Source of the DNA: a virus
Taxonomy: Duplodnaviria; Caudoviricetes
Strand: one strand, 5' to 3'
DNA: 64,000 nt
Virus record (IMG/VR): IMGVR_UViG_3300042483_000388
The position numbers and the translations under genes were made by a program. Under the pieces are notes generated by a model. The model saw only the letters and a program-made list of their open reading frames with translations, was not told where the DNA came from and did no database searches. Positions 1-64,000 of this stretch are shown one piece after another. Numbering within the stretch: position 1 is the first letter of the stretch; the number at the start of each line of letters is the position of its first letter.

Positions 1-284
1 ATGTTGTACCAAGTAAGACTGGTGAGAAATTTTATAAAAACTACAAAGACAACCTTTATGGTCAAGAACAGCAAAATGCGTCATACAAAAGACAACCACA
101 ACCTGTTGATCAAGCTGGTGAGGAAACAGAAAGAGGATCTTTAAAATCTAAAAGAGGTAAAAAAACGGCACAATCAGTTTTAAATAAAGTGGATGAAGGT
201 TTTAATAATAAAGAATCTCAAAAATTAACTGAGGAGTTCGACAGAATGAAGTTGTTAATGGGTTATACCGATAAGACCCAATAA
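1..284 (+). CDS. 5'-truncated hypothetical protein (C-terminus ...KLTEEFDRMKLLMGYTDKTQ)
   Basis: Open frame from position 3 to TAA at 282-284, translated by hand; not in the ORF track. Confidence 0.75.
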   Translation, partial: VVPSKTGEKFYKNYKDNLYGQEQQNASYKRQPQPVDQAGEETERGSLKSKRGKKTAQSVLNKVDEGFNNKESQKLTEEFDRMKLLMGYTDKTQ

Positions 285-331
285 TTTACAAATCATAGGT
301 CATAACCTATAATTTTTTCATAGTTATACCT

Positions 332-799
332 ATGGATAATTTTCTAAACTACCTAACAAAACATTTAGACCCTGAACAAGTTGATATCTGGTTCAGGGTT
401 AATAATATTATACCGGAAAAGATGGAGTTGTATTACGAACTATCTTATTCCTTATATCTTTTAATATCAATTACTTATATGGGTAATTCTGACGTTGGTT
501 CAGAAACAAATGTTAAGATGGACCCATCCGATAACCAAAAACATTTTGATTGGTGCTGGGACAAAAACCTTAAAAACTTCGGTAAAGAAAATATCCTATT
601 TGAAGAAAGAGGAGAACACTACGATTATTTTCAAACATTCTTTAATGAAATATTTTATAATCAAGATAAGTTAACGATAAAAAACTCAATAGATGTATTT
701 TTTGATGACCTTTTTAATAGGGACAAACCATTTACGCAAGTAGATTTAGATTTGATATTTAATATCTATAAAACTTTAGATAAAAATCTTACCATATAA
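332..799 (+). CDS. hypothetical protein
   Basis: 155-aa ORF, ATG start. Confidence 0.75.
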   Translation: MDNFLNYLTKHLDPEQVDIWFRVNNIIPEKMELYYELSYSLYLLISITYMGNSDVGSETNVKMDPSDNQKHFDWCWDKNLKNFGKENILFEERGEHYDYFQTFFNEIFYNQDKLTIKNSIDVFFDDLFNRDKPFTQVDLDLIFNIYKTLDKNLTI

Positions 800-859
800 A
801 CTTTACAAAATAGGTAATAACATTTAATATAATACAAATAAACAATAATTTTAATAGAA

Positions 860-1030
860 ATGGAAACATTAGAGAAAATTAAAGAACTCACAGAACAATT
901 GAGTGTAGACGTAACTAAATTCTACGAAGGAAATAATAGTGCTGGAACAAGGGCTAGAAAAACCTCACAAGATTTAAAAAACCTTATACAACAACTTAGA
1001 ACTGAGATCTTAGAAGAAAGAAAAAAATAA
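860..1030 (+). CDS. Hc1/histone H1-like small protein (Bacteroidota type)
   Basis: Hand-translated 56 aa METLEKIKELTEQLSVDVTKFYEGNNSAGTRARKTSQDLKNLIQQLRTEILEERKK; GNxxAGTRARK motif. Confidence 0.7.
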   Translation: METLEKIKELTEQLSVDVTKFYEGNNSAGTRARKTSQDLKNLIQQLRTEILEERKK

Positions 1031-1032
1031 TT

Positions 1033-1227
1033 ATGTTAAAATTGGATACTTTATTTCTTTATTTATTTGTATTGTCTACAATATTTTTATTTAACATTAT
1101 TTTAAAAATTGTGACTTCAATCCTGAGTAACACACCAAAACAAATACAATATAGTAAGTGGGAAATGGTATCCAATTATTTTTTCATATCTTATTTAATA
1201 ACCTATTTAATAATTAATTTAATATGA
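1033..1227 (+). CDS. small two-TM membrane protein
   Basis: Two hydrophobic segments in 64 aa. Confidence 0.65.
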   Translation: MLKLDTLFLYLFVLSTIFLFNIILKIVTSILSNTPKQIQYSKWEMVSNYFFISYLITYLIINLI

Positions 1228-1643
1228 GTATGTATACCGAATTAAAAGATATTTTTCTTTATTTAGTTTCAGTTAGAAAACTTAAGAATTATATATCTAT
1301 TGATATACAATTCCCAAAACAATGGAAAATACCAAAAAAGTATGTCAATGAAGATAAAATAGTAGAAAATGAAAAAATTGATAACGATTGTAGATTTTTT
1401 TCATTTGTAAGCGAATTTGATGAGAAAAATCTTAATGACACTGTTGGTAATATTAAAAATATTATTTCATACAACAAAGAGATTGAAATGAAAGAAAGAT
1501 TATTAAAACAAAAAATTGACGAACTTAAGAGAATTTTTGAAACTGAAAAAATTGAAAGTTTACAAGGTTTAAAGTTTGACTTAATTGAAGAAAAAATTGA
1601 CGATGGAGAAGAAATTGTTAACACGGGAAGAGACTCAAATTGA
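1224..1643 (+). CDS. hypothetical protein
   Basis: 139-aa ORF overlapping the upstream stop. Confidence 0.7.
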   Translation: MSMYTELKDIFLYLVSVRKLKNYISIDIQFPKQWKIPKKYVNEDKIVENEKIDNDCRFFSFVSEFDEKNLNDTVGNIKNIISYNKEIEMKERLLKQKIDELKRIFETEKIESLQGLKFDLIEEKIDDGEEIVNTGRDSN

Positions 1644-1800
1644 GTGGCTTAAAAATGAAACCGAAAAAGATAAAATAGAACTTGAAAAAGAAAAACAAAG
1701 GACAATATTATCTTTAAAAAATTTCAAAAAAGAAGAAATTGTTAGACCAAAGGAGGAACTTACATTATGGAAGAGAATAAAGAAAGTGTTGTTGGGATAA
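1603..1800 (+). CDS. hypothetical protein
   Basis: ATG at 1603 (MEKKLL) preferred to TTG at 1585. Confidence 0.6.
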   Translation: MEKKLLTREETQIEWLKNETEKDKIELEKEKQRTILSLKNFKKEEIVRPKEELTLWKRIKKVLLG

Positions 1801-2102
1801 TTGAACAATTGGTGATAGTAACTGACGCAACACAAACGATATTCCCAAATGGGAAAGTTATTATGGTTTTTGAATTGTCGGAGGTAGACTTCAAAAATGT
1901 GCAATCAAATTTTAGGGGTATTGATCATGGGTATAATAAATTCTCAATTGACATTTCTGGTGTAGAGTTGGTTTTTATTTTGGAAGGTCAAATTAGTTTT
2001 GATGAACCAAAAGAATTGATAAAAGAAGTTAAAATATCTTTTATGGGAAAATTAAGAAATCTATTTTCTGGGTCTAAAAGTAGTGGTCCTCCTGTAAAGT
2101 GA
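1767..2102 (+). CDS. hypothetical protein
   Basis: 111-aa ORF followed by a hairpin and T-tract. Confidence 0.7.
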   Translation: MEENKESVVGIIEQLVIVTDATQTIFPNGKVIMVFELSEVDFKNVQSNFRGIDHGYNKFSIDISGVELVFILEGQISFDEPKELIKEVKISFMGKLRNLFSGSKSSGPPVK

Positions 2103-2702
2103 GGATTTTTTTATTCCCTTACTTTCTAACAGATCATACAGGTATTTTTTCTGTGGTTTAGATGTCTCACTAACAATTATTGAATCCATCCTTGAATTAT
2201 CCAACATAAATTCGCTTAAAGATGATAGAAACCTCAAAGATTCAGTTTCATTTTTAAAAGAAAATAAATTTATTTTATCGTCATTCTGTAAAATAACTTT
2301 ATTATTTATCCTTGAAATTAATTTAACATATGTTTTTGGTAGATATTTTTTTAGGAATGTATCAAAAGTTATTTTTTTATTTTCGTTAACATCAAAGATT
2401 TTATCGGGTAGTTTATAATTGGAAACCTGAATTAATTTGTAATCTGGATCATCCAACTCAACTTTAACCTGTCTACCAAGATTATCCCTTATGAAATAAA
2501 GATCAAAATTGGTTTTAGTCTTTTCCAGTAGACCCAATTCAAAAAAACAATCCTCAGCATTTTCAACACGAGTATCAAATACTACGGACTCACTCTCCTT
2601 TAATAACTTATTATAAAAGGCTTGTGCTCGTTCTTTAGTTACAAATTTATTGATTATTTTTTTTCTTTCCTTATTTTTGAATAATACCACTAAATAATTC
2701 AT
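2061..2702 (-). CDS. hypothetical protein
   Basis: Start moved to ATG 2702 (MNYLVVLF), removing the overlap with dnaJ; TATTTATA at 2718-2711 upstream. Confidence 0.7.
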   Translation of the reverse strand: MNYLVVLFKNKERKKIINKFVTKERAQAFYNKLLKESESVVFDTRVENAEDCFFELGLLEKTKTNFDLYFIRDNLGRQVKVELDDPDYKLIQVSNYKLPDKIFDVNENKKITFDTFLKKYLPKTYVKLISRINNKVILQNDDKINLFSFKNETESLRFLSSLSEFMLDNSRMDSIIVSETSKPQKKYLYDLLESKGIKKSSLYRRTTTFRPRK

Positions 2703-2731
2703 AATAGAAATATAAATAACAATACAAATAA

Positions 2732-3634
2732 ATGAACGCTGAAAATTATTACGAAATTTTGGGAGTCCCCGAAACGGCAACACAAGACGAATTAAAAAAG
2801 GCGTATAGAAAGTTAGCAAAAGAAAATCACCCAGATGTTGGTGGTAATGAGGACAAATTTAAAAAGATATCAAGCGCTTATGACATATTGGGTGATGAAC
2901 AAAAAAGACAACAATATGATCAACAAAGAAAAAATCCATTTGGTGATATGTTCTCAATGTTTAACCAACAAAGACCAAACCAACAAAGACAAGCTCATAC
3001 AACCACAATTTCAGTAAACATTGGGGTTTTGGATTCTTACAATGCGGATAAGAAAAATTTAACATATAAGAGACAAATTCCGTGTGATCCTTGTAGTGGG
3101 ACAGGTGGGGATAAAAAGTTGTGTAATGTTTGTGGTGGATCTGGTAATGTTGTTAGGCAAGTTGGTTCAGGTATGTTTGTACAAGTAATACAGATGGTTT
3201 GTGATAGTTGTCGAGGTACTGGTAAAATTATTATAACACCATGTTTTCTTTGTCAGGGCGCGGGAACTAAGGGGGATATTAAGAATTTAGAGATTAAATT
3301 ACCATATGGGATAGATAATGGTCAATTTGTTAGACTACAAGGAATGGGTGACTATAGAAATGGGGTATATGGTGATTTAATTGTTAGAATAAATGTTGAA
3401 CCACAAAATGGATTTGATAAAATTGATAACCATTTAATTTATAATGCTTTTTTAAATATGGAAGATCTTAAAAATGGTAATCTAATGGTTCCCCATCCAG
3501 ATGGCGATTTAAACTTAAAATTACCAAAAACGGTGGATACTTCAAGACCGTTAAGGGTTAAATCTAAAGGGTTTAAATTAGAAACCGTTGGAGACTTAAT
3601 TGTAAATCAGTTTGTTAAATTCCAAAGGGATTAA
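2732..3634 (+). CDS. dnaJ: DnaJ co-chaperone
   Basis: J domain with HPD, four CxxCxGxG motifs, C-terminal substrate-binding domain. Confidence 0.95.
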
Positions 3635-3792
3635 AATAAGGATATTAAATCTTTAATTGCTACTATAAACCCGTATATGGCAAAAAACGTAAAAATTCCA
3701 CCAAATATTAAAACAAATGTTTGTGTGTTCTTAACTTGTTTGCTATCTTTACATGTCGGACATTTAACTTGTGTTGATTCTTGACTCTCCAT
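3631..3792 (-). CDS. small CxxC + TM protein
   Basis: Hand-translated 53 aa [19 protein letters not shown]...[28 protein letters not shown]. Confidence 0.6.
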
Positions 3793-3801
3793 ATTGTTAT
3801 T

Positions 3802-4293
3802 TTAAATTATATAGATAATAATATCACCTTTAATTATTTTAGTAAAGTTATTAACTTCAAAATCTTCTCTGATAACCGTTTCACCTGATTTGGTAATTAT
3901 AATTGTTTTATCGTTTTGGTTACTTGGTAAATTCTTTGGGTGACCAATTGATGTATTAATAGTTAAAAATAAATCACTATTTTTAGATTGAGTAACCCAA
4001 ATATGGTAATCAACACCTATCATATAGTCTTTAATTAAAATAGAATGGTCTTTATCTTGTATTTTACTTGGAGAATTAAGTATGTCTATGGATACCTCAA
4101 CAATGATGTCTAGAATGTCAACAATTGACTCCTTTATATCCTCAATTGATTGTCTACCGTATAATGAATTACTTATTGCCATATTTGAATGGTCATTATA
4201 AAAAATGTCAACGTTTAGACCATCAACTTCATATCTATCCAATAGTTGTTTTCCCTCAAGGATGATATTTTTTATTGTATTAAGTAATTTCAT
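3802..4293 (-). CDS. hypothetical protein with leader-type N-terminus (MKLLNTIKNIILEG)
   Basis: Start reset to ATG 4293, just downstream of TATTTATA (4306-4299). Confidence 0.7.
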   Translation of the reverse strand: MKLLNTIKNIILEGKQLLDRYEVDGLNVDIFYNDHSNMAISNSLYGRQSIEDIKESIVDILDIIVEVSIDILNSPSKIQDKDHSILIKDYMIGVDYHIWVTQSKNSDLFLTINTSIGHPKNLPSNQNDKTIIITKSGETVIREDFEVNNFTKIIKGDIIIYII

Positions 4294-4307
4294 ATTACTA
4301 TAAATAT

Positions 4308-4333
4308 AAAACCCCTCCATAAATGAAGGGGTT
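4308..4333. terminator. intrinsic terminator hairpin
   Basis: aaaacccct...aggggttt inverted repeat. Confidence 0.6.
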
Positions 4334-4350
4334 TCGCAAGATTATTTCAT

Positions 4351-4512
4351 TTATTCAATTGAGGTTATCAACCCGTGTCGACACACCCGACACCCGGCGT
4401 TCAGATTGTTAGTTAGGAGTACTGACATCCTGCGTTGACACACCCAACACCAGGCGTTCAGATTGTTAGTTAGGAGTACTGACATCCTTGTTTTCAGTAG
4501 TGTTACCCACAT
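4351..4512 (-). CDS. possible 53-aa repeat peptide (or ncRNA)
   Basis: Open minus-strand frame MWVTLLKTRMSVLLTNNLNAWCWVCQRRMSVLLTNNLNAGCRVCRHGLITSIE downstream of a TATCTTTG promoter. Confidence 0.3.
   Translation of the reverse strand: MWVTLLKTRMSVLLTNNLNAWCWVCQRRMSVLLTNNLNAGCRVCRHGLITSIE
4380..4488. repeat. two 52-bp near-identical direct repeats, 57-bp period, GC-richer than flanks
   Basis: gacacaccc(g/a)acacc(c/a)ggcgttcagattgttagttaggagtactgacatcct at 4380-4431 and 4437-4488. Confidence 0.95.
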
Positions 4513-4520
4513 CAACAATA

Positions 4521-4551
4521 CAAAGATAAGGAAGTTTTTGGTTCTACCAAA
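4521..4551 (-). promoter_or_regulatory. Bacteroidota-type sigma70 promoter (TTTG-N19-TATCTTTG)
   Basis: TTTG 4551-4548 and TATCTTTG 4528-4521 on the minus strand. Confidence 0.65.
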
Positions 4552-4617
4552 ACATTTGTAATCTTTTTTTAAAAAACTTCCATTGACTGATTACCATAAA
4601 TATCTTATATTTTATCT

Positions 4618-5457
4618 ATGTTAAGTTATATAGGTGGTAAGAGTAAGATTGGAAAGTGGATAGTCCCTTTCTATGATAAAGATATGGAAACATACGTTGA
4701 AACATTTGGTGGTATGTTTTGGTGTTTCTTTAATATGGACTTAAAACAGTTCCCCAACCTAAAGAAAGTTGTTTACAACGACTTTAATCCGCTAAATTAT
4801 AACCTATTTAAGTGTATTCAAAACCCAACGGAGTTATTGATGGCGATCAACTCAATTGATTGTCAAAAATTTGGGGAAGAAGTAACACCTACAATCTATA
4901 AAGAACAATTTATAAGGTTTCAGGCTGAAATATTTGCCGAAAATTTCAGGGTAGAACCTGGTAATTATGATGTTGCGGCTAAATATGCGTATGTTTTAAC
5001 ACAAGTATTCTCAGGATCTAAACCTGAGACAAGTTCTTTTATTGACCTTAAAGGTAAGTACAAATCTAAATACTTAACATTCCGAGATAAGTTAATGAAA
5101 CCTGATTGGGTTGAACATTTCTTAAGAATAAGTGATGTGGAAAATATGGACTTTGCTGAAGTTATTGAAAAGTATGATTCACCTAACACTTATTTTTATG
5201 TGGATCCTCCATACTGGAAAACAGAAAACTATTACTCCAACCATGACTTTGATCGTAAAGACCACGAAAGACTTTCAAAATCTTTAACAAGTATGGAAGG
5301 TAAATTCAGTTTATCGTATTATGATTTTGAATTGTTACACGAATGGTTTCCTGAAGACCAATACATTTGGTCTAAAAAGAAATTTGCTAAGGCTGCTGCA
5401 GCTAAAAAGGGTAAGACTCAAACTATGGGTGAGGAATTATTAATAATGAATTATTAA
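4618..5457 (+). CDS. DNA adenine methyltransferase (Dam/D12 class)
   Basis: YIGGKS N-terminus, ETFGG motif I, DPPY motif IV. Confidence 0.9.
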   Translation: MLSYIGGKSKIGKWIVPFYDKDMETYVETFGGMFWCFFNMDLKQFPNLKKVVYNDFNPLNYNLFKCIQNPTELLMAINSIDCQKFGEEVTPTIYKEQFIRFQAEIFAENFRVEPGNYDVAAKYAYVLTQVFSGSKPETSSFIDLKGKYKSKYLTFRDKLMKPDWVEHFLRISDVENMDFAEVIEKYDSPNTYFYVDPPYWKTENYYSNHDFDRKDHERLSKSLTSMEGKFSLSYYDFELLHEWFPEDQYIWSKKKFAKAAAAKKGKTQTMGEELLIMNY

Positions 5458-5475
5458 TTTTTTCAATTAATCTAA

Positions 5476-5483
5476 TATTTATA
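5476..5483 (+). promoter_or_regulatory. putative phage late promoter motif TATTTATA (representative site)
   Basis: TATTTAT(A/T/C) also shortly upstream of starts at 2718-, 4306-, 6925, 8468, 14456-, 14719-, 14775, 19916-, 20800, 22186, 24653, 35199, 35593, 47003, 48667, 50165-, 50836, 52306, 62531. Confidence 0.6.
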
Positions 5484-5496
5484 TAGAAATATTATT

Positions 5497-6870
5497 ATGT
5501 CAATTCGTTTTACAAACATATTAAAAAATTTAATTATGGAACAATCAAGGTTCCAAGTTTTATACGATAAATTCGTAAAGCCACCAAAAGGGGGTAAAGG
5601 AATTATTCCTTTTGAAACTTTATTCGCACTTATTGCTGCCGACCCAACCACAAAAATTCCCGATGGAATGGATATTGATAATGTAAAACCACAAGATATG
5701 GACCGAGTTAAAATCGGTAAATACGCTCAGTGGTTAATCAAAAACTTTATTACGCCTAAGTTACCGGCAGATCATCCTTTAATGATTAGTGATCCCCAAT
5801 CAAGCCAATACAAACAAGCATTGGCACAATTCCAAGCCCTTTTCATGGAAGATTTATATAAGGTTACAACAAATCTTCAAAAATATGAAAGATTTAAAAA
5901 TAGGTTAGCACAAGAATATAGAGATATAAATAAATTAAGTATTGAGACTTTACAAGACCAAGTCAAAGATTTTAGTTTAGAAAAAACTAAAGCAACTGCT
6001 GACGAGAAAAAAGAAGCTTCTGTAACATATGCTCACCCTGGAGCAGACATCGTTTATAGAGGTCAAGATTGGACGGTTGCTAAAATCTCAAACACAGGTC
6101 CATTAGGTAAAGAAGCAGCATGTTTCTATGGTGGATCTCATAATGAGGGAAGACGAGGGGAAACTACTTGGTGCACATCATCACCTGGATATACTTGGTT
6201 TGAAAGATATATTGCCAAAGGACCTTTATATGTTGTAATTCCAAACACACCATCAACTTTCAAAACTTACGGAAAAGAAACTGGTGAGGTTTCAGGACTT
6301 CCGGCAAATCGTTATCAATTCCACTTCCCTGATAATCAATACATGGACGCTGATGATAGACAAATCAATTTAATTGACTTTTTAAACACAAATGAAGAAG
6401 GTTTAAAACAATTCTTTAAACCAGAATTTATGTCATCATTAACAGGTGAAAAGGGGACAAAAGTACAAGTTGAATATCCTAATGACTCAGCATCTAAGTT
6501 CATCGCTCTTTATGGGTTTGATGAATTCTTTGACTCTTTACCTCAAAATATACAAAGATTTACATTTAAGAATTCAGGGAAAGATAAAATATCTTTGAAT
6601 GTTCCTAACGACATTTCAAAATTTAAGGAATTAACCGCAATTAATTTTGTTGGTTGTGTTGCTTCTATCCCCGAATCAATATGTGATTTACCAAAGTTAC
6701 AATATTTGTCATTGGTTGATAACCCAAATCTACAACAAATACCGGAGTGTTTAGCAAATATGCCAAACTTGATGGTTGTTAATATTCCTGGTGCCTCCGG
6801 TAAAAACATTATCCCCCAAGCTTTATATGATCGGGATAATATTGATGATGATTTCCATATCTTCGAATAA
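5497..6870 (+). CDS. phage protein with WCT motif region and C-terminal leucine-rich repeats
   Basis: LTAINFVG...LPKLQYLSLVDNPNLQQIPECLANMPNLMVVNI LRR pattern; leader ending LIMEQ. Confidence 0.65.
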   Translation: MSIRFTNILKNLIMEQSRFQVLYDKFVKPPKGGKGIIPFETLFALIAADPTTKIPDGMDIDNVKPQDMDRVKIGKYAQWLIKNFITPKLPADHPLMISDPQSSQYKQALAQFQALFMEDLYKVTTNLQKYERFKNRLAQEYRDINKLSIETLQDQVKDFSLEKTKATADEKKEASVTYAHPGADIVYRGQDWTVAKISNTGPLGKEAACFYGGSHNEGRRGETTWCTSSPGYTWFERYIAKGPLYVVIPNTPSTFKTYGKETGEVSGLPANRYQFHFPDNQYMDADDRQINLIDFLNTNEEGLKQFFKPEFMSSLTGEKGTKVQVEYPNDSASKFIALYGFDEFFDSLPQNIQRFTFKNSGKDKISLNVPNDISKFKELTAINFVGCVASIPESICDLPKLQYLSLVDNPNLQQIPECLANMPNLMVVNIPGASGKNIIPQALYDRDNIDDDFHIFE

Positions 6871-6889
6871 AAACAGAAAAAACATAATT

Positions 6890-6915
6890 AAACCCACCTT
6901 TAGTGGGTTTTTCTT
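6890..6915 (+). terminator. intrinsic terminator
   Basis: aaacccac-cttta-gtgggttt plus T-rich tail. Confidence 0.65.
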
Positions 6916-6938
6916 TTTACGAACTATTTATTTATGGT

Positions 6939-7310
6939 ATGAAAATAATTATTACAGAGGATCAACTTAAAACTGCAGTATTTCAAAATACTGTTGATAT
7001 GGCACTTGATGATATTAAACAAAAATGTGATAAGATAAATGATGTTGGTGCTGATGCTGGAGAAATAATAAGTTTTGATGTTTGTGATCAATTGGAATCA
7101 ATTAAAAGAATTGAAATTGTAACCGTATATAAAACAAACAATATAATTGAAATGGGTCTTATAGTTTATTATGATAGTATTTTTCCATCAATGGATGCTG
7201 GTGATTATCTTTATGAGTTGGAGCATCATTTAAGAGAATATTTGGGTAAAGGAAATTTTAAATTGAAACTACTTAATGTTATAAACGAAAATCCAAGAAG
7301 TGATTGGTAA
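6939..7310 (+). CDS. MKIIITE-leader hypothetical protein (paralog of 55321..55725)
   Basis: Start reset to MKIIITEDQ at 6939. Confidence 0.75.
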   Translation: MKIIITEDQLKTAVFQNTVDMALDDIKQKCDKINDVGADAGEIISFDVCDQLESIKRIEIVTVYKTNNIIEMGLIVYYDSIFPSMDAGDYLYELEHHLREYLGKGNFKLKLLNVINENPRSDW

Positions 7311-7897
7311 TGAAAATAATAATAACAGAAAATCAATACAATAATTTAACTCAGGAAAAAATAAAAAATTTCCTATTTAAATTATGGGATAGACAACAGG
7401 AAAACGGTGAAGAACCTAATTTGGGTGAAATCATTTATGATGTTTTAGACATAAACTATGGTAGTGAGATGGACCATAAATTAGTTAGGCCACTTTGGTA
7501 TGAGTATAATGGTGGATCTGAAAAAGTTATAAATAAGATTAAAGACCAGATATTAGGTAAAGTGTTTAAAATTAAGGGAGAACAAAACCTAACAATGTTT
7601 GTAAGGATAGATGAAATTACGAATGATAATTATGAATATAATGAATATGTTGAGGTTAGTTTAGAGTTTAAAGGTAGTATTTTAGGTGGGAATGTTGATT
7701 TTATTGGAACGGATGACTATGGGAATGAAGGAGAAACTGAAGTTTTAGAGTTAGGTGATATTTATAACGAACTGGAGTATCAAGAACTTAGTGATTTTGA
7801 AGAATTTTTACGAGATGAAGCTCATGAATATTTTTGGTATAAGTTTGTAAAAAAATATGGAACTCCGTTTAATATTGAACTTGATAATAAGTTTTAA
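7310..7897 (+). CDS. MKIIITE-leader hypothetical protein (paralog of N-half of 54212..55324)
   Basis: TAATG coupling; shared WD...GEEPNL...RPLWYEYNGG motif. Confidence 0.8.
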   Translation: MKIIITENQYNNLTQEKIKNFLFKLWDRQQENGEEPNLGEIIYDVLDINYGSEMDHKLVRPLWYEYNGGSEKVINKIKDQILGKVFKIKGEQNLTMFVRIDEITNDNYEYNEYVEVSLEFKGSILGGNVDFIGTDDYGNEGETEVLELGDIYNELEYQELSDFEEFLRDEAHEYFWYKFVKKYGTPFNIELDNKF

Positions 7898-7915
7898 AAT
7901 TAATATACTTTTAAT

Positions 7916-8155
7916 ATGGGACCAATTGAAAAAAAAATATTAGAATTATCAAAAACAGAAGGACTTTCTGAAGAAACAATAATGGCTTTGACTATATTAA
8001 AAAATCAAATTAAAGATGATGAGCGAAGACTTGCAAACAATGCATATGAAAAGGGTTATCACGATAAAGAAATGAGACGAAGCCCTACTTGGAATTACTT
8101 TGAAAATAACTATAGTAGTTATTTGTCAAATATTAAATTTGGCAAGATAAGTTAA
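7916..8155 (+). CDS. hypothetical protein
   Basis: 79-aa ORF. Confidence 0.65.
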   Translation: MGPIEKKILELSKTEGLSEETIMALTILKNQIKDDERRLANNAYEKGYHDKEMRRSPTWNYFENNYSSYLSNIKFGKIS

Positions 8156-8161
8156 ATTTTG

Positions 8162-8169
8162 TATCTTTG
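8162..8169 (+). promoter_or_regulatory. Bacteroidota -7 box TAnnTTTG 4 nt before the start codon (representative site)
   Basis: Same geometry at 23579, 28913, 30323, 31603, 36443, 38687, 40442, 43381, 47917, 62146; longer leaders at 10645 and 19965. Confidence 0.8.
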
Positions 8170-8173
8170 TGAT

Positions 8174-8458
8174 ATGGAAGACTTAACTAAACTTGAATTA
8201 CCCGAAATTAAAATTCTTTGTAAAAAATACGGAATAAGTATTGTTGGAGATCAAAAATCTTTAATCAAAAAACTCAAATATTTCTTAGATCCAATAGAAG
8301 ACGTATTGAATACGCATCCTGGTAGAAAAATACAGAAAAATCAAAAAATTGTTGGTGTTAAAGTAAGTGAGAAAGAAAAGATTAATAATATATTAAAAAA
8401 TAAAGGTCAGTTTCTTTATTATTCTTTGGGATATCAATATTATTTGGAACAAGATTAA
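8174..8458 (+). CDS. hypothetical protein, N-terminal SAP/HeH-like helix pair
   Basis: LTKLELPEIKILCKKYGISIVGDQKSLIKKL pattern; start reset to ATG 8174. Confidence 0.55.
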   Translation: MEDLTKLELPEIKILCKKYGISIVGDQKSLIKKLKYFLDPIEDVLNTHPGRKIQKNQKIVGVKVSEKEKINNILKNKGQFLYYSLGYQYYLEQD

Positions 8459-8487
8459 ACTATGAAGTATTTATATATAAAAAGTCT

Positions 8488-9006
8488 ATGAAAAAGAGTA
8501 TTAATGAAGAATTGAATAGTATTAAATTTTTGTTCAAATATAAGGCGGGTAAAGTATTATCTGAACAAGAACAATTTGAATCCGAAGATGTGGGTTTTGA
8601 AGAAATTGATTTAGATGAAGAATATGATGATGTAGATATGGACACTAGAACTCCTGAAGAAAGAGAAAGGGATGGGCTAGATATAGATATGGACACTAGA
8701 ACTCCTGAAGAAAGAGAAAGGGATGGGCTAGATATAGATATGGACACAGGTGAAGATTTAGCACCTTCTTTTGATTCAGATGGTAATTTTTTAGGTATGG
8801 TAAAACCTAATCGAGATGGTATGGAAGTTGATGGGGATTTAATTGAAAATAGAGAATTAGAGGTTCCAGTTAAACCTGGTACAAAAACACCAACTAAACC
8901 CGATAAGGATTCACCATACAAACCTAAACCTGGACCTAAAAAAGCTCCTAAAGCCAAAATGCCGAAGTGGTTATCATTTGCTGCTATCGGTGTTAATATT
9001 AATTAA
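8488..9006 (+). CDS. acidic low-complexity protein with Pro/Lys-rich C-terminus
   Basis: 172 aa, internal 17-aa repeat, PKPGPKKAPKA tail, TATTTATA upstream. Confidence 0.75.
   Translation: MKKSINEELNSIKFLFKYKAGKVLSEQEQFESEDVGFEEIDLDEEYDDVDMDTRTPEERERDGLDIDMDTRTPEERERDGLDIDMDTGEDLAPSFDSDGNFLGMVKPNRDGMEVDGDLIENRELEVPVKPGTKTPTKPDKDSPYKPKPGPKKAPKAKMPKWLSFAAIGVNIN
8633..8747 (+). repeat. 51-bp tandem repeat (about 2.25 copies) encoding DMDTRTPEERERDGLDI
   Basis: Exact copies start at 8633, 8684 and 8735. Confidence 0.95.
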
Positions 9007-9009
9007 GTT

Positions 9010-10254
9010 ATGAGAAATATAAAAAGAAAATTATTCACAGAAGGTTTAACCAAAAAAGAATTTTTGCGTCTTGTTGAAGCTCCTATTGATTATGAAGGTT
9101 CAGAAAGAATGGAACCCGGAATTGAAAGAAAGATTACAGGTAAAGAGACTCCTTATCACGGATTTCCTGCAATTCCAAATATGGATAGAGACTTTATTGA
9201 GTTAATATCATCTAAAAGATTTAAAGACTCAGTTGATAAAGTTAGAAATGCTATGGGTGATACCAGAGTAATACAAGGACAAAATCCACTTAATGGTTTG
9301 ATGAATACGGTAATGCAGTCTATGCAAAGACTCGTTATGATTCAAATGCAAAACAAAAAAGTTTTAGAAGATCTTGCGATTGATTTGGTAACAAAAGAAT
9401 TGGGTATTCCAGAAGGTTCATTACAATTCAAAGTTGAGTTAATGCCACAACCAATGTCGGCAGCCAAAGGAATGAAAGAAGAACCTGAAATGCCATCTGA
9501 AGAAGAGATAGAAGAATTCATGGGAGACATGGAAGAATTTGATCTTGAGAGATCAAAAAGAAGATTCATTAATTCTCTTATTCAGGGAGCGGCCTTCAAG
9601 GGAGGTCATATGTTTAACTTGGTTAGAAATGAGCTCAACGATATTAACCCACAACTCATGGACTTGTATGCAGTCACACAATCTTTGATGGAACATGCGT
9701 ATTGGATATTTCCTGACATGGAAGGAATGGCCGGAGGCGGCGGAGGTCAAATGGGACAATCGGAAGTTGATGAAGAAACAGATCCACCAACAGTAAAAGC
9801 TAAAGCTGTTACTTTCCCACTTTTAATTCACGAAATGGTTAAAGGTGTTTATGAAATATTTGGGACACATGGATTGCCTGACGACCCAAAACAACAAGAG
9901 ATGATATTGAATGCTGAAGATACGTTACCAGCAGAAATATGGGATTCAAGATTGGGGCCAATATTTTGGGAGAAATTCGTAGCGACATATCCGATGGAGT
10001 TATACGATGAAGATAAAAAACACATACAACATTATTTGTTTATGAGATTCTCAGCTCTTGACGCTAAAGAGTTTATGATGGTTGCAAAACTTATCTTAAA
10101 TGGAGATCCTAAAGGAAACAAATTCATTCAAAACATGGTTAACGACATTGCAAGAGATTTACAAAGACAAGAGTACAAGGATGCAATGGGGGATGAAGAT
10201 GATGAAGATGATGATAATTTAAGTGGGGTTGATTTTAGTGATATAGATCTTTAA
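9010..10254 (+). CDS. hypothetical protein (probable virion protein)
   Basis: 414 aa, acidic, directly follows 8488..9006. Confidence 0.75.
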   Translation: MRNIKRKLFTEGLTKKEFLRLVEAPIDYEGSERMEPGIERKITGKETPYHGFPAIPNMDRDFIELISSKRFKDSVDKVRNAMGDTRVIQGQNPLNGLMNTVMQSMQRLVMIQMQNKKVLEDLAIDLVTKELGIPEGSLQFKVELMPQPMSAAKGMKEEPEMPSEEEIEEFMGDMEEFDLERSKRRFINSLIQGAAFKGGHMFNLVRNELNDINPQLMDLYAVTQSLMEHAYWIFPDMEGMAGGGGGQMGQSEVDEETDPPTVKAKAVTFPLLIHEMVKGVYEIFGTHGLPDDPKQQEMILNAEDTLPAEIWDSRLGPIFWEKFVATYPMELYDEDKKHIQHYLFMRFSALDAKEFMMVAKLILNGDPKGNKFIQNMVNDIARDLQRQEYKDAMGDEDDEDDDNLSGVDFSDIDL

Positions 10255-10293
10255 TTTTTTGACACACAACTATAAAAAGTATATATTTAAAGT

Positions 10294-10578
10294 ATGAAGA
10301 ATATAGATTGCGAAATATATATAAGTCAGATGATAACGTTTTTTTCGAACAATCCTGGCGATTTTATGGATTTGGTTGGAGATGCCCAAAAAGAAGAGTT
10401 TTACCAAAAGATTAGAGAAAGAAGTTTGAAAAACTTGGAAGATGGTGATGATTGTGTTTTAACTAAACAACAAATTATAGATATTGTTATTGAATTAAAG
10501 GTTCCTGAATTAAGTAATAGAAAAAAAATAGAAAAACACATCTTTAAAACAAAGTTTGGTGATATAAATTTAAACTAA
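10294..10578 (+). CDS. hypothetical protein
   Basis: 94-aa ORF followed by a terminator at 10586-10613. Confidence 0.7.
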   Translation: MKNIDCEIYISQMITFFSNNPGDFMDLVGDAQKEEFYQKIRERSLKNLEDGDDCVLTKQQIIDIVIELKVPELSNRKKIEKHIFKTKFGDINLN

Positions 10579-10683
10579 TGAAGAGACCACGAATAAAATC
10601 GTGGTTTTTTTTTGTAAATTATTTTGTAGATTAGAAATATGTGTTATCTTTGTAAGAGTTAAACAAAAAGAAATATATGAGTT

Positions 10684-10794
10684 ATGAAAACAATAGAGGT
10701 AACAATGCAGGAAATATGGCAAGCCACTAGACCTATCATACAAAAAAGTAAGAAGGCATATACTCGCAAACAAAAACACAAAACACAAAACTAA
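10684..10794 (+). CDS. 36-aa basic peptide, weakly ArfA-like
   Basis: Hand-translated MKTIEVTMQEIWQATRPIIQKSKKAYTRKQKHKTQN, behind TTTG-N18-TATCTTTG. Confidence 0.5.
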   Translation: MKTIEVTMQEIWQATRPIIQKSKKAYTRKQKHKTQN

Positions 10795-10804
10795 AAAATA
10801 AACT

Positions 10805-11563
10805 ATGAAATACACACCTGAACTTATTAAATCTATTGCTCCGGCAATATATGCAACTGCCCCATCTATAAAGATGACAAACAAATATGAGTTTGTCCCT
10901 ACCAATGAGGTAATAGACATCTTTGAACGTGAGGGGTGGGAATTGACATCGGTCAAACAAACAGGACGTGGTGTTCACAATGTACACGAGTTAAAGTTTA
11001 GAAATGGACAACTACCAAATGTTGGGGACACTGCGGCGGAGGCTATCATCCGTAACTCACACGACGGGACGGCAGCTTTCTCAATGGGAGCCGGATTATA
11101 CAGATTAGCATGTAGCAACGGATTGGTAGTCCCAACATCGGTGGTGGAACGATTCTCGATCAAACACAATCACTTCTCTTATGGTGATATAAAAGGGTTA
11201 GTTGAAGAATTTTCAAAGAAACTGCCAAAAATTGAAGAATCTGTTAAGAAAATGATGGAACGTGAGTTGTCAGAAAAAGAAAAACTTCGTTTGGTTAAGG
11301 CGGCGATTAATATCCGTTGGGCGGTTGGAAATGCTCCCGAATCAATTGACGTGAGCGACCTCCTAACACCATTTAGACCTGACGATGAGGGAAGTGACTT
11401 ATGGAGAGTATTTAATGTAATCCAAGAGAAAATGATGAGAGGTGGGTTTTCATATAAAACACCAAAAGGGAGAATAACCAAATTACGTGGGATTAAAAGT
11501 ATTCAAGCATCAAACAGATTAAACACCAAACTTTGGGAAGCGGCTGAGTTAATGTTAGTATAA
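10805..11563 (+). CDS. DUF932-family protein
   Basis: NSHDGTAAF, GLYRLACSNGLV, DLWRVFNVIQEKMMRGG motifs. Confidence 0.8.
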   Translation: MKYTPELIKSIAPAIYATAPSIKMTNKYEFVPTNEVIDIFEREGWELTSVKQTGRGVHNVHELKFRNGQLPNVGDTAAEAIIRNSHDGTAAFSMGAGLYRLACSNGLVVPTSVVERFSIKHNHFSYGDIKGLVEEFSKKLPKIEESVKKMMERELSEKEKLRLVKAAINIRWAVGNAPESIDVSDLLTPFRPDDEGSDLWRVFNVIQEKMMRGGFSYKTPKGRITKLRGIKSIQASNRLNTKLWEAAELMLV

Positions 11564-11595
11564 AAAACACGGGGGTAAAATACCCCCTTTATGTT

Positions 11596-11937
11596 ATGGA
11601 AAATAAATTATTTAGAATAGAAAAGAAAATATTGGATAACCTTACAGATCAGGAAGGTATCATATATTCTGAGATTAGGGTGTCAAACAATCCTCTAACA
11701 ATAGATGAATTAACTAAAAGAGATAAATTCAAGCCCGTTTATTATGATAGTATAATGCATGATGATAAAATAATTCATGCTGAAGCAATTTTTTTAAATA
11801 CTTCTAACTTTTATTTATATTTATCAAGAGAGGATTATAATATTAATAGTTATGAGATGAAAATATATTATAAGGCTTCAGACCTAAATGAAGTAAATTT
11901 CTTTATAATGGGATTAAAACGATTAAAACAAAAATAA
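11596..11937 (+). CDS. hypothetical protein
   Basis: 113-aa ORF. Confidence 0.7.
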   Translation: MENKLFRIEKKILDNLTDQEGIIYSEIRVSNNPLTIDELTKRDKFKPVYYDSIMHDDKIIHAEAIFLNTSNFYLYLSREDYNINSYEMKIYYKASDLNEVNFFIMGLKRLKQK

Positions 11938-11938
11938 A

Positions 11939-12256
11939 ATGGAAATTAATAGTGTAGATTTACAACAAAAAATTAACAACGGTGAGAAAGTAATTGTTGA
12001 GTTCTGGGCCGAATGGTGTGGTCCGTGCAAGATGATGAAACCTATATTTGAAAAAGTTGCAAATAGTAATGAAAATGGTGACGCTCAAATGTATACAATG
12101 AATATTGATTTAAATAGAGAAGTTGGGGCGTCATTGGGGATTAGAAGTATTCCAACAATTAAAGTTTTTAATGGTGGGTCAGTTATTGACACCAAAGTTG
12201 GGATGTTAAATGAGACATCCATAAAAGATATGGTAAAAGAATTAATAAATGGATAA
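11939..12256 (+). CDS. trxA: thioredoxin
   Basis: FWAEWCGPCK active site, SIPT cis-Pro loop. Confidence 0.95.
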   Translation: MEINSVDLQQKINNGEKVIVEFWAEWCGPCKMMKPIFEKVANSNENGDAQMYTMNIDLNREVGASLGIRSIPTIKVFNGGSVIDTKVGMLNETSIKDMVKELING

Positions 12257-12536
12257 GATAGCAGTTATTTTTACTATGAAGGGGTGTCCCCATTGTATTA
12301 TTCTTAAAGAGATGTTAGAGAAGGATGGGATTGACTATATTGATAGAGACATCAATGATTATGAAGAGGAGTATGATATGTTTGTAGAAGCCACAGGAAA
12401 CGATTTTGTTCCGGCATTTATGTTAATTGAAAATCCTGAGAGTGAAAAACCTAACACGGGGTTATATGCCCCTGATAGAGACTTTGAAGATGTGGAACAC
12501 GGATTAAAGATAATCAAAGAATTTTTTGAGAGATAA
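12249..12536 (+). CDS. glutaredoxin/NrdH-like redoxin
   Basis: GCPHC motif, FVPAF loop. Confidence 0.8.
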   Translation: MDKIAVIFTMKGCPHCIILKEMLEKDGIDYIDRDINDYEEEYDMFVEATGNDFVPAFMLIENPESEKPNTGLYAPDRDFEDVEHGLKIIKEFFER

Positions 12537-12539
12537 TAA

Positions 12540-12570
12540 AAAACCCCTCCGTTAAGAGGGGGTATTTTTT
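12540..12570. terminator. bidirectional intrinsic terminator
   Basis: aaaacccctc-cgttaa-gagggggtatttt between convergent genes. Confidence 0.7.
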
Positions 12571-13264
12571 ATATAATAATCACGTCCTTTAAACGATCCT
12601 GAACCATGAATGGTTTATCTTTTGTTTGATCAAAAACATCATGGAAAAACTCGTAATCGGCAAATCTTTCATTAAAGGACTCCAAGTCCATATCAAACAC
12701 ATCTAAAACTAAACTCTCAATTTTATCGTTATCGATATGTGAATTACAAGATACTTTAATTTTGCGATCCCCATCTTCATTTTCTTCATTAGTATAGTAT
12801 AAATAAACTTGATCTACATTAAGTAATGAATACATATGGTTAAACATATATTGTGAGTAATAAACAATTGACCTACCGCACCCTAAACTATGTCCATATG
12901 GAAACTCTGAACTACAAGTTAGTTCAGAAATGGGTTCGTCTTCAACGGTGTATAGATCCTTATGTGTTGAAATCCATTTATTATCAAAATTCTTAATATC
13001 TTGATCGTATTTGATAATATCAATTACGTTTAAATTTTTTCTGTTAACTTCTGTTAACACATCATCGAACCAATTTGAAAAATCAGTTTTTAGTTCATTT
13101 AAATCCAACACTTCTTTACTTGTTGTCATACCATTAACAACAATAAATGTTTCACAATCTGTTACTTGGATTATTGTGTTGTCCTTCTTATCAAATTTAG
13201 AAAGGATGTAGTCGGCAAATAGATTCACAAAGTATCTTCGTGTGTTTTTTTCTAATTTTCTCAT
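12569..13264 (-). CDS. hypothetical protein, possibly a degenerate SAM synthetase (MetK)-like fold
   Basis: ADYILSKF...IIQVTDCETFIVVNGMTTS resembles the MetK N-terminal strand pattern; catalytic motifs not evident. Confidence 0.35.
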   Translation of the reverse strand: MRKLEKNTRRYFVNLFADYILSKFDKKDNTIIQVTDCETFIVVNGMTTSKEVLDLNELKTDFSNWFDDVLTEVNRKNLNVIDIIKYDQDIKNFDNKWISTHKDLYTVEDEPISELTCSSEFPYGHSLGCGRSIVYYSQYMFNHMYSLLNVDQVYLYYTNEENEDGDRKIKVSCNSHIDNDKIESLVLDVFDMDLESFNERFADYEFFHDVFDQTKDKPFMVQDRLKDVIII

Positions 13265-13313
13265 ATTTTTTATTTTTATAATTAATATGAGTTTTATTTG
13301 GATTTATAAATAG

Positions 13314-14444
13314 TTAGATATAATCAACAAACATTTCGTTTATGTATTTTTGAGTTGTAGACCAATCTGGATAATCAGGAGTGCTAAAATCTATACAATC
13401 AAAATCATCATCGTAGATTAGTTGTTTCATCAAAGTAGTATAACTACCAAAATAATCTAAATATGAATCACTATAAGATCGACCTTTTTGTATTTCTAAA
13501 AATGCTGTAATGTTTCCAACAAAATCTCTAATTTTAATATAATTTAAGTATGTGGTTACTTTTTTACCATCCGATTTGGTAGTTTCTTTTGGTACTTCAT
13601 CAATTTTTCCTTCAAAGTATTCATTTAAACCATCATATACTAATTCATATATTTCATTTTCATATGCAGAATTATAAGCGTTCCAATAAATATTTTTTAA
13701 TTCTTGACCTAACTCACTTAAATCATTTTCACATAGTTCGTTTATTGCGTCGGAATCTTTAATTAATTCATTTAAGTCTTCAGCTTGAATTTTAAAATAA
13801 CCTTCAGTTCCCTGTTCTTCAGATAAACTTTCAAAAAAATCAGAGCTATAATCCTCTAAAGATAATTCAACATTACCAATTTCTTTAAAAATAGCATCTT
13901 TTAAATGAATGGTATTTTTTTCATTTAAATCGTCAATAACTTCAGATGGTTTTGTATCATTATCAAAATACCAATCATTACCTAAACCATCTTCACTAAA
14001 TACTCGTTTTGCAACATCTTCAGGAGAACTATCACGACGAGAGGAACCGCAGAAAAAATCAGCTAACTCATCCCTATCATTACCTAAATATAGGTAGAAC
14101 CCATCAGGTCTAATTTCAACATCACTTAAAAGGTTGCTTGTAATATATTTAACGGTATTTTCATAGTTATATTCTAAACCATGTAGTAAATAATTGTTTT
14201 GAAACTCTTCAGGAACAGAATTATAGTCTAAATTAGCCATAATACCATTCTCAACCAAATAATCAAACAATTCATTACTAAAATCATCAGAAGGTATAGA
14301 TCCTAAATCAAGGTCATCTAAAAGATTGTATTTTTTAATGAATTTAAAAAAATTTATTAATGTATTGAAGTATGGTTTTATTTCATTTTCATAATCACCA
14401 TCATTGAATAATTCTATTAAATTTTTTACCCTCTCTAAACTCAT
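13314..14444 (-). CDS. acidic hypothetical protein
   Basis: 376 aa, TATTTATA 4 nt upstream. Confidence 0.75.
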   Translation of the reverse strand: MSLERVKNLIELFNDGDYENEIKPYFNTLINFFKFIKKYNLLDDLDLGSIPSDDFSNELFDYLVENGIMANLDYNSVPEEFQNNYLLHGLEYNYENTVKYITSNLLSDVEIRPDGFYLYLGNDRDELADFFCGSSRRDSSPEDVAKRVFSEDGLGNDWYFDNDTKPSEVIDDLNEKNTIHLKDAIFKEIGNVELSLEDYSSDFFESLSEEQGTEGYFKIQAEDLNELIKDSDAINELCENDLSELGQELKNIYWNAYNSAYENEIYELVYDGLNEYFEGKIDEVPKETTKSDGKKVTTYLNYIKIRDFVGNITAFLEIQKGRSYSDSYLDYFGSYTTLMKQLIYDDDFDCIDFSTPDYPDWSTTQKYINEMFVDYI

Positions 14445-14521
14445 ATTTTATAAATATCTATTAAACAAAAAAAAAAGGCGTTCTAAAACAGAACACCTTA
14501 ATTTCGATGATACACAAAATA

Positions 14522-14680
14522 TTATTTTCTATAATATTTATTAATAATTTTTTTCACAGATTCTTGCACATTTGAACCATTTGGTGGTGATTGAGGTTGT
14601 GCTTGAGGTTGAGCTTGAGGTTGTGCTTGAGGTTGTTGAGCTTGTTGGTTTTGTTTGTTTTTACATCCACATCCGGCCAT
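14522..14680 (-). CDS. small protein MAGCGCK... with QAQP repeats
   Basis: Start reset to ATG 14680; 12-bp tandem repeats; terminator at about 14470-14500. Confidence 0.7.
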   Translation of the reverse strand: MAGCGCKNKQNQQAQQPQAQPQAQPQAQPQSPPNGSNVQESVKKIINKYYRK

Positions 14681-14786
14681 AACGATTATTTTTAATAAGT
14701 TTATTTTTATATATAAATATATCCATAATAAGATTACTTTAAGTTTTTTAAATGTCAATTATTAGTTATTGTTATATTTATAATAT

Positions 14787-16001
14787 ATGTCACTAAAAAC
14801 ATTTTTTAAAAATTACCTAATAGAACAAGATGAGAATCTTGTTAGTGTTACTCCCGAACAATATGTTGAAACATTGGGAGATGTTGGTGGCATTGCAGAT
14901 AGAATTGCTAAACTAAAACAATATAGGGGTAAAGGTATTGTTATTACTGGACCACTAAGTGTTACTAACTACAAAAACATTGGGCCACTAACAGGTGTTG
15001 TTAGAGTAATGGGTAGATTAGATATTTCTCATACCAATATTTCAAATCTTAATGGAATTACAGTCGATGGTTATGTTAGTGATTATGGATCTTCTATGTG
15101 GAAGATTAAAATGCAACAAAAATTAAATGAAAAACTTTCAGACTTGGATGAAAAAAGAAGAGAAGATGAATGGAATGTTGAAAACCAAGATGATGAATCT
15201 GAAAGAACTGAAGCCGTATACAAATATTTAAATCAACATGGTGATGTGGATATGGTTGAAGACGACGAAGGAAATGAAGTTCCTGAAGATAAGTATTATA
15301 TCAATCCTAATGGAAGGGCAACCTATGGTTACGGAAAACAATATGAATGGTTAGGAGGTGGTAATGGGTTTAATCCCAATGAATATGATGTTTATACTGA
15401 AGATGAGGCAGATAGTGCCGCAAGACAAGCTGTTGAAAATTTAGTTGATGATTCAGGAATGGATGCGTTTAGTTCGTGGGCATTCAATGATGCTTTAAAT
15501 GATAGACAATGGTATGATTGGTTATATGATTACTACGATGATTATATTAGATCATCTCCTGAGGATTTTGATATACCTTTAGAACTATCAAATCAACAAA
15601 TGACACAAGTTCAACAACTACAATCAAACATAGATTCACTTAATAAAAGATTAGAAAGTGAAGATTTACCTGATGAAAAATATGAAGAAATTGAAATAAA
15701 AATTGAAGGGTTGGAAGAAATAATTCAAGAAATCAATGATGACCCACAAGGTGAATATGATGTAAGTTCAATTGAAAATGAAATTACAGGTAGAGTTGAT
15801 GAATACAAAGACGACATTTACGGGTTTATTGATCATCATGGTTATGATAAAGACTTTATCATGGATTTTATTGATTTAGATAAACTAACGGAAACGGTAG
15901 TAAGTTCTGACGGATATGGTAGTATGTTAAATTCTTACGATGGTGATTATGATACTTTTAATATAAATGGAACTGAGTATTACGTAATGAGGGTCTCTTA
16001 G
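14787..16001 (+). CDS. acidic hypothetical protein with an N-terminal LRR-like segment
   Basis: 404 aa; ITGPLSVTN...GRLDISHTNISNL; leader ending LIEQ. Confidence 0.7.
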   Translation: MSLKTFFKNYLIEQDENLVSVTPEQYVETLGDVGGIADRIAKLKQYRGKGIVITGPLSVTNYKNIGPLTGVVRVMGRLDISHTNISNLNGITVDGYVSDYGSSMWKIKMQQKLNEKLSDLDEKRREDEWNVENQDDESERTEAVYKYLNQHGDVDMVEDDEGNEVPEDKYYINPNGRATYGYGKQYEWLGGGNGFNPNEYDVYTEDEADSAARQAVENLVDDSGMDAFSSWAFNDALNDRQWYDWLYDYYDDYIRSSPEDFDIPLELSNQQMTQVQQLQSNIDSLNKRLESEDLPDEKYEEIEIKIEGLEEIIQEINDDPQGEYDVSSIENEITGRVDEYKDDIYGFIDHHGYDKDFIMDFIDLDKLTETVVSSDGYGSMLNSYDGDYDTFNINGTEYYVMRVS

Positions 16002-16041
16002 GGCTTTATTTGTTTTATAATTTACATTATTTTTATTTTTA

Positions 16042-16827
16042 ATGACACGTAGAAAAAAAATACAATTTTTAATGAACACCGATTGGATGTTTGAAAGACC
16101 AATTGACCGAGAACACAAAGAATATAGATTACTATCCTTTTTCCAAAAAATGGGAGAAAAATTGGATAACCTTGAGTTATATCCAGGGTTCATTGAATTA
16201 TCATTACATTTAATGAACGTCCAATCTCTAATTAAAGACAAAAATATTGTTTATACCGATAAGAAATTTGCCGGAATAGATGATGAGTTATTGGTTAAAG
16301 ATTTAAAGTTAAAACAATTACCAGATATGACGGAGGGAGAAACAAAAGAATTCATTGAAATTCTAAATTTCTCAGCACCAAGAATAATTGAATACTTTAA
16401 TATTGCAAAGTCTGTTTGGACAATAGTGTTTGATTCTATTGGTATGAAAATAAAGAAGAACCAAAATAACATTCTAAACCCGAAAGGTTTCTTTTATTAT
16501 ATGGATGAAAAAACAAAAAAATATTATGTTTGGCAATACATTCTTAAAAAAGAAGCCAAATCTACTACAGAAAAAATGTCTAACATCAATTTAATTTATA
16601 ATGATGAATTAAGTGGTTTAACCCTAACAAAAATTATATCCAAATTTTCCACATTTGATCCTTCATATATTAAGGTGTCACCGGTTTTTCATATGATATC
16701 CTCAGGGGAGTTTCCAATTAACGAAACGTTATATCCAATGTTTAAAAGACGAATAGCCGCACACATATCACAAACAAAAGTATTATCTCAATATAATGAG
16801 AACAAAGAAAACTATAAAATGAAATAA
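16042..16827 (+). CDS. hypothetical protein
   Basis: 261-aa ORF. Confidence 0.75.
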   Translation: MTRRKKIQFLMNTDWMFERPIDREHKEYRLLSFFQKMGEKLDNLELYPGFIELSLHLMNVQSLIKDKNIVYTDKKFAGIDDELLVKDLKLKQLPDMTEGETKEFIEILNFSAPRIIEYFNIAKSVWTIVFDSIGMKIKKNQNNILNPKGFFYYMDEKTKKYYVWQYILKKEAKSTTEKMSNINLIYNDELSGLTLTKIISKFSTFDPSYIKVSPVFHMISSGEFPINETLYPMFKRRIAAHISQTKVLSQYNENKENYKMK

Positions 16828-16866
16828 AATTTTGACAAAGAAGATTTAATTGTTTAAATTTTTAGT

Positions 16867-16995
16867 ATGATAGAAATAGATGTATTTAAAATAATTAAAG
16901 ACTTAATTGCGGAATACCCAAATGATACAGATTTGGGAAAAAAAGTTAGAGATCTAGTTTATGGAATTAAAAAAATAAAACAAAATGGGATTTAA
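16867..16995 (+). CDS. 42-aa hypothetical protein (YPNDxxLG motif)
   Basis: Hand-translated MIEIDVFKIIKDLIAEYPNDTDLGKKVRDLVYGIKKIKQNGI. Confidence 0.55.
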   Translation: MIEIDVFKIIKDLIAEYPNDTDLGKKVRDLVYGIKKIKQNGI

Positions 16996-17167
16996 TAAAA
17001 GAACAATTTCTAAAAAACATATCCTTAATAATGTGGATAACATAATGAATTATTTAGACGCTGATGCGGTATTCACCACCGACGAATTCTCACTCAACGT
17101 TTATAGAATGTTCAATCAAGGAAAATCAGAAGAAGAAATAGTAGAATACATAAATAATAATATATGA
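16985..17167 (+). CDS. hypothetical protein
   Basis: 60-aa ORF coupled to the glutamine synthetase gene. Confidence 0.65.
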   Translation: MGFNKRTISKKHILNNVDNIMNYLDADAVFTTDEFSLNVYRMFNQGKSEEEIVEYINNNI

Positions 17168-18294
17168 AATTTTTTTTAGAATACGTGTGGCTTGACGGAT
17201 ATAAACCAGAGCCAAATCTTAGAAGTAAAGTTAAGATTGTTGAATACGAATCGATTAAGACCTTAAAAATTGAAGATTTTCCTGTATGGAATTTTGATGG
17301 GTCATCAACTAATCAAGCAGAGACAGGTAAGTCCGATTGTTTATTAAAACCGGTTAGACTTTATAAATCGGAATCTTTTCCATTGGAAAGAAGCGTTCTT
17401 TATGTGTTTTGTGAGGTATTAAATCCTGATGGAACACCTCACGAGTCAAATAAAAGATCAAGTATTAGTGAAGGTTTTGAAGATCTTTGGTTTGGTTTTG
17501 AACAAGAGTATTTTATTCGTGAAGAAGTTAATGGAAGAATTTTAGGTCACAATAGAAAGATTCTAAAAGGTCAAGGTGAATATTACTGTGGTGTGGGTCA
17601 TAATGTTGTTGGTCGTGAGTTTGTTGAACAACATACAAATATGTGTTTAGATTATGGTATTGGTATTACCGGAACAAACGCTGAGGTTGCTTTAGGTCAG
17701 TGGGAATACCAAGTTTTTTCTAAAGGTAAATTAAAAGGTGGTGACGATCTTTGGATGACTAGATACTTCCTTCATAAAATTGCCGAGAAATATGAATACC
17801 AAATAGAACTTCACCCAAAACCAGTACTACATAATGAATGGAATGGATCAGGTCTTCACACAAACTTTTCAACAGACATAATGAGATTAGATGGTAACGA
17901 AGAATACTTCATGGCATTATTCAACGCATTTGAATCAAGACACGAAGACCATATTAAGGCTTATGGGTCAAACAATCACTTACGATTGACCGGTGAATAT
18001 GAAACTCAAGCAATTGATAAATTTAGTTGGGGTGTATCTGATCGTGGAGCGTCAATTAGAGTTCCTCAGGACACAGCAAAAGAATGGAAAGGTTATATTG
18101 AAGATAGAAGACCAGGTTCAAATGCCGATCCTTACAAGATTATTCGTGAGATTGTTAAATCACTTGATGTCACACAACAAATATATGATACAAAACATAT
18201 GATGACTTCATTTGTTGATATGAATGGTCTTACCGGGAAATACGGCACAATGTCTAACGATGAGTTATTAAAAGAATATAGAGAAGAAGAATGA
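17164..18294 (+). CDS. glnII: glutamine synthetase type II
   Basis: EYVWLDG, WNFDGSST, GFEQEY, NAEVALGQWEYQ, WNGSGLHTNFS, DRGASIRVP, YIEDRRPGSNADPY. Confidence 0.92.
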   Translation: MKFFLEYVWLDGYKPEPNLRSKVKIVEYESIKTLKIEDFPVWNFDGSSTNQAETGKSDCLLKPVRLYKSESFPLERSVLYVFCEVLNPDGTPHESNKRSSISEGFEDLWFGFEQEYFIREEVNGRILGHNRKILKGQGEYYCGVGHNVVGREFVEQHTNMCLDYGIGITGTNAEVALGQWEYQVFSKGKLKGGDDLWMTRYFLHKIAEKYEYQIELHPKPVLHNEWNGSGLHTNFSTDIMRLDGNEEYFMALFNAFESRHEDHIKAYGSNNHLRLTGEYETQAIDKFSWGVSDRGASIRVPQDTAKEWKGYIEDRRPGSNADPYKIIREIVKSLDVTQQIYDTKHMMTSFVDMNGLTGKYGTMSNDELLKEYREEE

Positions 18295-18512
18295 TTGAAC
18301 AAGTAAACCATCCACAACATTACGGAGGAGAAAATAATGAATATGAGACAATTAAGGTTATTGATGCTTGGGGATTAGGATTCTCATTGGGTAATACTGT
18401 AAAGTATATCTCAAGAGCTGGAAAGAAAGAAAAGGATAAAGAGTTACAAGACCTTAAGAAAGCTTTATTTTATTTAAAACATCATATTGATAATTTAGAA
18501 AAAAATGTCTAA
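18291..18512 (+). CDS. DUF3310-family phage protein
   Basis: VNHPQHY, GNTVKYISRAGKK, DLKKALFYL. Confidence 0.85.
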   Translation: MIEQVNHPQHYGGENNEYETIKVIDAWGLGFSLGNTVKYISRAGKKEKDKELQDLKKALFYLKHHIDNLEKNV

Positions 18513-18720
18513 AATGAAATTAACTGAAGAACAAAAAAATCAGATCCTCAATCAATATGAGGGGTTAAAAAATGACGAACAAACACTTGGTGAAGTACAC
18601 GGAATAATTGTTGATTTTTGTGTTGATGAACACATTGTTGACTTATCAGATGATGAGGATGGTGACCTTTACGAAGAGTTTTCAAATGAAGCATGGGATT
18701 TTTTAGAGAGTATTAAATAA
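18505..18720 (+). CDS. hypothetical protein
   Basis: 71-aa acidic ORF. Confidence 0.65.
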   Translation: MSKMKLTEEQKNQILNQYEGLKNDEQTLGEVHGIIVDFCVDEHIVDLSDDEDGDLYEEFSNEAWDFLESIK

Positions 18721-18725
18721 TAGAA

Positions 18726-19577
18726 ATGATAGAAACAGGAAAAATAATAAATGGTGATTGTGTTGAGGTAATGAAAACATTACCTGAAGGTAGTGTTGAT
18801 TTGGTTGTGACATCGCCACCCTATAATTGTGGGATTAATTATGATACCCATATTGATACTTTACCTATGGATGATTATTGGGGTTGGACAAAAGAATGGT
18901 TAGAGGAAGCTTACCGATTACTTAAAGATGATGGGAGAGTATCAATTAACATACCTTACGAAACAAATGTTCAAGGTAGAGGTGGAAGAGTATTTTTTGT
19001 TTCAGAATTTTATCAGGTAATGAAACAGGTTGGTTTTAAATTTTTTGGGGTCGTTGATCTTGAGGAACAATCACCACACAGAAGTAAGACTACGGCTTGG
19101 GGTTCTTGGATGAGTCCGTCTAGTCCATATATTTATAACCCAAAAGAATGTGTAATATTGGCATATAAAAAACAACACATTAAAAAAATTAAAGGTGAAC
19201 CACAATGGAAAGGGGTTCCTACTGAAATTGAACAGGAGGATGGGACTATAAAAAAGAAAGTGGTTTATGAGGAACAAGACAAGAAAGAGTTTATGGAACT
19301 TGTGTTTGGTCAGTGGAATTACTTTGCGGACACTAAATCATTAACTAAGGCCACGTTTAGTATGGACATCCCGACAAAGGCAATTAAGATATTATCTTAC
19401 AAGAACGATGTGATTTTGGATCCATTTGCTGGGTCAGGAACTAGTATGGTATCGGCAGAGATATTAGATCGTCGTTGGTTGGGAATTGAATTATCTCCGA
19501 ATTACGCTGATATTGCAAGAAAAAGAGTTCAAGCATTTGTTGATGAGAAAAACCAAGTTAAGATTGAATATCAATAG
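18726..19577 (+). CDS. beta-class N4-C/N6-A DNA methyltransferase
   Basis: TSPPY motif IV precedes DPFAGSGT motif I. Confidence 0.9.
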   Translation: MIETGKIINGDCVEVMKTLPEGSVDLVVTSPPYNCGINYDTHIDTLPMDDYWGWTKEWLEEAYRLLKDDGRVSINIPYETNVQGRGGRVFFVSEFYQVMKQVGFKFFGVVDLEEQSPHRSKTTAWGSWMSPSSPYIYNPKECVILAYKKQHIKKIKGEPQWKGVPTEIEQEDGTIKKKVVYEEQDKKEFMELVFGQWNYFADTKSLTKATFSMDIPTKAIKILSYKNDVILDPFAGSGTSMVSAEILDRRWLGIELSPNYADIARKRVQAFVDEKNQVKIEYQ

Positions 19578-19905
19578 AATCGCCTTCCTTAATACCGTAT
19601 TTTTTACATTCACCACCACGTAATTCAAGAACCATATCACCATTACCTTCAAAATTTTCGCAGTCATCGGAATTACAAGGTTTACAATTATGATGTATTT
19701 TTGTTATATTACCTTTATCTATGAAGATGATATCGAGATTGGTTATACAATTCTTCATCCAAAATGATTGAGGGCCATCCTTCATTAAAAATAACATACC
19801 ATCAAATGTGTTATCAAACTTTCTACCCATCATACCTTTTTGAATATCCTTTCCGGTGATAACCAATTTGGTCTTGTAAATATTATCATTTATCTTTATA
19901 TCCAT
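19558..19905 (-). CDS. DUF192-family protein
   Basis: GMMGR, GMLF, FWMKN, LDIIFID, VLEL motifs. Confidence 0.85.
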   Translation of the reverse strand: MDIKINDNIYKTKLVITGKDIQKGMMGRKFDNTFDGMLFLMKDGPQSFWMKNCITNLDIIFIDKGNITKIHHNCKPCNSDDCENFEGNGDMVLELRGGECKKYGIKEGDSIDIQS

Positions 19906-19988
19906 ACCTATAAATATATGAGAAAATAATTGTCAAATAATTTTTTTGATAAGGAAAGTTTTATTATATTTGTAGAAATAAGACACAT

Positions 19989-20261
19989 ATGACAAAGGCA
20001 GTATTCAATATTAAAGTTATGAACGAAAAGTTTGGAACATTGCTTTCCGAAACTTTTGTTGATGGGACTCAATTTAAAATTTTCTTAATGATGATTGATG
20101 GGGCTTTAAACTTAAAAGAAGATTTGTCTTATTTTGATGGTAACACATTCTTGGTTCATATACCTCACAAGATTTTAAAAGAATCTGTGATTGTAACTGG
20201 AACAGAAGAGATATCGTTGGTGGAGCAAGTTAGAAATAGAATTGAAACTTTAGTAGGATAA
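19989..20261 (+). CDS. hypothetical protein
   Basis: 90-aa ORF behind TATATTTG 19965. Confidence 0.7.
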   Translation: MTKAVFNIKVMNEKFGTLLSETFVDGTQFKIFLMMIDGALNLKEDLSYFDGNTFLVHIPHKILKESVIVTGTEEISLVEQVRNRIETLVG

Positions 20262-20263
20262 TT

Positions 20264-20698
20264 ATGAAAAATATACAGTATATAATATTATTTATGTTGT
20301 TTTTGGCTTCTTGTATTAAACGGGAGTTTAAACCTCAACAACCATTGGCGCCACAACCAATTATAACGGACTCAACCTTTATTGACTCTACCGTTAGTTT
20401 GAAGAACACAACTTGGGTAATTAAAAAAGTGTTAAACACTCAAATGGATGATGAGTCAAGATCCGATACACTAAAGTTTATAACCAATACAATCTATTCA
20501 TTTAATGGTGTTCAGGCAACATATAGTATTTATTCAACACCATCAGGATATAAGTTGAATTTGAATAATACTGAGTGGGGACATATTTGTGGTAACTTGG
20601 TTGATTATAATTTAACGAGTGGTAGAATTGAAAATAGACAATTTAATGATATCTTTACTAATGAATTTGTGGTTAAGATTTGGATGTATAAGGAATAG
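20264..20698 (+). CDS. lipoprotein
   Basis: MKNIQYIILFMLFLASC signal with lipobox. Confidence 0.7.
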   Translation: MKNIQYIILFMLFLASCIKREFKPQQPLAPQPIITDSTFIDSTVSLKNTTWVIKKVLNTQMDDESRSDTLKFITNTIYSFNGVQATYSIYSTPSGYKLNLNNTEWGHICGNLVDYNLTSGRIENRQFNDIFTNEFVVKIWMYKE

Positions 20699-20823
20699 TT
20701 TCTTTGTTTGATCTTTAAAATAAAGTGGTGGAGATCTGACATTCAATGTTGGTCCTAAAAAAAAGGTGGGAGAAATCTCACCTTTTTTTGTTTTGTATGT
20801 ATTTATATAATAAAAATTCTAAT

Positions 20824-21843
20824 ATGAAAAATAAATTATTTTTAGAGGAAGGAGAAATTTCAAGAATTCTTAATATGCACAAAAGGGCTATTAATGAAGA
20901 ACTTAATATTAATGGTAGAGAAGTTGGAAACAAAAGGGGTATATTAAATGAAATAACTGAAGATGAAAAGTTAACTGCAGATGGTGTCGGTACAAAAATT
21001 CAGGCATTATATAAATTTTGTAATGTTGGTATCCCCGGATTAGCTCATGTCAAATGTGCTACTGATATGAATGCTCAACTAAAGTTATTAAAAACCAAAG
21101 AACAATTTGATATTGCCGGCAAGAAAACAAGTTACTGGTATACGGGTGACTGGGCCAGAAGTTTAGGAGACTTTTTAAAACAACTAATGAAAAATGGGGT
21201 TGTTTCTCAATTATCCAAAACAGTTGGTACGCCGCAAGGTGAAATGGCTATTAAAATTGCACAAATTTATGCCTCAACATTTAAAGTTGCGGGAGGAACC
21301 TTAACTTTTAAAAAAGTTAATGACGCCAATGGTAATCCAACTTTAGATCCTGAGTCTTTTAAATTATCTTGGGGAACCCCGGCACCTATAGTAGGAGGAG
21401 GTGCAGCACCTGTAGTAACTACCAATAATGCCGCTTGTGATAAGGAGGGATTTAAACTGTCAACAAACAATAGTTGGTACTTCTCAACAAAAGAAACTTA
21501 TGATGCTGCCCCTGCGGATAAACGTAGGGCTTGGACATGTAGTTTGGATAAAAATGTAATATTGTATTGGGTGGATAGAGTTTGGCATGATACTGTTTAT
21601 ATTAAAACTAAAGGAAAAAGTGGTGGTAGTGGAACTGGTGGTGGAACTGGAGGAGGTGGTAGAACCGGAACCAGAAAAAAATACACCTTTGATGTTGCGG
21701 CAGTAAATAAATTAATAGATGAAAAATGTTCTAAGGATAAAAAACCAAATGTGGGTAGTGGAGGTATTGATCTTGATGTTACTGGTACACAAACACAAAC
21801 ACCAATACCTAATATGCCAAAAGATATACTTGGATCCTTATAA
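20824..21843 (+). CDS. leader-bearing protein, possibly degenerate annexin-like core, Gly-rich linker (copy 1)
   Basis: Start reset to MKNKLFLEE at 20824. Confidence 0.6.
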   Translation: MKNKLFLEEGEISRILNMHKRAINEELNINGREVGNKRGILNEITEDEKLTADGVGTKIQALYKFCNVGIPGLAHVKCATDMNAQLKLLKTKEQFDIAGKKTSYWYTGDWARSLGDFLKQLMKNGVVSQLSKTVGTPQGEMAIKIAQIYASTFKVAGGTLTFKKVNDANGNPTLDPESFKLSWGTPAPIVGGGAAPVVTTNNAACDKEGFKLSTNNSWYFSTKETYDAAPADKRRAWTCSLDKNVILYWVDRVWHDTVYIKTKGKSGGSGTGGGTGGGGRTGTRKKYTFDVAAVNKLIDEKCSKDKKPNVGSGGIDLDVTGTQTQTPIPNMPKDILGSL

Positions 21844-21863
21844 AACTAATAAAAAAAATAGAT

Positions 21864-22079
21864 ATGAGCAAAATTAAAATAACGCAAAGACAAATGATAA
21901 GGATCCAAAAGTTTCTTAATGAGAGCATTATTATGGAGCAAACCTCAGACGAGATTATCAATATTCAAAACAGGTTAAACTCATGTTTTAATGCTGGATT
22001 AAAAGCTGATGGTAAAATGGGACCAAAAACCGCATCGGCTATTGAAACATATACTGGTTATGATGTTTCTGTTTCATAA
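21864..22079 (+). CDS. small protein with a peptidoglycan-binding-like motif (copy 1)
   Basis: IQNRLN...LKADGKMGPKTASAI. Confidence 0.6.
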   Translation: MSKIKITQRQMIRIQKFLNESIIMEQTSDEIINIQNRLNSCFNAGLKADGKMGPKTASAIETYTGYDVSVS

Positions 22080-22209
22080 GTTTAAAAAAAAATAATAAGG
22101 GAGATCAATCTCCCTTTTTTTATGCGGTTTTTTTTGTGATATGGAAAAATACTACTATATTATTATTCTTTTTTGGTTTATCATATATTTATATAATAAA
22201 AATTATAAT

Positions 22210-23286
22210 ATGAAAAATAAATTATTTTTAGAGGAAGGGGAAATTTCAAGAATTCTTAATATGCATAAAAGGGCAATCCGAGAAGAACTTAATGTTAATG
22301 GTGATGAAGTTGAGAACAATCAAGTTCAAATGGATGAGGAATTAAGTGAAGATGGTCAAGTACAAAAAACCTTGGCCGGAGCAGCTATTGGATCCGCAGC
22401 AGGTTCTTTTATTCCTGGTGTTGGTACTGTTGCCGGAGCAATAATTGGAGGATCCATAGGTTATTTTGGTAGTTTGATGAATAGTTATAGTTTAGAGGGG
22501 GCTAAAAAAATATTACAAGCTTGTTCGGCTAAAAAAGCTGAAATGGGAGAACCAACAATGAATTCAGCGACTTTAGCTAAGATTGCTGACGATATTAACT
22601 ACGGTGTTGAAGGTAGTGGAACATATGAAAAGACTATTGCCTCAGGTTTGAGACAGACCAAATATATGCCCAATCTATGTGCTATGGCGGCAGTTTATAA
22701 ACAGAGACAAGGTGAAAGTTTATTTGATGCGATTGATGGGGACATAGATTCTGATTATCAATGGAAAACGTATGTGTTTTTGCCTTTATTAGATGTTTAT
22801 AATAATAGTGTGGAATTGGGTAAAAAAATGTTAAAACAACAACCACAACAACAAAAAACTGGAGGAGGAGGAGCACCAACATCAGGTGAGGTGTACCAAA
22901 AGTGTCACACAGCAATAATTGACCCTATGGTTAAAAAATATGGATATACTTACGTAACTTTAGATGTGTTTAATCAAGCTCCGGCCGATAAGAAAACATA
23001 TAAATGGTGTCCTGCAGGGAAGAGTAACGTATACTTCACTAAAGGATGGAGTGGTGGTAGTACTGAAACTGCACCTACTGGTACTGAAACTCGTGTTTAT
23101 AGTGGCGGAGGTGGAGGAGGTGGAAAAACATACACCTTTGATGTTGCAGCAGTAAATAAATTAATAGATGAAAAATGTTCTAAGGATGGAAAACCTGGAG
23201 GAACAGGTGTTAATCTTGATGCTACTGGCACACCAACACCAACACCAATACCTAATATGCCAAAAGACGTATTTGACATCACATAA
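22210..23286 (+). CDS. leader-bearing protein with glycine zipper and annexin-like repeat (copy 2)
   Basis: AGAAIGSAAGSFIPGVGTVAGAIIGG; IADDINYGVEGSGTYEKTI...YKQRQGESLFDAIDGD. Confidence 0.6.
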   Translation: MKNKLFLEEGEISRILNMHKRAIREELNVNGDEVENNQVQMDEELSEDGQVQKTLAGAAIGSAAGSFIPGVGTVAGAIIGGSIGYFGSLMNSYSLEGAKKILQACSAKKAEMGEPTMNSATLAKIADDINYGVEGSGTYEKTIASGLRQTKYMPNLCAMAAVYKQRQGESLFDAIDGDIDSDYQWKTYVFLPLLDVYNNSVELGKKMLKQQPQQQKTGGGGAPTSGEVYQKCHTAIIDPMVKKYGYTYVTLDVFNQAPADKKTYKWCPAGKSNVYFTKGWSGGSTETAPTGTETRVYSGGGGGGGKTYTFDVAAVNKLIDEKCSKDGKPGGTGVNLDATGTPTPTPIPNMPKDVFDIT

Positions 23287-23305
23287 AACTAATAAAAAAA
23301 TATAT

Positions 23306-23521
23306 ATGAGCAAAATTAAAATAACGCAAAGACAAATGATAAGGATCCAAAAGTTCCTTAATGAAAGTATTATTATGGAACAAACCTCAGATGAGATTAC
23401 CAATATCCAAAACAGGTTAAATACTTGTTTTAATGCTGGATTAAAAGCTGATGGTAAAATGGGACCAAAAACCGCATCGGCTATTGAAACATATACTGGT
23501 TATGATGTTTCTGTTTCATAA
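23306..23521 (+). CDS. small peptidoglycan-binding-like protein (copy 2)
   Basis: Start reset to MSKIKITQRQ at 23306; near-identical to 21864..22079. Confidence 0.65.
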   Translation: MSKIKITQRQMIRIQKFLNESIIMEQTSDEITNIQNRLNTCFNAGLKADGKMGPKTASAIETYTGYDVSVS

Positions 23522-23590
23522 GTTTAAAAAAAATAATAAGGGAGATCAATCTCCCTTTTTTTATGCGGTTTTTTTTCTTATATTTGTGAT

Positions 23591-23980
23591 ATGGAAAAAA
23601 TGATATATCTTGTTAGAGGAATACCGGGAAGTGGTAAATCAACATTTGCAAAACAACTAACTTCAAATGTGTTTGAGGCGGACCATTATTTTTATGATAA
23701 TGATGGAAACTACAATTTTATTGCGTCTGAAATAAAAGAGGCACATAAAGAGTGTCAACAATATGTTGGATACGCAATGGAATCAAACACACCAAAAATT
23801 GCGGTGTCAAACACATTCACACAAGAGTGGGAACTCCAACCTTATTATGAATTGGCAATTAAGTATGGTTATTATGTGACCTCTATTATTGTGGAAAATA
23901 GACATGGTGGTGTTAACGAGCATGGAGTTCCTGAAGATAAGATTCAATTAATGAAAAACCGTTTTGAGATAAAAATATAA
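23591..23980 (+). CDS. P-loop kinase (AAA_33/PNK-like)
   Basis: RGIPGSGKST, VSNTF, HGVPEDKI. Confidence 0.85.
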   Translation: MEKMIYLVRGIPGSGKSTFAKQLTSNVFEADHYFYDNDGNYNFIASEIKEAHKECQQYVGYAMESNTPKIAVSNTFTQEWELQPYYELAIKYGYYVTSIIVENRHGGVNEHGVPEDKIQLMKNRFEIKI

Positions 23981-23983
23981 GAA

Positions 23984-24637
23984 ATGAAATTTGATAAAAT
24001 ATTAACTAGTGGTAAGGTATGGATTACTTCAGATACGCACTATTCGCACAAAAACATTTGTAGAGGAGTTACGGTTTGGAGAACCATAGATGGGGATATT
24101 CCAATCGGTGCAACCAGAGATTTTCCTAATTTGGATGTAATGGATAGTGTTATTGTTGATAACATTAATGAGAAGGTAGGGCCTGATGATACTTTAATTC
24201 ACTTGGGTGACGTGGCTTTTGGTGGTGTTGAAAAGATAGGACAATTTTTGGATCGTTTAGTTTGTAAAAACGTTCACCTTGTTTTGGGTAATCACGATCA
24301 GAACATAAAAAAAAATAGAGAGAACAACAACGATAAATTTTTATCTATTCAAAACTACTTGGAGGTTAATATTGGTGGTGTTGATTTTGTGTTATCACAT
24401 TATCCTTTATCAAGTTGGAACCAACTAAATAAAGGTTCAATTCACCTTCATGGACACGTACATCTACCAAGAAGTAAAAGATTTGGTAAAGGTAAAAAAT
24501 TAGATGTTGGTATGGATGGTAATAATCTTTATCCGTATAGTATAAGTGAGATTGTTCATATGATGGATAAACGATGTGTTGCGTCCGAGATGAATGGAGA
24601 TCACCACTTAGATGTTATTATTGATCTTGTGGGTTAA
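23984..24637 (+). CDS. calcineurin-like metallophosphoesterase
   Basis: SDTH, HLGD, GNHD, HGHVH motifs. Confidence 0.9.
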   Translation: MKFDKILTSGKVWITSDTHYSHKNICRGVTVWRTIDGDIPIGATRDFPNLDVMDSVIVDNINEKVGPDDTLIHLGDVAFGGVEKIGQFLDRLVCKNVHLVLGNHDQNIKKNRENNNDKFLSIQNYLEVNIGGVDFVLSHYPLSSWNQLNKGSIHLHGHVHLPRSKRFGKGKKLDVGMDGNNLYPYSISEIVHMMDKRCVASEMNGDHHLDVIIDLVG

Positions 24638-24663
24638 ATCGTAATTACAATATATTTATTGGT

Positions 24664-25914
24664 ATGAGAAATATTGTTATAACTGAAAATCAATTAAGGA
24701 TAATTACGGAAGCTTTAGGGGTTCCTGATAACATTTTGGATGCTGCCGATATGTTATATGACATTGTTGAAAGAGACATCAAATCAATAAGAGACATTCA
24801 AGATGTGTATAACTTTGATGGTGAAATAGAATTTGAATTAGGTGATAAGAAAAAAATCAAAATTGATTCATATACTCTTACAGTAAAAATTGAGGAGATT
24901 GATGATGAAGAAGGGGTCTTAGATATTATCTCAATGGGAATGGAAGGTGCTTTTGGATTTAATAGGGATGTTTATATGAAAGAAAACGAACCCTCAACAA
25001 TTTTGGGATTAACAATAACATTTGCTGTTGGTGAAAATTGGAAACCTGAAGGACTTATTCAAAAAATGGAAGAAGAAAGAGACGAACATGTCGCATCTTT
25101 AGCTCATGAAATAAAACACAAATACGATAAACAATCAAAACAATTTGGTTTAATTGGTCAAGACGCCGAATATCAAGCAACACAAAGAAGAGGTAGTTTT
25201 GGAATACCGGTAATTGATAGAGTTTTTTTTAGATACTTATATTATATTTCCGGTATTGAAAATCTTGTAAGACCAACTGAAGTGGCTTACAAGTTAAAAA
25301 GAAAAAATATTACAAAGTCACAATTCAAAGAATTTTTAGAAAATAATGTAGTTTATAAAGAACTCGTTGAAATTAAAAACTTCACATTTGAAGACTTCAT
25401 CAATCAATTAAAAGAAAGTGAAGATAGGTTAGACGTTATTATTGACCACATTGGTGAAGACCCATCCAACATGACAATAGATGAAAAAATTAATAGAGTA
25501 TTAGAAGTTGCTTATATTGATTTAGTTAATAATAGAATGCAAATGTTTATGACAATGACGGAACATGGAATGGATGATGTTATAAAATTTGGAACTCAAC
25601 TTGGTATTTTACCTCCAGGGTTAGAAGGAAATTTGGAGGGAATTCAAAAGACAGATGCGATTAGACAAAAGTTTTTGAAATATGTTATGAAATACGAAAA
25701 AAACCCAACCAAATTTTTTGAAGATGAAATTGAAAACTTTCAATATGTCGCAAATAAAATGATAAAGAAAATATCAAAACTCTATGCTATGGCAAAAGAT
25801 GATGAACAAGTTAGTGAATCAATTATCAATTGGGAACTTCATCAACAAATTATGGAGAAAAAATACGGTAAAAGAAAAATAGAAACAAAATACAAAAATT
25901 GGAATCTTAAATAA
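24664..25914 (+). CDS. leader-bearing protein with HExxH motif (putative zinc metallopeptidase)
   Basis: MRNIVITENQ leader; SLAHEIKHKYD. Confidence 0.5.
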   Translation: MRNIVITENQLRIITEALGVPDNILDAADMLYDIVERDIKSIRDIQDVYNFDGEIEFELGDKKKIKIDSYTLTVKIEEIDDEEGVLDIISMGMEGAFGFNRDVYMKENEPSTILGLTITFAVGENWKPEGLIQKMEEERDEHVASLAHEIKHKYDKQSKQFGLIGQDAEYQATQRRGSFGIPVIDRVFFRYLYYISGIENLVRPTEVAYKLKRKNITKSQFKEFLENNVVYKELVEIKNFTFEDFINQLKESEDRLDVIIDHIGEDPSNMTIDEKINRVLEVAYIDLVNNRMQMFMTMTEHGMDDVIKFGTQLGILPPGLEGNLEGIQKTDAIRQKFLKYVMKYEKNPTKFFEDEIENFQYVANKMIKKISKLYAMAKDDEQVSESIINWELHQQIMEKKYGKRKIETKYKNWNLK

Positions 25915-26073
25915 TAATCTAAAGTCATAGTTTGCTCAATACATGGATTTATTAACCACTAATCTCAATTGTATTCGTATTTATTAGTGAGCTCAACCTG
26001 CCCGTGGAATATGGGGGTTTCCTAAAAAGATTCTTCAAGAGAGTAAATAATTTTAATTTTATTTATTTTTACT

Positions 26074-28815
26074 ATGAAGAATATATTGCTTGGACTTTTT
26101 GTCCTGTTTTCTACTTTCACATTTTCACAATCATGTCTCCACACTATTCGACGAACTGATACCTTTGGTGATGGTTGGAATGGAGGAACTGTAGCTGTTT
26201 CCGTTAATGGAGTAACTGTTTTATCCGGATTATCTTGTGTTGGAGCCGGTCCTACTTCTTCAACATTTAGTGCTGCAGTAGGATCAACAATTAGAGTGTA
26301 CCGAACAGCTGCCGGACTTTACCCTACAGAAATGCGTATACAAGTTCTCAGTGGTGCTGGTGCCATTATACTCAATACTGTTCAACCACTTGCTGGATCT
26401 GCAATTTCAGGAGGGTGGACAGTATTAGGAAGTTGTGCGGCAGCAGGACCTTGTACCAATACCTCATCATATGGTTCAGCTACTGCTCCATCTACACCAA
26501 CAACAGTAGTTATTAGTACATGTCAATTTCAGTCAGAGTACAGTACAATTTATTCTTGCATAGCAGGTCGAACATATCAATCGGCTTACAATTTAGGGGG
26601 ATTCATAACGGTTAGATCGGGAACATACAATGGTGCTGTAGTTGCTAGTGGAAACAGCCCACTAAATTGGGTGTGCCCAACCTCAGGAACATATTTTGTC
26701 CATTATAATACAAATAATACTTGTGGGACAGCATCTTCTTGTGGGACATCTTCTATTTCTTGTTTAACTTGTTTGGCGCCAACTGCCCCACCAAATGATT
26801 TAGTGTGTAATTCAACATCTATTACTTGTGGTCAAACACTATCAGGAACTACTATAGATGCAACCAACACTGGAACGGGTGAAGGTGGATTTTGTTCTGT
26901 AAGTCAAACACAACCCGGTGTTTGGTATGTTATTCCAGGAAACGGACAAATTATGACGGCAAATCTTTGTGCGACGGCATGGGATAGTAAAATGTCTGTA
27001 TTTAGTGGCCCTAATTGCTCTACATTGTCATGTGTTGGAGGAAATGATGATTTTGGGCCCGCTTGTGCTAGTTCGTCCGCCTCATTTTCATGGTCATCGG
27101 TAGTTGGAACAAATTACTATATATTAGTTCATGGGTATAGTGCAAGTAGTACTTTTTCTATTAACCTAACTTGTATGTCTCCCCCACCACCAAATCCTAC
27201 ATCAATATCTGCAACACAAAATACTATTTGTAATGGATCATCTACCACCCTAACCGCAAATGGTGCTGTGGGTGTGGTTTATTGGTATGTAGGAGGTTGT
27301 GCTTCCACTTTCGTATCAACCGGAAATTCCATTTCGGTAAGTCCTGCATCAACCACCACATACTACGCAAGAAATCTAAACGGAGGTCTTTTTAGTGGTG
27401 GGTGTGCTTCAACAACAATAACGGTTAATCCCAATCCCAATGTAACCATAAGTTCGGTAACCAATACAATATGTGATGGATCAAACACCCAATTAATATC
27501 TAACATTAGTGGTGTGTCATCCCCAGGAAATCTTGTTGTGACCATATCCAGTGGTGGATTCTTAGATGAAAGTTCTTGGACTTTAACAAATAGTTTAGGT
27601 GCTGTAATTGGTTCAGGTGGACCTTATGGTTTAGGGTCAACAAATATAATTCCAATCGGTTCATCGGCAAATGGTCCATACACACTTAATGTGGAAACTC
27701 AAGGAATATGGAATGACAACACGGCAAATTATTTGGTAACTTGTAACGGAACAACGGTCCTAAGTGGAAGTTTAGTTGGTGGGCAGAGCATAACACAATC
27801 AATCTCATCTTGTGGGTCTTCTCCTGGTGTAACATATCTATGGACACCTTCAAACGGACTTACAAATGCAAGTGCCCCAAGTCCATTTGCTTCTCCTACG
27901 ACTACACAGACCTATCAGTTAACCGTAACTGCAAATGGGTGTTCAGTATCAACCTCCACAACAATAACCGTAAATCCTTCTGTTGGTTTTGTGTCTACAA
28001 TATCTGGTAATAATACCATAATTGCCGGAACACAAGGAAGTTATTCAATAACACCGGTAGCAAACTCAAATTATCAATGGGCATACACCGAGTCCGTAAC
28101 TGTGCCACTATGGATAAACGTTCCGAACTCTAACTCACCATCAATAACATTTACTTGGCCACAGACAACAACTAATGGTTCGGCTAGAGTTATTATCAGT
28201 AATGCTTATGGGTGTGGAACTCAAACCAGATTTTTTAATATTGTTACTAATGGTGCTCTTCCTGTTGAACTATTAAGTTTTGTTGGGGTTTGTGATAACA
28301 ATTTAATATCATTAACTTGGAAAACGGCAAGTGAACATAATTCTGATTATTTTGAAGTTCTTAAATCAAGAGATGGTTTAAATTGGTCAATATTAACCAC
28401 TTTAAATTCGGCTGGTAATTCAACCCAAGAATTAACTTATACCACAAAAGATGAAAACGCCATTGACGGGGATAACTATTATAAACTTCTTCAATATGAT
28501 ATTGATGGACAATCAAAAGAGTATGGGCCAATAAATGTAATGTGTAATGAAAACAAAAAAGGTTACTTTTCAATATTTCCTAATCCAAGTTCAGGATCTT
28601 TCCAAGTTGTGTTAAACAATAAAAATATGGTTGGTGATGGAAAATTAATTATTAAAGACACAAAAGGATCTGAAATACTTAATAAAGAAATTAATATTGT
28701 TTCAGGGATTAATTTATATAATATTGGAGATTTAAATATGGTGGATGGAATTTATTATGTTCAGGTAAGTAACGGAAATTTTTCAACACAAGTAATAAAA
28801 CAAATAATAAAATAA
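26074..28815 (+). CDS. T9SS type A sorting-domain cargo protein (signal peptide, beta-sandwich/Ig-like domains)
   Basis: MKNILLGLFVLFSTFTFS-Q signal; DTFGDGWNGG; SPASTTTYYA; LPVELLSF; C-terminal SIFPNPSSG...GIYYVQV...KQIIK. Confidence 0.88.
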   Translation: MKNILLGLFVLFSTFTFSQSCLHTIRRTDTFGDGWNGGTVAVSVNGVTVLSGLSCVGAGPTSSTFSAAVGSTIRVYRTAAGLYPTEMRIQVLSGAGAIILNTVQPLAGSAISGGWTVLGSCAAAGPCTNTSSYGSATAPSTPTTVVISTCQFQSEYSTIYSCIAGRTYQSAYNLGGFITVRSGTYNGAVVASGNSPLNWVCPTSGTYFVHYNTNNTCGTASSCGTSSISCLTCLAPTAPPNDLVCNSTSITCGQTLSGTTIDATNTGTGEGGFCSVSQTQPGVWYVIPGNGQIMTANLCATAWDSKMSVFSGPNCSTLSCVGGNDDFGPACASSSASFSWSSVVGTNYYILVHGYSASSTFSINLTCMSPPPPNPTSISATQNTICNGSSTTLTANGAVGVVYWYVGGCASTFVSTGNSISVSPASTTTYYARNLNGGLFSGGCASTTITVNPNPNVTISSVTNTICDGSNTQLISNISGVSSPGNLVVTISSGGFLDESSWTLTNSLGAVIGSGGPYGLGSTNIIPIGSSANGPYTLNVETQGIWNDNTANYLVTCNGTTVLSGSLVGGQSITQSISSCGSSPGVTYLWTPSNGLTNASAPSPFASPTTTQTYQLTVTANGCSVSTSTTITVNPSVGFVSTISGNNTIIAGTQGSYSITPVANSNYQWAYTESVTVPLWINVPNSNSPSITFTWPQTTTNGSARVIISNAYGCGTQTRFFNIVTNGALPVELLSFVGVCDNNLISLTWKTASEHNSDYFEVLKSRDGLNWSILTTLNSAGNSTQELTYTTKDENAIDGDNYYKLLQYDIDGQSKEYGPINVMCNENKKGYFSIFPNPSSGSFQVVLNNKNMVGDGKLIIKDTKGSEILNKEINIVSGINLYNIGDLNMVDGIYYVQVSNGNFSTQVIKQIIK

Positions 28816-28861
28816 GAAAATATCTTTATAATATTAAATTAAAGTCATAAAAAGAATATAA

Positions 28862-28890
28862 AGCCCCCAAATAAAAAGTGGGGGTTTTTT
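28862..28890 (+). terminator. intrinsic terminator
   Basis: gcccccaaataaaaagtgggggtttttt. Confidence 0.65.
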
Positions 28891-28924
28891 GTTTTTATTA
28901 GAAAAACTTTATTATCTTTGTATT

Positions 28925-29113
28925 GTGAAAAAACCATGCAAAGAATGTCCCCACGTTATTAAGAATCGTCATAATGATATGATTGTTGAATTTGGTCGTA
29001 GGACCGGCAAACAACATAATTGTCATATGACAGAGGGTGTAAAAGATTTGTGGAATGTTACAGATAAAAAATTAGAATGTTATGGATCAAAGGAGATATC
29101 AAATGGAAAGTAA
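28925..29113 (+). CDS. small Cys-rich protein (KPCKECP...CHM...C)
   Basis: GTG start 4 nt after TATCTTTG. Confidence 0.6.
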   Translation: MKKPCKECPHVIKNRHNDMIVEFGRRTGKQHNCHMTEGVKDLWNVTDKKLECYGSKEISNGK

Positions 29114-29462
29114 AGAATGTGGTCACGAGGATAGGTGTAATTGCGTAACAAAATACCCAATGCCTGAGTATGATCCATACACAGGAGAAAAAAATCCGTT
29201 ATTGGAAACTACCACAAAACCGGTTAAAGATAAATCACACCAAATGGTTAGAGAATTTATATACGGAGTGTGTGATAAGACTGGATCTTGTGATTCCTAC
29301 TTTGGGTTTTTCAAAAATGAAAAAGATGCTGAACACGAAGTTGAGGTTCAATCTAATAGACTCAAGGAAGACTTGGGTATGATGGAAATTGAGATAAAAA
29401 AAGATAGAGCATTGTTTAACAATAAATTAGTAATAGTAATTCATTCATATGTGTTAAGATGA
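29103..29462 (+). CDS. hypothetical protein; C-half paralogous to 33458..33703
   Basis: IYGV.D..G.CD.YFG.FKN motif shared. Confidence 0.6.
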   Translation: MESKECGHEDRCNCVTKYPMPEYDPYTGEKNPLLETTTKPVKDKSHQMVREFIYGVCDKTGSCDSYFGFFKNEKDAEHEVEVQSNRLKEDLGMMEIEIKKDRALFNNKLVIVIHSYVLR

Positions 29463-30286
29463 TAAACCCAACAGGAAAAAAATTAGAAAAAATTATCTTT
29501 AAATTGTTTGACGATGCAAGTCAAGGTGTTGATAGATATAATCACAATGGCAGTCTATGGGCTATCTTTACCGATGAAATGAGATGGGTTGTTGAATACA
29601 CTAAAGACCAAACTCTATGGTATAACTATAACTTCTTTAAAGATGAGATGGATTTAATTGGTTTGGATTGTGTTGAAAATAAAGACCTTATTCAAAAATG
29701 GTTTGAGTCAAGATTCTTAAATATTAATTCAGTTGAAGACACCATTCAAAATGGGGTGAAACACACCCATTCAAACCCAATTCCCTTGACTTTCTCTGTT
29801 GAAGACACCATTCAAAATGGGGTGAAACACACCGAGGAGGGATTGAGGCCTGATGACTCTGACGTTGAAGATACCATTCAAAATGGGGTGAAACACACCC
29901 TAGACATCGAACATGGGAATTATCTAAAGGTTGAAGACACCATTCAAAATGGGGTAAGACACACCCGGACAAGTTTCTTAAATCCATCCCTGCTAGTTGA
30001 AGACACCATTCAAAATGGGGTGAAAGAAACAACACCTAGTGGTTATTTGGGTTCAATAGAGATGAAAGGTAAAATAGTTCATCAAATTGAATCTCCAAAA
30101 CAAAATAATGAGGTTGAAGACACCATTCAAAATGGTGTGAAAGAGACTATTGGCACACTACGGCGTACTGCTAAGTGGGGTGTTGATGACATCATCCAAA
30201 ATGGTGTAAAAGAAACTCATGACGATTGTTCAAATAACATTGCAAGAGTTGAAGGTATAGTTAGAATAGGTGAAAAATTAAATTAA
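29459..30286 (+). CDS. protein with a C-terminal in-frame repeat-spacer array (VEDTIQNGVKHT x7)
   Basis: 275-aa ORF open through all repeats and spacers. Confidence 0.8.
   Translation: MINPTGKKLEKIIFKLFDDASQGVDRYNHNGSLWAIFTDEMRWVVEYTKDQTLWYNYNFFKDEMDLIGLDCVENKDLIQKWFESRFLNINSVEDTIQNGVKHTHSNPIPLTFSVEDTIQNGVKHTEEGLRPDDSDVEDTIQNGVKHTLDIEHGNYLKVEDTIQNGVRHTRTSFLNPSLLVEDTIQNGVKETTPSGYLGSIEMKGKIVHQIESPKQNNEVEDTIQNGVKETIGTLRRTAKWGVDDIIQNGVKETHDDCSNNIARVEGIVRIGEKLN
29732..30217. CRISPR. CRISPR-like array inside a CDS: 36-nt repeats, 30-nt spacers; repeat resembles type VI-B direct repeats
   Basis: Repeats at 29732, 29798, 29864, 29930, 29996 (66-nt period); degenerate copies at 30113 and 30182, remnant at 30248; consensus GTTGAAGACACCATTCAAAATGGGGTGAAACACACC; no cas gene in the window. 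Confidence 0.5.
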
Positions 30287-30334
30287 TAATAGAAGTAGTA
30301 AACATTATTAGAAAATAATACGTATATTTGTGGA

Positions 30335-30511
30335 ATGGAAAAAGAAGATAAAATAGAAATTAATGTAAAAAATGGTGACAATTTTCATATGGATAAAGAT
30401 GTGTATATTCAATGGTTAAAAGCATTTATGGTACTAAATCTTGAAAAAGAGAATTATGATGAGTGTGCCAAGTTAAGGGATGAAATAAAATCTTTAGGTG
30501 AAGATTTTTAA
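30335..30511 (+). CDS. small UVR (UvrB/UvrC motif) domain protein
   Basis: Hand-translated 58 aa ending LEKENYDECAKLRDEIKSLGEDF. Confidence 0.6.
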   Translation: MEKEDKIEINVKNGDNFHMDKDVYIQWLKAFMVLNLEKENYDECAKLRDEIKSLGEDF

Positions 30512-30525
30512 AATAATAAATTGTT

Positions 30526-31590
30526 ATGAAAACAAGAGAAACAAAATTTGGAACATATATAGAAATGGAAACAGAAACAAGCACAAAATTAACTGGTGAT
30601 AAGATTACGGTATTTGTGGAAAGATTGAAAAAAATTGGAATTGAAGTTAAACTATCAGGAAACTTTCCTTGGGTATATATTACTGAAATCTGTGGTAAAA
30701 GAGTAACTGAAAAGTTTGAAGGGAATCACGGGTTTACATTAATATTTTTACCAGGTAGAAACGATAGCCCACCATCTGATTTTACTGATATTACAGAGAT
30801 ATTTAAACTAATAAGAAAATATACAAATGAAACTAATTAAATTAACATCATATAGTGACAACGGTCCCATCTACATTAATATAAATGAAATCGGACATTT
30901 CAACGAAGGAGAAGGATACAAAATGAATTCTAATGGTGTGGGACATAAAATGGAAAAATATACACAAGTAGGTGTAACAACACATAATGATGGTGGTTTT
31001 AAAGTTAAAGAAACACCATCAGAAATAATTGATAAAATTTGGAACCTAATTAATAAACGAATAATATGAATTTAGACAAACTAACAATGGACGAACTTAT
31101 TTCATTAAGAAATGAAATTCAAGGAAAAATACATTCCTATGAAGATGGGTATTTGTATATCTGTTCTGTTCGTCAGTTTGGTAGTGTGTGGGAAGAAAAA
31201 CCAAGTAGTTTATATGGTTTAAAAGAACTTTGTGATTCATATTACGGTGACAATGGTATTGTTGATGTTTATACTAACAACCCAAATTTAGAATTTCCTG
31301 AAATGGAGTTTGAAAACTATGGTGACGTTATGTTTATTAAATCAGAAGATGATTACCGTGACTGGGTTAAATACAACAAAGAAAAAAACTTTATTGATGA
31401 TGTAACACAACGACTTGATGAGTGGGATGAAAGTAAAAATTCACCATTTAAATATCGCCCTTCTTTTGCGCCAATTTGGACAAGAGAAGATCTTAATGAA
31501 TGGGTTACAGAGTTTGAAAGTAAGACATGGGATTTTACCGAACCAAAATCTATGAAGATAAATTATTCCGAAGAAGATGGTGAAGATTAA
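30526..31590 (+). CDS. three coupled hypothetical genes (30526..30840, 30827..31069, 31066..31590)
   Basis: Overlapping or abutting ATG ORFs. Confidence 0.65.
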
Positions 31591-31614
31591 AAAAATAATT
31601 AATATATTTGTAAT

Positions 31615-32025
31615 ATGGAAAAAGTTAAAATTTATTTAGATGATGTTCGTACGCCGGTAGACCCAAGTTGGGTCGTTGTTCGTTCTTACGATGAGTTTGT
31701 TGAAAAAATAAATGAGATTGGTTTGGAGAACATTGAACTAATATCTTTGGATCACGATTTGGGTGATAGTGCAATTGATGAATGGAAAAAAAATGTTTAT
31801 ACAAATTACACAATTGATTACGATAACATTACAGAAAAAACAGGTATGGATTGCACTAAATGGTTAGTGAATCAATGGTTAGATGGTAAACCTATCGTTG
31901 AGGTTGTGGTTCATTCTGCAAACGCAGTAGGGTCGGGTAATATGATGGGTTATTTGAATAATTACCGACACTTGAATAGAATGGAACAAAATTGTGTTAG
32001 AGTTAAAATTGAACATACAGTATAA
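31615..32025 (+). CDS. cyclic-phosphate-processing receiver-like domain protein
   Basis: KIYLDDVRTP, ISLDHDLG, TGMDCTKWL, HSAN motifs. Confidence 0.8.
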   Translation: MEKVKIYLDDVRTPVDPSWVVVRSYDEFVEKINEIGLENIELISLDHDLGDSAIDEWKKNVYTNYTIDYDNITEKTGMDCTKWLVNQWLDGKPIVEVVVHSANAVGSGNMMGYLNNYRHLNRMEQNCVRVKIEHTV

Positions 32026-32035
32026 AAATAAAATT

Positions 32036-32296
32036 ATGGAATTAGAAAAATTTGAACAAGCAAAAAAAGTTAAAGAAGATCTTGATAGATTGGAAAGACA
32101 GAAGTATAAATTAGAATCTGCTCTTAAATCTCATGGGTTGGAAGTAACTATTGAGTTTACCCATTCAGGTGGATTCATAAGAAAAGATGAGGTCAGTTTT
32201 AGGGATAAAGATATTACCAAAGAAATGTTATCAAGGGTACTTGAAAAGTTGAATGAAGAAATAAAGTTAGTTAAAGAAGAATTTGAAAAAGTATAA
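32036..32296 (+). CDS. hypothetical coiled-coil protein
   Basis: Start reset to MELEKF at 32036. Confidence 0.65.
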   Translation: MELEKFEQAKKVKEDLDRLERQKYKLESALKSHGLEVTIEFTHSGGFIRKDEVSFRDKDITKEMLSRVLEKLNEEIKLVKEEFEKV

Positions 32297-32299
32297 GAA

Positions 32300-33418
32300 A
32301 TGGAAAATTTAAATAGTGTATGTTATGTTGGTGCAATCGGAGAGGTTAGGCCAATAGAAGGGGCAGATAACATAGAACTTGTAATGGTTGGTGGTTGGAA
32401 CGCTATAACTAAAAAAGGTGAATATACAGAAGGTGATTTGGTTGTTGTTGCAACCACCGATGCGGTAATACCACAAAAACTTTCTGATGGGTTAGGTGTT
32501 ACAAGTTATCTTCGTAAAGGTCAGAGAGTAAGAACTATAAAACTTCGTAAGGTTTACTCTGAATGTTTAATAATACCAATAGAGTTTGTTCCGGAAAAAT
32601 ATAGGTACGATGGTTCTGACTGCATGGAGTTACTTGAAGTTTTCAAATACGAACCACCTGTTAAGATGGTTCAGTTAAGTGGGGGTAGGAAATTTAAATA
32701 CCACCAAAACCCTAACTTCCATATCTATTACAAATTTCCTAACTTGAAGAACGCCCCCGAAATGTTTAATGAAGAAGACATAGTTACTGTTACTCGTAAA
32801 CTTCACGGAACAAATGCTCGTTATGGTATTGTTAAAAAGAAAAGATTATCCTTGTGGGACTATGTTAGAAAGTTCTTTGGAAACAAATGGGTTGGGTATG
32901 AATATGTTTTTGGGTCTCATAATGTAGAGAAAGGTTCTGACTCTCAAGGTTTTTATGAAACTAATGTATGGAGAACAATCGCAGATAATTACAAAATAAA
33001 AGATAAACTATGGGATTATGTTAAGACATATGGTAGTCCTGACTATTTGGGTGATGGGTTAATCATCTATGGTGAGATATATGGTCATGGTATACAAAAA
33101 AATTATGATTATGGTTTAACTGATGTTAAATTTGCTGGTTTTGATGTTGAGTTAAATGGTAATTATCGACCTTATTACGATGAAAAGAACGTTTTCAAAT
33201 CTTTGGGTTTACCAAGAGTTGAGGTTCTTTATATGGGTCCTTGGTCCAAAGAAGAACAAGATAAACACGTATTCAATAACAACATAATGGGAACCAAAGT
33301 TCCTCACGAAGGTGTTGTTGTTAAATCCGTAACCGGTGATAGACACAAAGTAGGTAAAGTGATCAACCCTGATTATTTGATAGCAAGTGAAAAACATAAT
33401 TTTGGTGACTCCCATTGA
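32300..33418 (+). CDS. RNA ligase (Rnl2/DRB0094-like family)
   Basis: N-terminal OB-like IEGADNIE; KLHGTN motif I; YGEIYG; FAGFDV; EGVVVK; KVINPDYL. Confidence 0.9.
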   Translation: MENLNSVCYVGAIGEVRPIEGADNIELVMVGGWNAITKKGEYTEGDLVVVATTDAVIPQKLSDGLGVTSYLRKGQRVRTIKLRKVYSECLIIPIEFVPEKYRYDGSDCMELLEVFKYEPPVKMVQLSGGRKFKYHQNPNFHIYYKFPNLKNAPEMFNEEDIVTVTRKLHGTNARYGIVKKKRLSLWDYVRKFFGNKWVGYEYVFGSHNVEKGSDSQGFYETNVWRTIADNYKIKDKLWDYVKTYGSPDYLGDGLIIYGEIYGHGIQKNYDYGLTDVKFAGFDVELNGNYRPYYDEKNVFKSLGLPRVEVLYMGPWSKEEQDKHVFNNNIMGTKVPHEGVVVKSVTGDRHKVGKVINPDYLIASEKHNFGDSH

Positions 33419-33436
33419 TGGAGTCACTTTTTTTGA
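33410..33436 (+). terminator. intrinsic terminator overlapping the stop codon
   Basis: gtgactcc-cattgat-ggagtcac plus T-tract. Confidence 0.7.
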
Positions 33437-33457
33437 TTAATATTAATTAAAATTATA

Positions 33458-33897
33458 ATGAGTAGAGATAAAGATATGATTTATGGTGTCTATGACATGA
33501 CAAGAGGATCTGGTGGTTGTGATGATTATTTTGGATATTTTAAAAATAAATCAGGAGCTAAAAAAGAATTGGACATCCAATATGAATATATTAAACGTAA
33601 AAGACCTGAAGATGCAATAACATTAACAAATGATAGAGTTATAATTACTAAAGGTGAAAAGGAAGACATATTAATTATCATCCACCCAATTTTATTAAGA
33701 TGACAAAACAGGAAGTTTATGTAAGAATGGCAAATGAGAGTGTTTATTATAGTAGAATAAAGGTAAACCCTGAAAAATTTGAGAATCCACACTTTATTGG
33801 TGAAGAAGTATTTTGCACGATAGATGGTTTAAGGGTGGCAATTAAAAAGGTTGATTGGAACCAAATGGTGGAAAACACAAAACAAGAACAATTTTAA
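33458..33897 (+). CDS. two small hypothetical genes (33458..33703, 33700..33897)
   Basis: ATGA-coupled ORFs. Confidence 0.6.
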
Positions 33898-33908
33898 AAA
33901 AAATAAAA

Positions 33909-34904
33909 ATGACAAAGGAAGATTTATTAATAGAAAAAATTAAACAAATAAGAATGGCACATGAGGGATTTACCGAAAATGAAATATCCGCAGATGATGT
34001 AACATTTTTACATAAAGATGATGAACCTGTAATTTCGGCATCACCAACATGTTGGGGAACATTACCTGATGAAGAGTTCATACCGGCATTTGAATCAGTA
34101 CCACAGGTACCAGCAGGTATCTATGAGATTAAATGGAACCGAGACGCTCAAAAACATTCATTAAAAAGACAACCATTCAAGACTGATGAGTTGTATCAAT
34201 TACCATCATACGAGATTATGGATATTCTAAAAGACATTAAAAACTTTTGGGATCGTAAGGACAAATACAAAGAGTATAATTTTATTCATAAACGAGGGAT
34301 ACTTATGTATGGAGAACCAGGTTGTGGTAAATCGGGGATAATCCAACTAATTGCAAAAGATTTGATCGAACAAAATGGTATTATATTAAATATTAAAGAT
34401 GCTGATGATGTTGAATTTTTTATTGAATTTATTACCACATTTAGAAAGATTGAAAAAAATAGACCGTTGATTGTTTTGTTGGAGGATATTGATTCAATTG
34501 CTGGCGAGAATAACCATTCAACAAGTAAGTTATTAAACATTTTGGATGGTGTTAAACAGATTGAAGGTGTTGTATATATTGCAACTACTAACTATCCTGA
34601 GAAACTACAGGATCGTATTACAAACCGACCATCTCGTTTCGATAGACGATATAAAGTAGAATTACCTAATGAAGAAATTAGAAGAGCATATATTCATCAT
34701 AAATTAAACGATGAAGACCTTAAAGGTGTTGATATTGAAATGTGGATAAAGAGAACTGAAGGAATGTCTCTTTCACACTTGAAAGAAGTTGTTATTTCAA
34801 CGATAGTTATGGGTAGAGATTTTGAAGATGTTATGGATAATTTAGAAGGACTTAAAAGAGCTCCAACAATTAAAGGATCTGGAGTTATGGGATTTGGAAG
34901 ATAA
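33909..34904 (+). CDS. AAA+ ATPase
   Basis: GEPGCGKS Walker A, LLEDID Walker B, LLNILDG, ATTNYPEKL, RPSRFD; start reset to MTKEDL. Confidence 0.92.
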   Translation: MTKEDLLIEKIKQIRMAHEGFTENEISADDVTFLHKDDEPVISASPTCWGTLPDEEFIPAFESVPQVPAGIYEIKWNRDAQKHSLKRQPFKTDELYQLPSYEIMDILKDIKNFWDRKDKYKEYNFIHKRGILMYGEPGCGKSGIIQLIAKDLIEQNGIILNIKDADDVEFFIEFITTFRKIEKNRPLIVLLEDIDSIAGENNHSTSKLLNILDGVKQIEGVVYIATTNYPEKLQDRITNRPSRFDRRYKVELPNEEIRRAYIHHKLNDEDLKGVDIEMWIKRTEGMSLSHLKEVVISTIVMGRDFEDVMDNLEGLKRAPTIKGSGVMGFGR

Positions 34905-34922
34905 ACAAATAAAAATATAAAA

Positions 34923-35099
34923 ATGAAAAGAACGGATAAATTATATGTAATGTTATTTGGATTAACATTAATAACAACGATGACATTTTTAAGTGGGTGT
35001 GGATCAAAAAAAAATGCTGGATGTGATGCTTATAGTTCATGTGAGATCAAAAGTGATTCAACGATGAGTAAAGTTGATAATTATTCTAATATTAAATAA
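34923..35099 (+). CDS. small lipoprotein (LSGC lipobox, CDAY motif)
   Basis: Hand-translated 58 aa MKRTDKLYVMLFGLTLITTMTFLSGCGSKKNAGCDAY... Confidence 0.6.
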   Translation: MKRTDKLYVMLFGLTLITTMTFLSGCGSKKNAGCDAYSSCEIKSDSTMSKVDNYSNIK

Positions 35100-35100
35100 G

Positions 35101-35187
35101 AGACCCCATCTTAATTGATGGGCTTTAGGGCCGTTATCCGTTAGGGTAACGATTTAAAGGGGGGAATTCGCTACTCCCCCTTTTTTT
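35101..35187 (+). other. three consecutive GC-rich hairpins (possible structured RNA plus terminator)
   Basis: cccatc/gatggg; cgttatcc/gggtaacg; gggggga/tccccc followed by T7. Confidence 0.5.
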
Positions 35188-35222
35188 ATTTAATGAAGTA
35201 TTTATAATAAACAAATAATATT

Positions 35223-35911
35223 ATGGCAAGAATTAAAAGATTAACAGAATCAGATTTAACAAGAATTGTTAAACGTGTGATTAAAGAAGAAGATGAAATG
35301 GAAGATATGGGTATGTCCATTACAATTAGAGGTATATTTGATGAAGTTGTGGAATCTATTAACGAATATGACAAATTTGGTCGTTACAATCCTACAGTTG
35401 GGGGTGGTTATGATGAATCTATGAAAGAAAAGGCAATGGATTTGGCTTTTATTATTATGAGTGACTTACAAGAACTGTCGTTAAGTTCTTCTCATTACGT
35501 GGATTACATTCGGGATATTGTTGGTGAAGAAGAAGATTACGACGACGAAGATGGAGATTATTAATAAAACTTGACACTTTACGAAAGAGTGGTATTTATA
35601 ATTAAAATAATATTATGAGAAAAACTATAAAATTAACCGAAGGTGATTTATCACGTATTGTTAGACGAGTTATTAAAGAAGATAACGAAGAAGATAAAAT
35701 GGGAGGTATGCGTATGTCCATCACAGTAAAAGATATATTTGAGGCGGTTATAGACGCTCTTGACCAGATGGGAGGGTATCAAGATTCAATGAAAACAGAA
35801 GCAATGCAATTGGCAAGAAATATTATGTCTAGCATGCAAGACAACTTGGATTACATTACCGATAATTATGAGGAACAACTTTATGATATTCTTGGTGAAG
35901 AAGATTTTTAA
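35223..35911 (+). CDS. two adjacent paralogous LTESDL-leader proteins (35223..35564, 35615..35911)
   Basis: Shared leader, MSIT, GGY.(E/D)SMK..AM.LA..IMS; each has its own TATTTATA. Confidence 0.8.
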
Positions 35912-35921
35912 TTAAAGTGAT

Positions 35922-36386
35922 ATGAAAATCATAAGACTTACCGAATCTGATCTAACTAATATTGTTAAAACAGTTATTAAGGAAAACTCATTGCGAGATG
36001 ATTTAATCCAACAGATTAAAGAATACGGTTGGAAAGAAACCTCCCAATTTGTTGGGGGATCTGAAAATTTAAAAAAACTTACTGGAATTGAATCACCAAT
36101 AGATTTTCTTAATTTATTTAATGATTTGGATGTTATTGATAGTGAAGAAAACCCTAATTTGACTTTATTTAGATATAAAATAGGAAATAATCTAATGGTT
36201 CACAATGATGAATTTGATTTTGTTTACATCAATTATGGTAAAATTTGGTCATTTTTAGAAAAAGTTTTTGGACTTAACTACGCTGAAATTCAGGAACTAA
36301 CACAGGAGTGGTTGGGTGAGGTCTACGATTTAAAGGGGGTTTATACAGATGAGCAAGATGAGGAGGATGATGAGTTGGTTGGATAA
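35922..36386 (+). CDS. LTESDL-leader protein ending in a repeat-spacer-repeat unit
   Basis: 154 aa; ...FGLNYAEIQELTQEWLGEVYDLKGV + acidic tail. Confidence 0.75.
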   Translation: MKIIRLTESDLTNIVKTVIKENSLRDDLIQQIKEYGWKETSQFVGGSENLKKLTGIESPIDFLNLFNDLDVIDSEENPNLTLFRYKIGNNLMVHNDEFDFVYINYGKIWSFLEKVFGLNYAEIQELTQEWLGEVYDLKGVYTDEQDEEDDELVG

Positions 36387-36408
36387 GGTCTACAATTTAA
36401 GGGGAATT
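36306..36408 (+). repeat. imperfect 36/37-nt direct repeat separated by a 30-nt unique segment
   Basis: gagtggttgggtgaggtctacgatttaaagggggtt (36306) / gagttggttggataaggtctacaatttaaggggaatt (36372). Confidence 0.8.
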
Positions 36409-36454
36409 ATATGATTCCCTTTTTTTATTTAATTCTTTTACTTATCTTTGTGTT

Positions 36455-36535
36455 ATGATAATTGGAACCATATTGTTTATTGTTTTAATCCTATGTATTG
36501 GGGTGTGGGGTAAACACGGAAAACACTTTAAATAA
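36455..36535 (+). CDS. 26-aa single-TM peptide
   Basis: MIIGTILFIVLILCIGVWGKHGKHFK; 4 nt after TATCTTTG; TAATG-coupled to the next gene. Confidence 0.5.
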   Translation: MIIGTILFIVLILCIGVWGKHGKHFK

Positions 36536-37134
36536 TGAAAGTAATATTTTTAGATAATGATGGAGTAATTTGTCTATCCAATAATTGGGGTGGACGAGCA
36601 AAGAAATGGGCAAAATATCGAAGCGCAAATCCTGATGTTGATTTTACAAATCGTCCTATTGATTGTAGATTTGATGCCTTTGATGAGAAGGCAATTAAGG
36701 TCCTTAATGAAATACTTGAAGAAACCGGCGCTGAAATAGTTGTAAGTTCAGATTGGAGACTACACGCGAACTTGGAGGAACTTGGTGATTACTACATGAG
36801 TCAGGGAATAATCAAACGACCAATCGCGGTAACAGATATGTTCAAAGATATATTTCCAAGAGAATGGAATGCGTTTAGATTTCGTGCTGATTTAGAAATA
36901 GAAAGAAGTATGGAGATCGGACACTGGTTAAAAAACCATCCCGAAGTTACTCATTGGGTTGCAATTGATGACCTCAACATGAGTGTTGAGTTTTTATCTA
37001 AAAACTTTTCACATAGTAAAGATGATGATAAAAACCCCGGTCTATCTAATTTTGTTCTAACACCAAAAGCAAGTCAGGGAATCAAACAAAGTGGTATTAA
37101 AGAAAAAATACTAAAGTTTTTGAAGGATGAGTAG
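36535..37134 (+). CDS. HAD-superfamily phosphatase (RNA-repair-associated HAD_SAK_2-like)
   Basis: IFLDNDGV, EIVVSSDWR, WVAIDD. Confidence 0.8.
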   Translation: MKVIFLDNDGVICLSNNWGGRAKKWAKYRSANPDVDFTNRPIDCRFDAFDEKAIKVLNEILEETGAEIVVSSDWRLHANLEELGDYYMSQGIIKRPIAVTDMFKDIFPREWNAFRFRADLEIERSMEIGHWLKNHPEVTHWVAIDDLNMSVEFLSKNFSHSKDDDKNPGLSNFVLTPKASQGIKQSGIKEKILKFLKDE

Positions 37135-37217
37135 AATGATTAAAAAGATTACGTTATGGTTATCACTCAAGTTCCCAAAGAAAAGTAAAAAAAGTATTTG
37201 GGATTTATAAAATTAAT

Positions 37218-38416
37218 ATGAAGAACATAAATCAATTATTCAAAAATAATAAACATTTAATCGAACATCCTGAGGTGCAAGAATTAATAGATTATTGTAG
37301 AGAATTGGAGGGAAAATTTATGGAAGTAGAGATTAATAAACAATACGATAAAGAGGACATCTTAATTAATGTGATTAGAGACATTAAAGAAAGTTGTGAA
37401 CAGACAATTAATGATAATGAGGAATCTATTAGGTTTAATGAGATACCAAGAGTTGATTTTGAAAAATGTGTAGTTAACCTTAAAAAGTATATTGAAAGTA
37501 TAAATACCTTATATAAAATTGGACTATGAAAAAAATAGAAATTAGTGAGGCATGTTTAGGTCATGATGTTTTAGTGGATGATGAATCATTATTTACTCAT
37601 GAATATGATAATAGGAGTCCTGAGTATGTTAACAATCTTAAATCGTCATTTATTTTAAAATTAGACGAAATAAAAGATAAATTGGATATAATGGATTGGG
37701 TTGCTATTGCCGAAATAATTACTAGCCGATCTGACGAATTTGAAATGAATGATGACGAATCAAAAGATTATGACAAATGTGATGAGTGTGGTAATTACGG
37801 ATATAAATTAGTGTATAACAAAAAAGAAAATGACACAGAAAGTTAAATTGATTATGGTTGATGAAAGACCATATGTAGTATCTTTAGAAAAAGTAGAGAT
37901 TGGGGATAAAGTAATTGTAACGGTGGGGGGTAACTATCCGTCAATTGTTAATTGCGAGAATGAAACGGTATTAAATTTGTTAACTCAATCCAAATTATCT
38001 TTGACTCAATCGTTTAAGATTTTTATGGAACCTGAGTATGTTAAGTTTAGTGGTGAACAGATTGAAAAAATTCTTGAAAATGATGGGTTAATGGATGTTA
38101 TACTTGAAGATGGTATTTACAAGTATAACTTATAAAAAATAATAAAATGAAAGAGTTTCCCAAAAAAGACTATGATAAAACAATTATTGAATTACTTAAC
38201 AAGGTCTTAGACTTACATACACAATGTGTGATCTTTGGTTGTTTCATTTTAATTCAAAGCTTGTTATTATTTTTTGGGTATATTCGGTTTGATTACATAT
38301 ATATTATATCTATTATATTATCAATCGTGAAACACACATATAATACGGTATATATCAAACAAATTGAGACCGCAATTGAACACATAGAGAATATTAGAGA
38401 TAATAACAATACGTGA
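37218..38416 (+). CDS. four small hypothetical genes (37218..37529, 37526..37846, 37830..38135, 38147..38416)
   Basis: Coupled ATG ORFs; CDEC motif in the second, TM segments in the last. Confidence 0.65.
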
Positions 38417-38420
38417 ACAT

Positions 38421-38645
38421 ATGAAAGGAACACTTGATCTACACGGAATTAAACATAAGGATGTCCAAAAAATGGTTGACGAATTTATGTGGGATCAAAT
38501 ACAAAAAAAGTCATCATCTGTTGAAATAATAACAGGAAATAGTGATCAAATGAAACGAGTTGTAAAAGAATCGTTAATAGATTACAATCTTAATCCATAT
38601 GAGGAGATATTCAATCAAGGCAAGATAATTGTAAAATTAAATTAA
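38421..38645 (+). CDS. stand-alone Smr-domain protein
   Basis: LDLHG and VEIITG motifs. Confidence 0.8.
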   Translation: MKGTLDLHGIKHKDVQKMVDEFMWDQIQKKSSSVEIITGNSDQMKRVVKESLIDYNLNPYEEIFNQGKIIVKLN

Positions 38646-38698
38646 ATAAAAGTTCCAAATAATTTGTTATTGTTTGGGTAATTTTATATTTTTGTGGT

Positions 38699-40435
38699 AT
38701 GGAAATAAAACCAAACATTACAATTTTAGCTAGACACGATAAAGCAACTCACCAGACCATAGTTTATAAGGATCATTGTAATATTAGTCAAAAACCAACC
38801 CCAATAAATACTAATTATTTTAACCTTTTTGGTGATGACATAATAGAAAATACTGAAATATATTCAACTATAAAGAATGGAGGTAGATTTTACGAAGATA
38901 AAATATATCCTGATGAAGAAACCTATGTGAAAAATTATGGTAATACTATGGCTTCAGTTTATATGAGCAGGAGGACTTTTGTTATTGAGGAAACCGAAAA
39001 TAAAATTAGTATTAAAATGTTTCAATATTCTTCAGTTAGGGGTGTGAGCAAAAAATTCTTTAGGGTTAGACGAACATTGGATTACCTGACATTCAATTAC
39101 AAAACAAAATTATTTTATACGGGTTGTATAGTATCCAAGAAGAAGAATGTTATAAATAAAAATTTATATGTTAATCCGAATGTTGGTAGACTTTCCTCAT
39201 TCTTTGAAAATTATACAATAATAAACGAAGAACTTACTAAAGATGGTAATTTTAATTTATTCTTTAATAAGATATGGGATAAAATAGGCCTTAAATCTAA
39301 ATATAGTTTGGATCACAAACCAACGACCATTAAAGAAATCTATGCCTTAACCAAATATTTGATTTATGATATTAAATTGCCAAATCAATGGTCTAAATTG
39401 TCGGATCTGTATTTTACAAAGGTTGATTATAAAAAGGGTTCATTCAATTTAGTTGAAACGATTATGAAAAAGTATGAACTTAAGGGAACCTTAATTAGAA
39501 AATTATTAAACGAATATCAGACATTGAACTTGGTGGATACGATATTATTATACCAAATACTTGGTGTTGATAAATTCTCAAAATTAAAAGAAGATTTTTT
39601 TAAAACCGATAAATTTTTATCTAAATGTGAATATATTGATACCACCAGTTGTAAAGAACTTCCAAAAATAACTAACAAAGAAAAAGATTGTTTGTTAAGT
39701 TATTTTAGAGATATTAAAAAACTAGAGGAATCTAATGTTAGAACAGTAATGGATCATATTGGATATAGAAAAACTCTAAACGATTTAGGTGAGATGGTTA
39801 GAATTAAGGCCAAGACAGTTGACGAATTTAATTTAGAACACCAAGAGTGGTCATCACTCATATCTTCTTATCGAAATGGTGATGTTATTAGATATTACGG
39901 AGAGATCAGTGATTTAGAACAAGAAATTAAACACGAAGATGAAATTTACTATCCGGTTCTTTTATTAAATAATTCGGATTTTGATAAGGAATCACAACAC
40001 CAATCAAATTGTGTTAGAACATATATTGAGAGTGCTCATTGTGTTATATTCTCAATTAGAAAAGGAAGTGTGTTAGGGGATGAAAGGGCAACAGTGGAGT
40101 ATCAATACAGAAAAAATGAAATTGTCTGTGTCCAATCACTTGGGAGGTTTAATAACCCATTACCTGAAGATTTTATGGAAGTAGTTAGAAAACACCAAGT
40201 AATGGTTAGTCTATATTACAAAATAAAAATTTTAAAACTACCTAAAATGGTTAAAACATATAGGAATGGAAATGTTGTTGAAAACCAATCAATTTTTAAT
40301 ATGGTCAATAACGGAGACATTAATATATTTCACATGACACCAAAATGGGAAAAAGATTTACCAACAAACCCATCATTTTGGGACCAACCAATACAACGAC
40401 TTGTAGATGACTTTTTTATTGACGAATTACTTTAA
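38699..40435 (+). CDS. PcfJ-like domain protein
   Basis: ESQHQSNCVRTY...IFSIR...RATVEY...VQSLGRFN. Confidence 0.75.
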   Translation: MEIKPNITILARHDKATHQTIVYKDHCNISQKPTPINTNYFNLFGDDIIENTEIYSTIKNGGRFYEDKIYPDEETYVKNYGNTMASVYMSRRTFVIEETENKISIKMFQYSSVRGVSKKFFRVRRTLDYLTFNYKTKLFYTGCIVSKKKNVINKNLYVNPNVGRLSSFFENYTIINEELTKDGNFNLFFNKIWDKIGLKSKYSLDHKPTTIKEIYALTKYLIYDIKLPNQWSKLSDLYFTKVDYKKGSFNLVETIMKKYELKGTLIRKLLNEYQTLNLVDTILLYQILGVDKFSKLKEDFFKTDKFLSKCEYIDTTSCKELPKITNKEKDCLLSYFRDIKKLEESNVRTVMDHIGYRKTLNDLGEMVRIKAKTVDEFNLEHQEWSSLISSYRNGDVIRYYGEISDLEQEIKHEDEIYYPVLLLNNSDFDKESQHQSNCVRTYIESAHCVIFSIRKGSVLGDERATVEYQYRKNEIVCVQSLGRFNNPLPEDFMEVVRKHQVMVSLYYKIKILKLPKMVKTYRNGNVVENQSIFNMVNNGDINIFHMTPKWEKDLPTNPSFWDQPIQRLVDDFFIDELL

Positions 40436-40453
40436 TTTATATATATTTGTATT

Positions 40454-43400
40454 ATGAAAAAACCAACAATACTAACAACAAAGGGAATGGGTGAAGTTAA
40501 TGATATTTATATTTCAGGGTTAGGATATTTAATGGTAAGAGTGTCTTTTGAAAATGGGACATATGTTACATATAATTTAGGAATGCACGACATAGAAGAT
40601 AATATATTAACAAATGAGATATTAAAAACTAAATGATATGACAGAGAACGAAGTAAAATTATTGGGACTTATAAAGGAGTATGGTTTTGAGGATGACAAT
40701 CCAGAATTTTATTATTACGCTTATGATGTTGTAGATGGGATAACATTTATATCTTCAGCGAGTGATGTGGTTGAAGACGATAATTGGTATGTTGATATAT
40801 TTAATACGGATCCAATAATAAGATTCTATGAGTTTGGTCAAGTTCAGGGATTATTAAATACTCTTGAAAAAAATATACTAAAAAAATAAACATATGTTTA
40901 AAAGAATTAAATGGTGGATAGAGGATGTGTATTACAATACCATCAATGGTGTCAGGTCGATCATAAAATATACACCAACGGTTTTTAGAATGAGAGATTA
41001 TGATAGAGACTTTACCGTTTTAATATTCAAAAAGAGTTTAGAACAACTTTGCGATAGGATTGAATTCAAAGGGAGTGAGGTTGAGGATGAAAGAATGAAA
41101 AAGGTTAAAGACATGAGACGAGTGATTGAATTGATGGATAATTTTCTTGCTGATAATTATCTTGAAAGATCTGGGTATGATGATAATTTTAAAATTACAT
41201 TTGAAAAATATTCTGATTCGGATAAACTTTACCAATTAAAGGATACCTGCACTAAAGAACAAAAAAAACGTAACGATAACTCAATTAAATTGGCTCATAA
41301 GTTAGAAAACAATGAGTGGAACGAGATTTGGGACACAATTAAAAAGGGAAAAGAATCAAACATTGGCCTTCAGGGTTGGTGGGACTAAAATTAAAAAAAT
41401 GGAAAATAGAAGTAAACATTACGGAGACGTGGTAAAATGGGTTGAAAAAGTAATTGATTCTTGTGAAACGTATCAACAAATATTAAGCGCTAAAATGTTA
41501 ATACATAATTTTGATGAACAAATGTATCGTAACAAATTAAATATAAGTTTGATTTGGAGTATAAGAGCCTCATTGGATTTGTCGTTGTCTTTTAAGCGAA
41601 ATGAAATAATGGGAAAATAATTTAAGAATATGGAAGGTAAATTAGATAAATTAGAAAATGAATGGCTTATTCGTTATGTTAAAAATAATGACATTGTTTA
41701 TTATGATTTATGTGATGAAAGTAAAAAATGGACCAATAAAGATAATATTGCAAAAATTTTAAAAAAAGATGACGAAATTGTCTTTGATTTGGTTACTAGT
41801 GGAAGATTTAGTAAATCTCAGGATATGATTGTAAAAGAATTTTGTGGAAAAATAAGGTATTTTGATCCTAAAAATATAAAATAATTAATTACCTAAAATA
41901 TGGTAGATATAGATAATTATAAAATTATTAAATATTCATACAAATTAAGTAATGAAGAATTAATAATGGAGTTATGGGAAAAGATGACTTTCGAAGACAC
42001 CCAATGGTCGGTTAAATTAACTCTGGAAGGAATTTGTGATACGTCAGAAGAAGGAACACCACAGTCGTGGGATATTATATTGGTAGAACCAAAACTTGAG
42101 GAAAAAGTTGAAAAGATTCTATACAAATACGATATTGAATATCTTAAAGAAGACATAACAGATTTATTAATAACGAATACGAGTAGTTTTACTGCAAATT
42201 TTTTGGGTAAACTTTATGATTATTTAGATGACAACTTAACGGTAAATGGTATTTTAGATAATATAAATGAAATCGGTATTGACAACATAAGTGTTTTTGA
42301 AAGACATTACCTAAACCAAATAAAATAACATTAAGTTTTAATGGAAGAACGATTTTTAGAAAAATCAACATTTTTTTTCATGATGGCATCACCATTATTT
42401 GGGTTTATAACCGTTATCTTATGGTTGGTATGTAAAATATTAAACATACCGGATGAATCAATATTTGTTGATTTAATTTATGTTTGTTTATTTGCATGGA
42501 TTGGACTATCAATTATATTTTTATTATTATTCATCATATCTTATTTTTAAATTATGTTAGAAGGAATTGTTGAATATTTCCAAGATGAGGAGATTCTTAA
42601 AGCCGATGGGTTTGATGATGCGGTAATTGGTATTGATACCGGAACGATGAGGTTAATCTATTCTGTAACCCGTTGTGTTGAAATATTAATAGTGGATGGT
42701 ATGGATATGAATGAAGCAATTGAATATTTTGATTTTAACGTTAGAGGTAGTTATGTTGGTGAAAAGACACCAATATGGTGTGATGATATGTATATACTTT
42801 AAAAAATAAAAAATCCAACAGGAAAAAAATAGGTGAAAAAATAAGTTAAGATGGGATTTGATGATAAAATAATGAATTTAAGTAGGACGATATATCAAAC
42901 GTCGGTGATGGATCACGTATCAAAAAAAAATCCAACAGGTCAAATTGATAAAATAAAAAATATGATCCGAGAGTTTATTAGAATGGAAGTGGTTCCATAT
43001 GAATTAACAAACCAAGAAAAACTATCATTCATTCTTGATAATGAGTATAAAATTACTTTTGCGGTTTTGAACGGACATCGGGCTAACAATGGTGATGAGT
43101 TCCAAAAAACAAGAGTTAAAATTGAAAAATACAGAAAAGAATTAAAAATATTATGAGTGAAAAAATAACACCTTACATAGGGTCGGATGGGGATTTTTAT
43201 ATGGACGACGACGAAATAAAATTATGGGACAACACATTAATGGATGGACTTAAAGAAATTAAAGTTGAGGAAGTAATTGACAAAATCAGAAATTATTACA
43301 ATACCTGTTGTGATATTGATGGAAGACCACCATCTAAAATAGAATTCAACGAGTTTCTTGATTCATTAGAAAAAAAATTGTAGATTTGTCCTATGGGAAA

Positions 43401-43638
43401 AATAACAATAGAATTTGATTCGGTAGAAGAATCACAAGATGCAAGAGTGGCACTTGATGGTTATAAATGGAAATTAGCAATGTGGGATCTTGATCAAAAG
43501 TTAAGAGCGACAACCAAACACGGAATCAAGTTTTATTCCAATGAAGAAGCGTCAAGTGAGGAAATGGAAATCTGTGAAAAAATAAGAGATGAAATCAGAG
43601 AGACTCTTGATGGTTATGGTTTAAATTTAAACGATTAA
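40454..43638 (+). CDS. run of small hypothetical genes (40454, 40638, 40894, about 41400, 41630, 41900, 42341, 42554, 42851, 43153, 43393)
   Basis: Densely packed plus-strand ORFs of 60-165 aa; no recognisable catalytic motifs. Confidence 0.6.
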
Positions 43639-43644
43639 AAAGAT

Positions 43645-45823
43645 ATGAAACAAACAGCAGTAGAATGGTTATTTAATGAATTAAAAGTAGGTGACAAAGT
43701 TAAGACTAATCTTTCAGGAATGGCTATTGTAATAGAAGTAGGATGCTATGGAGGTAAAATGATAAAACTTAAATGTGATAAACCAAAATGGTCTTGTCCT
43801 TACTTTTATGAACGTGAATTAGATTTAACCTTTAAATCAGAATAAGATGAAAGCAAGAATCATAAAAAGAACAAATGTAGATGGCAGAGTTGAATTTGTA
43901 ATACAGCAAAGACACTTCTTATTTCGATGGTGGTGGGTAGATGCTTGGTTGAATAATGATGCATGGACAATAGATAGTTTTCCTACATTAGAACAAGCAC
44001 AAAACCACTTATGCTACTTTAACGGAAGCAAAGGCAAAGAAGAAGTAATTAACCTTTCAAAATAAGATGAATACAATAGAGTTCAAACAGAAACTAAAAG
44101 AACATATTGATTTACAATATGAAAGATTGAAGGAAACAAGAAACTTAGAAAAAAGTTTTGAAGGTCTTAATATATGGGAAAAAAAGTTCCAAAAAATTGA
44201 AATTGCAGAAAGTATTTTATTAGAATACATTGAAACACTAAAATACACCAAAAAAAGATGGTTTGGAAAATCTGAAGTCCTTTACAGGGATGTTAAAGAT
44301 TGGGAGTTTTATAATTTCTATTTAGAAAAAGGTGCAAGATATTGTGGACATGGGACTTTATCAGATGAACAAAATAGACAAGGATATAGGGATTTTATGG
44401 ACCCACTAAGAGAAGCACAAAGTATACTTAACCAAATAATTAAATCAGAATAGTATGAAACAGACAGCAGTAGAGTGGTTAGTTGAAGAGTTACCACACC
44501 TTGAAGCAAAACTTCTTAGAAAGATAATTGAACAAGCCAAAGAAATGGAGAAAGAGCAGATAATAGATTTTGGGTATGATATAGCAGAAGATTTAGCTTG
44601 TGGTAAGTATAGAGATAAAAAAGCTATGGAAGAAAGATATAATGAATATTTAACCTTTAAATCAGAATAAGATGTGGGTAAGAAATGTAAGCGGATGGGT
44701 TTTCTTTGAGGTAACATACACAATTCAAGGAATACCAATGATTATACCAAAGAAAAAATAAATGCAATGGTATATTGCCAACAAGGATTTTAAAAATAAA
44801 ACAAAATAAATAAAAAATATGAAAAAATTAATGATTAGTATCGCGTTAATGTTAAACTTAAATGTTAATGCACAATGGATGAACAAAAATATTAATAATG
44901 GGTTTGATGATCCTTATCGGATATGTTATACCGCAGAAAATAATGGATCAGTTTTAAAGTTAGAAAATGTGGACGGATCAATATTTTTTTATCTTCAGGG
45001 TGGGTATACTTGTGATGAATACCCAACGGTAGACTTATCTTTTTTAGTTAATGGTTCTTATGTGAAATACTCTGAACCTATGGAAGTTTCTGAAGATAGA
45101 ACAATTATATGGATAGTCGATAACTTAATGGAAAGCACTATACTTAACGACTTTAAACTATGTAGTTTATTAAAAATTAGGGTAAATGATATAACTTGCT
45201 CATCTGAAGTTTTTACCTTTAACATGGGAGGAAGCACATCGGCACTTAAGTTTATTGGTGAGAAATAATGAATAACCTAGATAAACAGTTAAATAAAATA
45301 ACATCAAGAATAGATGTAGAAGAGTTTAACCGTAACGCAAAAGAAGTCTTTGAAAATGAGGTTGTCCCACAAATAAAGAGAGCTAAAGAAGATAATATGA
45401 CAGCAGTAGAATGGTTGGGTAAAGAATTAGAATCATATGGCGATCCGGGATATTGTAAAATAGAATGGGAAACATTAGATTTACTAATACAACAAGCCAA
45501 AGAAATGGATAAGGAAAATTTAGAATCCCTCAAGGATTTTGAGACTTGGAAAGAATGGAAAAACAAAACAGAATAAGATGAGTTACTACAGAATACAAAT
45601 TGAAGAACTCCAAAACGGAGAAAAAAGGTATATACCACAAAAAGGTGAATTACATATCTCACGTAGTTGGATACAACGACAAGAAATTAGATGGAGAAGT
45701 ATTGGTGATGCTAGATATATCAGTGAAACTGAAGCTATGATTATTATTGATCAACATAAAAAGTCAGAGGAAATTCAAAGACAGACACAGGTCGTATCTT
45801 CAACATATAAAATGATTGACTAA
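43645..45823 (+). other. array of small cassette-like genes with shared start (MKQTAVEWL) and end (TFKSE*) sequences
   Basis: ORFs 43645, 43847, 44067, 44455, 44819 (signal peptide), 45268, 45578; identical 25-mer ttaacctttaaatcagaataagatg at 43825 and 44650. Confidence 0.75.
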
Positions 45824-46656
45824 TGAATAAGGCCGATAACTATTACATTCAAAACATTCAAAAAATTATGTCAGAAGGTTCTTGGGATGAAAATCCAAGA
45901 CCAAAATATCCTGATGGAACACCAGCAAACTCAAGATTTATCACGCAGGTGTTTGAGGAATACGATATTTCAAAAGGAGAATACCCAATTCCGACATTAC
46001 GAAATACCGCAATCAAAACAGGTATTAAAGAGATACTATGGATTTATCAAAAACAAAGTTCATCATTGGAGGTTGCTCGTGAAATGGGTGTTAATTGGTG
46101 GGACGAATGGAATATTGGTGATGATACAATCGGACAAAGATATGGTGCGACAATCAAAAGATATGATTTGATGAATAAACTGTTGGGTGATTTGGTTAGT
46201 GATCCATTTGGTAGAAGACACATTATGAATATGTATCAGGAACAAGATTTATGGGAAACTAATGGATTATTCCCTTGTGCTTATGAAACAATATGGTCAG
46301 TTAGAAAAGTGGATGATGAGTTAGTTCTTGATATGACTTTAATCCAAAGATCCTCAGATTTTTTAATTGCTGGATTCATAAACAAAATACAATATCTAGC
46401 ATTACAAATGATGGTTGCCGGACATTGTGGATATAAGGTTGGAAAGTTTTGTCATTTGACTCAGAATCTTCATATCTATGATCGTCATTTTGATGCTGTC
46501 ACAGAAATAATTCACAGAATACCCTTTGAAGAAAATTACCCATATATTGTCTTGGGTGGGAATAAGGATTTCTATAATTACACAATCGATGATTTCAAAA
46601 TTTACAACACAAATGACATAAAAAAAATTGATAACCACTTAGAGTTAGCAATATAA
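45823..46656 (+). CDS. thyA: thymidylate synthase
   Basis: ELW/EILW-type motif KEILW, GQRYG, LFPCAY catalytic Cys, QRSSD, NLHIYDRH. Confidence 0.92.
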   Translation: MNKADNYYIQNIQKIMSEGSWDENPRPKYPDGTPANSRFITQVFEEYDISKGEYPIPTLRNTAIKTGIKEILWIYQKQSSSLEVAREMGVNWWDEWNIGDDTIGQRYGATIKRYDLMNKLLGDLVSDPFGRRHIMNMYQEQDLWETNGLFPCAYETIWSVRKVDDELVLDMTLIQRSSDFLIAGFINKIQYLALQMMVAGHCGYKVGKFCHLTQNLHIYDRHFDAVTEIIHRIPFEENYPYIVLGGNKDFYNYTIDDFKIYNTNDIKKIDNHLELAI

Positions 46657-46672
46657 CTTAATAATAAAAAAA

Positions 46673-46993
46673 ATGAAAGAACAAGAAATTAAGAAAGAAA
46701 CAACACCAAAGAAAAAATATTATAAACCAAAAATGAAAAGAGAAATTTTAGAAATTGACGTTCCTAAAATTGGAGATAAAATCCATGTCGTAGTTGCAAA
46801 TTCAGAAAAACCATATTTTGAATACAAAAAACTAATAACAAATAAAAATGTTGGTAGTTATTTTATGGGTAATGGAAAAGGATTCCATATCTATTTGGAG
46901 AAAAAACCAAATTGGTTACATAGAAAATGTATGGAACTATTTTTAGGTTGGAAATGGATAGAAAATAATGAGGTAAAATCACATAAATTTTAA
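46673..46993 (+). CDS. hypothetical protein
   Basis: 106-aa ORF. Confidence 0.6.
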   Translation: MKEQEIKKETTPKKKYYKPKMKREILEIDVPKIGDKIHVVVANSEKPYFEYKKLITNKNVGSYFMGNGKGFHIYLEKKPNWLHRKCMELFLGWKWIENNEVKSHKF

Positions 46994-47024
46994 AATAAAT
47001 CATATTTATCATTAAAAGATAATT

Positions 47025-47906
47025 ATGAAAGTATTAAAGTTAGGATCAAAAGGTAAAGAAGTGGAGGATCTACAAAGATACCTAAAAATAAAGGTTGACG
47101 GAGATTTTGGTGTTAAAACGGAAGAATCTGTTAAAAAATTCCAAAAGGAAAACAAATTAACCCCAGATGGTATTGTAGGTCAAAAAACTTGGAATGCTAT
47201 GGGATTTGTATCAACAGATCTATCTGAAACAATAATTACAACAGAAAAGTTAATTATAGATCAAAAATATATGGATAGCGATGAATATCTTCTTGGGCCA
47301 ACCAAAAAAGAATATTTGTTTTTACACCACACCGCAGGAGGACATGACCCATATGCTGTTGGTAAAATGTGGAATAATGATACAAGAGGTAGAATAGGAA
47401 CTGAATTTATTTTAGGTGGACAATCAGTGTTCAACGGGAACGACATTTATGATGGAACAATTGTTCAATGTTTTCCTGAAGGATCTTACGCTTGGCACTT
47501 AGGTGATAATGGATCTGATTATATGCATTCACACTCAGTTGGAATTGAAACTTGTAATTTTGGACCAATCAAAAATGGTTTAACATATACAGGTCAAAAG
47601 GCTAACCAAGATCAAATTGTTACTTTATCTAAAGAATTTAGAGGACATAAAACTTGGCATAGATATTCTGACCGGCAGATTCTTAAACTAAAAGAATTAA
47701 TTTTATTTATTGGTAACAGAGATAATATAGACATTCACACAGGGTTAATTCAAGGGATCAAAAAAAATGGGGCTGGTGGATTTGATTTTAATTCGGACGC
47801 TTATTATGGTAAGGTTAAAGGTATGTGGACGCACACCAATACCAGAAAAGACAAAACAGATATGTTTCCACAACAGGAATTAATGGATATGTTGTTGAGT
47901 ATCTAA
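47025..47906 (+). CDS. endolysin: PG-binding domain + N-acetylmuramoyl-L-alanine amidase
   Basis: LKLGSKG..V..LQ...VDGDFG..T..VKKFQ...L.PDGIVG; LHHTAG, GIE, WTH..RKDK.D. Confidence 0.88.
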   Translation: MKVLKLGSKGKEVEDLQRYLKIKVDGDFGVKTEESVKKFQKENKLTPDGIVGQKTWNAMGFVSTDLSETIITTEKLIIDQKYMDSDEYLLGPTKKEYLFLHHTAGGHDPYAVGKMWNNDTRGRIGTEFILGGQSVFNGNDIYDGTIVQCFPEGSYAWHLGDNGSDYMHSHSVGIETCNFGPIKNGLTYTGQKANQDQIVTLSKEFRGHKTWHRYSDRQILKLKELILFIGNRDNIDIHTGLIQGIKKNGAGGFDFNSDAYYGKVKGMWTHTNTRKDKTDMFPQQELMDMLLSI

Positions 47907-47928
47907 TTTATTTTTGTATATTTGTATT

Positions 47929-48621
47929 ATGAAACTCTCCATAATATCTGATACTCACAACAAACACAAACACGTTACAGGTGATTTACCTGGTGGCGAT
48001 TTGTTAATTCACTCGGGAGACATTTCTTCTATGGGTTACGAACACGAGATTACTCAGTTTGCTGATTGGTATGACAAAATTGCAACTTACGATCATAAAG
48101 TATTCATTGCTGGTAATCACGATTGGGGTTTCCAAAACAATGTTGAAAAAGTAAAAGGATTGTTAACGGGATATAAAACTATTGATTATATCCAAGACGA
48201 GTTAATAACCATACAAGATGGTAATGGACCTGAAGTTAAAATTTGGGGTAGTCCTTGGCAACCTGAGTTCTATAATTGGGCGTTTAACCTTCCTCGCAAT
48301 GGGGAAGAGTTGAAAGCGGTATGGGATATGATTCCTGAAGGAATCGATATCTTGATTACTCACGGACCAGCTTGGGGAATGTTAGATGATGTTGAAGGTA
48401 ACCGAAATGTTCACTTGGGTTGTGAATTACTTGCTGAACGAATCAAACAGATCAAACCTAAGATCCACATCTGTGGGCACATCCATAGTGGACACGGACA
48501 CTACTACGATGGTCATACACACTACTTCAATGCTGCGGTGTTGAATGAGCGATACCTTTATTCTCACAAGCCTTGGATTATTGATTGGAATCCAACAACT
48601 AACGAAATTGATTTTTTATAA
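47929..48621 (+). CDS. metallophosphoesterase (MPPED-like)
   Basis: ISDTH, HSGD, AGNHD, ITHGP, CGHIH; start reset to MKLSII. Confidence 0.9.
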   Translation: MKLSIISDTHNKHKHVTGDLPGGDLLIHSGDISSMGYEHEITQFADWYDKIATYDHKVFIAGNHDWGFQNNVEKVKGLLTGYKTIDYIQDELITIQDGNGPEVKIWGSPWQPEFYNWAFNLPRNGEELKAVWDMIPEGIDILITHGPAWGMLDDVEGNRNVHLGCELLAERIKQIKPKIHICGHIHSGHGHYYDGHTHYFNAAVLNERYLYSHKPWIIDWNPTTNEIDFL

Positions 48622-48630
48622 ATAAATAAA

Positions 48631-48657
48631 GTAGGACCAAAAAGCCTACTTTTTTGT
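48631..48657 (+). terminator. intrinsic terminator
   Basis: aaagtagg-accaaaaag-cctacttt plus T-tract. Confidence 0.6.
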
Positions 48658-48687
48658 TTTACCTTATATTTATAATAAAATTGAATT

Positions 48688-49308
48688 ATGAAAAAAGGTG
48701 ATTTAACGTCAAAATTATATGATGAATTAAAGAAAAGAAACTTGTTTGAAGAAGATAACGAAGAAGACGATAACGAATATTCGGATAATGATGATGAAGA
48801 TAATGATGATTCGGAAAGTAATGGTCTTTATAAATTAAGTAGTAAAGCTATTAAAATTTTAACTGATAGAATTAAAGACGAATACACCGCTCATTATTAT
48901 TATAGAGCTGCCGCTAACTGGTGTCAGGATATGAACTATAAGAAAGCTGCTGAGTTCTTTAAGAATGAGGCTAAAGATGAATTAAAACACTCACAGAAAC
49001 TTCAAGAGTATATGACGGATTTTAATATCATCCCTGAAATACCACAAGCCCCAACTAAACACTCATTTAATAATTTAATTGGTATTATTACTGGAGCGTA
49101 TAAAATGGAGTTAGGTTTGATGAAAGCATATAATAAAGACTCACTTAGCCTATTCAAAGAAGACATCACTACTTTTGATTTTTTAACCGAATTTAGGGAG
49201 ATTCAAAAAGGTGCCGTTGTGGAATATAACGATTTAATTAATGCTAGTGAATTGATAGATAAGACAGATAAGTTCCAAGTATTGTATTTCGAACAAACTT
49301 ATTTCTAA
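48688..49308 (+). CDS. ferritin-like protein with acidic N-terminal extension
   Basis: DEYTAHYYY...AAEFF...DELKH...ELG...EIQ ferroxidase-like helices. Confidence 0.85.
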   Translation: MKKGDLTSKLYDELKKRNLFEEDNEEDDNEYSDNDDEDNDDSESNGLYKLSSKAIKILTDRIKDEYTAHYYYRAAANWCQDMNYKKAAEFFKNEAKDELKHSQKLQEYMTDFNIIPEIPQAPTKHSFNNLIGIITGAYKMELGLMKAYNKDSLSLFKEDITTFDFLTEFREIQKGAVVEYNDLINASELIDKTDKFQVLYFEQTYF

Positions 49309-50153
49309 AGTTTTACAGGAGCCGAAGTCATAACATAAATATCGTCCTCACTAGTGCCTGTAAAATCTCCGGAATATTTGTGTAAAATATAATGATAGTC
49401 TACCATATCTTCCCACCTTTCCGAATCATTAGATCGAACAAACAATACATCTTTCGACATTAATTCATCAATCTCTTCATCGGTTAAAATTTTATCCTCT
49501 TCAATACCTAAGGAATATGTATTAAATGTAATACAGGTTATCTCGTCAATATTGTAATATTCTGTATCAGATTCCATCTCTCCAGCACCCCCACAATAAT
49601 CACATTCAATATATCCGTTACCATCACAACCACTACACGTTTGATAGCCGTCACCATTACATTCAGAACAATCGTTACTTCCATCACCATCACAACTATA
49701 GCAAGCATTGCCTTCCTCATCTTCACCTGAACCACTACAATCACTACAAATTTCATTACCACTTCCATCACAACTATAACAATCCACCGTTCCATTACGA
49801 TTACAATTATCGCAGTCTTCCCTCCCATAACCATCACACTCGTCACAAGTTTCTGTTACGGTATCGGGTTCATCATAATTTATTAACTCATATGTTAATA
49901 AATTATTTGCGATCATAGACTCAATTTTTGAAATATCTACGTTTTTATATAGTAAAGTAGTAATAAACACAACTTTATATGTATCCGATTCGGATAATCG
50001 TGAAGTTAAGAGAGTTAATAATTCGTCCGATTTAATTAAATTAAATATCTTGGTTGGATTTGTTAAGATTACATTATTATCCCCAATCTCATCTTTTAGA
50101 TGGTTTAATATTTGTTTTCCAAAAACTCTAAGTTTATTAAATGGTAGTGACAT
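49305..50153 (-). CDS. protein with eight CxxC(xGxG) DnaJ-type zinc-finger motifs
   Basis: CDEC, CDNC, CYSC, CSDC, CYSC, CSEC, CSGC, CDYC; no J domain. Confidence 0.8.
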   Translation of the reverse strand: MSLPFNKLRVFGKQILNHLKDEIGDNNVILTNPTKIFNLIKSDELLTLLTSRLSESDTYKVVFITTLLYKNVDISKIESMIANNLLTYELINYDEPDTVTETCDECDGYGREDCDNCNRNGTVDCYSCDGSGNEICSDCSGSGEDEEGNACYSCDGDGSNDCSECNGDGYQTCSGCDGNGYIECDYCGGAGEMESDTEYYNIDEITCITFNTYSLGIEEDKILTDEEIDELMSKDVLFVRSNDSERWEDMVDYHYILHKYSGDFTGTSEDDIYVMTSAPVKL

Positions 50154-50181
50154 TACATATAAATATATTATATTTTTAAAT

Positions 50182-50475
50182 ATGTCAACAATAATATATG
50201 AAGGTAAGGTAGATCAACAAATATTTAATTATTTGGTCAGACATTATAAAGTGGTATTTATACCAAATGATAACCATATTGATTTACCAAGTTTAATTAT
50301 AGAAGACGATAGGAACTTTCAAATTGAGGGCAATCGAAAATACTTGAAACAAAAGATATTCAATTTAATTGAAGAAAGAAAACCTGAGTTAGTTGTGGGG
50401 AAAGAAAACATTGCAACAACATATAAAACAATAAAACACTTTTTAGAAAGTGCTTCAAAAATTAAAAAAACTTAA
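50182..50475 (+). CDS. hypothetical protein
   Basis: Start reset to MSTIIYEG at 50182. Confidence 0.6.
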   Translation: MSTIIYEGKVDQQIFNYLVRHYKVVFIPNDNHIDLPSLIIEDDRNFQIEGNRKYLKQKIFNLIEERKPELVVGKENIATTYKTIKHFLESASKIKKT

Positions 50476-50479
50476 AACT

Positions 50480-50833
50480 ATGTCACATCCAATATTACAC
50501 GCAAAAAGTTCGGCAAAGAAGTTCGGAGGAAAATGGGAAGATTATATTCATCTCCATAATTATCTTGATGAAACAAAAGCTTGGTATGGTCATTCATTTC
50601 ATAGAATGTTTCGTCATCATTCGGAGGGTATATTTGAGATGCAAGAACGTTTTGGTGAGACCTTCGTAAATAGTGATGGTAAAACCGTTTACACTCGTTA
50701 CGTCGGAGAACAACACGTCAAAGAGGATTGTGATGGATACATTCCAACTGCAAGAGAATGGATAATGGTTTTAGAAACAAAACAAAGACCTACGTGGGTT
50801 ACAAAAACTCAGAAATTAGAGTTTGAAGATTGA
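50480..50833 (+). CDS. DUF6915-like protein
   Basis: MSHP..HA.SS.KKFGG..EDY..H...DE.KA...HR..RHH.EGIF...GEQHV.ED. Confidence 0.7.
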   Translation: MSHPILHAKSSAKKFGGKWEDYIHLHNYLDETKAWYGHSFHRMFRHHSEGIFEMQERFGETFVNSDGKTVYTRYVGEQHVKEDCDGYIPTAREWIMVLETKQRPTWVTKTQKLEFED

Positions 50834-50846
50834 AGTATTTATTAAT

Positions 50847-52300
50847 ATGGAATTAACCGATAAAGAAAAACAAGAATTTAGAAAATTTAAAATGCTTCTT
50901 TTGGCTTACGATGATCCTGGTGAGTGGTATGCGAGTATACCGTATGATTATTATTATGATAGTGAAAACCCAATAGAATGGGATAATGCGGATACTTATT
51001 TTTACCATAAAAAAGAAAAAATTGAGATACCCCCATTTGTAGAATCTTATTTTTATAGGAACGTTAAGGGTATAGAATCTGAGAACGTAATATCTAATAC
51101 TGTACCTGAGAATTCTAAAGAGAGAGGTGAAATAATTTTTACTATTGACACACAAACCAATGAGTTAAAGTTTGATATAAATCATTTTACCCTTAAAGAA
51201 GATATGAATGTTTACGAAACAACAATTCAGAATATATTGGAAAATTATGTTTACAAACCAGAAGAATACCGTAGTGAAATAATGGGTTTATCTAACAAAA
51301 ACAACATTGATGAGGTTAATTTTGATGGGGCACAAGGGTACGGAGATTATAGTCAACTTTACTATGATTCAAGATTAGTCAATAATTTAGTTGATGGTGT
51401 TCTTGACAAGTTTGATGTTAAAGATTGGGACGAAGAATATGGTGGAAATGGAAGTGTAAAAATTGATTATGGTAAAGATAAAATAACATTAAATATTACT
51501 GAATATCTTGAGGATGAGGTTATAGTAAATTATAAAAAATATAAAATTTAATTAGAATGGAATTAACACCACAACAAATAAAAGACTTAAAAAGATATTC
51601 ATTACTTCTACAAGCAAATAATTTGGAAGACGGATTAACATGGACCATACAATATTGGGAGGGAGACGGATTCCAAGGACTTGAAGGTCCTTACTATAAT
51701 GGTAGGTCTTCAGACCATATAGGGTTCACACCAAAATCAATTGAAGATTTATTTGAAGATTATTCAAATCAATTTAACACAGATGAATTTTATAATGAAG
51801 ATTTTGGATATGAAGATGGTTCACTATCATTCACAATTTATGCTGATAGACAAGAAATTGTAATCGATAGAAACTACAGAACAAGAGAAAGTGAAAATAC
51901 CGAAAATAGGGTTAGTTTTGAACAGATAAATTCAGCCGAACAACATTGGTGGGGACGAAATGATCGTGAACGTGAAATAAAAAAATTAACAAATGACAAT
52001 TATGTTAATAAGTTAATTGAGGAGTATGGTAATACAATTACCATATCTTATGAAGGTGGCGGTGATGATGGTTGGTTAAATGATAATATGGATACCGAAA
52101 AACAAGGTTCTGTGACCGTTCCACCACTACTTGAATCTATGATATATGAGATTATTAGTATTTATCATAGTGGTTATGAAAACAATGAAGGTGGTTATGG
52201 TGCGATAACTTTGGATTTAGTTAACAAGTATGCTAATATTGATCACACATCATATTATGATGGTGATGATAATGAAACGGTTGAGACAATAAAGTTTTAA
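50847..52300 (+). CDS. two paralogous acidic proteins with DUF6878-like C-termini (50847..51551, 51557..52300)
   Basis: MELT..Q/E start; SYEGGGDDG...GYENNEGGYG.I.LD in the second, weaker in the first. Confidence 0.5.
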
Positions 52301-52317
52301 CTTGATATTTATTTAAG

Positions 52318-53181
52318 ATGGAAAATCTAATAAAAGAAGACGTATCAAGAATGTTATCAATAATGGGGGTTCAAACTCTAAATGAGGCATACTACCAAGA
52401 GTGTTCAAGATTCTTTGGTGATAATGAAAAACTACAAGTTTGTAAAAGAATTGCTAGTCTTAAAAGTTGGTTACATAAAGATGATGGACTTGGAATGAAG
52501 GCCATTATAAATGACAAACTTACCGAACTTAAAACAGATGTTCCTGAAAATTTAAAAGAAAAGTTTATTAATGCGGCTTACCTGTTACAAAACTTAGGTA
52601 AGATAACTAAAAGACAAACACAGAGTTTTATTATAAATAGAGTTGAGGGGGCTAAACTTATTTATGTTAATGGTGAATGGCAACCAGTAAACAAATTAAA
52701 TACAAATTATTCTGATTTGGCAGAACTTATAACTGATCTACTTTATAGAGGTGGAGACAACGCTAAACCATCCATTGATAGTATAATAGCTGATCCAAAA
52801 TCAGGATTGTTAGGGATTAAAAAATACCTCCCAAGATTAGTTGGTAAATATTTTGAGGACTCAAAAGAGTTGTTGGGATATACAAAAAACATTCAAAGAT
52901 CAAGTGATATAGGTGAGGTTGCTGAAAACGAAGTTAAATCTAAATTGGAAGATATTAGATTTGTTAGTGAATACACTGGTGGTAATGGTGATTTAATTGA
53001 TATGGTATTTGGTACTGACCTTATTATGTCAAGAGACGATGTCGGAACTAAGACTATCCAAGTTAAAAATTCAGAATGGGCATGGGATAGAAGTGATAGT
53101 TATAGTTACGTTGATTGGGTAATTATTGCAAATCCATTTACAATATACGACAATAAAACAAAACAAAAAGTTGAGTTGTGA
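52318..53181 (+). CDS. leader-bearing protein with a putative PD-(D/E)xK nuclease C-terminus
   Basis: GEVAE...IDMVFGTDLIM...TIQVK. Confidence 0.5.
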   Translation: MENLIKEDVSRMLSIMGVQTLNEAYYQECSRFFGDNEKLQVCKRIASLKSWLHKDDGLGMKAIINDKLTELKTDVPENLKEKFINAAYLLQNLGKITKRQTQSFIINRVEGAKLIYVNGEWQPVNKLNTNYSDLAELITDLLYRGGDNAKPSIDSIIADPKSGLLGIKKYLPRLVGKYFEDSKELLGYTKNIQRSSDIGEVAENEVKSKLEDIRFVSEYTGGNGDLIDMVFGTDLIMSRDDVGTKTIQVKNSEWAWDRSDSYSYVDWVIIANPFTIYDNKTKQKVEL

Positions 53182-54212
53182 TATTAGATAAAACAAAAAA
53201 ATTACTTGAAAAACTTTACATTAAAGGTGAAATGACAATTAGAGAAATCCAAGAATTAACTGGATTATCAATTGAAGAAATAATTTTTACAATTAAAGAT
53301 GTGGAAACGGTAATTGATTGTGAAATGGCATCCGATTTAATTTGGTATCTTTCACATTATACAGACATGTTAAAAGAAGATTTTTCAACCAACGAATATA
53401 AACTTGAGATTCTACTTAACAATGAGGGTTCCTCCGACTTTGTTTTCATTCAAGGTGAATATGAATTAACAGGTTACGCAACGCCATATTATGATGGTGA
53501 GTGTGAACTACCTATTGATGGTAATGGTATTTACGATAAAATACTTAATATGAGTTATGATGAATATCTTGATGAAACAATAGTCATAAGTAATATACCA
53601 AAAAGTTTTAATACGATAAGTGAGTTAGTTAATTGGTATAATAAAAAATACCCAAAATTAGTTATGTCAAAAATACCTACTTTACTTTATTGGTATACTG
53701 AACGTTTACAAGAAAAAATGAACGATCAAAATGAAGAAAACTATGACGATAGTTTGAATGAAAACTTTGACCAAATATTAGATTTTTACAAAAAAGTAAA
53801 AGAAGGTGGGAAGTTAAGGTCATCAGAGGAAGCGATGATGAGATCCTTTAAGAAACATGTCGATAAAGGTGGTAATGCGGAAGACTTTGTATATGACCTT
53901 GATAAAGAGATGGAACCTGACCAAAGAGAAGGACAGGTGTTTGATTACAATATAGGAGGATCTAATTTAAAATATACTTTCTCTGAAGAATACGAAGAAG
54001 ATGGTGATGACCACTATTTTGGTGAAATTAAATATAGAGGACAAGAATATCTCGGTATAATCTATACGGATAAAAAAGGTTATGTTTTAGGGTATGATTT
54101 CTATAACACCGGAGACCAAGACAACAGATTACAGGATATGATGGAAGAAGAAGATTTAAGTGACGAATTAACCTTCTTTTTTCAAGGGGAAGTTATTGAT
54201 AATTTAAGATAA
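53178..54212 (+). CDS. hypothetical protein; N-half paralogous to 56572..57147
   Basis: Shared IDC..A.DL, LTG.ATPY..G.C..P, P.SFN.I.EL motifs. Confidence 0.75.
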   Translation: MILDKTKKLLEKLYIKGEMTIREIQELTGLSIEEIIFTIKDVETVIDCEMASDLIWYLSHYTDMLKEDFSTNEYKLEILLNNEGSSDFVFIQGEYELTGYATPYYDGECELPIDGNGIYDKILNMSYDEYLDETIVISNIPKSFNTISELVNWYNKKYPKLVMSKIPTLLYWYTERLQEKMNDQNEENYDDSLNENFDQILDFYKKVKEGGKLRSSEEAMMRSFKKHVDKGGNAEDFVYDLDKEMEPDQREGQVFDYNIGGSNLKYTFSEEYEEDGDDHYFGEIKYRGQEYLGIIYTDKKGYVLGYDFYNTGDQDNRLQDMMEEEDLSDELTFFFQGEVIDNLR

Positions 54213-57200
54213 TGAAATATGTAATTACAGAAAATCAACATAAAATAATGTCCGAAGAAAATATTCGTAAGTTATGTTATGCCATTTGGGATAAACAAAA
54301 AAAGAAGGGAGAAGAACCCAATCTTGATGATGTGATTTATGATATTACCGGCATCAAAAAAAACACTCGTGAAGATTATGATACGATTAGACCTTTATGG
54401 TATGAATATAACGGAGGTTATGATGTGTTGTTTGAAAAACTTAAAGATGAAATTGATACCAAGGAATATAAGTTAGTTGAGGGTGAATTTGATTTGGAAA
54501 CAACAATTAAAGTTGTTCATCTTGATGTTAGTGGAACTCATTGGGTTGAAATTATGGTTGATGTTGATCCTCGTGGAACTATAGAATTTCATGGTTGGAA
54601 CGAAGAAACCGAGGAAGAATATGTGGTGAACGACACAATAGATGCTGCTTACCATGAGGCGTTACTTAATTATGAAGGTGCCGATTTCCAAGGAATGATT
54701 AGAAGTTCAGTATATGATTTCTTTTATGACTTATTAGAAAAATACGGAATTCCAATTGATGTGGATATTGACTTACAAGAAATACATGGAGCACCTTATG
54801 GGATAAATGAAAACCAACAAAAACCTAACAGAAAATCTGACATAATTAAAAATATATGGGATAAAGAAGAAGAGGAAAAAGGTTATGCCACATTTGATGA
54901 AGACATTCTTCAATATTTTAATATAACTGATGCCCAAGATAAATATAATTATGCAACTTTGTTTACCGATTATATTGGAGGATTTGATAAAGCCTTTAAA
55001 ATTATTGACAAAATAACGATGAATGATTTTAACACAAAAGATTTTCCTAAGAAAATTGTTGGTGGATATAATTTTGAATGGATAATTAGTAATTTAGGTG
55101 TAAAAGATGGTGAAGTTTTAATGGAGAGTGAAATTGCCAATGGGGGAACGGTAACCCTTATTGGTGATGGTAGAACGGTTACTTTATATGATGCTATACG
55201 TAATAACGACTATGGTTGGGAAATTGAAAGTGAAGTCAGGGAAGTGGTAGAAAACTGTATGAATTTTTTAATAAGACCTAAAACAGGAATAAAAATAGGT
55301 GTCCAATATGTTTCTATCAAATGAAAATAATACTATCTGAACAACAATATGTAATGTTATCTGAGTCAAAATTAAACCCAATGCAAAATCTTATTGACAT
55401 GGCTTTTGATGAGGTAAAAGAAAAATGTGAGGGAGGTTCTTATATAAGGTCACACCACAATTACATATGTGACCCAATAGAAATGATTGAAGAAATAAAG
55501 GTGGTAGATGTTTCAAAAACGACCTCTATAGGTTACCTTGAAAAAAAAGAATTATCGTCCATACATATAACCGTTGATATTAATCTTGATTCTATACATG
55601 AATATAATAATTTAGACAATTTTATTTATGAATTACAAGAAGAATCAAGAAATATTATAGGAGGAAAATTAGTATCCATATCAATAGGGGAAGTAACCAA
55701 TAAACGGAAAGAATTTAATTGGTGATGAAAATAATAATATCTGATAACCAATATAGTCTTTTAAAAGAATCAGTTGCTATTAAAAATATTGAGGCAATTA
55801 AAAAGTATTGGAAAAACAAACTAAAAAAAGGTGAGCAAATTAGATTTGAAAAAGAAGATTTAGTTTTTTGGGGTATTACTACCAGACAAGAAAAATTTTA
55901 TGCTCAAACGGCTTTTCAGGAATTAGTCGGAGATGAGGTGTTTACTGAAAAATTCATTAAAAACTTATTAAATAAAACATTTTCAACAAAAGATTTTAAC
56001 GATATAATTAATATTGGTGGTTATGATTTTGAGTGGATAATAACTGAAATGGAATATCGTGATTTTGATTTCTATTTATATGGAAAAACATTACCGGGAG
56101 GAACTGTTACTCTTATGGATGGTAGACACTTATCTTTAGATGAAGCAACAAATGACGAAGATCTATATTGGGAAATACAAGAAGAAGTTAATGGTGTTGT
56201 TCAAGACTGTATGAACGAAATAATTTTACATGCAACAGGGTATGAGGTAGAAGTATCATCAATAGTAATATCGGAAGAATGAAAATAATAATAACGGAAT
56301 CTCAAGCGGCATTAATAAGAAGGTTAAGTGAGTTAGAACAAATTCTTGATACTAATATTAAAGAATTAAACGATGATATAAAAGGTGGTGGACCAGGTAA
56401 TAAACCTGATAATTTTGGTGTTTATGAAAATTGGTTGATAAATAGAATTAAAGGTGATTTTGAAGATAATAACCCAAAGATTGAATTTACAAGTCACGAT
56501 TTTAAGATGTTAGTATCAGGGCAATTTAACGATAAAATTAGGAAAGGTTTTAATAAAGTTAAAAAGAAAAGATGAAAATAATATTATCAGAATCTCAATA
56601 TAAGAATCTTTTTGAATCCAAAGAAGAAAAGAAGTCAGACCTTTTATATAGTATGTGGGTGGAGGGAATGTCAATGGATGATATTAAAGATTATACGGGA
56701 ATGAATATACAACAAATAATTTATTATCTTAAAAATAAAGAAATGGACATAGATTGTAAATTTGCTGAGGATTTAGTTATAACTCTTATGTTTAACACTG
56801 ACTTTATTAATAAAAATTATAATTTTAACGATGGTCAAATGTTTCTAAACTTAAATTGGGGAGGTTCTGGTGGGTCTGTAGCATTTGAGTTTAATGATAA
56901 GGAATATAAGTTAACAGGATGGGCAACACCTTATTGGGGTGGTGATTGTGATACTCCTGTTGAAAGTAATTATTTTGAAAATAAAAAAACAGATGAATAT
57001 GCTGATGAATACGGAAGTACAGGTAACCGAATAGAAAACACACCATCAAGTTTTAACTCAATACAGGAACTTATTGATTTTTTAAATAACGATTACCCTA
57101 AACAATTAATCAAACCAATAAAAGAATTGATTGAAGATTATCTTTAAAAGACACGATTTTTTAATGTTAATGTCCAAACAATTTAACAATAAAGTTAAAA

Positions 57201-57516
57201 AGAAAAGATGAAAATAATATTATCAGAAAAACAGGCGGAAAGAATCTTTAAGGATAAGGTTACTTGTGATAAGTGCGAAAATTCTTGGGATGTTGAAAAT
57301 AATAGCAAACATCCTTATTTATGTCACGATTGTGGGTGGGACAGCAAGAAGAAAAACTATAACCAAAAAGAACTATTCAACTTTTGGAAGAAGGAACTCA
57401 CCAAAAAAGAAATTGATGAAAAGTGGTCGGAAAAATATAAAAAATCAATAAATTGTAATAACCCAAAAGGATTTAGCCAAAAGGCTCATTGTCAGGGTAA
57501 GAAAAAGAAAGATTAA
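54212..57516 (+). CDS. six MK(I/Y)I(I/L)(T/S)E-leader genes (54212, 55321, 55725, 56279, 56572, 57208)
   Basis: Mostly translationally coupled; paralogous domains; the last has two CxxC and INCNNPKGFSQKAHC. Confidence 0.8.
56552..57228 (+). repeat. 41-bp identical direct repeat flanking gene 56572..57147
   Basis: aataaagttaaaaagaaaagatgaaaataatattatcagaa at 56552-56592 and 57188-57228. Confidence 0.9.
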
Positions 57517-58094
57517 TTATGAACAAATAAAACTTTATTTATTTTTAAAATAGATGGTTTTGTTTTTAAGATATCCTCAAAATAATGCCAATCAGCTTCA
57601 AAAGAAATTGAATTAAACCCAACTTTTTTTGCTAATTCTGATTTTACAATAACACACCCCATATCTATTTTACCACTAATTAAGTGTGTGTTCATAAACC
57701 CATAAGTTGATTTATTGTGATTACTTTTATTACTATGTGAATGAACAACATCAAAGTATATAAAATCTTCGTTAAATTTTAAAACTTCATCAACCAAATT
57801 TGGTGTGTAATAATTATCGGCATTTGTTAATAAAACACGTTCAGATAAATTAAGATTTTCTAAAGACCATTTACGTAATATATGACCATAATTTTGAGTC
57901 CTAATAGGGTGTTCTATAAAATTTATTTTATCATTTAAATAGTTTTCATTTATTATAGATTCTTTTAGGGATGGGTTTGGACCGTCGTGAACAATAAACA
58001 GATTCCAATTATCATTAGTTTGACTTTTTATTGAATTAATAAAACACTTCAAAGATTCTATATGACCATAAGTTACCGCAATTATAGTTATCAT
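57513..58094 (-). CDS. glycosyltransferase family 2
   Basis: IIAVTY, VHDG, TNADNY, DMGC, ADW. Confidence 0.85.
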   Translation of the reverse strand: MITIIAVTYGHIESLKCFINSIKSQTNDNWNLFIVHDGPNPSLKESIINENYLNDKINFIEHPIRTQNYGHILRKWSLENLNLSERVLLTNADNYYTPNLVDEVLKFNEDFIYFDVVHSHSNKSNHNKSTYGFMNTHLISGKIDMGCVIVKSELAKKVGFNSISFEADWHYFEDILKTKPSILKINKVLFVHN

Positions 58095-58180
58095 AATTGA
58101 ATTTTAGTTTAATTTAAATAAATGTAAAATGGTCATAGTTTATAAAAAATTTTATTACCTTATAATTATTAAAAAAAGTT

Positions 58181-58927
58181 ATGGTTAAACCAATTATAGA
58201 ACAAAACTCTGGTTATGCTTTAGGTAATTTTATAATGTTAACACCAGGAATAAAAAGGTTATCAGAAAAGGTAGGACATAAAATTGATGTTTATTTTACA
58301 ATACCTTATGTAAAAGAATGCTTTATTGATTGTGATTTTATGAATCACGTAGGTAAATTACGAAGAAAACCAACATTCTCCTCAAAAATGATTAATCTAA
58401 ATGTGCCAGATTATGAATATACGTTTGAATTAATGGTTAATGAAAAATGGTCTGAAAAATATCACACATATGTTGATACAGCGATGGAGATACCAAAGAA
58501 TAGTGAGGATTATTTATTATTATTAAATGGTTTAGGTGGGTTATCACTTAACGATAATGACCCCAAACCAAAATGGTATGGTAAGAAAGAAATTCCCGAA
58601 GAAATATTCAATACCATAAAAGAGAATAGTGGTTTACCAATTTATTTTACGGGATCGGAATCAGATATGAAACAAAACCCATGGATGGAAAAAATATGTG
58701 ATAAGATAGAAATAGGTAATATTAGAAAATCTTTATCATTGGTAAGAGACGCAAAAAAGATTATCTCAAACGATACTGGATTGGCCCATTGCGCAGGTGC
58801 AATGAATAAAGATATATTAATACTTTGGAAGGATACACCATTTATTAAAAATCAAAATCCAAGTAAAAATACAAAATACTCACAAAAAAATAATTGGTTA
58901 GAAGAAATAAAAAAATATTTAAAATAG
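58181..58927 (+). CDS. GT-B glycosyltransferase, GT9/heptosyltransferase-like
   Basis: LGNFIMLTP, ISNDTGLAHCAGAM. Confidence 0.8.
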   Translation: MVKPIIEQNSGYALGNFIMLTPGIKRLSEKVGHKIDVYFTIPYVKECFIDCDFMNHVGKLRRKPTFSSKMINLNVPDYEYTFELMVNEKWSEKYHTYVDTAMEIPKNSEDYLLLLNGLGGLSLNDNDPKPKWYGKKEIPEEIFNTIKENSGLPIYFTGSESDMKQNPWMEKICDKIEIGNIRKSLSLVRDAKKIISNDTGLAHCAGAMNKDILILWKDTPFIKNQNPSKNTKYSQKNNWLEEIKKYLK

Positions 58928-59548
58928 ATGGAAATTATAACATTTTACGATAAAAAAATAAAACCATTAGTTGTTGATTTACAAAGAAGAGTTTTTGAAA
59001 GATATGGTTTTACAATAAATCAAATAATGGTCGATAACTGGACAACACATGGAGACGCTGTTGACAATTATTTGAAAAATTTAAATGATCCTGACGAAAT
59101 AATTGTTTTATTTGATATTGATGCAATTCCATTAAATAAAAAAATAATACCATTTGCTGTTGATTGGGCTAAAAATAACATTGGGTTATTTGGAAATGCT
59201 CAGGTTGCTCCCAAATTAAAATCGCCACATAATAAGTTTATTTATGCGGCACCATCGTTTTTAGTTTTTAGTGTTAAAACCTATAATATTTTAGGTAGAC
59301 CATCATTTAATACAACCCAAAGATCTGATTGTGGTGGAGAACTTTCACACATTGCAAAAGAAAAAGGGTTACCTGTTAATTTATTATTACCAAATCACGC
59401 TGAGATAGCTAATTTTGATCTTGATGGGGTACATAGTTTTGGGTATGGAACTACTTACAGTAATAACACATATCATGCTTTTGAATCAAGATTCGGTAAA
59501 AAAGACGTGTTCTTCATTAATAAATGTAATTCAATATTAGGGATATGA
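58928..59548 (+). CDS. putative nucleotide-diphospho-sugar transferase
   Basis: LFDIDAIPL DxD motif. Confidence 0.6.
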   Translation: MEIITFYDKKIKPLVVDLQRRVFERYGFTINQIMVDNWTTHGDAVDNYLKNLNDPDEIIVLFDIDAIPLNKKIIPFAVDWAKNNIGLFGNAQVAPKLKSPHNKFIYAAPSFLVFSVKTYNILGRPSFNTTQRSDCGGELSHIAKEKGLPVNLLLPNHAEIANFDLDGVHSFGYGTTYSNNTYHAFESRFGKKDVFFINKCNSILGI

Positions 59549-60243
59549 TTATGGAATATGATTTTTGCGTTTTAATTACAACATATAACAGACCTGAAAA
59601 GTTATATAATTTATTAGATGATATTGAATTTAATAAAAAAAATTATAAAATTCTTGTTGTTGTTTTTGATGATGGAAGCACCGAAAAATTAGACTTAACT
59701 AATAGGAATTTGGTCAAAATAGGGATGTTCCCAAATATGGGAAAAAGAAAATATTATGTTACTTTTAATGCGACATTTAGTTTTGTTAAAAATGTAAACT
59801 CAAAGTATTTTATTTATCTTCCTGATGACGTTTCTTTGGTTAATGGTTTTTTCGAGGAATCTAAACGTATTTACGATTCAATAACGTCAACAAAAAAAAT
59901 ATGTTTAAGTATACTCACAGATGATAGGATTAATAAATCACATTGGGGGTATAGTAACCCTAAAGATTTTGGTGAGTTTTTACAAACACAATGGAATGAT
60001 TTATGTTTTATTTGTGAAAAAAAATTCTTTGAATCTCTTAATTACAGACTTGATAAAATTAGTGAAAGTAGATGGATAAATAATCCGAATATAAGTTCTG
60101 GTGTAGGACATCAAATAACACAAAGATTGAATAGTGGTGGTAAATTTTTATATCACGTCAAAAACTCTTTAGTTAATCACGGAAATCACGAATCTAAAAT
60201 GAATAAAACTGAAAGAGAAAAAAATAAACTTATTACTTTATGA
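59545..60243 (+). CDS. glycosyltransferase family 2
   Basis: LITTYNR, FDDGS, LPDD. Confidence 0.85.
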   Translation: MIMEYDFCVLITTYNRPEKLYNLLDDIEFNKKNYKILVVVFDDGSTEKLDLTNRNLVKIGMFPNMGKRKYYVTFNATFSFVKNVNSKYFIYLPDDVSLVNGFFEESKRIYDSITSTKKICLSILTDDRINKSHWGYSNPKDFGEFLQTQWNDLCFICEKKFFESLNYRLDKISESRWINNPNISSGVGHQITQRLNSGGKFLYHVKNSLVNHGNHESKMNKTEREKNKLITL

Positions 60244-61163
60244 GTGAAAAAACTATAATTAATGTTGCGTCATATAATAGAATTGAAAGTTTAATAAATA
60301 CAATAAATTCAATATATGATCAATGCGATGTGATTAACATTTTTTTAAATGATCATACAGGTGAAATACCTGAAAAATTATTAGATAGTAAAATAAATTT
60401 ATTTTTTTCTGATAATAGTTATGGAGACGCATTAAAATTTGCCAAATTAATGGAATCTGACGGTTATTATCTTACAATTGATGATGATTTAATATATCCC
60501 CCTAATTATGTAAATTATATGGTGAGTAGATGTAAAGAATACTCAAATAAAAGAGTTGTAACTTTACATGGAAGAAACTTCCCATCATTTCCAATAAACT
60601 CTTATTATAATTCTTATAGAGAATTATATCATTGTCTTAAACCACAAAGAAAAAATGTATTAGTTCAATTTGGTGGTACTGGGGTTATGTGTTTTCATAC
60701 CGACTTAATGAAAATACCAATAGAATTTTTTTTATATCCAAACATGGCCGACATATGGGTTGGAAAATATTGTATTGAAAATAATATTGAGATGATTTGT
60801 ATTACACATCCTGGTGATTTTTTAAAATATCAACCTCAAAAATCAACAATTTACGATATAGAATCAAAATCCGATAGTTACCAAACAAATATTGTTAACC
60901 AAATTTTTGATCCAAAAATAGAAAACAATATTGATAATATTTTGATACCAGTGCAAAGTGAACCAACAGAAAGGCCAATACCTATTATTAGTAAATTAGA
61001 AAAGACACCATCAAAAATAAATTATGATAAGGTTAATAGTATTTTTAATAAACAAAATCACGTTGGTAAGGTCGTTAGTAAACCAAGTAATGTCATTATT
61101 CAAAACCCATCAACTAACACACAAATGATACAAAAATTAATGGGTAAACAGAAGCGCAAGTGA
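60240..61163 (+). CDS. GT-A glycosyltransferase
   Basis: TIDDDLIYP, GGTGVM, MADIW. Confidence 0.8.
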   Translation: MSEKTIINVASYNRIESLINTINSIYDQCDVINIFLNDHTGEIPEKLLDSKINLFFSDNSYGDALKFAKLMESDGYYLTIDDDLIYPPNYVNYMVSRCKEYSNKRVVTLHGRNFPSFPINSYYNSYRELYHCLKPQRKNVLVQFGGTGVMCFHTDLMKIPIEFFLYPNMADIWVGKYCIENNIEMICITHPGDFLKYQPQKSTIYDIESKSDSYQTNIVNQIFDPKIENNIDNILIPVQSEPTERPIPIISKLEKTPSKINYDKVNSIFNKQNHVGKVVSKPSNVIIQNPSTNTQMIQKLMGKQKRK

Positions 61164-62137
61164 GTTTAAGTATAATAATACCAACATACAATAATGTTAA
61201 TTATTTGGATGAATTATTGGAGTCAATATTGAATAATGAATCATTATATGATTACGAAGTATTGATTGGTATTGACAATTGTGAAGAAACACTAAACTAT
61301 ATCAAAGATAGAAATTACCCAAATAATTTCTTTTTTTATTACTTTGTAGAAAACTACGGACCATACATAATAAAGAATACTTTAACGGAGTTATCAAATT
61401 ATGAAAACATATTTTTTTTTGATTCTGATGACGTAATGTTAAAGGGATTAATAAATATTGTTTGTGAAAAATTAAATGGGTATGAATGTGTGAAACCAAA
61501 GTTTGCAAATTTTGTTGATAAAGATGGTGAGAGAGTTTTTACTGAAGGAAATAATTTATATGGTGAAGGTGTGTTTGGGATAAGAAAAACAATATTCTTG
61601 GGTATGAATGGATTTGAAGGTTGGAAATGTGCTGCTGATTCTGATTTTATGGGAAGAATATACAAACATAAAAGAAAAATACATTTAACTCAGAATATAC
61701 TTTTCTACAGAAGGATTCACGACAATAGTTTAACTATGAGACATGATACTGGTTATAAGTCTGCGTTAAGAGGAAAGTATTTTGGTATGAGTAAACATAA
61801 AACAGATTTTGGGCCATTACCATTTTTATCTAAGGGTGATTACCAAGTAATGGATAATGAAACAAAAAATCTATCTGATTCAATTTTAACTCAGGAGAAG
61901 AATAGGATTGATACAGAACAAGAGATTAAACAAAAGAAACATTCGTTACTTCAAAGTATCTTTGATAAGTCACCTAAGAATTTGGATGAGTTAATACAAA
62001 AGAAAAAAGAGAGGGTTATTAATTATGAAGAAGTTAATAGATCAACAATTGTTAACTCACCAAAACCTAAAATAGTTGAGACCGCATTAAAGAAAGCAAA
62101 ATTAGAAAATATTAAAAAAAATTATGGCAGAAGGTAA
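61160..62137 (+). CDS. glycosyltransferase family 2
   Basis: IIIPTYN, GIDNC, FFDSDD, ADSDF. Confidence 0.88.
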   Translation: MSLSIIIPTYNNVNYLDELLESILNNESLYDYEVLIGIDNCEETLNYIKDRNYPNNFFFYYFVENYGPYIIKNTLTELSNYENIFFFDSDDVMLKGLINIVCEKLNGYECVKPKFANFVDKDGERVFTEGNNLYGEGVFGIRKTIFLGMNGFEGWKCAADSDFMGRIYKHKRKIHLTQNILFYRRIHDNSLTMRHDTGYKSALRGKYFGMSKHKTDFGPLPFLSKGDYQVMDNETKNLSDSILTQEKNRIDTEQEIKQKKHSLLQSIFDKSPKNLDELIQKKKERVINYEEVNRSTIVNSPKPKIVETALKKAKLENIKKNYGRR

Positions 62138-62157
62138 TATTTTATTATCTTTGTTAT

Positions 62158-62523
62158 ATGAAACACGGAAATAGAACTGGTAGATGTATTTTAGATAAAG
62201 ACATGAAGTTTATCAAAAAACTTTTGAAGAAAAATCCAATTTCATTTAGTGGTAGATATCATAGAGATAATGATTGTGTTATGGAAGTTGTTGGTGTAAG
62301 AAAATACGTTGCATCGCCTTGGAGAACAACGGATAAAACACGATTCTGTTATGAGGTGGACATTTTTGTTAAATTAAGTAATAAAAATATTCTTAATTAC
62401 TCAGGTACTAAACATAAAAACAGTAGAGTTCGTAGATACATGAATGAAGAGAAATTGTTACAAGAATTAGTGTATTTTAATATAAGTGATGTCCAAATAA
62501 GTAAAATTACTTTTGAAAAATAA
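62158..62523 (+). CDS. hypothetical basic protein
   Basis: 121-aa ORF 4 nt after TATCTTTG. Confidence 0.65.
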   Translation: MKHGNRTGRCILDKDMKFIKKLLKKNPISFSGRYHRDNDCVMEVVGVRKYVASPWRTTDKTRFCYEVDIFVKLSNKNILNYSGTKHKNSRVRRYMNEEKLLQELVYFNISDVQISKITFEK

Positions 62524-62541
62524 TTCCATATATTTATTTAT

Positions 62542-63468
62542 ATGAAATTATCTATAACAGAACACCAATATAGTATTATACGATCTCATTTAAATTACAA
62601 AAATGTAATTGAAGAGATGGTTTTTAAGGTTTCAATCTTAACTGAGAATGAAGAAAGAGAACCAGATATGGAATGGGATTTTACTGAAGTTAAAAATGAT
62701 TTGGATACGTCAAAACTTTGGGTTAAAACAAAAGAAGATGTTAAAGAATATCTCCAAACCCTAAAAAATAAAATCAAAAACCTACCATCTAACACTAAAA
62801 AAAGAATAATAAAATATGTTTTATATTCTTTTCTTGGTATTCTTACAATAAATCAAATAAACGATTTAGTTGAACCACAAGTACATAACATTGAGAATGT
62901 TGGTAAAATTATTAAGAGTGTTGGTAATAATGAAGTGGAGGAATTAAGAGTTAGAAAATCAAGTCCGGAACTATATGAACACATGAGATATGAAGAAGGT
63001 TCCATAAGAAAAAAGGGGGAACCTGTTTTGGTGGCTTATAATCTTGGTGATGGGGCATACACTATCGGTTATGGTCACGCAATATTTAGAGGTGAAAATG
63101 AAGGGTATGAATTCCTACCTAATTATAATAAAATAATACCAGGTAGAACTAAAATCACTAAGGATCAGGCGGAGACACTACTTAAAGACGATGTTAGTAA
63201 TTCCGAAGCAATTATAAATAAAATTCTTGATAAATGGGAAACAGAAGGTATTAAAATTAAGGTTAATCAAGGAATGTATAACGCTATGGTGTCAATGGCA
63301 TATAATATGGGACCTGGTATTGGAAAAAGTGATTTTATTAAAACTTTAAAGTCGGGTAACACACATTTAGCGGGAGAAGAAATATTAAAAACAAGTTCAA
63401 ATATGTTTAAAAAATTCCCTGGTCTTGAACCAAGAAGAATGAGAGAATATAAAATGTTTACATCATGA
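62542..63468 (+). CDS. GH24-like phage lysozyme with MKLSITEHQ leader (putative virion-associated)
   Basis: EEG...AY..GDG..TIGYGH; AMVSMAYNMG; PGLEPRR..E. Confidence 0.85.
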   Translation: MKLSITEHQYSIIRSHLNYKNVIEEMVFKVSILTENEEREPDMEWDFTEVKNDLDTSKLWVKTKEDVKEYLQTLKNKIKNLPSNTKKRIIKYVLYSFLGILTINQINDLVEPQVHNIENVGKIIKSVGNNEVEELRVRKSSPELYEHMRYEEGSIRKKGEPVLVAYNLGDGAYTIGYGHAIFRGENEGYEFLPNYNKIIPGRTKITKDQAETLLKDDVSNSEAIINKILDKWETEGIKIKVNQGMYNAMVSMAYNMGPGIGKSDFIKTLKSGNTHLAGEEILKTSSNMFKKFPGLEPRRMREYKMFTS

Positions 63469-64000
63469 ATATAGAAAAAATATTTAAATTATTTAAGCAC
63501 TTTATTGGTGGAGATACTATTGATATTGAAGGTCTAAAACTCACACCAACAACTATTGAAAAAGGAGAAATAGGTCGTCAACAAAATGGTTATTTGGTTA
63601 ATTTTGAGTTATCAAATCCAAAAGACATCTCTTATTTTACGCCAATAGTTAAAGATGAACTATCTATAATTACCGACGAGTTTAGAGAATATACCAATCA
63701 GAAGTTATATATTGGACTTTATAATAACGTTAAAAGAGGTTTATATTTAAATGAGGAATTAAAAAGTAAAATCCAAAAAGTATTTGATGACCTACCTTAT
63801 ATATCTTTTATGATGTCTATGCATGTTGCTACCTCAAGATACGTTGTACCGGTTGAATATAAGATATATGGTGTTTCTGAGGGAATTACTTATAATTGGG
63901 AAGAAGATAATTATTGGATTAGAAATAATTTTAAACCATTAAAGGCTACTCGTGATGGTGAGTTTGTTGATATTGGGGAAGTTATTAATTCATATATGGA
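63465..64000 (+). CDS. 3'-truncated hypothetical protein
   Basis: ATGA overlap with the lysozyme stop; frame open to the window end. Confidence 0.7.
   Translation, partial: MNIEKIFKLFKHFIGGDTIDIEGLKLTPTTIEKGEIGRQQNGYLVNFELSNPKDISYFTPIVKDELSIITDEFREYTNQKLYIGLYNNVKRGLYLNEELKSKIQKVFDDLPYISFMMSMHVATSRYVVPVEYKIYGVSEGITYNWEEDNYWIRNNFKPLKATRDGEFVDIGEVINSYM

What the first reader, a model, noticed from the sequence alone, without database searches (positions are those of the whole stretch)
26074..28815. Phage-encoded 913-aa cargo for the host type IX secretion system
Seen: Sec signal ending in S-Q, Cys/Thr/Ser-rich beta-sandwich modules, an LPVELLSF module and a T9SS type A C-terminal domain; composition looks less AT-rich than the flanks. 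Established: T9SS is essentially restricted to Bacteroidota (FCB group) and anchors such proteins on the cell surface. Inference: the phage decorates the infected cell surface (adhesin, superinfection exclusion, or grazer/aggregate interaction). No catalytic motif was recognised.
Basis: partly seen in the sequence, partly recalled or inferred. Interest (0 to 1): 0.7.

Follow-up and report, generated by a model that had tools for sequence, protein, structure and literature searches.

The report
Huge-phage lectin-like T9SS cargo gene
A very large lake-water phage of Bacteroidota carries an optional gene for a cysteine-rich, non-enzymatic binding protein with both export tags of the host's type IX secretion pathway, so infected cells probably display or release a phage protein. 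Genes of this kind have been noted in phages before, and none has been tested.

Summary
ORF 26074-28815 (+) encodes a 913-aa protein with these parts:
- a Sec signal ending S|Q (the Bacteroidota "Q-rule")
- three N-terminal beta-sandwich binding modules, the third with a PPC/collagen-binding-domain fold
- Ig-like modules and an Fn3-like "LPVELLSF" module
- a C-terminal T9SS type A sorting domain

The sorting domain scores just under the curated cut-offs in this copy. Orthologues score above them, the family profile hits solved T9SS CTDs, and the predicted fold superposes on them.

The higher G+C comes from amino-acid composition (GC2 0.53). GC3 equals the flanks, so it is no sign of foreign DNA.

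A host chimera is excluded. Independent assemblies are identical across both junctions, and the gene sits in the same slot in related 216-292 kb viral contigs.

It is an accessory gene. 24 of 51 evaluable relatives carry it, it has its own terminator, and its modules come and go. The closest cellular homologue is in a freshwater Flavobacteriia MAG that has SprA.

No catalytic domain was found. The most likely reading is a phage-supplied surface or secreted lectin/adhesin exported by Sec and then T9SS. Its benefit to the phage is unknown.

Phage T9SS cargo is already in the literature (de Jonge 2019, Bellas 2020), and this scan has noted it on many other genomes. This is a new member of a known kind, of moderate interest.

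The parts
25915..26073 (+). 159-bp intergenic spacer upstream of the gene; presumed promoter region, no promoter identified
   Evidence: Gap between ORF 24664..25914 and the start codon. The sigma-70 scan found no more sites than shuffled sequence.
26074..28815 (+). CDS of the 913-aa T9SS cargo (P0001)
   Evidence: ORF list and translation. About 500 homologues at 53-92% identity. Syntenic in phage contigs.
26074..26127 (+). Sec/SPI signal peptide, aa 1-18. Predicted cleavage T-F-S|Q exposes Gln19 (Bacteroidota Q-rule).
   Evidence: Sequence. S18 and Q19 invariant. 'SQ' in 104/105 members. Q-rule described in PMC5837995.
26131..26442 (+). Module A, aa 20-123: beta-sandwich with the T-D-T-x-G-D-G-W-N-G-G motif, CBM-like
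   Evidence: AF2 model with pLDDT 94.5. Weak fold match to a Ca-dependent CBM, 2XHH, Z 7.8. Recurs as a shuffled module in many proteins.
26443..26784 (+). Module B, aa 124-237: Cys-rich jelly-roll, CBM-like
   Evidence: Z 6-7 to CBM6 and an alginate-binding CBM. Invariant Cys at 127, 150, 217, 223, 230 and 233.
26785..27183 (+). Module C, aa 238-370: PPC (pre-peptidase C-terminal) / collagen-binding-domain fold
   Evidence: VIA-align: 3JQW (ColH CBD) Z 11.8, rmsd 2.5, 106 aligned; 1NQD Z 11.6; 5SV5 (PPC) Z 10.4. Relatives of this module carry Pfam PPC and GBD_T9SS_assoc.
27190..27432 (+). Ig_7 domain (Ig-like, CHU_C-associated), aa 373-453
   Evidence: Pfam PF19081, 36.1 bits against a cut-off of 27.3.
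27511..27828 (+). Module D, aa 480-585: optional second module with a motif like that of module A (D-E-S-S-W)
   Evidence: Present in 13/111 family members. Alignment gap in the roughly 817-aa class. Lake contigs with a joint 27509>27831 replace it by 12 nt.
27829..28254 (+). Two further conserved beta-rich modules, aa 586-636 and 637-727; Ig-like by sequence pattern, not folded here
   Evidence: Conserved at 77-82% mean pairwise identity. No Pfam hit.
28255..28563 (+). Fn3-like 'A-L-P-V-E-L-L-S-F' module, aa 728-830
   Evidence: AF2 model with pLDDT 90. Fn3 matches at Z about 10.8, rmsd 2.1-2.7. tblastn hits in 460-640 kb uncultured phages.
28564..28812 (+). T9SS type A C-terminal sorting domain, aa 831-913
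   Evidence: TIGR04183 22.7 bits (cut-off 23) and PF18962 20.8 bits (cut-off 27), both over the full profile. Family profile against 8GLK_D at E 2e-9. Model superposes on 8GLK_D at Z 10.6, rmsd 2.1, 75/75, and on 8QB1 at Z 10.5. Invariant P-N-P and G-x-Y.
28855..28896 (+). Terminator-like hairpin followed by a T-run, 40 nt after the stop codon
   Evidence: Sequence. RNAfold gives -15.5 kcal/mol. The pattern scan missed it because the loop is 9 nt.

Best explanation
This is an accessory (moron-like) gene of an uncultured lake-water phage of more than 200 kb that infects a Bacteroidota host, probably in Flavobacteriia.

Proposed pathway:
1. The 913-aa product is made in the infected cell.
2. Its signal peptide takes it through Sec. 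Signal peptidase I cuts it so that Gln19 becomes the new N-terminus (Q-rule).
3. It folds in the periplasm with many disulfides.
4. Its C-terminal type A sorting domain hands it to the host's type IX translocon (SprA with PorV).
5. It ends up displayed on the outer surface or released.

The passenger is not an enzyme. It is a stalk of Ig/Fn3-like modules carrying three N-terminal beta-sandwich binding modules (two CBM-like, one PPC/collagen-binding-domain-like). That is a lectin- or adhesin-type binder.

Most likely it changes what the infected cell sticks to, or what can reach its surface.

What is shown, and what is inferred:
- Shown here: gene integrity, phage context, accessory status, domain identities, family-level CTD membership.
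- Inferred: actual export, anchoring versus release, the ligand and the benefit to the phage.
For: Phage context:
- The same slot (416-aa ORF, then the gene, then small ORFs and RNA ligase) is found in the 216-292 kb contigs L103, L106 and L135 and in the 66-kb contig L092.
- The large IMG/VR records G001-G003 (262-292 kb), which hold the gene, have a terminase and 84-99% CheckV completeness.
- The identical protein lies on 7 contigs of 0.2-1 Mb.
- Phage genes flank it: polynucleotide-kinase-like ATPase, phosphoesterase, RNA ligase, endolysin.

Not a chimera:
- Four independent Logan contigs are 99.7-100% identical over window 25043-29760.
- Contigs from other lake runs bridge both junctions.
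- GC3 equals the flanks.

Export signals:
- SQ cleavage site in 104/105 members and 24 conserved Cys positions.
- CTD profile hit to the F. johnsoniae NucA CTD seen in the translocon structure 8GLK, E 2e-9.
- Fold match at Z 10.6, rmsd 2.1 A, 75/75 residues, 31% identity.
- Orthologues score above the Pfam cut-off.

Binder, not enzyme:
- The model of residues 20-372 (pLDDT 94.5) is three beta-sandwiches.
- The PPC/CBD match is Z 11.8.
- Of 54 distant relatives of these modules, 27 carry Por_Secre_tail, 12 GBD_T9SS_assoc and 8 PPC. No catalytic domain was among the families hit.

Accessory gene:
- 24 of 51 relatives have it in the slot and the others have the slot empty.
- It has its own terminator.

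Host link:
- The closest cellular homologue (63% identity over residues 5-829) lies in a Flavobacteriia MAG, next to RecJ and a T9SS subtilase.
- That MAG encodes SprA.
Against: No experiment or expression data exist; no RNA run is on record as holding the stretch.

This copy's CTD is marginally below both curated cut-offs.

27 of 111 family members have the CTD replaced by a tail of about 35 residues. The passenger may therefore also work without classical T9SS export, or those copies are decaying.

The host is not identified directly.

The ligand is unknown. Fold matches for modules A and B are weak (Z 6-8).
Confidence: 0.72

Rival explanations
1. Superinfection exclusion or receptor masking. 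The exported protein covers or replaces T9SS-dependent surface structures that other phages, or the phage's own progeny, use as receptors. Alternatively it competes for the translocon and so depletes host adhesins. Export is as in the best explanation; only the purpose differs.
For: - Flavobacterium mutants resistant to phage map to gliding-motility and T9SS genes, so T9SS-dependent surface components matter for adsorption (titles and abstracts of 10.1101/2020.10.02.323337 and PMC9804748).
- The gene is accessory, and its modules vary within one lake. This fits an arms-race locus.
- Bellas et al. proposed exclusion for Cryophage cargo.
Against: - The passenger modules are the best-conserved part (72-82% mean identity) and the CTD the least (60%). 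That points to a conserved ligand rather than fast diversification.
- Nothing links the protein to a receptor.
Confidence: 0.2
2. The sorting domain is not used for T9SS export. The protein stays in the periplasm or the inner face of the outer membrane, or the CTD is a relic Ig-like domain.
For: - This copy scores under the curated cut-offs.
- A quarter of the family has lost most of the CTD yet keeps an intact passenger.
Against: - The CTD motifs P-N-P and G-x-Y are invariant, and the basic C-terminal end is conserved, across 41 diverse sequences.
- The profile hits solved CTDs at E 2e-9, and the fold match covers 75/75 residues.
- 84 of 111 members keep the full CTD.
Confidence: 0.08
3. A virion component: an Ig-like decoration or fibre protein that binds glycans, as on many phage capsids and tails.
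For: - Ig-like, Fn3-like and CBM-like modules are common on virions.
- The Fn3-like module has tblastn matches in other huge phages.
Against: - A cleavable Sec signal following the Q-rule, 24 conserved Cys positions (disulfides need the periplasm) and a T9SS CTD do not fit assembly in the cytoplasm.
- The gene lies among nucleic-acid-metabolism genes, not structural genes.
- It is absent from half of the relatives.
Confidence: 0.04
4. Host DNA misassembled into a phage contig, or a bacterial contig mistaken for a phage.
For: - The local G+C rise.
- The close cellular homologue L013.
- IMG/VR labels two related records 'provirus'.
Against: - GC3 is identical to the flanks.
- Junctions are identical in independent assemblies and bridged in other lake runs.
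- The slot is conserved in related viral contigs, including three of 216-292 kb, and the large records that hold the gene have a terminase.
- The flanks of L013 share nothing with the window.
Confidence: 0.01

Closest known systems
T9SS type A cargo genes of 'Cryophage' (Bellas et al. 2020, Nat Commun, PMC7468147)
   Same: - Phage-encoded proteins with a T9SS type A sorting domain.
- Flexible or variable genes.
- Proposed to hijack the host's T9SS, with superinfection exclusion or surface change suggested.
   Different: - The Cryophage cargoes are an endoglucanase, a GH39 and a PA14 protein. This one has no enzyme domain and is built from CBM-like, PPC, Ig and Fn3 modules.
- It sits in phages of more than 200 kb in temperate lakes.
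- It forms a large family of about 500 protein clusters.
T9SS sorting-domain proteins next to BACON-repeat ORFs in crAss-like gut phages (de Jonge et al. 2019, Viruses, PMC6949934)
   Same: A phage of Bacteroidota encoding carbohydrate-binding-type repeats together with a T9SS sorting domain. Function is left open.
   Different: - Gut phages of about 100 kb.
- BACON repeats near head or tail genes.
- No relation in sequence to this family was seen.
Type A CTD substrates of Flavobacterium johnsoniae, e.g. NucA, whose CTD is resolved in the SprA translocon complex (PDB 8GLK)
   Same: - The C-terminal 75-83 residues share 31% identity.
- Profile E 2e-9; fold Z 10.6, rmsd 2.1 A over 75/75 residues.
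- The same Sec-then-T9SS route is expected.
   Different: - Cellular proteins with enzymatic passengers.
- Here the gene is carried by a phage and the passenger is a binder.
Cellular homologue in a Lac Pavin Flavobacteriia MAG (locus L013, 1200 aa)
   Same: - 63% identity over residues 5-829.
- The same A-B-C-Ig_7 order, 595 bits to the family N-terminal profile.
- It is followed by an ALK_LTK_GRD protein, as in phage relatives L010 and L120.
   Different: - Chromosomal context: RecJ and a T9SS subtilase.
- Longer, with no Pfam CTD hit.
- In the tree it falls among the phage sequences, with unresolved branching, so the direction of transfer is open.
Collagen-binding domains (PPC fold) of clostridial collagenases ColG/ColH (PDB 1NQD, 3JQW)
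   Same: Module C has the same beta-sandwich fold: Z 11.6-11.8, rmsd 2.3-2.5 A, 103-106 residues.
   Different: - Only 16% identity.
- No collagenase.
- The ligand here is unknown; a shared fold does not show a shared ligand.

Membership tests
T9SS type A CTD cargo (TIGR04183 / PF18962) | C-terminal domain scores at or above the curated HMM cut-off | tested here: inconclusive
   This copy scores TIGR04183 22.7 against 23 and PF18962 20.8 against 27, over the full-length profile. Orthologues in relatives score 30.1 and 34.5 bits, and most homologues carry a precomputed PF18962 hit.
T9SS type A CTD cargo (TIGR04183 / PF18962) | Sequence homology of the extreme C-terminus to experimentally established CTDs | tested here: met
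   The profile of 41 family C-termini hits 8GLK_D (F. johnsoniae NucA CTD) at E 2e-9 and 8GLJ_D at 2.5e-5. It also hits PorZ (5M11) at 8e-4 and the mirolase CTD (8QB1) at 2.5e-3.
T9SS type A CTD cargo (TIGR04183 / PF18962) | Compact Ig-like beta-sandwich at the very C-terminus with the conserved motifs (P-N-P near strand 1, G-x-Y in a late strand, basic/hydrophobic end) | tested here: met
   In the AF2 model (pLDDT 90), residues 831-913 superpose on 8GLK_D at Z 10.6, rmsd 2.1, 75/75, and on 8QB1 at Z 10.5. P109, N110, P111, G165 and Y167 are invariant in A4. The protein ends K-Q-I-I-K.
T9SS type A CTD cargo (TIGR04183 / PF18962) | N-terminal Sec signal peptide | tested here: met
   By sequence and a hydrophobicity heuristic only, as no SignalP was available. 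The S|Q site is conserved in 104/105 members.
T9SS type A CTD cargo (TIGR04183 / PF18962) | Producer cell has a T9SS | not testable with these tools
   The host is not identified. Indirect evidence: the Q-rule, and the closest cellular homologues lie in Flavobacteriia and Crocinitomicaceae MAGs that both encode SprA at 509-519 bits.
T9SS type A CTD cargo (TIGR04183 / PF18962) | Export depends on T9SS and the CTD is removed | not testable with these tools
   Needs expression in a T9SS-proficient strain and its mutants.
PPC, pre-peptidase C-terminal domain (PF04151), for module C | PPC beta-sandwich fold and HMM match | tested here: inconclusive
   The fold criterion is met: 3JQW Z 11.8, 5SV5 Z 10.4. 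The Pfam PPC HMM does not hit P0001 itself, though it hits 8 of 54 relatives of the module.
Ig_7 (PF19081) | HMM score above the gathering threshold | tested here: met
   36.1 bits against 27.3, residues 373-453.
Phage moron / flexible accessory gene | Present or absent at a fixed slot among close relatives; own transcription signals; not needed for virion or replication | tested here: met
   24 of 51 evaluable relatives carry it, and in the others the slot is empty or holds only a small DPBB-like ORF. There is a 159-bp upstream spacer and a terminator hairpin. No promoter was identified.

The most novel reading that the evidence does not exclude
The gene may be a cell-surface arms-race locus of lake megaphages. 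On this reading, a host-derived adhesin is exported through the host's own T9SS to re-dress the infected cell. Three kinds of variation would then reflect ongoing selection by competing phages or by host receptor change:
- presence or absence of the gene in half of the relatives
- in-lake gain or loss of module D
- replacement of the sorting domain by a short tail

The protein could, for example, exclude phages that adsorb to T9SS-dependent adhesins, or glue infected cells to uninfected hosts or particles to aid transmission.
Probability: 0.15. Interest if true: 0.7.

Novelty: new member of a known kind. Interest (0 to 1): 0.4.

Why it matters
T9SS cargo genes in phages would mean that a virus reprogrammes the outer surface or the secretome of Bacteroidota, major degraders of particles and polysaccharides in lakes, while the cell is still alive. 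This family is abundant:
- about 500 protein clusters
- 58 IMG/VR contigs
- 20 lake metagenome runs that hold this allele

It is cleanly defined, non-enzymatic, and has a close cellular counterpart. That makes it a convenient test case for whether phage cargo is really exported by the host T9SS, and what it binds. The idea itself is not new. The value lies in a well-characterised, testable example and in the population-level modularity.

Tried and rejected
- Megablast of window 20000-35000 against GenBank phages found no match.
- PHROGs gave no family for the protein.
- No whole genome is held for the window, so 'own' genome searches were impossible. There are no tRNAs in the window.
- The decamer T-A-A-A-G-T-C-A-T-A occurs both before and after the gene. 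It is not enriched (8 matches against 13 expected), so it was dropped as a promoter candidate. The sigma-70 scan did no better than shuffles.
- ESM Atlas feature hits scored 0.76-0.88. They were used only as leads to GBD_T9SS_assoc and PPC.
- Foldseek hits to whole multi-domain models have rmsd 10-20 A and only reflect strings of beta-sandwiches. The per-domain VIA-align rows were used instead.
- Sequencing runs: no RNA holder is listed, so nothing can be said on expression.
- The search for PorP/SprF (PF11751) in five related phage records found nothing, but nothing rang in the controls either, so it is uninformative.
- The tree of the A-B-C region (37 rows) leaves the basal branches unresolved and is only midpoint-rooted. 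It cannot tell host-to-phage from phage-to-host transfer.
- tblastn of the ALK_LTK_GRD, PKD_6 and CHU_C genes of relative L010 against the window gave no real match, so that three-gene set is absent here.
- Complex prediction was not used. A CTD with a stand-in translocon from another host would be uninformative.
Full report
**1. What is there**

The window is A+T-rich (about 30% G+C). Nearly all genes lie on the + strand, with a steady positive GC skew. ORF 26074..28815 (+) is the longest in the window at 913 aa. It is preceded by a 159-bp spacer. Forty nucleotides after the stop there is a G+C-rich hairpin with a T-run (-15.5 kcal/mol). So it looks like a self-contained transcription unit.

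It comes entirely from the second codon position (GC2 0.534). GC3 is 0.209, the same as the neighbours. The rise reflects a protein with 13.8% Ser, 12.5% Thr, 10.7% Gly and 3.2% Cys, not foreign DNA.

**2. Is it phage, and is the assembly sound?**

Neighbouring genes match phage families:
- ATPase / polynucleotide-kinase type, phosphoesterase and RNA ligase
- endolysin
- DNA methylase and a glutamine-synthetase-like protein

The identical protein lies on 11 contigs, 7 of them between 0.2 and 1 Mb.

IMG/VR holds 58 viral contigs with a relative. Three large records that carry the gene (262, 272 and 292 kb) and a fourth (436 kb) that matches only its C-terminal part (residues 720-913) are 84-99% complete by CheckV, and each has a large terminase.

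In L092, L103, L106 and L135 the gene occupies the same slot as here. It lies downstream of the 416-aa ORF and upstream of small ORFs and the RNA ligase. The flanking proteins are 57-98% identical (also L001-L003).

Four independently assembled Logan contigs are 99.7-100% identical to window 25043-29760, across both junctions. Contigs of further lake-water runs bridge the junctions: X7 record 8 spans 25400-28985, X8 records 18 and 22, and X9 record 30. A host chimera is therefore excluded for practical purposes.

**3. Anatomy**

*Signal peptide.* Residues 1-18 form a typical Sec signal, with predicted cleavage T-F-S|Q. S18-Q19 is invariant in a 20-sequence alignment, and 'SQ' stands there in 104 of 105 family members. 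Exposure of Gln after signal peptidase I cleavage is the Bacteroidota 'Q-rule' (PMC5837995). Others have used it as a sign that phage proteins are adapted to a Bacteroidota host's export machinery (PMC10367356).

*N-terminal binding modules.* An AlphaFold2 model of residues 20-372 (70-sequence alignment, pLDDT 94.5) shows three beta-sandwiches.
- Module C (238-370) has the PPC/collagen-binding-domain fold: 3JQW Z 11.8, rmsd 2.5 A, 106 residues; 1NQD Z 11.6; 5SV5 Z 10.4.
- Modules A (20-123, with the G-D-G-W-N-G-G motif) and B (124-237) give only weak matches to carbohydrate-binding modules (Z 6-8).

*Middle region.* Next come Ig_7 (373-453; Pfam 36.1 bits) and further conserved beta-rich modules. 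Module D (480-585) is optional.

*C-terminal region.* A model of 728-913 (pLDDT 90.3) shows an Fn3-like module (728-830; Z about 10.8) followed by a domain (831-913) that superposes on two solved T9SS CTDs:
- the NucA CTD from the F. johnsoniae T9SS translocon structure 8GLK: Z 10.6, rmsd 2.1 A, 75 of 75 residues, 31% identity
- the T. forsythia mirolase CTD 8QB1: Z 10.5

*Cysteines and enzymes.* Twenty-four Cys positions are conserved in essentially every member. This argues for folding in an oxidising compartment. No catalytic family was detected by Pfam, NCBIfam, PHROGs or fold comparison.

**4. The sorting domain**

In this copy the HMM scores fall just under the curated cut-offs: TIGR04183 22.7 against 23, and PF18962 20.8 against 27. 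Both cover the whole profile. Three further results settle the matter at family level:
- Orthologues in related phage records score 30.1 and 34.5 bits, and most homologues carry a precomputed PF18962 hit.
- A profile of 41 diverse C-termini hits solved CTDs: 8GLK_D at E 2e-9, 8GLJ_D at 2.5e-5, PorZ at 8e-4 and mirolase at 2.5e-3.
- The motifs P-N-P and G-x-Y are invariant.

I therefore file the protein as a type A T9SS cargo by sequence and fold. Export itself remains untested.

**5. The family and its relatives**

About 500 metagenome proteins match at 53-92% identity. There are several length classes: about 915, 817, 765, 626 and 1345 aa.

Within 111 members of 700-1000 aa:
- the passenger modules are the most conserved part (72-82% mean pairwise identity)
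- the Fn3 module and the CTD are the least conserved (64% and 60%)
- module D is present in 13
- the full CTD is present in 84

In the rest the CTD is replaced by a tail of about 35 residues.

Lake contigs with a joint 27509>27831, where 12 nt replace module D, show that both forms coexist in the same waters.

An exhaustive search with residues 20-372 finds 3826 representative clusters. In these, modules A, B and C recur as shuffled repeats, up to 13 per protein. Of 54 such proteins, 27 carry Por_Secre_tail, 12 GBD_T9SS_assoc and 8 PPC, and no catalytic domain was among the families hit. These are the usual building blocks of Bacteroidota surface and secreted binders.

**6. Accessory status**

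I used the upstream 416-aa ORF as a marker. Of 51 related viral contigs with enough downstream sequence, 24 carry the gene in the slot and 27 do not. In those 27 the slot is empty or holds only a small secreted DPBB-like ORF. Two contigs (L141, L199) keep the C-terminal part but have a different passenger. The gene is thus a flexible, moron-like element, as Bellas et al. described for their cargo genes.

**7. Cellular counterpart and host**

In one genome per GTDB species, only one locus has the full A-B-C architecture at a comparable score (595 bits against 553-691 for phage copies; the next best is 217). This is L013, in a Flavobacteriia MAG from Lac Pavin. It is 63% identical over residues 5-829.

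Its context is chromosomal: RecJ, a subtilase with SprB repeat and T9SS CTD, and downstream a giant ALK_LTK_GRD/Ig_7 protein. It shares no flanking genes with the window.

Some phage relatives (L010/L120, L098, L140) also have an ALK_LTK_GRD gene right after the cargo gene. This hints that a two-gene block moved between cell and phage.

In a maximum-likelihood tree L013 falls among the phage sequences, but the basal forks are unresolved and the root is arbitrary, so the direction is open.

The L013 genome, and the Crocinitomicaceae MAG with the next-best hit, both encode SprA.

Taken together with the Q-rule, the host is most likely a freshwater member of Flavobacteriia. This is inference. Earlier notes of this scan on the same genome reached the same host phylum by other routes, which I did not re-test.

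**8. How it most likely works**

- Shown: an intact, conserved, phage-borne accessory gene encoding a Sec signal, a disulfide-rich non-enzymatic binder and a type A CTD.
- Inferred from established T9SS biology (my own knowledge, and the reviews cited in PMC7468147 and PMC11285876): Sec export, periplasmic folding, recognition of the CTD by the SprA/PorV translocon, then either CTD removal with attachment to the surface, or release.
- Inferred function: a lectin- or adhesin-type protein that alters what the infected cell binds or what can reach it.

I put export through T9SS at about 0.7. I put 'binder, not enzyme' at about 0.7. Any specific benefit (adhesion to particles or cells, superinfection exclusion) rates at 0.3 or less.

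The rivals are exclusion or receptor masking, an unused relic CTD, a virion component, and a chimera. They are scored in their own section.

**9. Comparison with what is known, and novelty**

Phage-encoded T9SS sorting-domain proteins have been reported in two places:
- crAss-like gut phages (de Jonge et al. 2019, PMC6949934)
- 'Cryophage', where three variable genes (an endoglucanase, a GH39 and a PA14 protein) carry type A domains, and hijacking of the host T9SS was proposed (Bellas et al. 2020, PMC7468147)

This scan has noted the same kind of gene on many other genomes: 217 notes hold the words, including jumbo-phage cases.

What is particular here:
- a large family with a non-enzymatic passenger, in lake phages of more than 200 kb
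- a fixed but optional slot
- module gain and loss within populations
- a near-orthologous chromosomal copy in a Flavobacteriia MAG
- companions in related phages: type B (CHU_C) cargo in every large record searched, and a second, unrelated type A cargo in one

These are refinements, not a new kind of system. My verdict is a new member of a known kind, with interest about 0.4.

Noticed in passing
window 27509-27831: Contigs from two other lake runs (X9, X14) join 27509 to 27831, with 12 other letters in between. That form lacks module D (about 107 aa). Forms of the gene with and without module D therefore coexist in lake populations, matching the roughly 915-aa and 817-aa classes.
   Followed up: partly
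L010:12461-14669 (also L120, L098, L140): In some relatives the cargo gene is followed by three small genes, each with its own signal peptide: an ALK_LTK_GRD protein (349 aa), a PKD_6 protein (188 aa) and a 190-aa protein that is little more than a CHU_C (T9SS type B) sorting domain. The first two end in ...S-H-N and ...Q-H-N. This looks like a type B cargo split into separate genes. The set is absent from this window.
   Followed up: partly
L223:3644-5626 (G002, 292-kb relative): A second, unrelated T9SS type A cargo (frame of 661 aa, Pfam CTD 51 bits) lies about 10 kb from the orthologue. All four large related records also hold at least one CHU_C (type B) protein, three of them in frames of about 820 aa.
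   Followed up: partly
P0020, P0096, P0107; L106:9980-11866: About a quarter of the family (27/111) has the CTD replaced by a tail of about 35 residues, with a recurring pattern (L-L-G-Q-E-I ... G-I-I-I-E-I-Y-x-D-G ... K-I-I-K). It is unknown whether this is a minimal sorting signal or a loss.
   Followed up: no
window 20264-20698 and 44819-45268: Two more exported small proteins. One is lipoprotein-like, with a signal ending L-A-S-C. The other is a 149-aa protein whose signal ends A-Q (Q-rule again). Neither has a Pfam family.
   Followed up: no
window 17164-18294: A phage ORF with both glutamine synthetase domains (Gln-synt_N at 8.5e-11, Gln-synt_C at 1.6e-18). It is conserved in relatives L092 and L135.
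   Followed up: no
window 29754-29966 (- strand): Three copies of the same short hairpin (G-G-G-T-G-T-G-T-T-T-C-A-C-C-C) inside ORF 29459-30286. This is the repeat array already reported by another finding of this scan (e1-5322154).
   Followed up: no
L042 (Candidatus Gracilibacteria bacterium S5_H10 contig): tblastn match of 37% identity to residues 729-913 (Fn3-like module plus CTD) in a genome labelled as a CPR bacterium, a group not known to have T9SS. It may be contamination or a mis-binned contig.
   Followed up: no
LR756500.1, LR756502.1, LR756504.1, LR745206.1 (uncultured phages, 462-642 kb): The Fn3-like L-P-V-E-L-L-S-F module alone (residues about 729-840) has 34-42% identical tblastn matches in four unannotated huge-phage genomes.
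   Followed up: no
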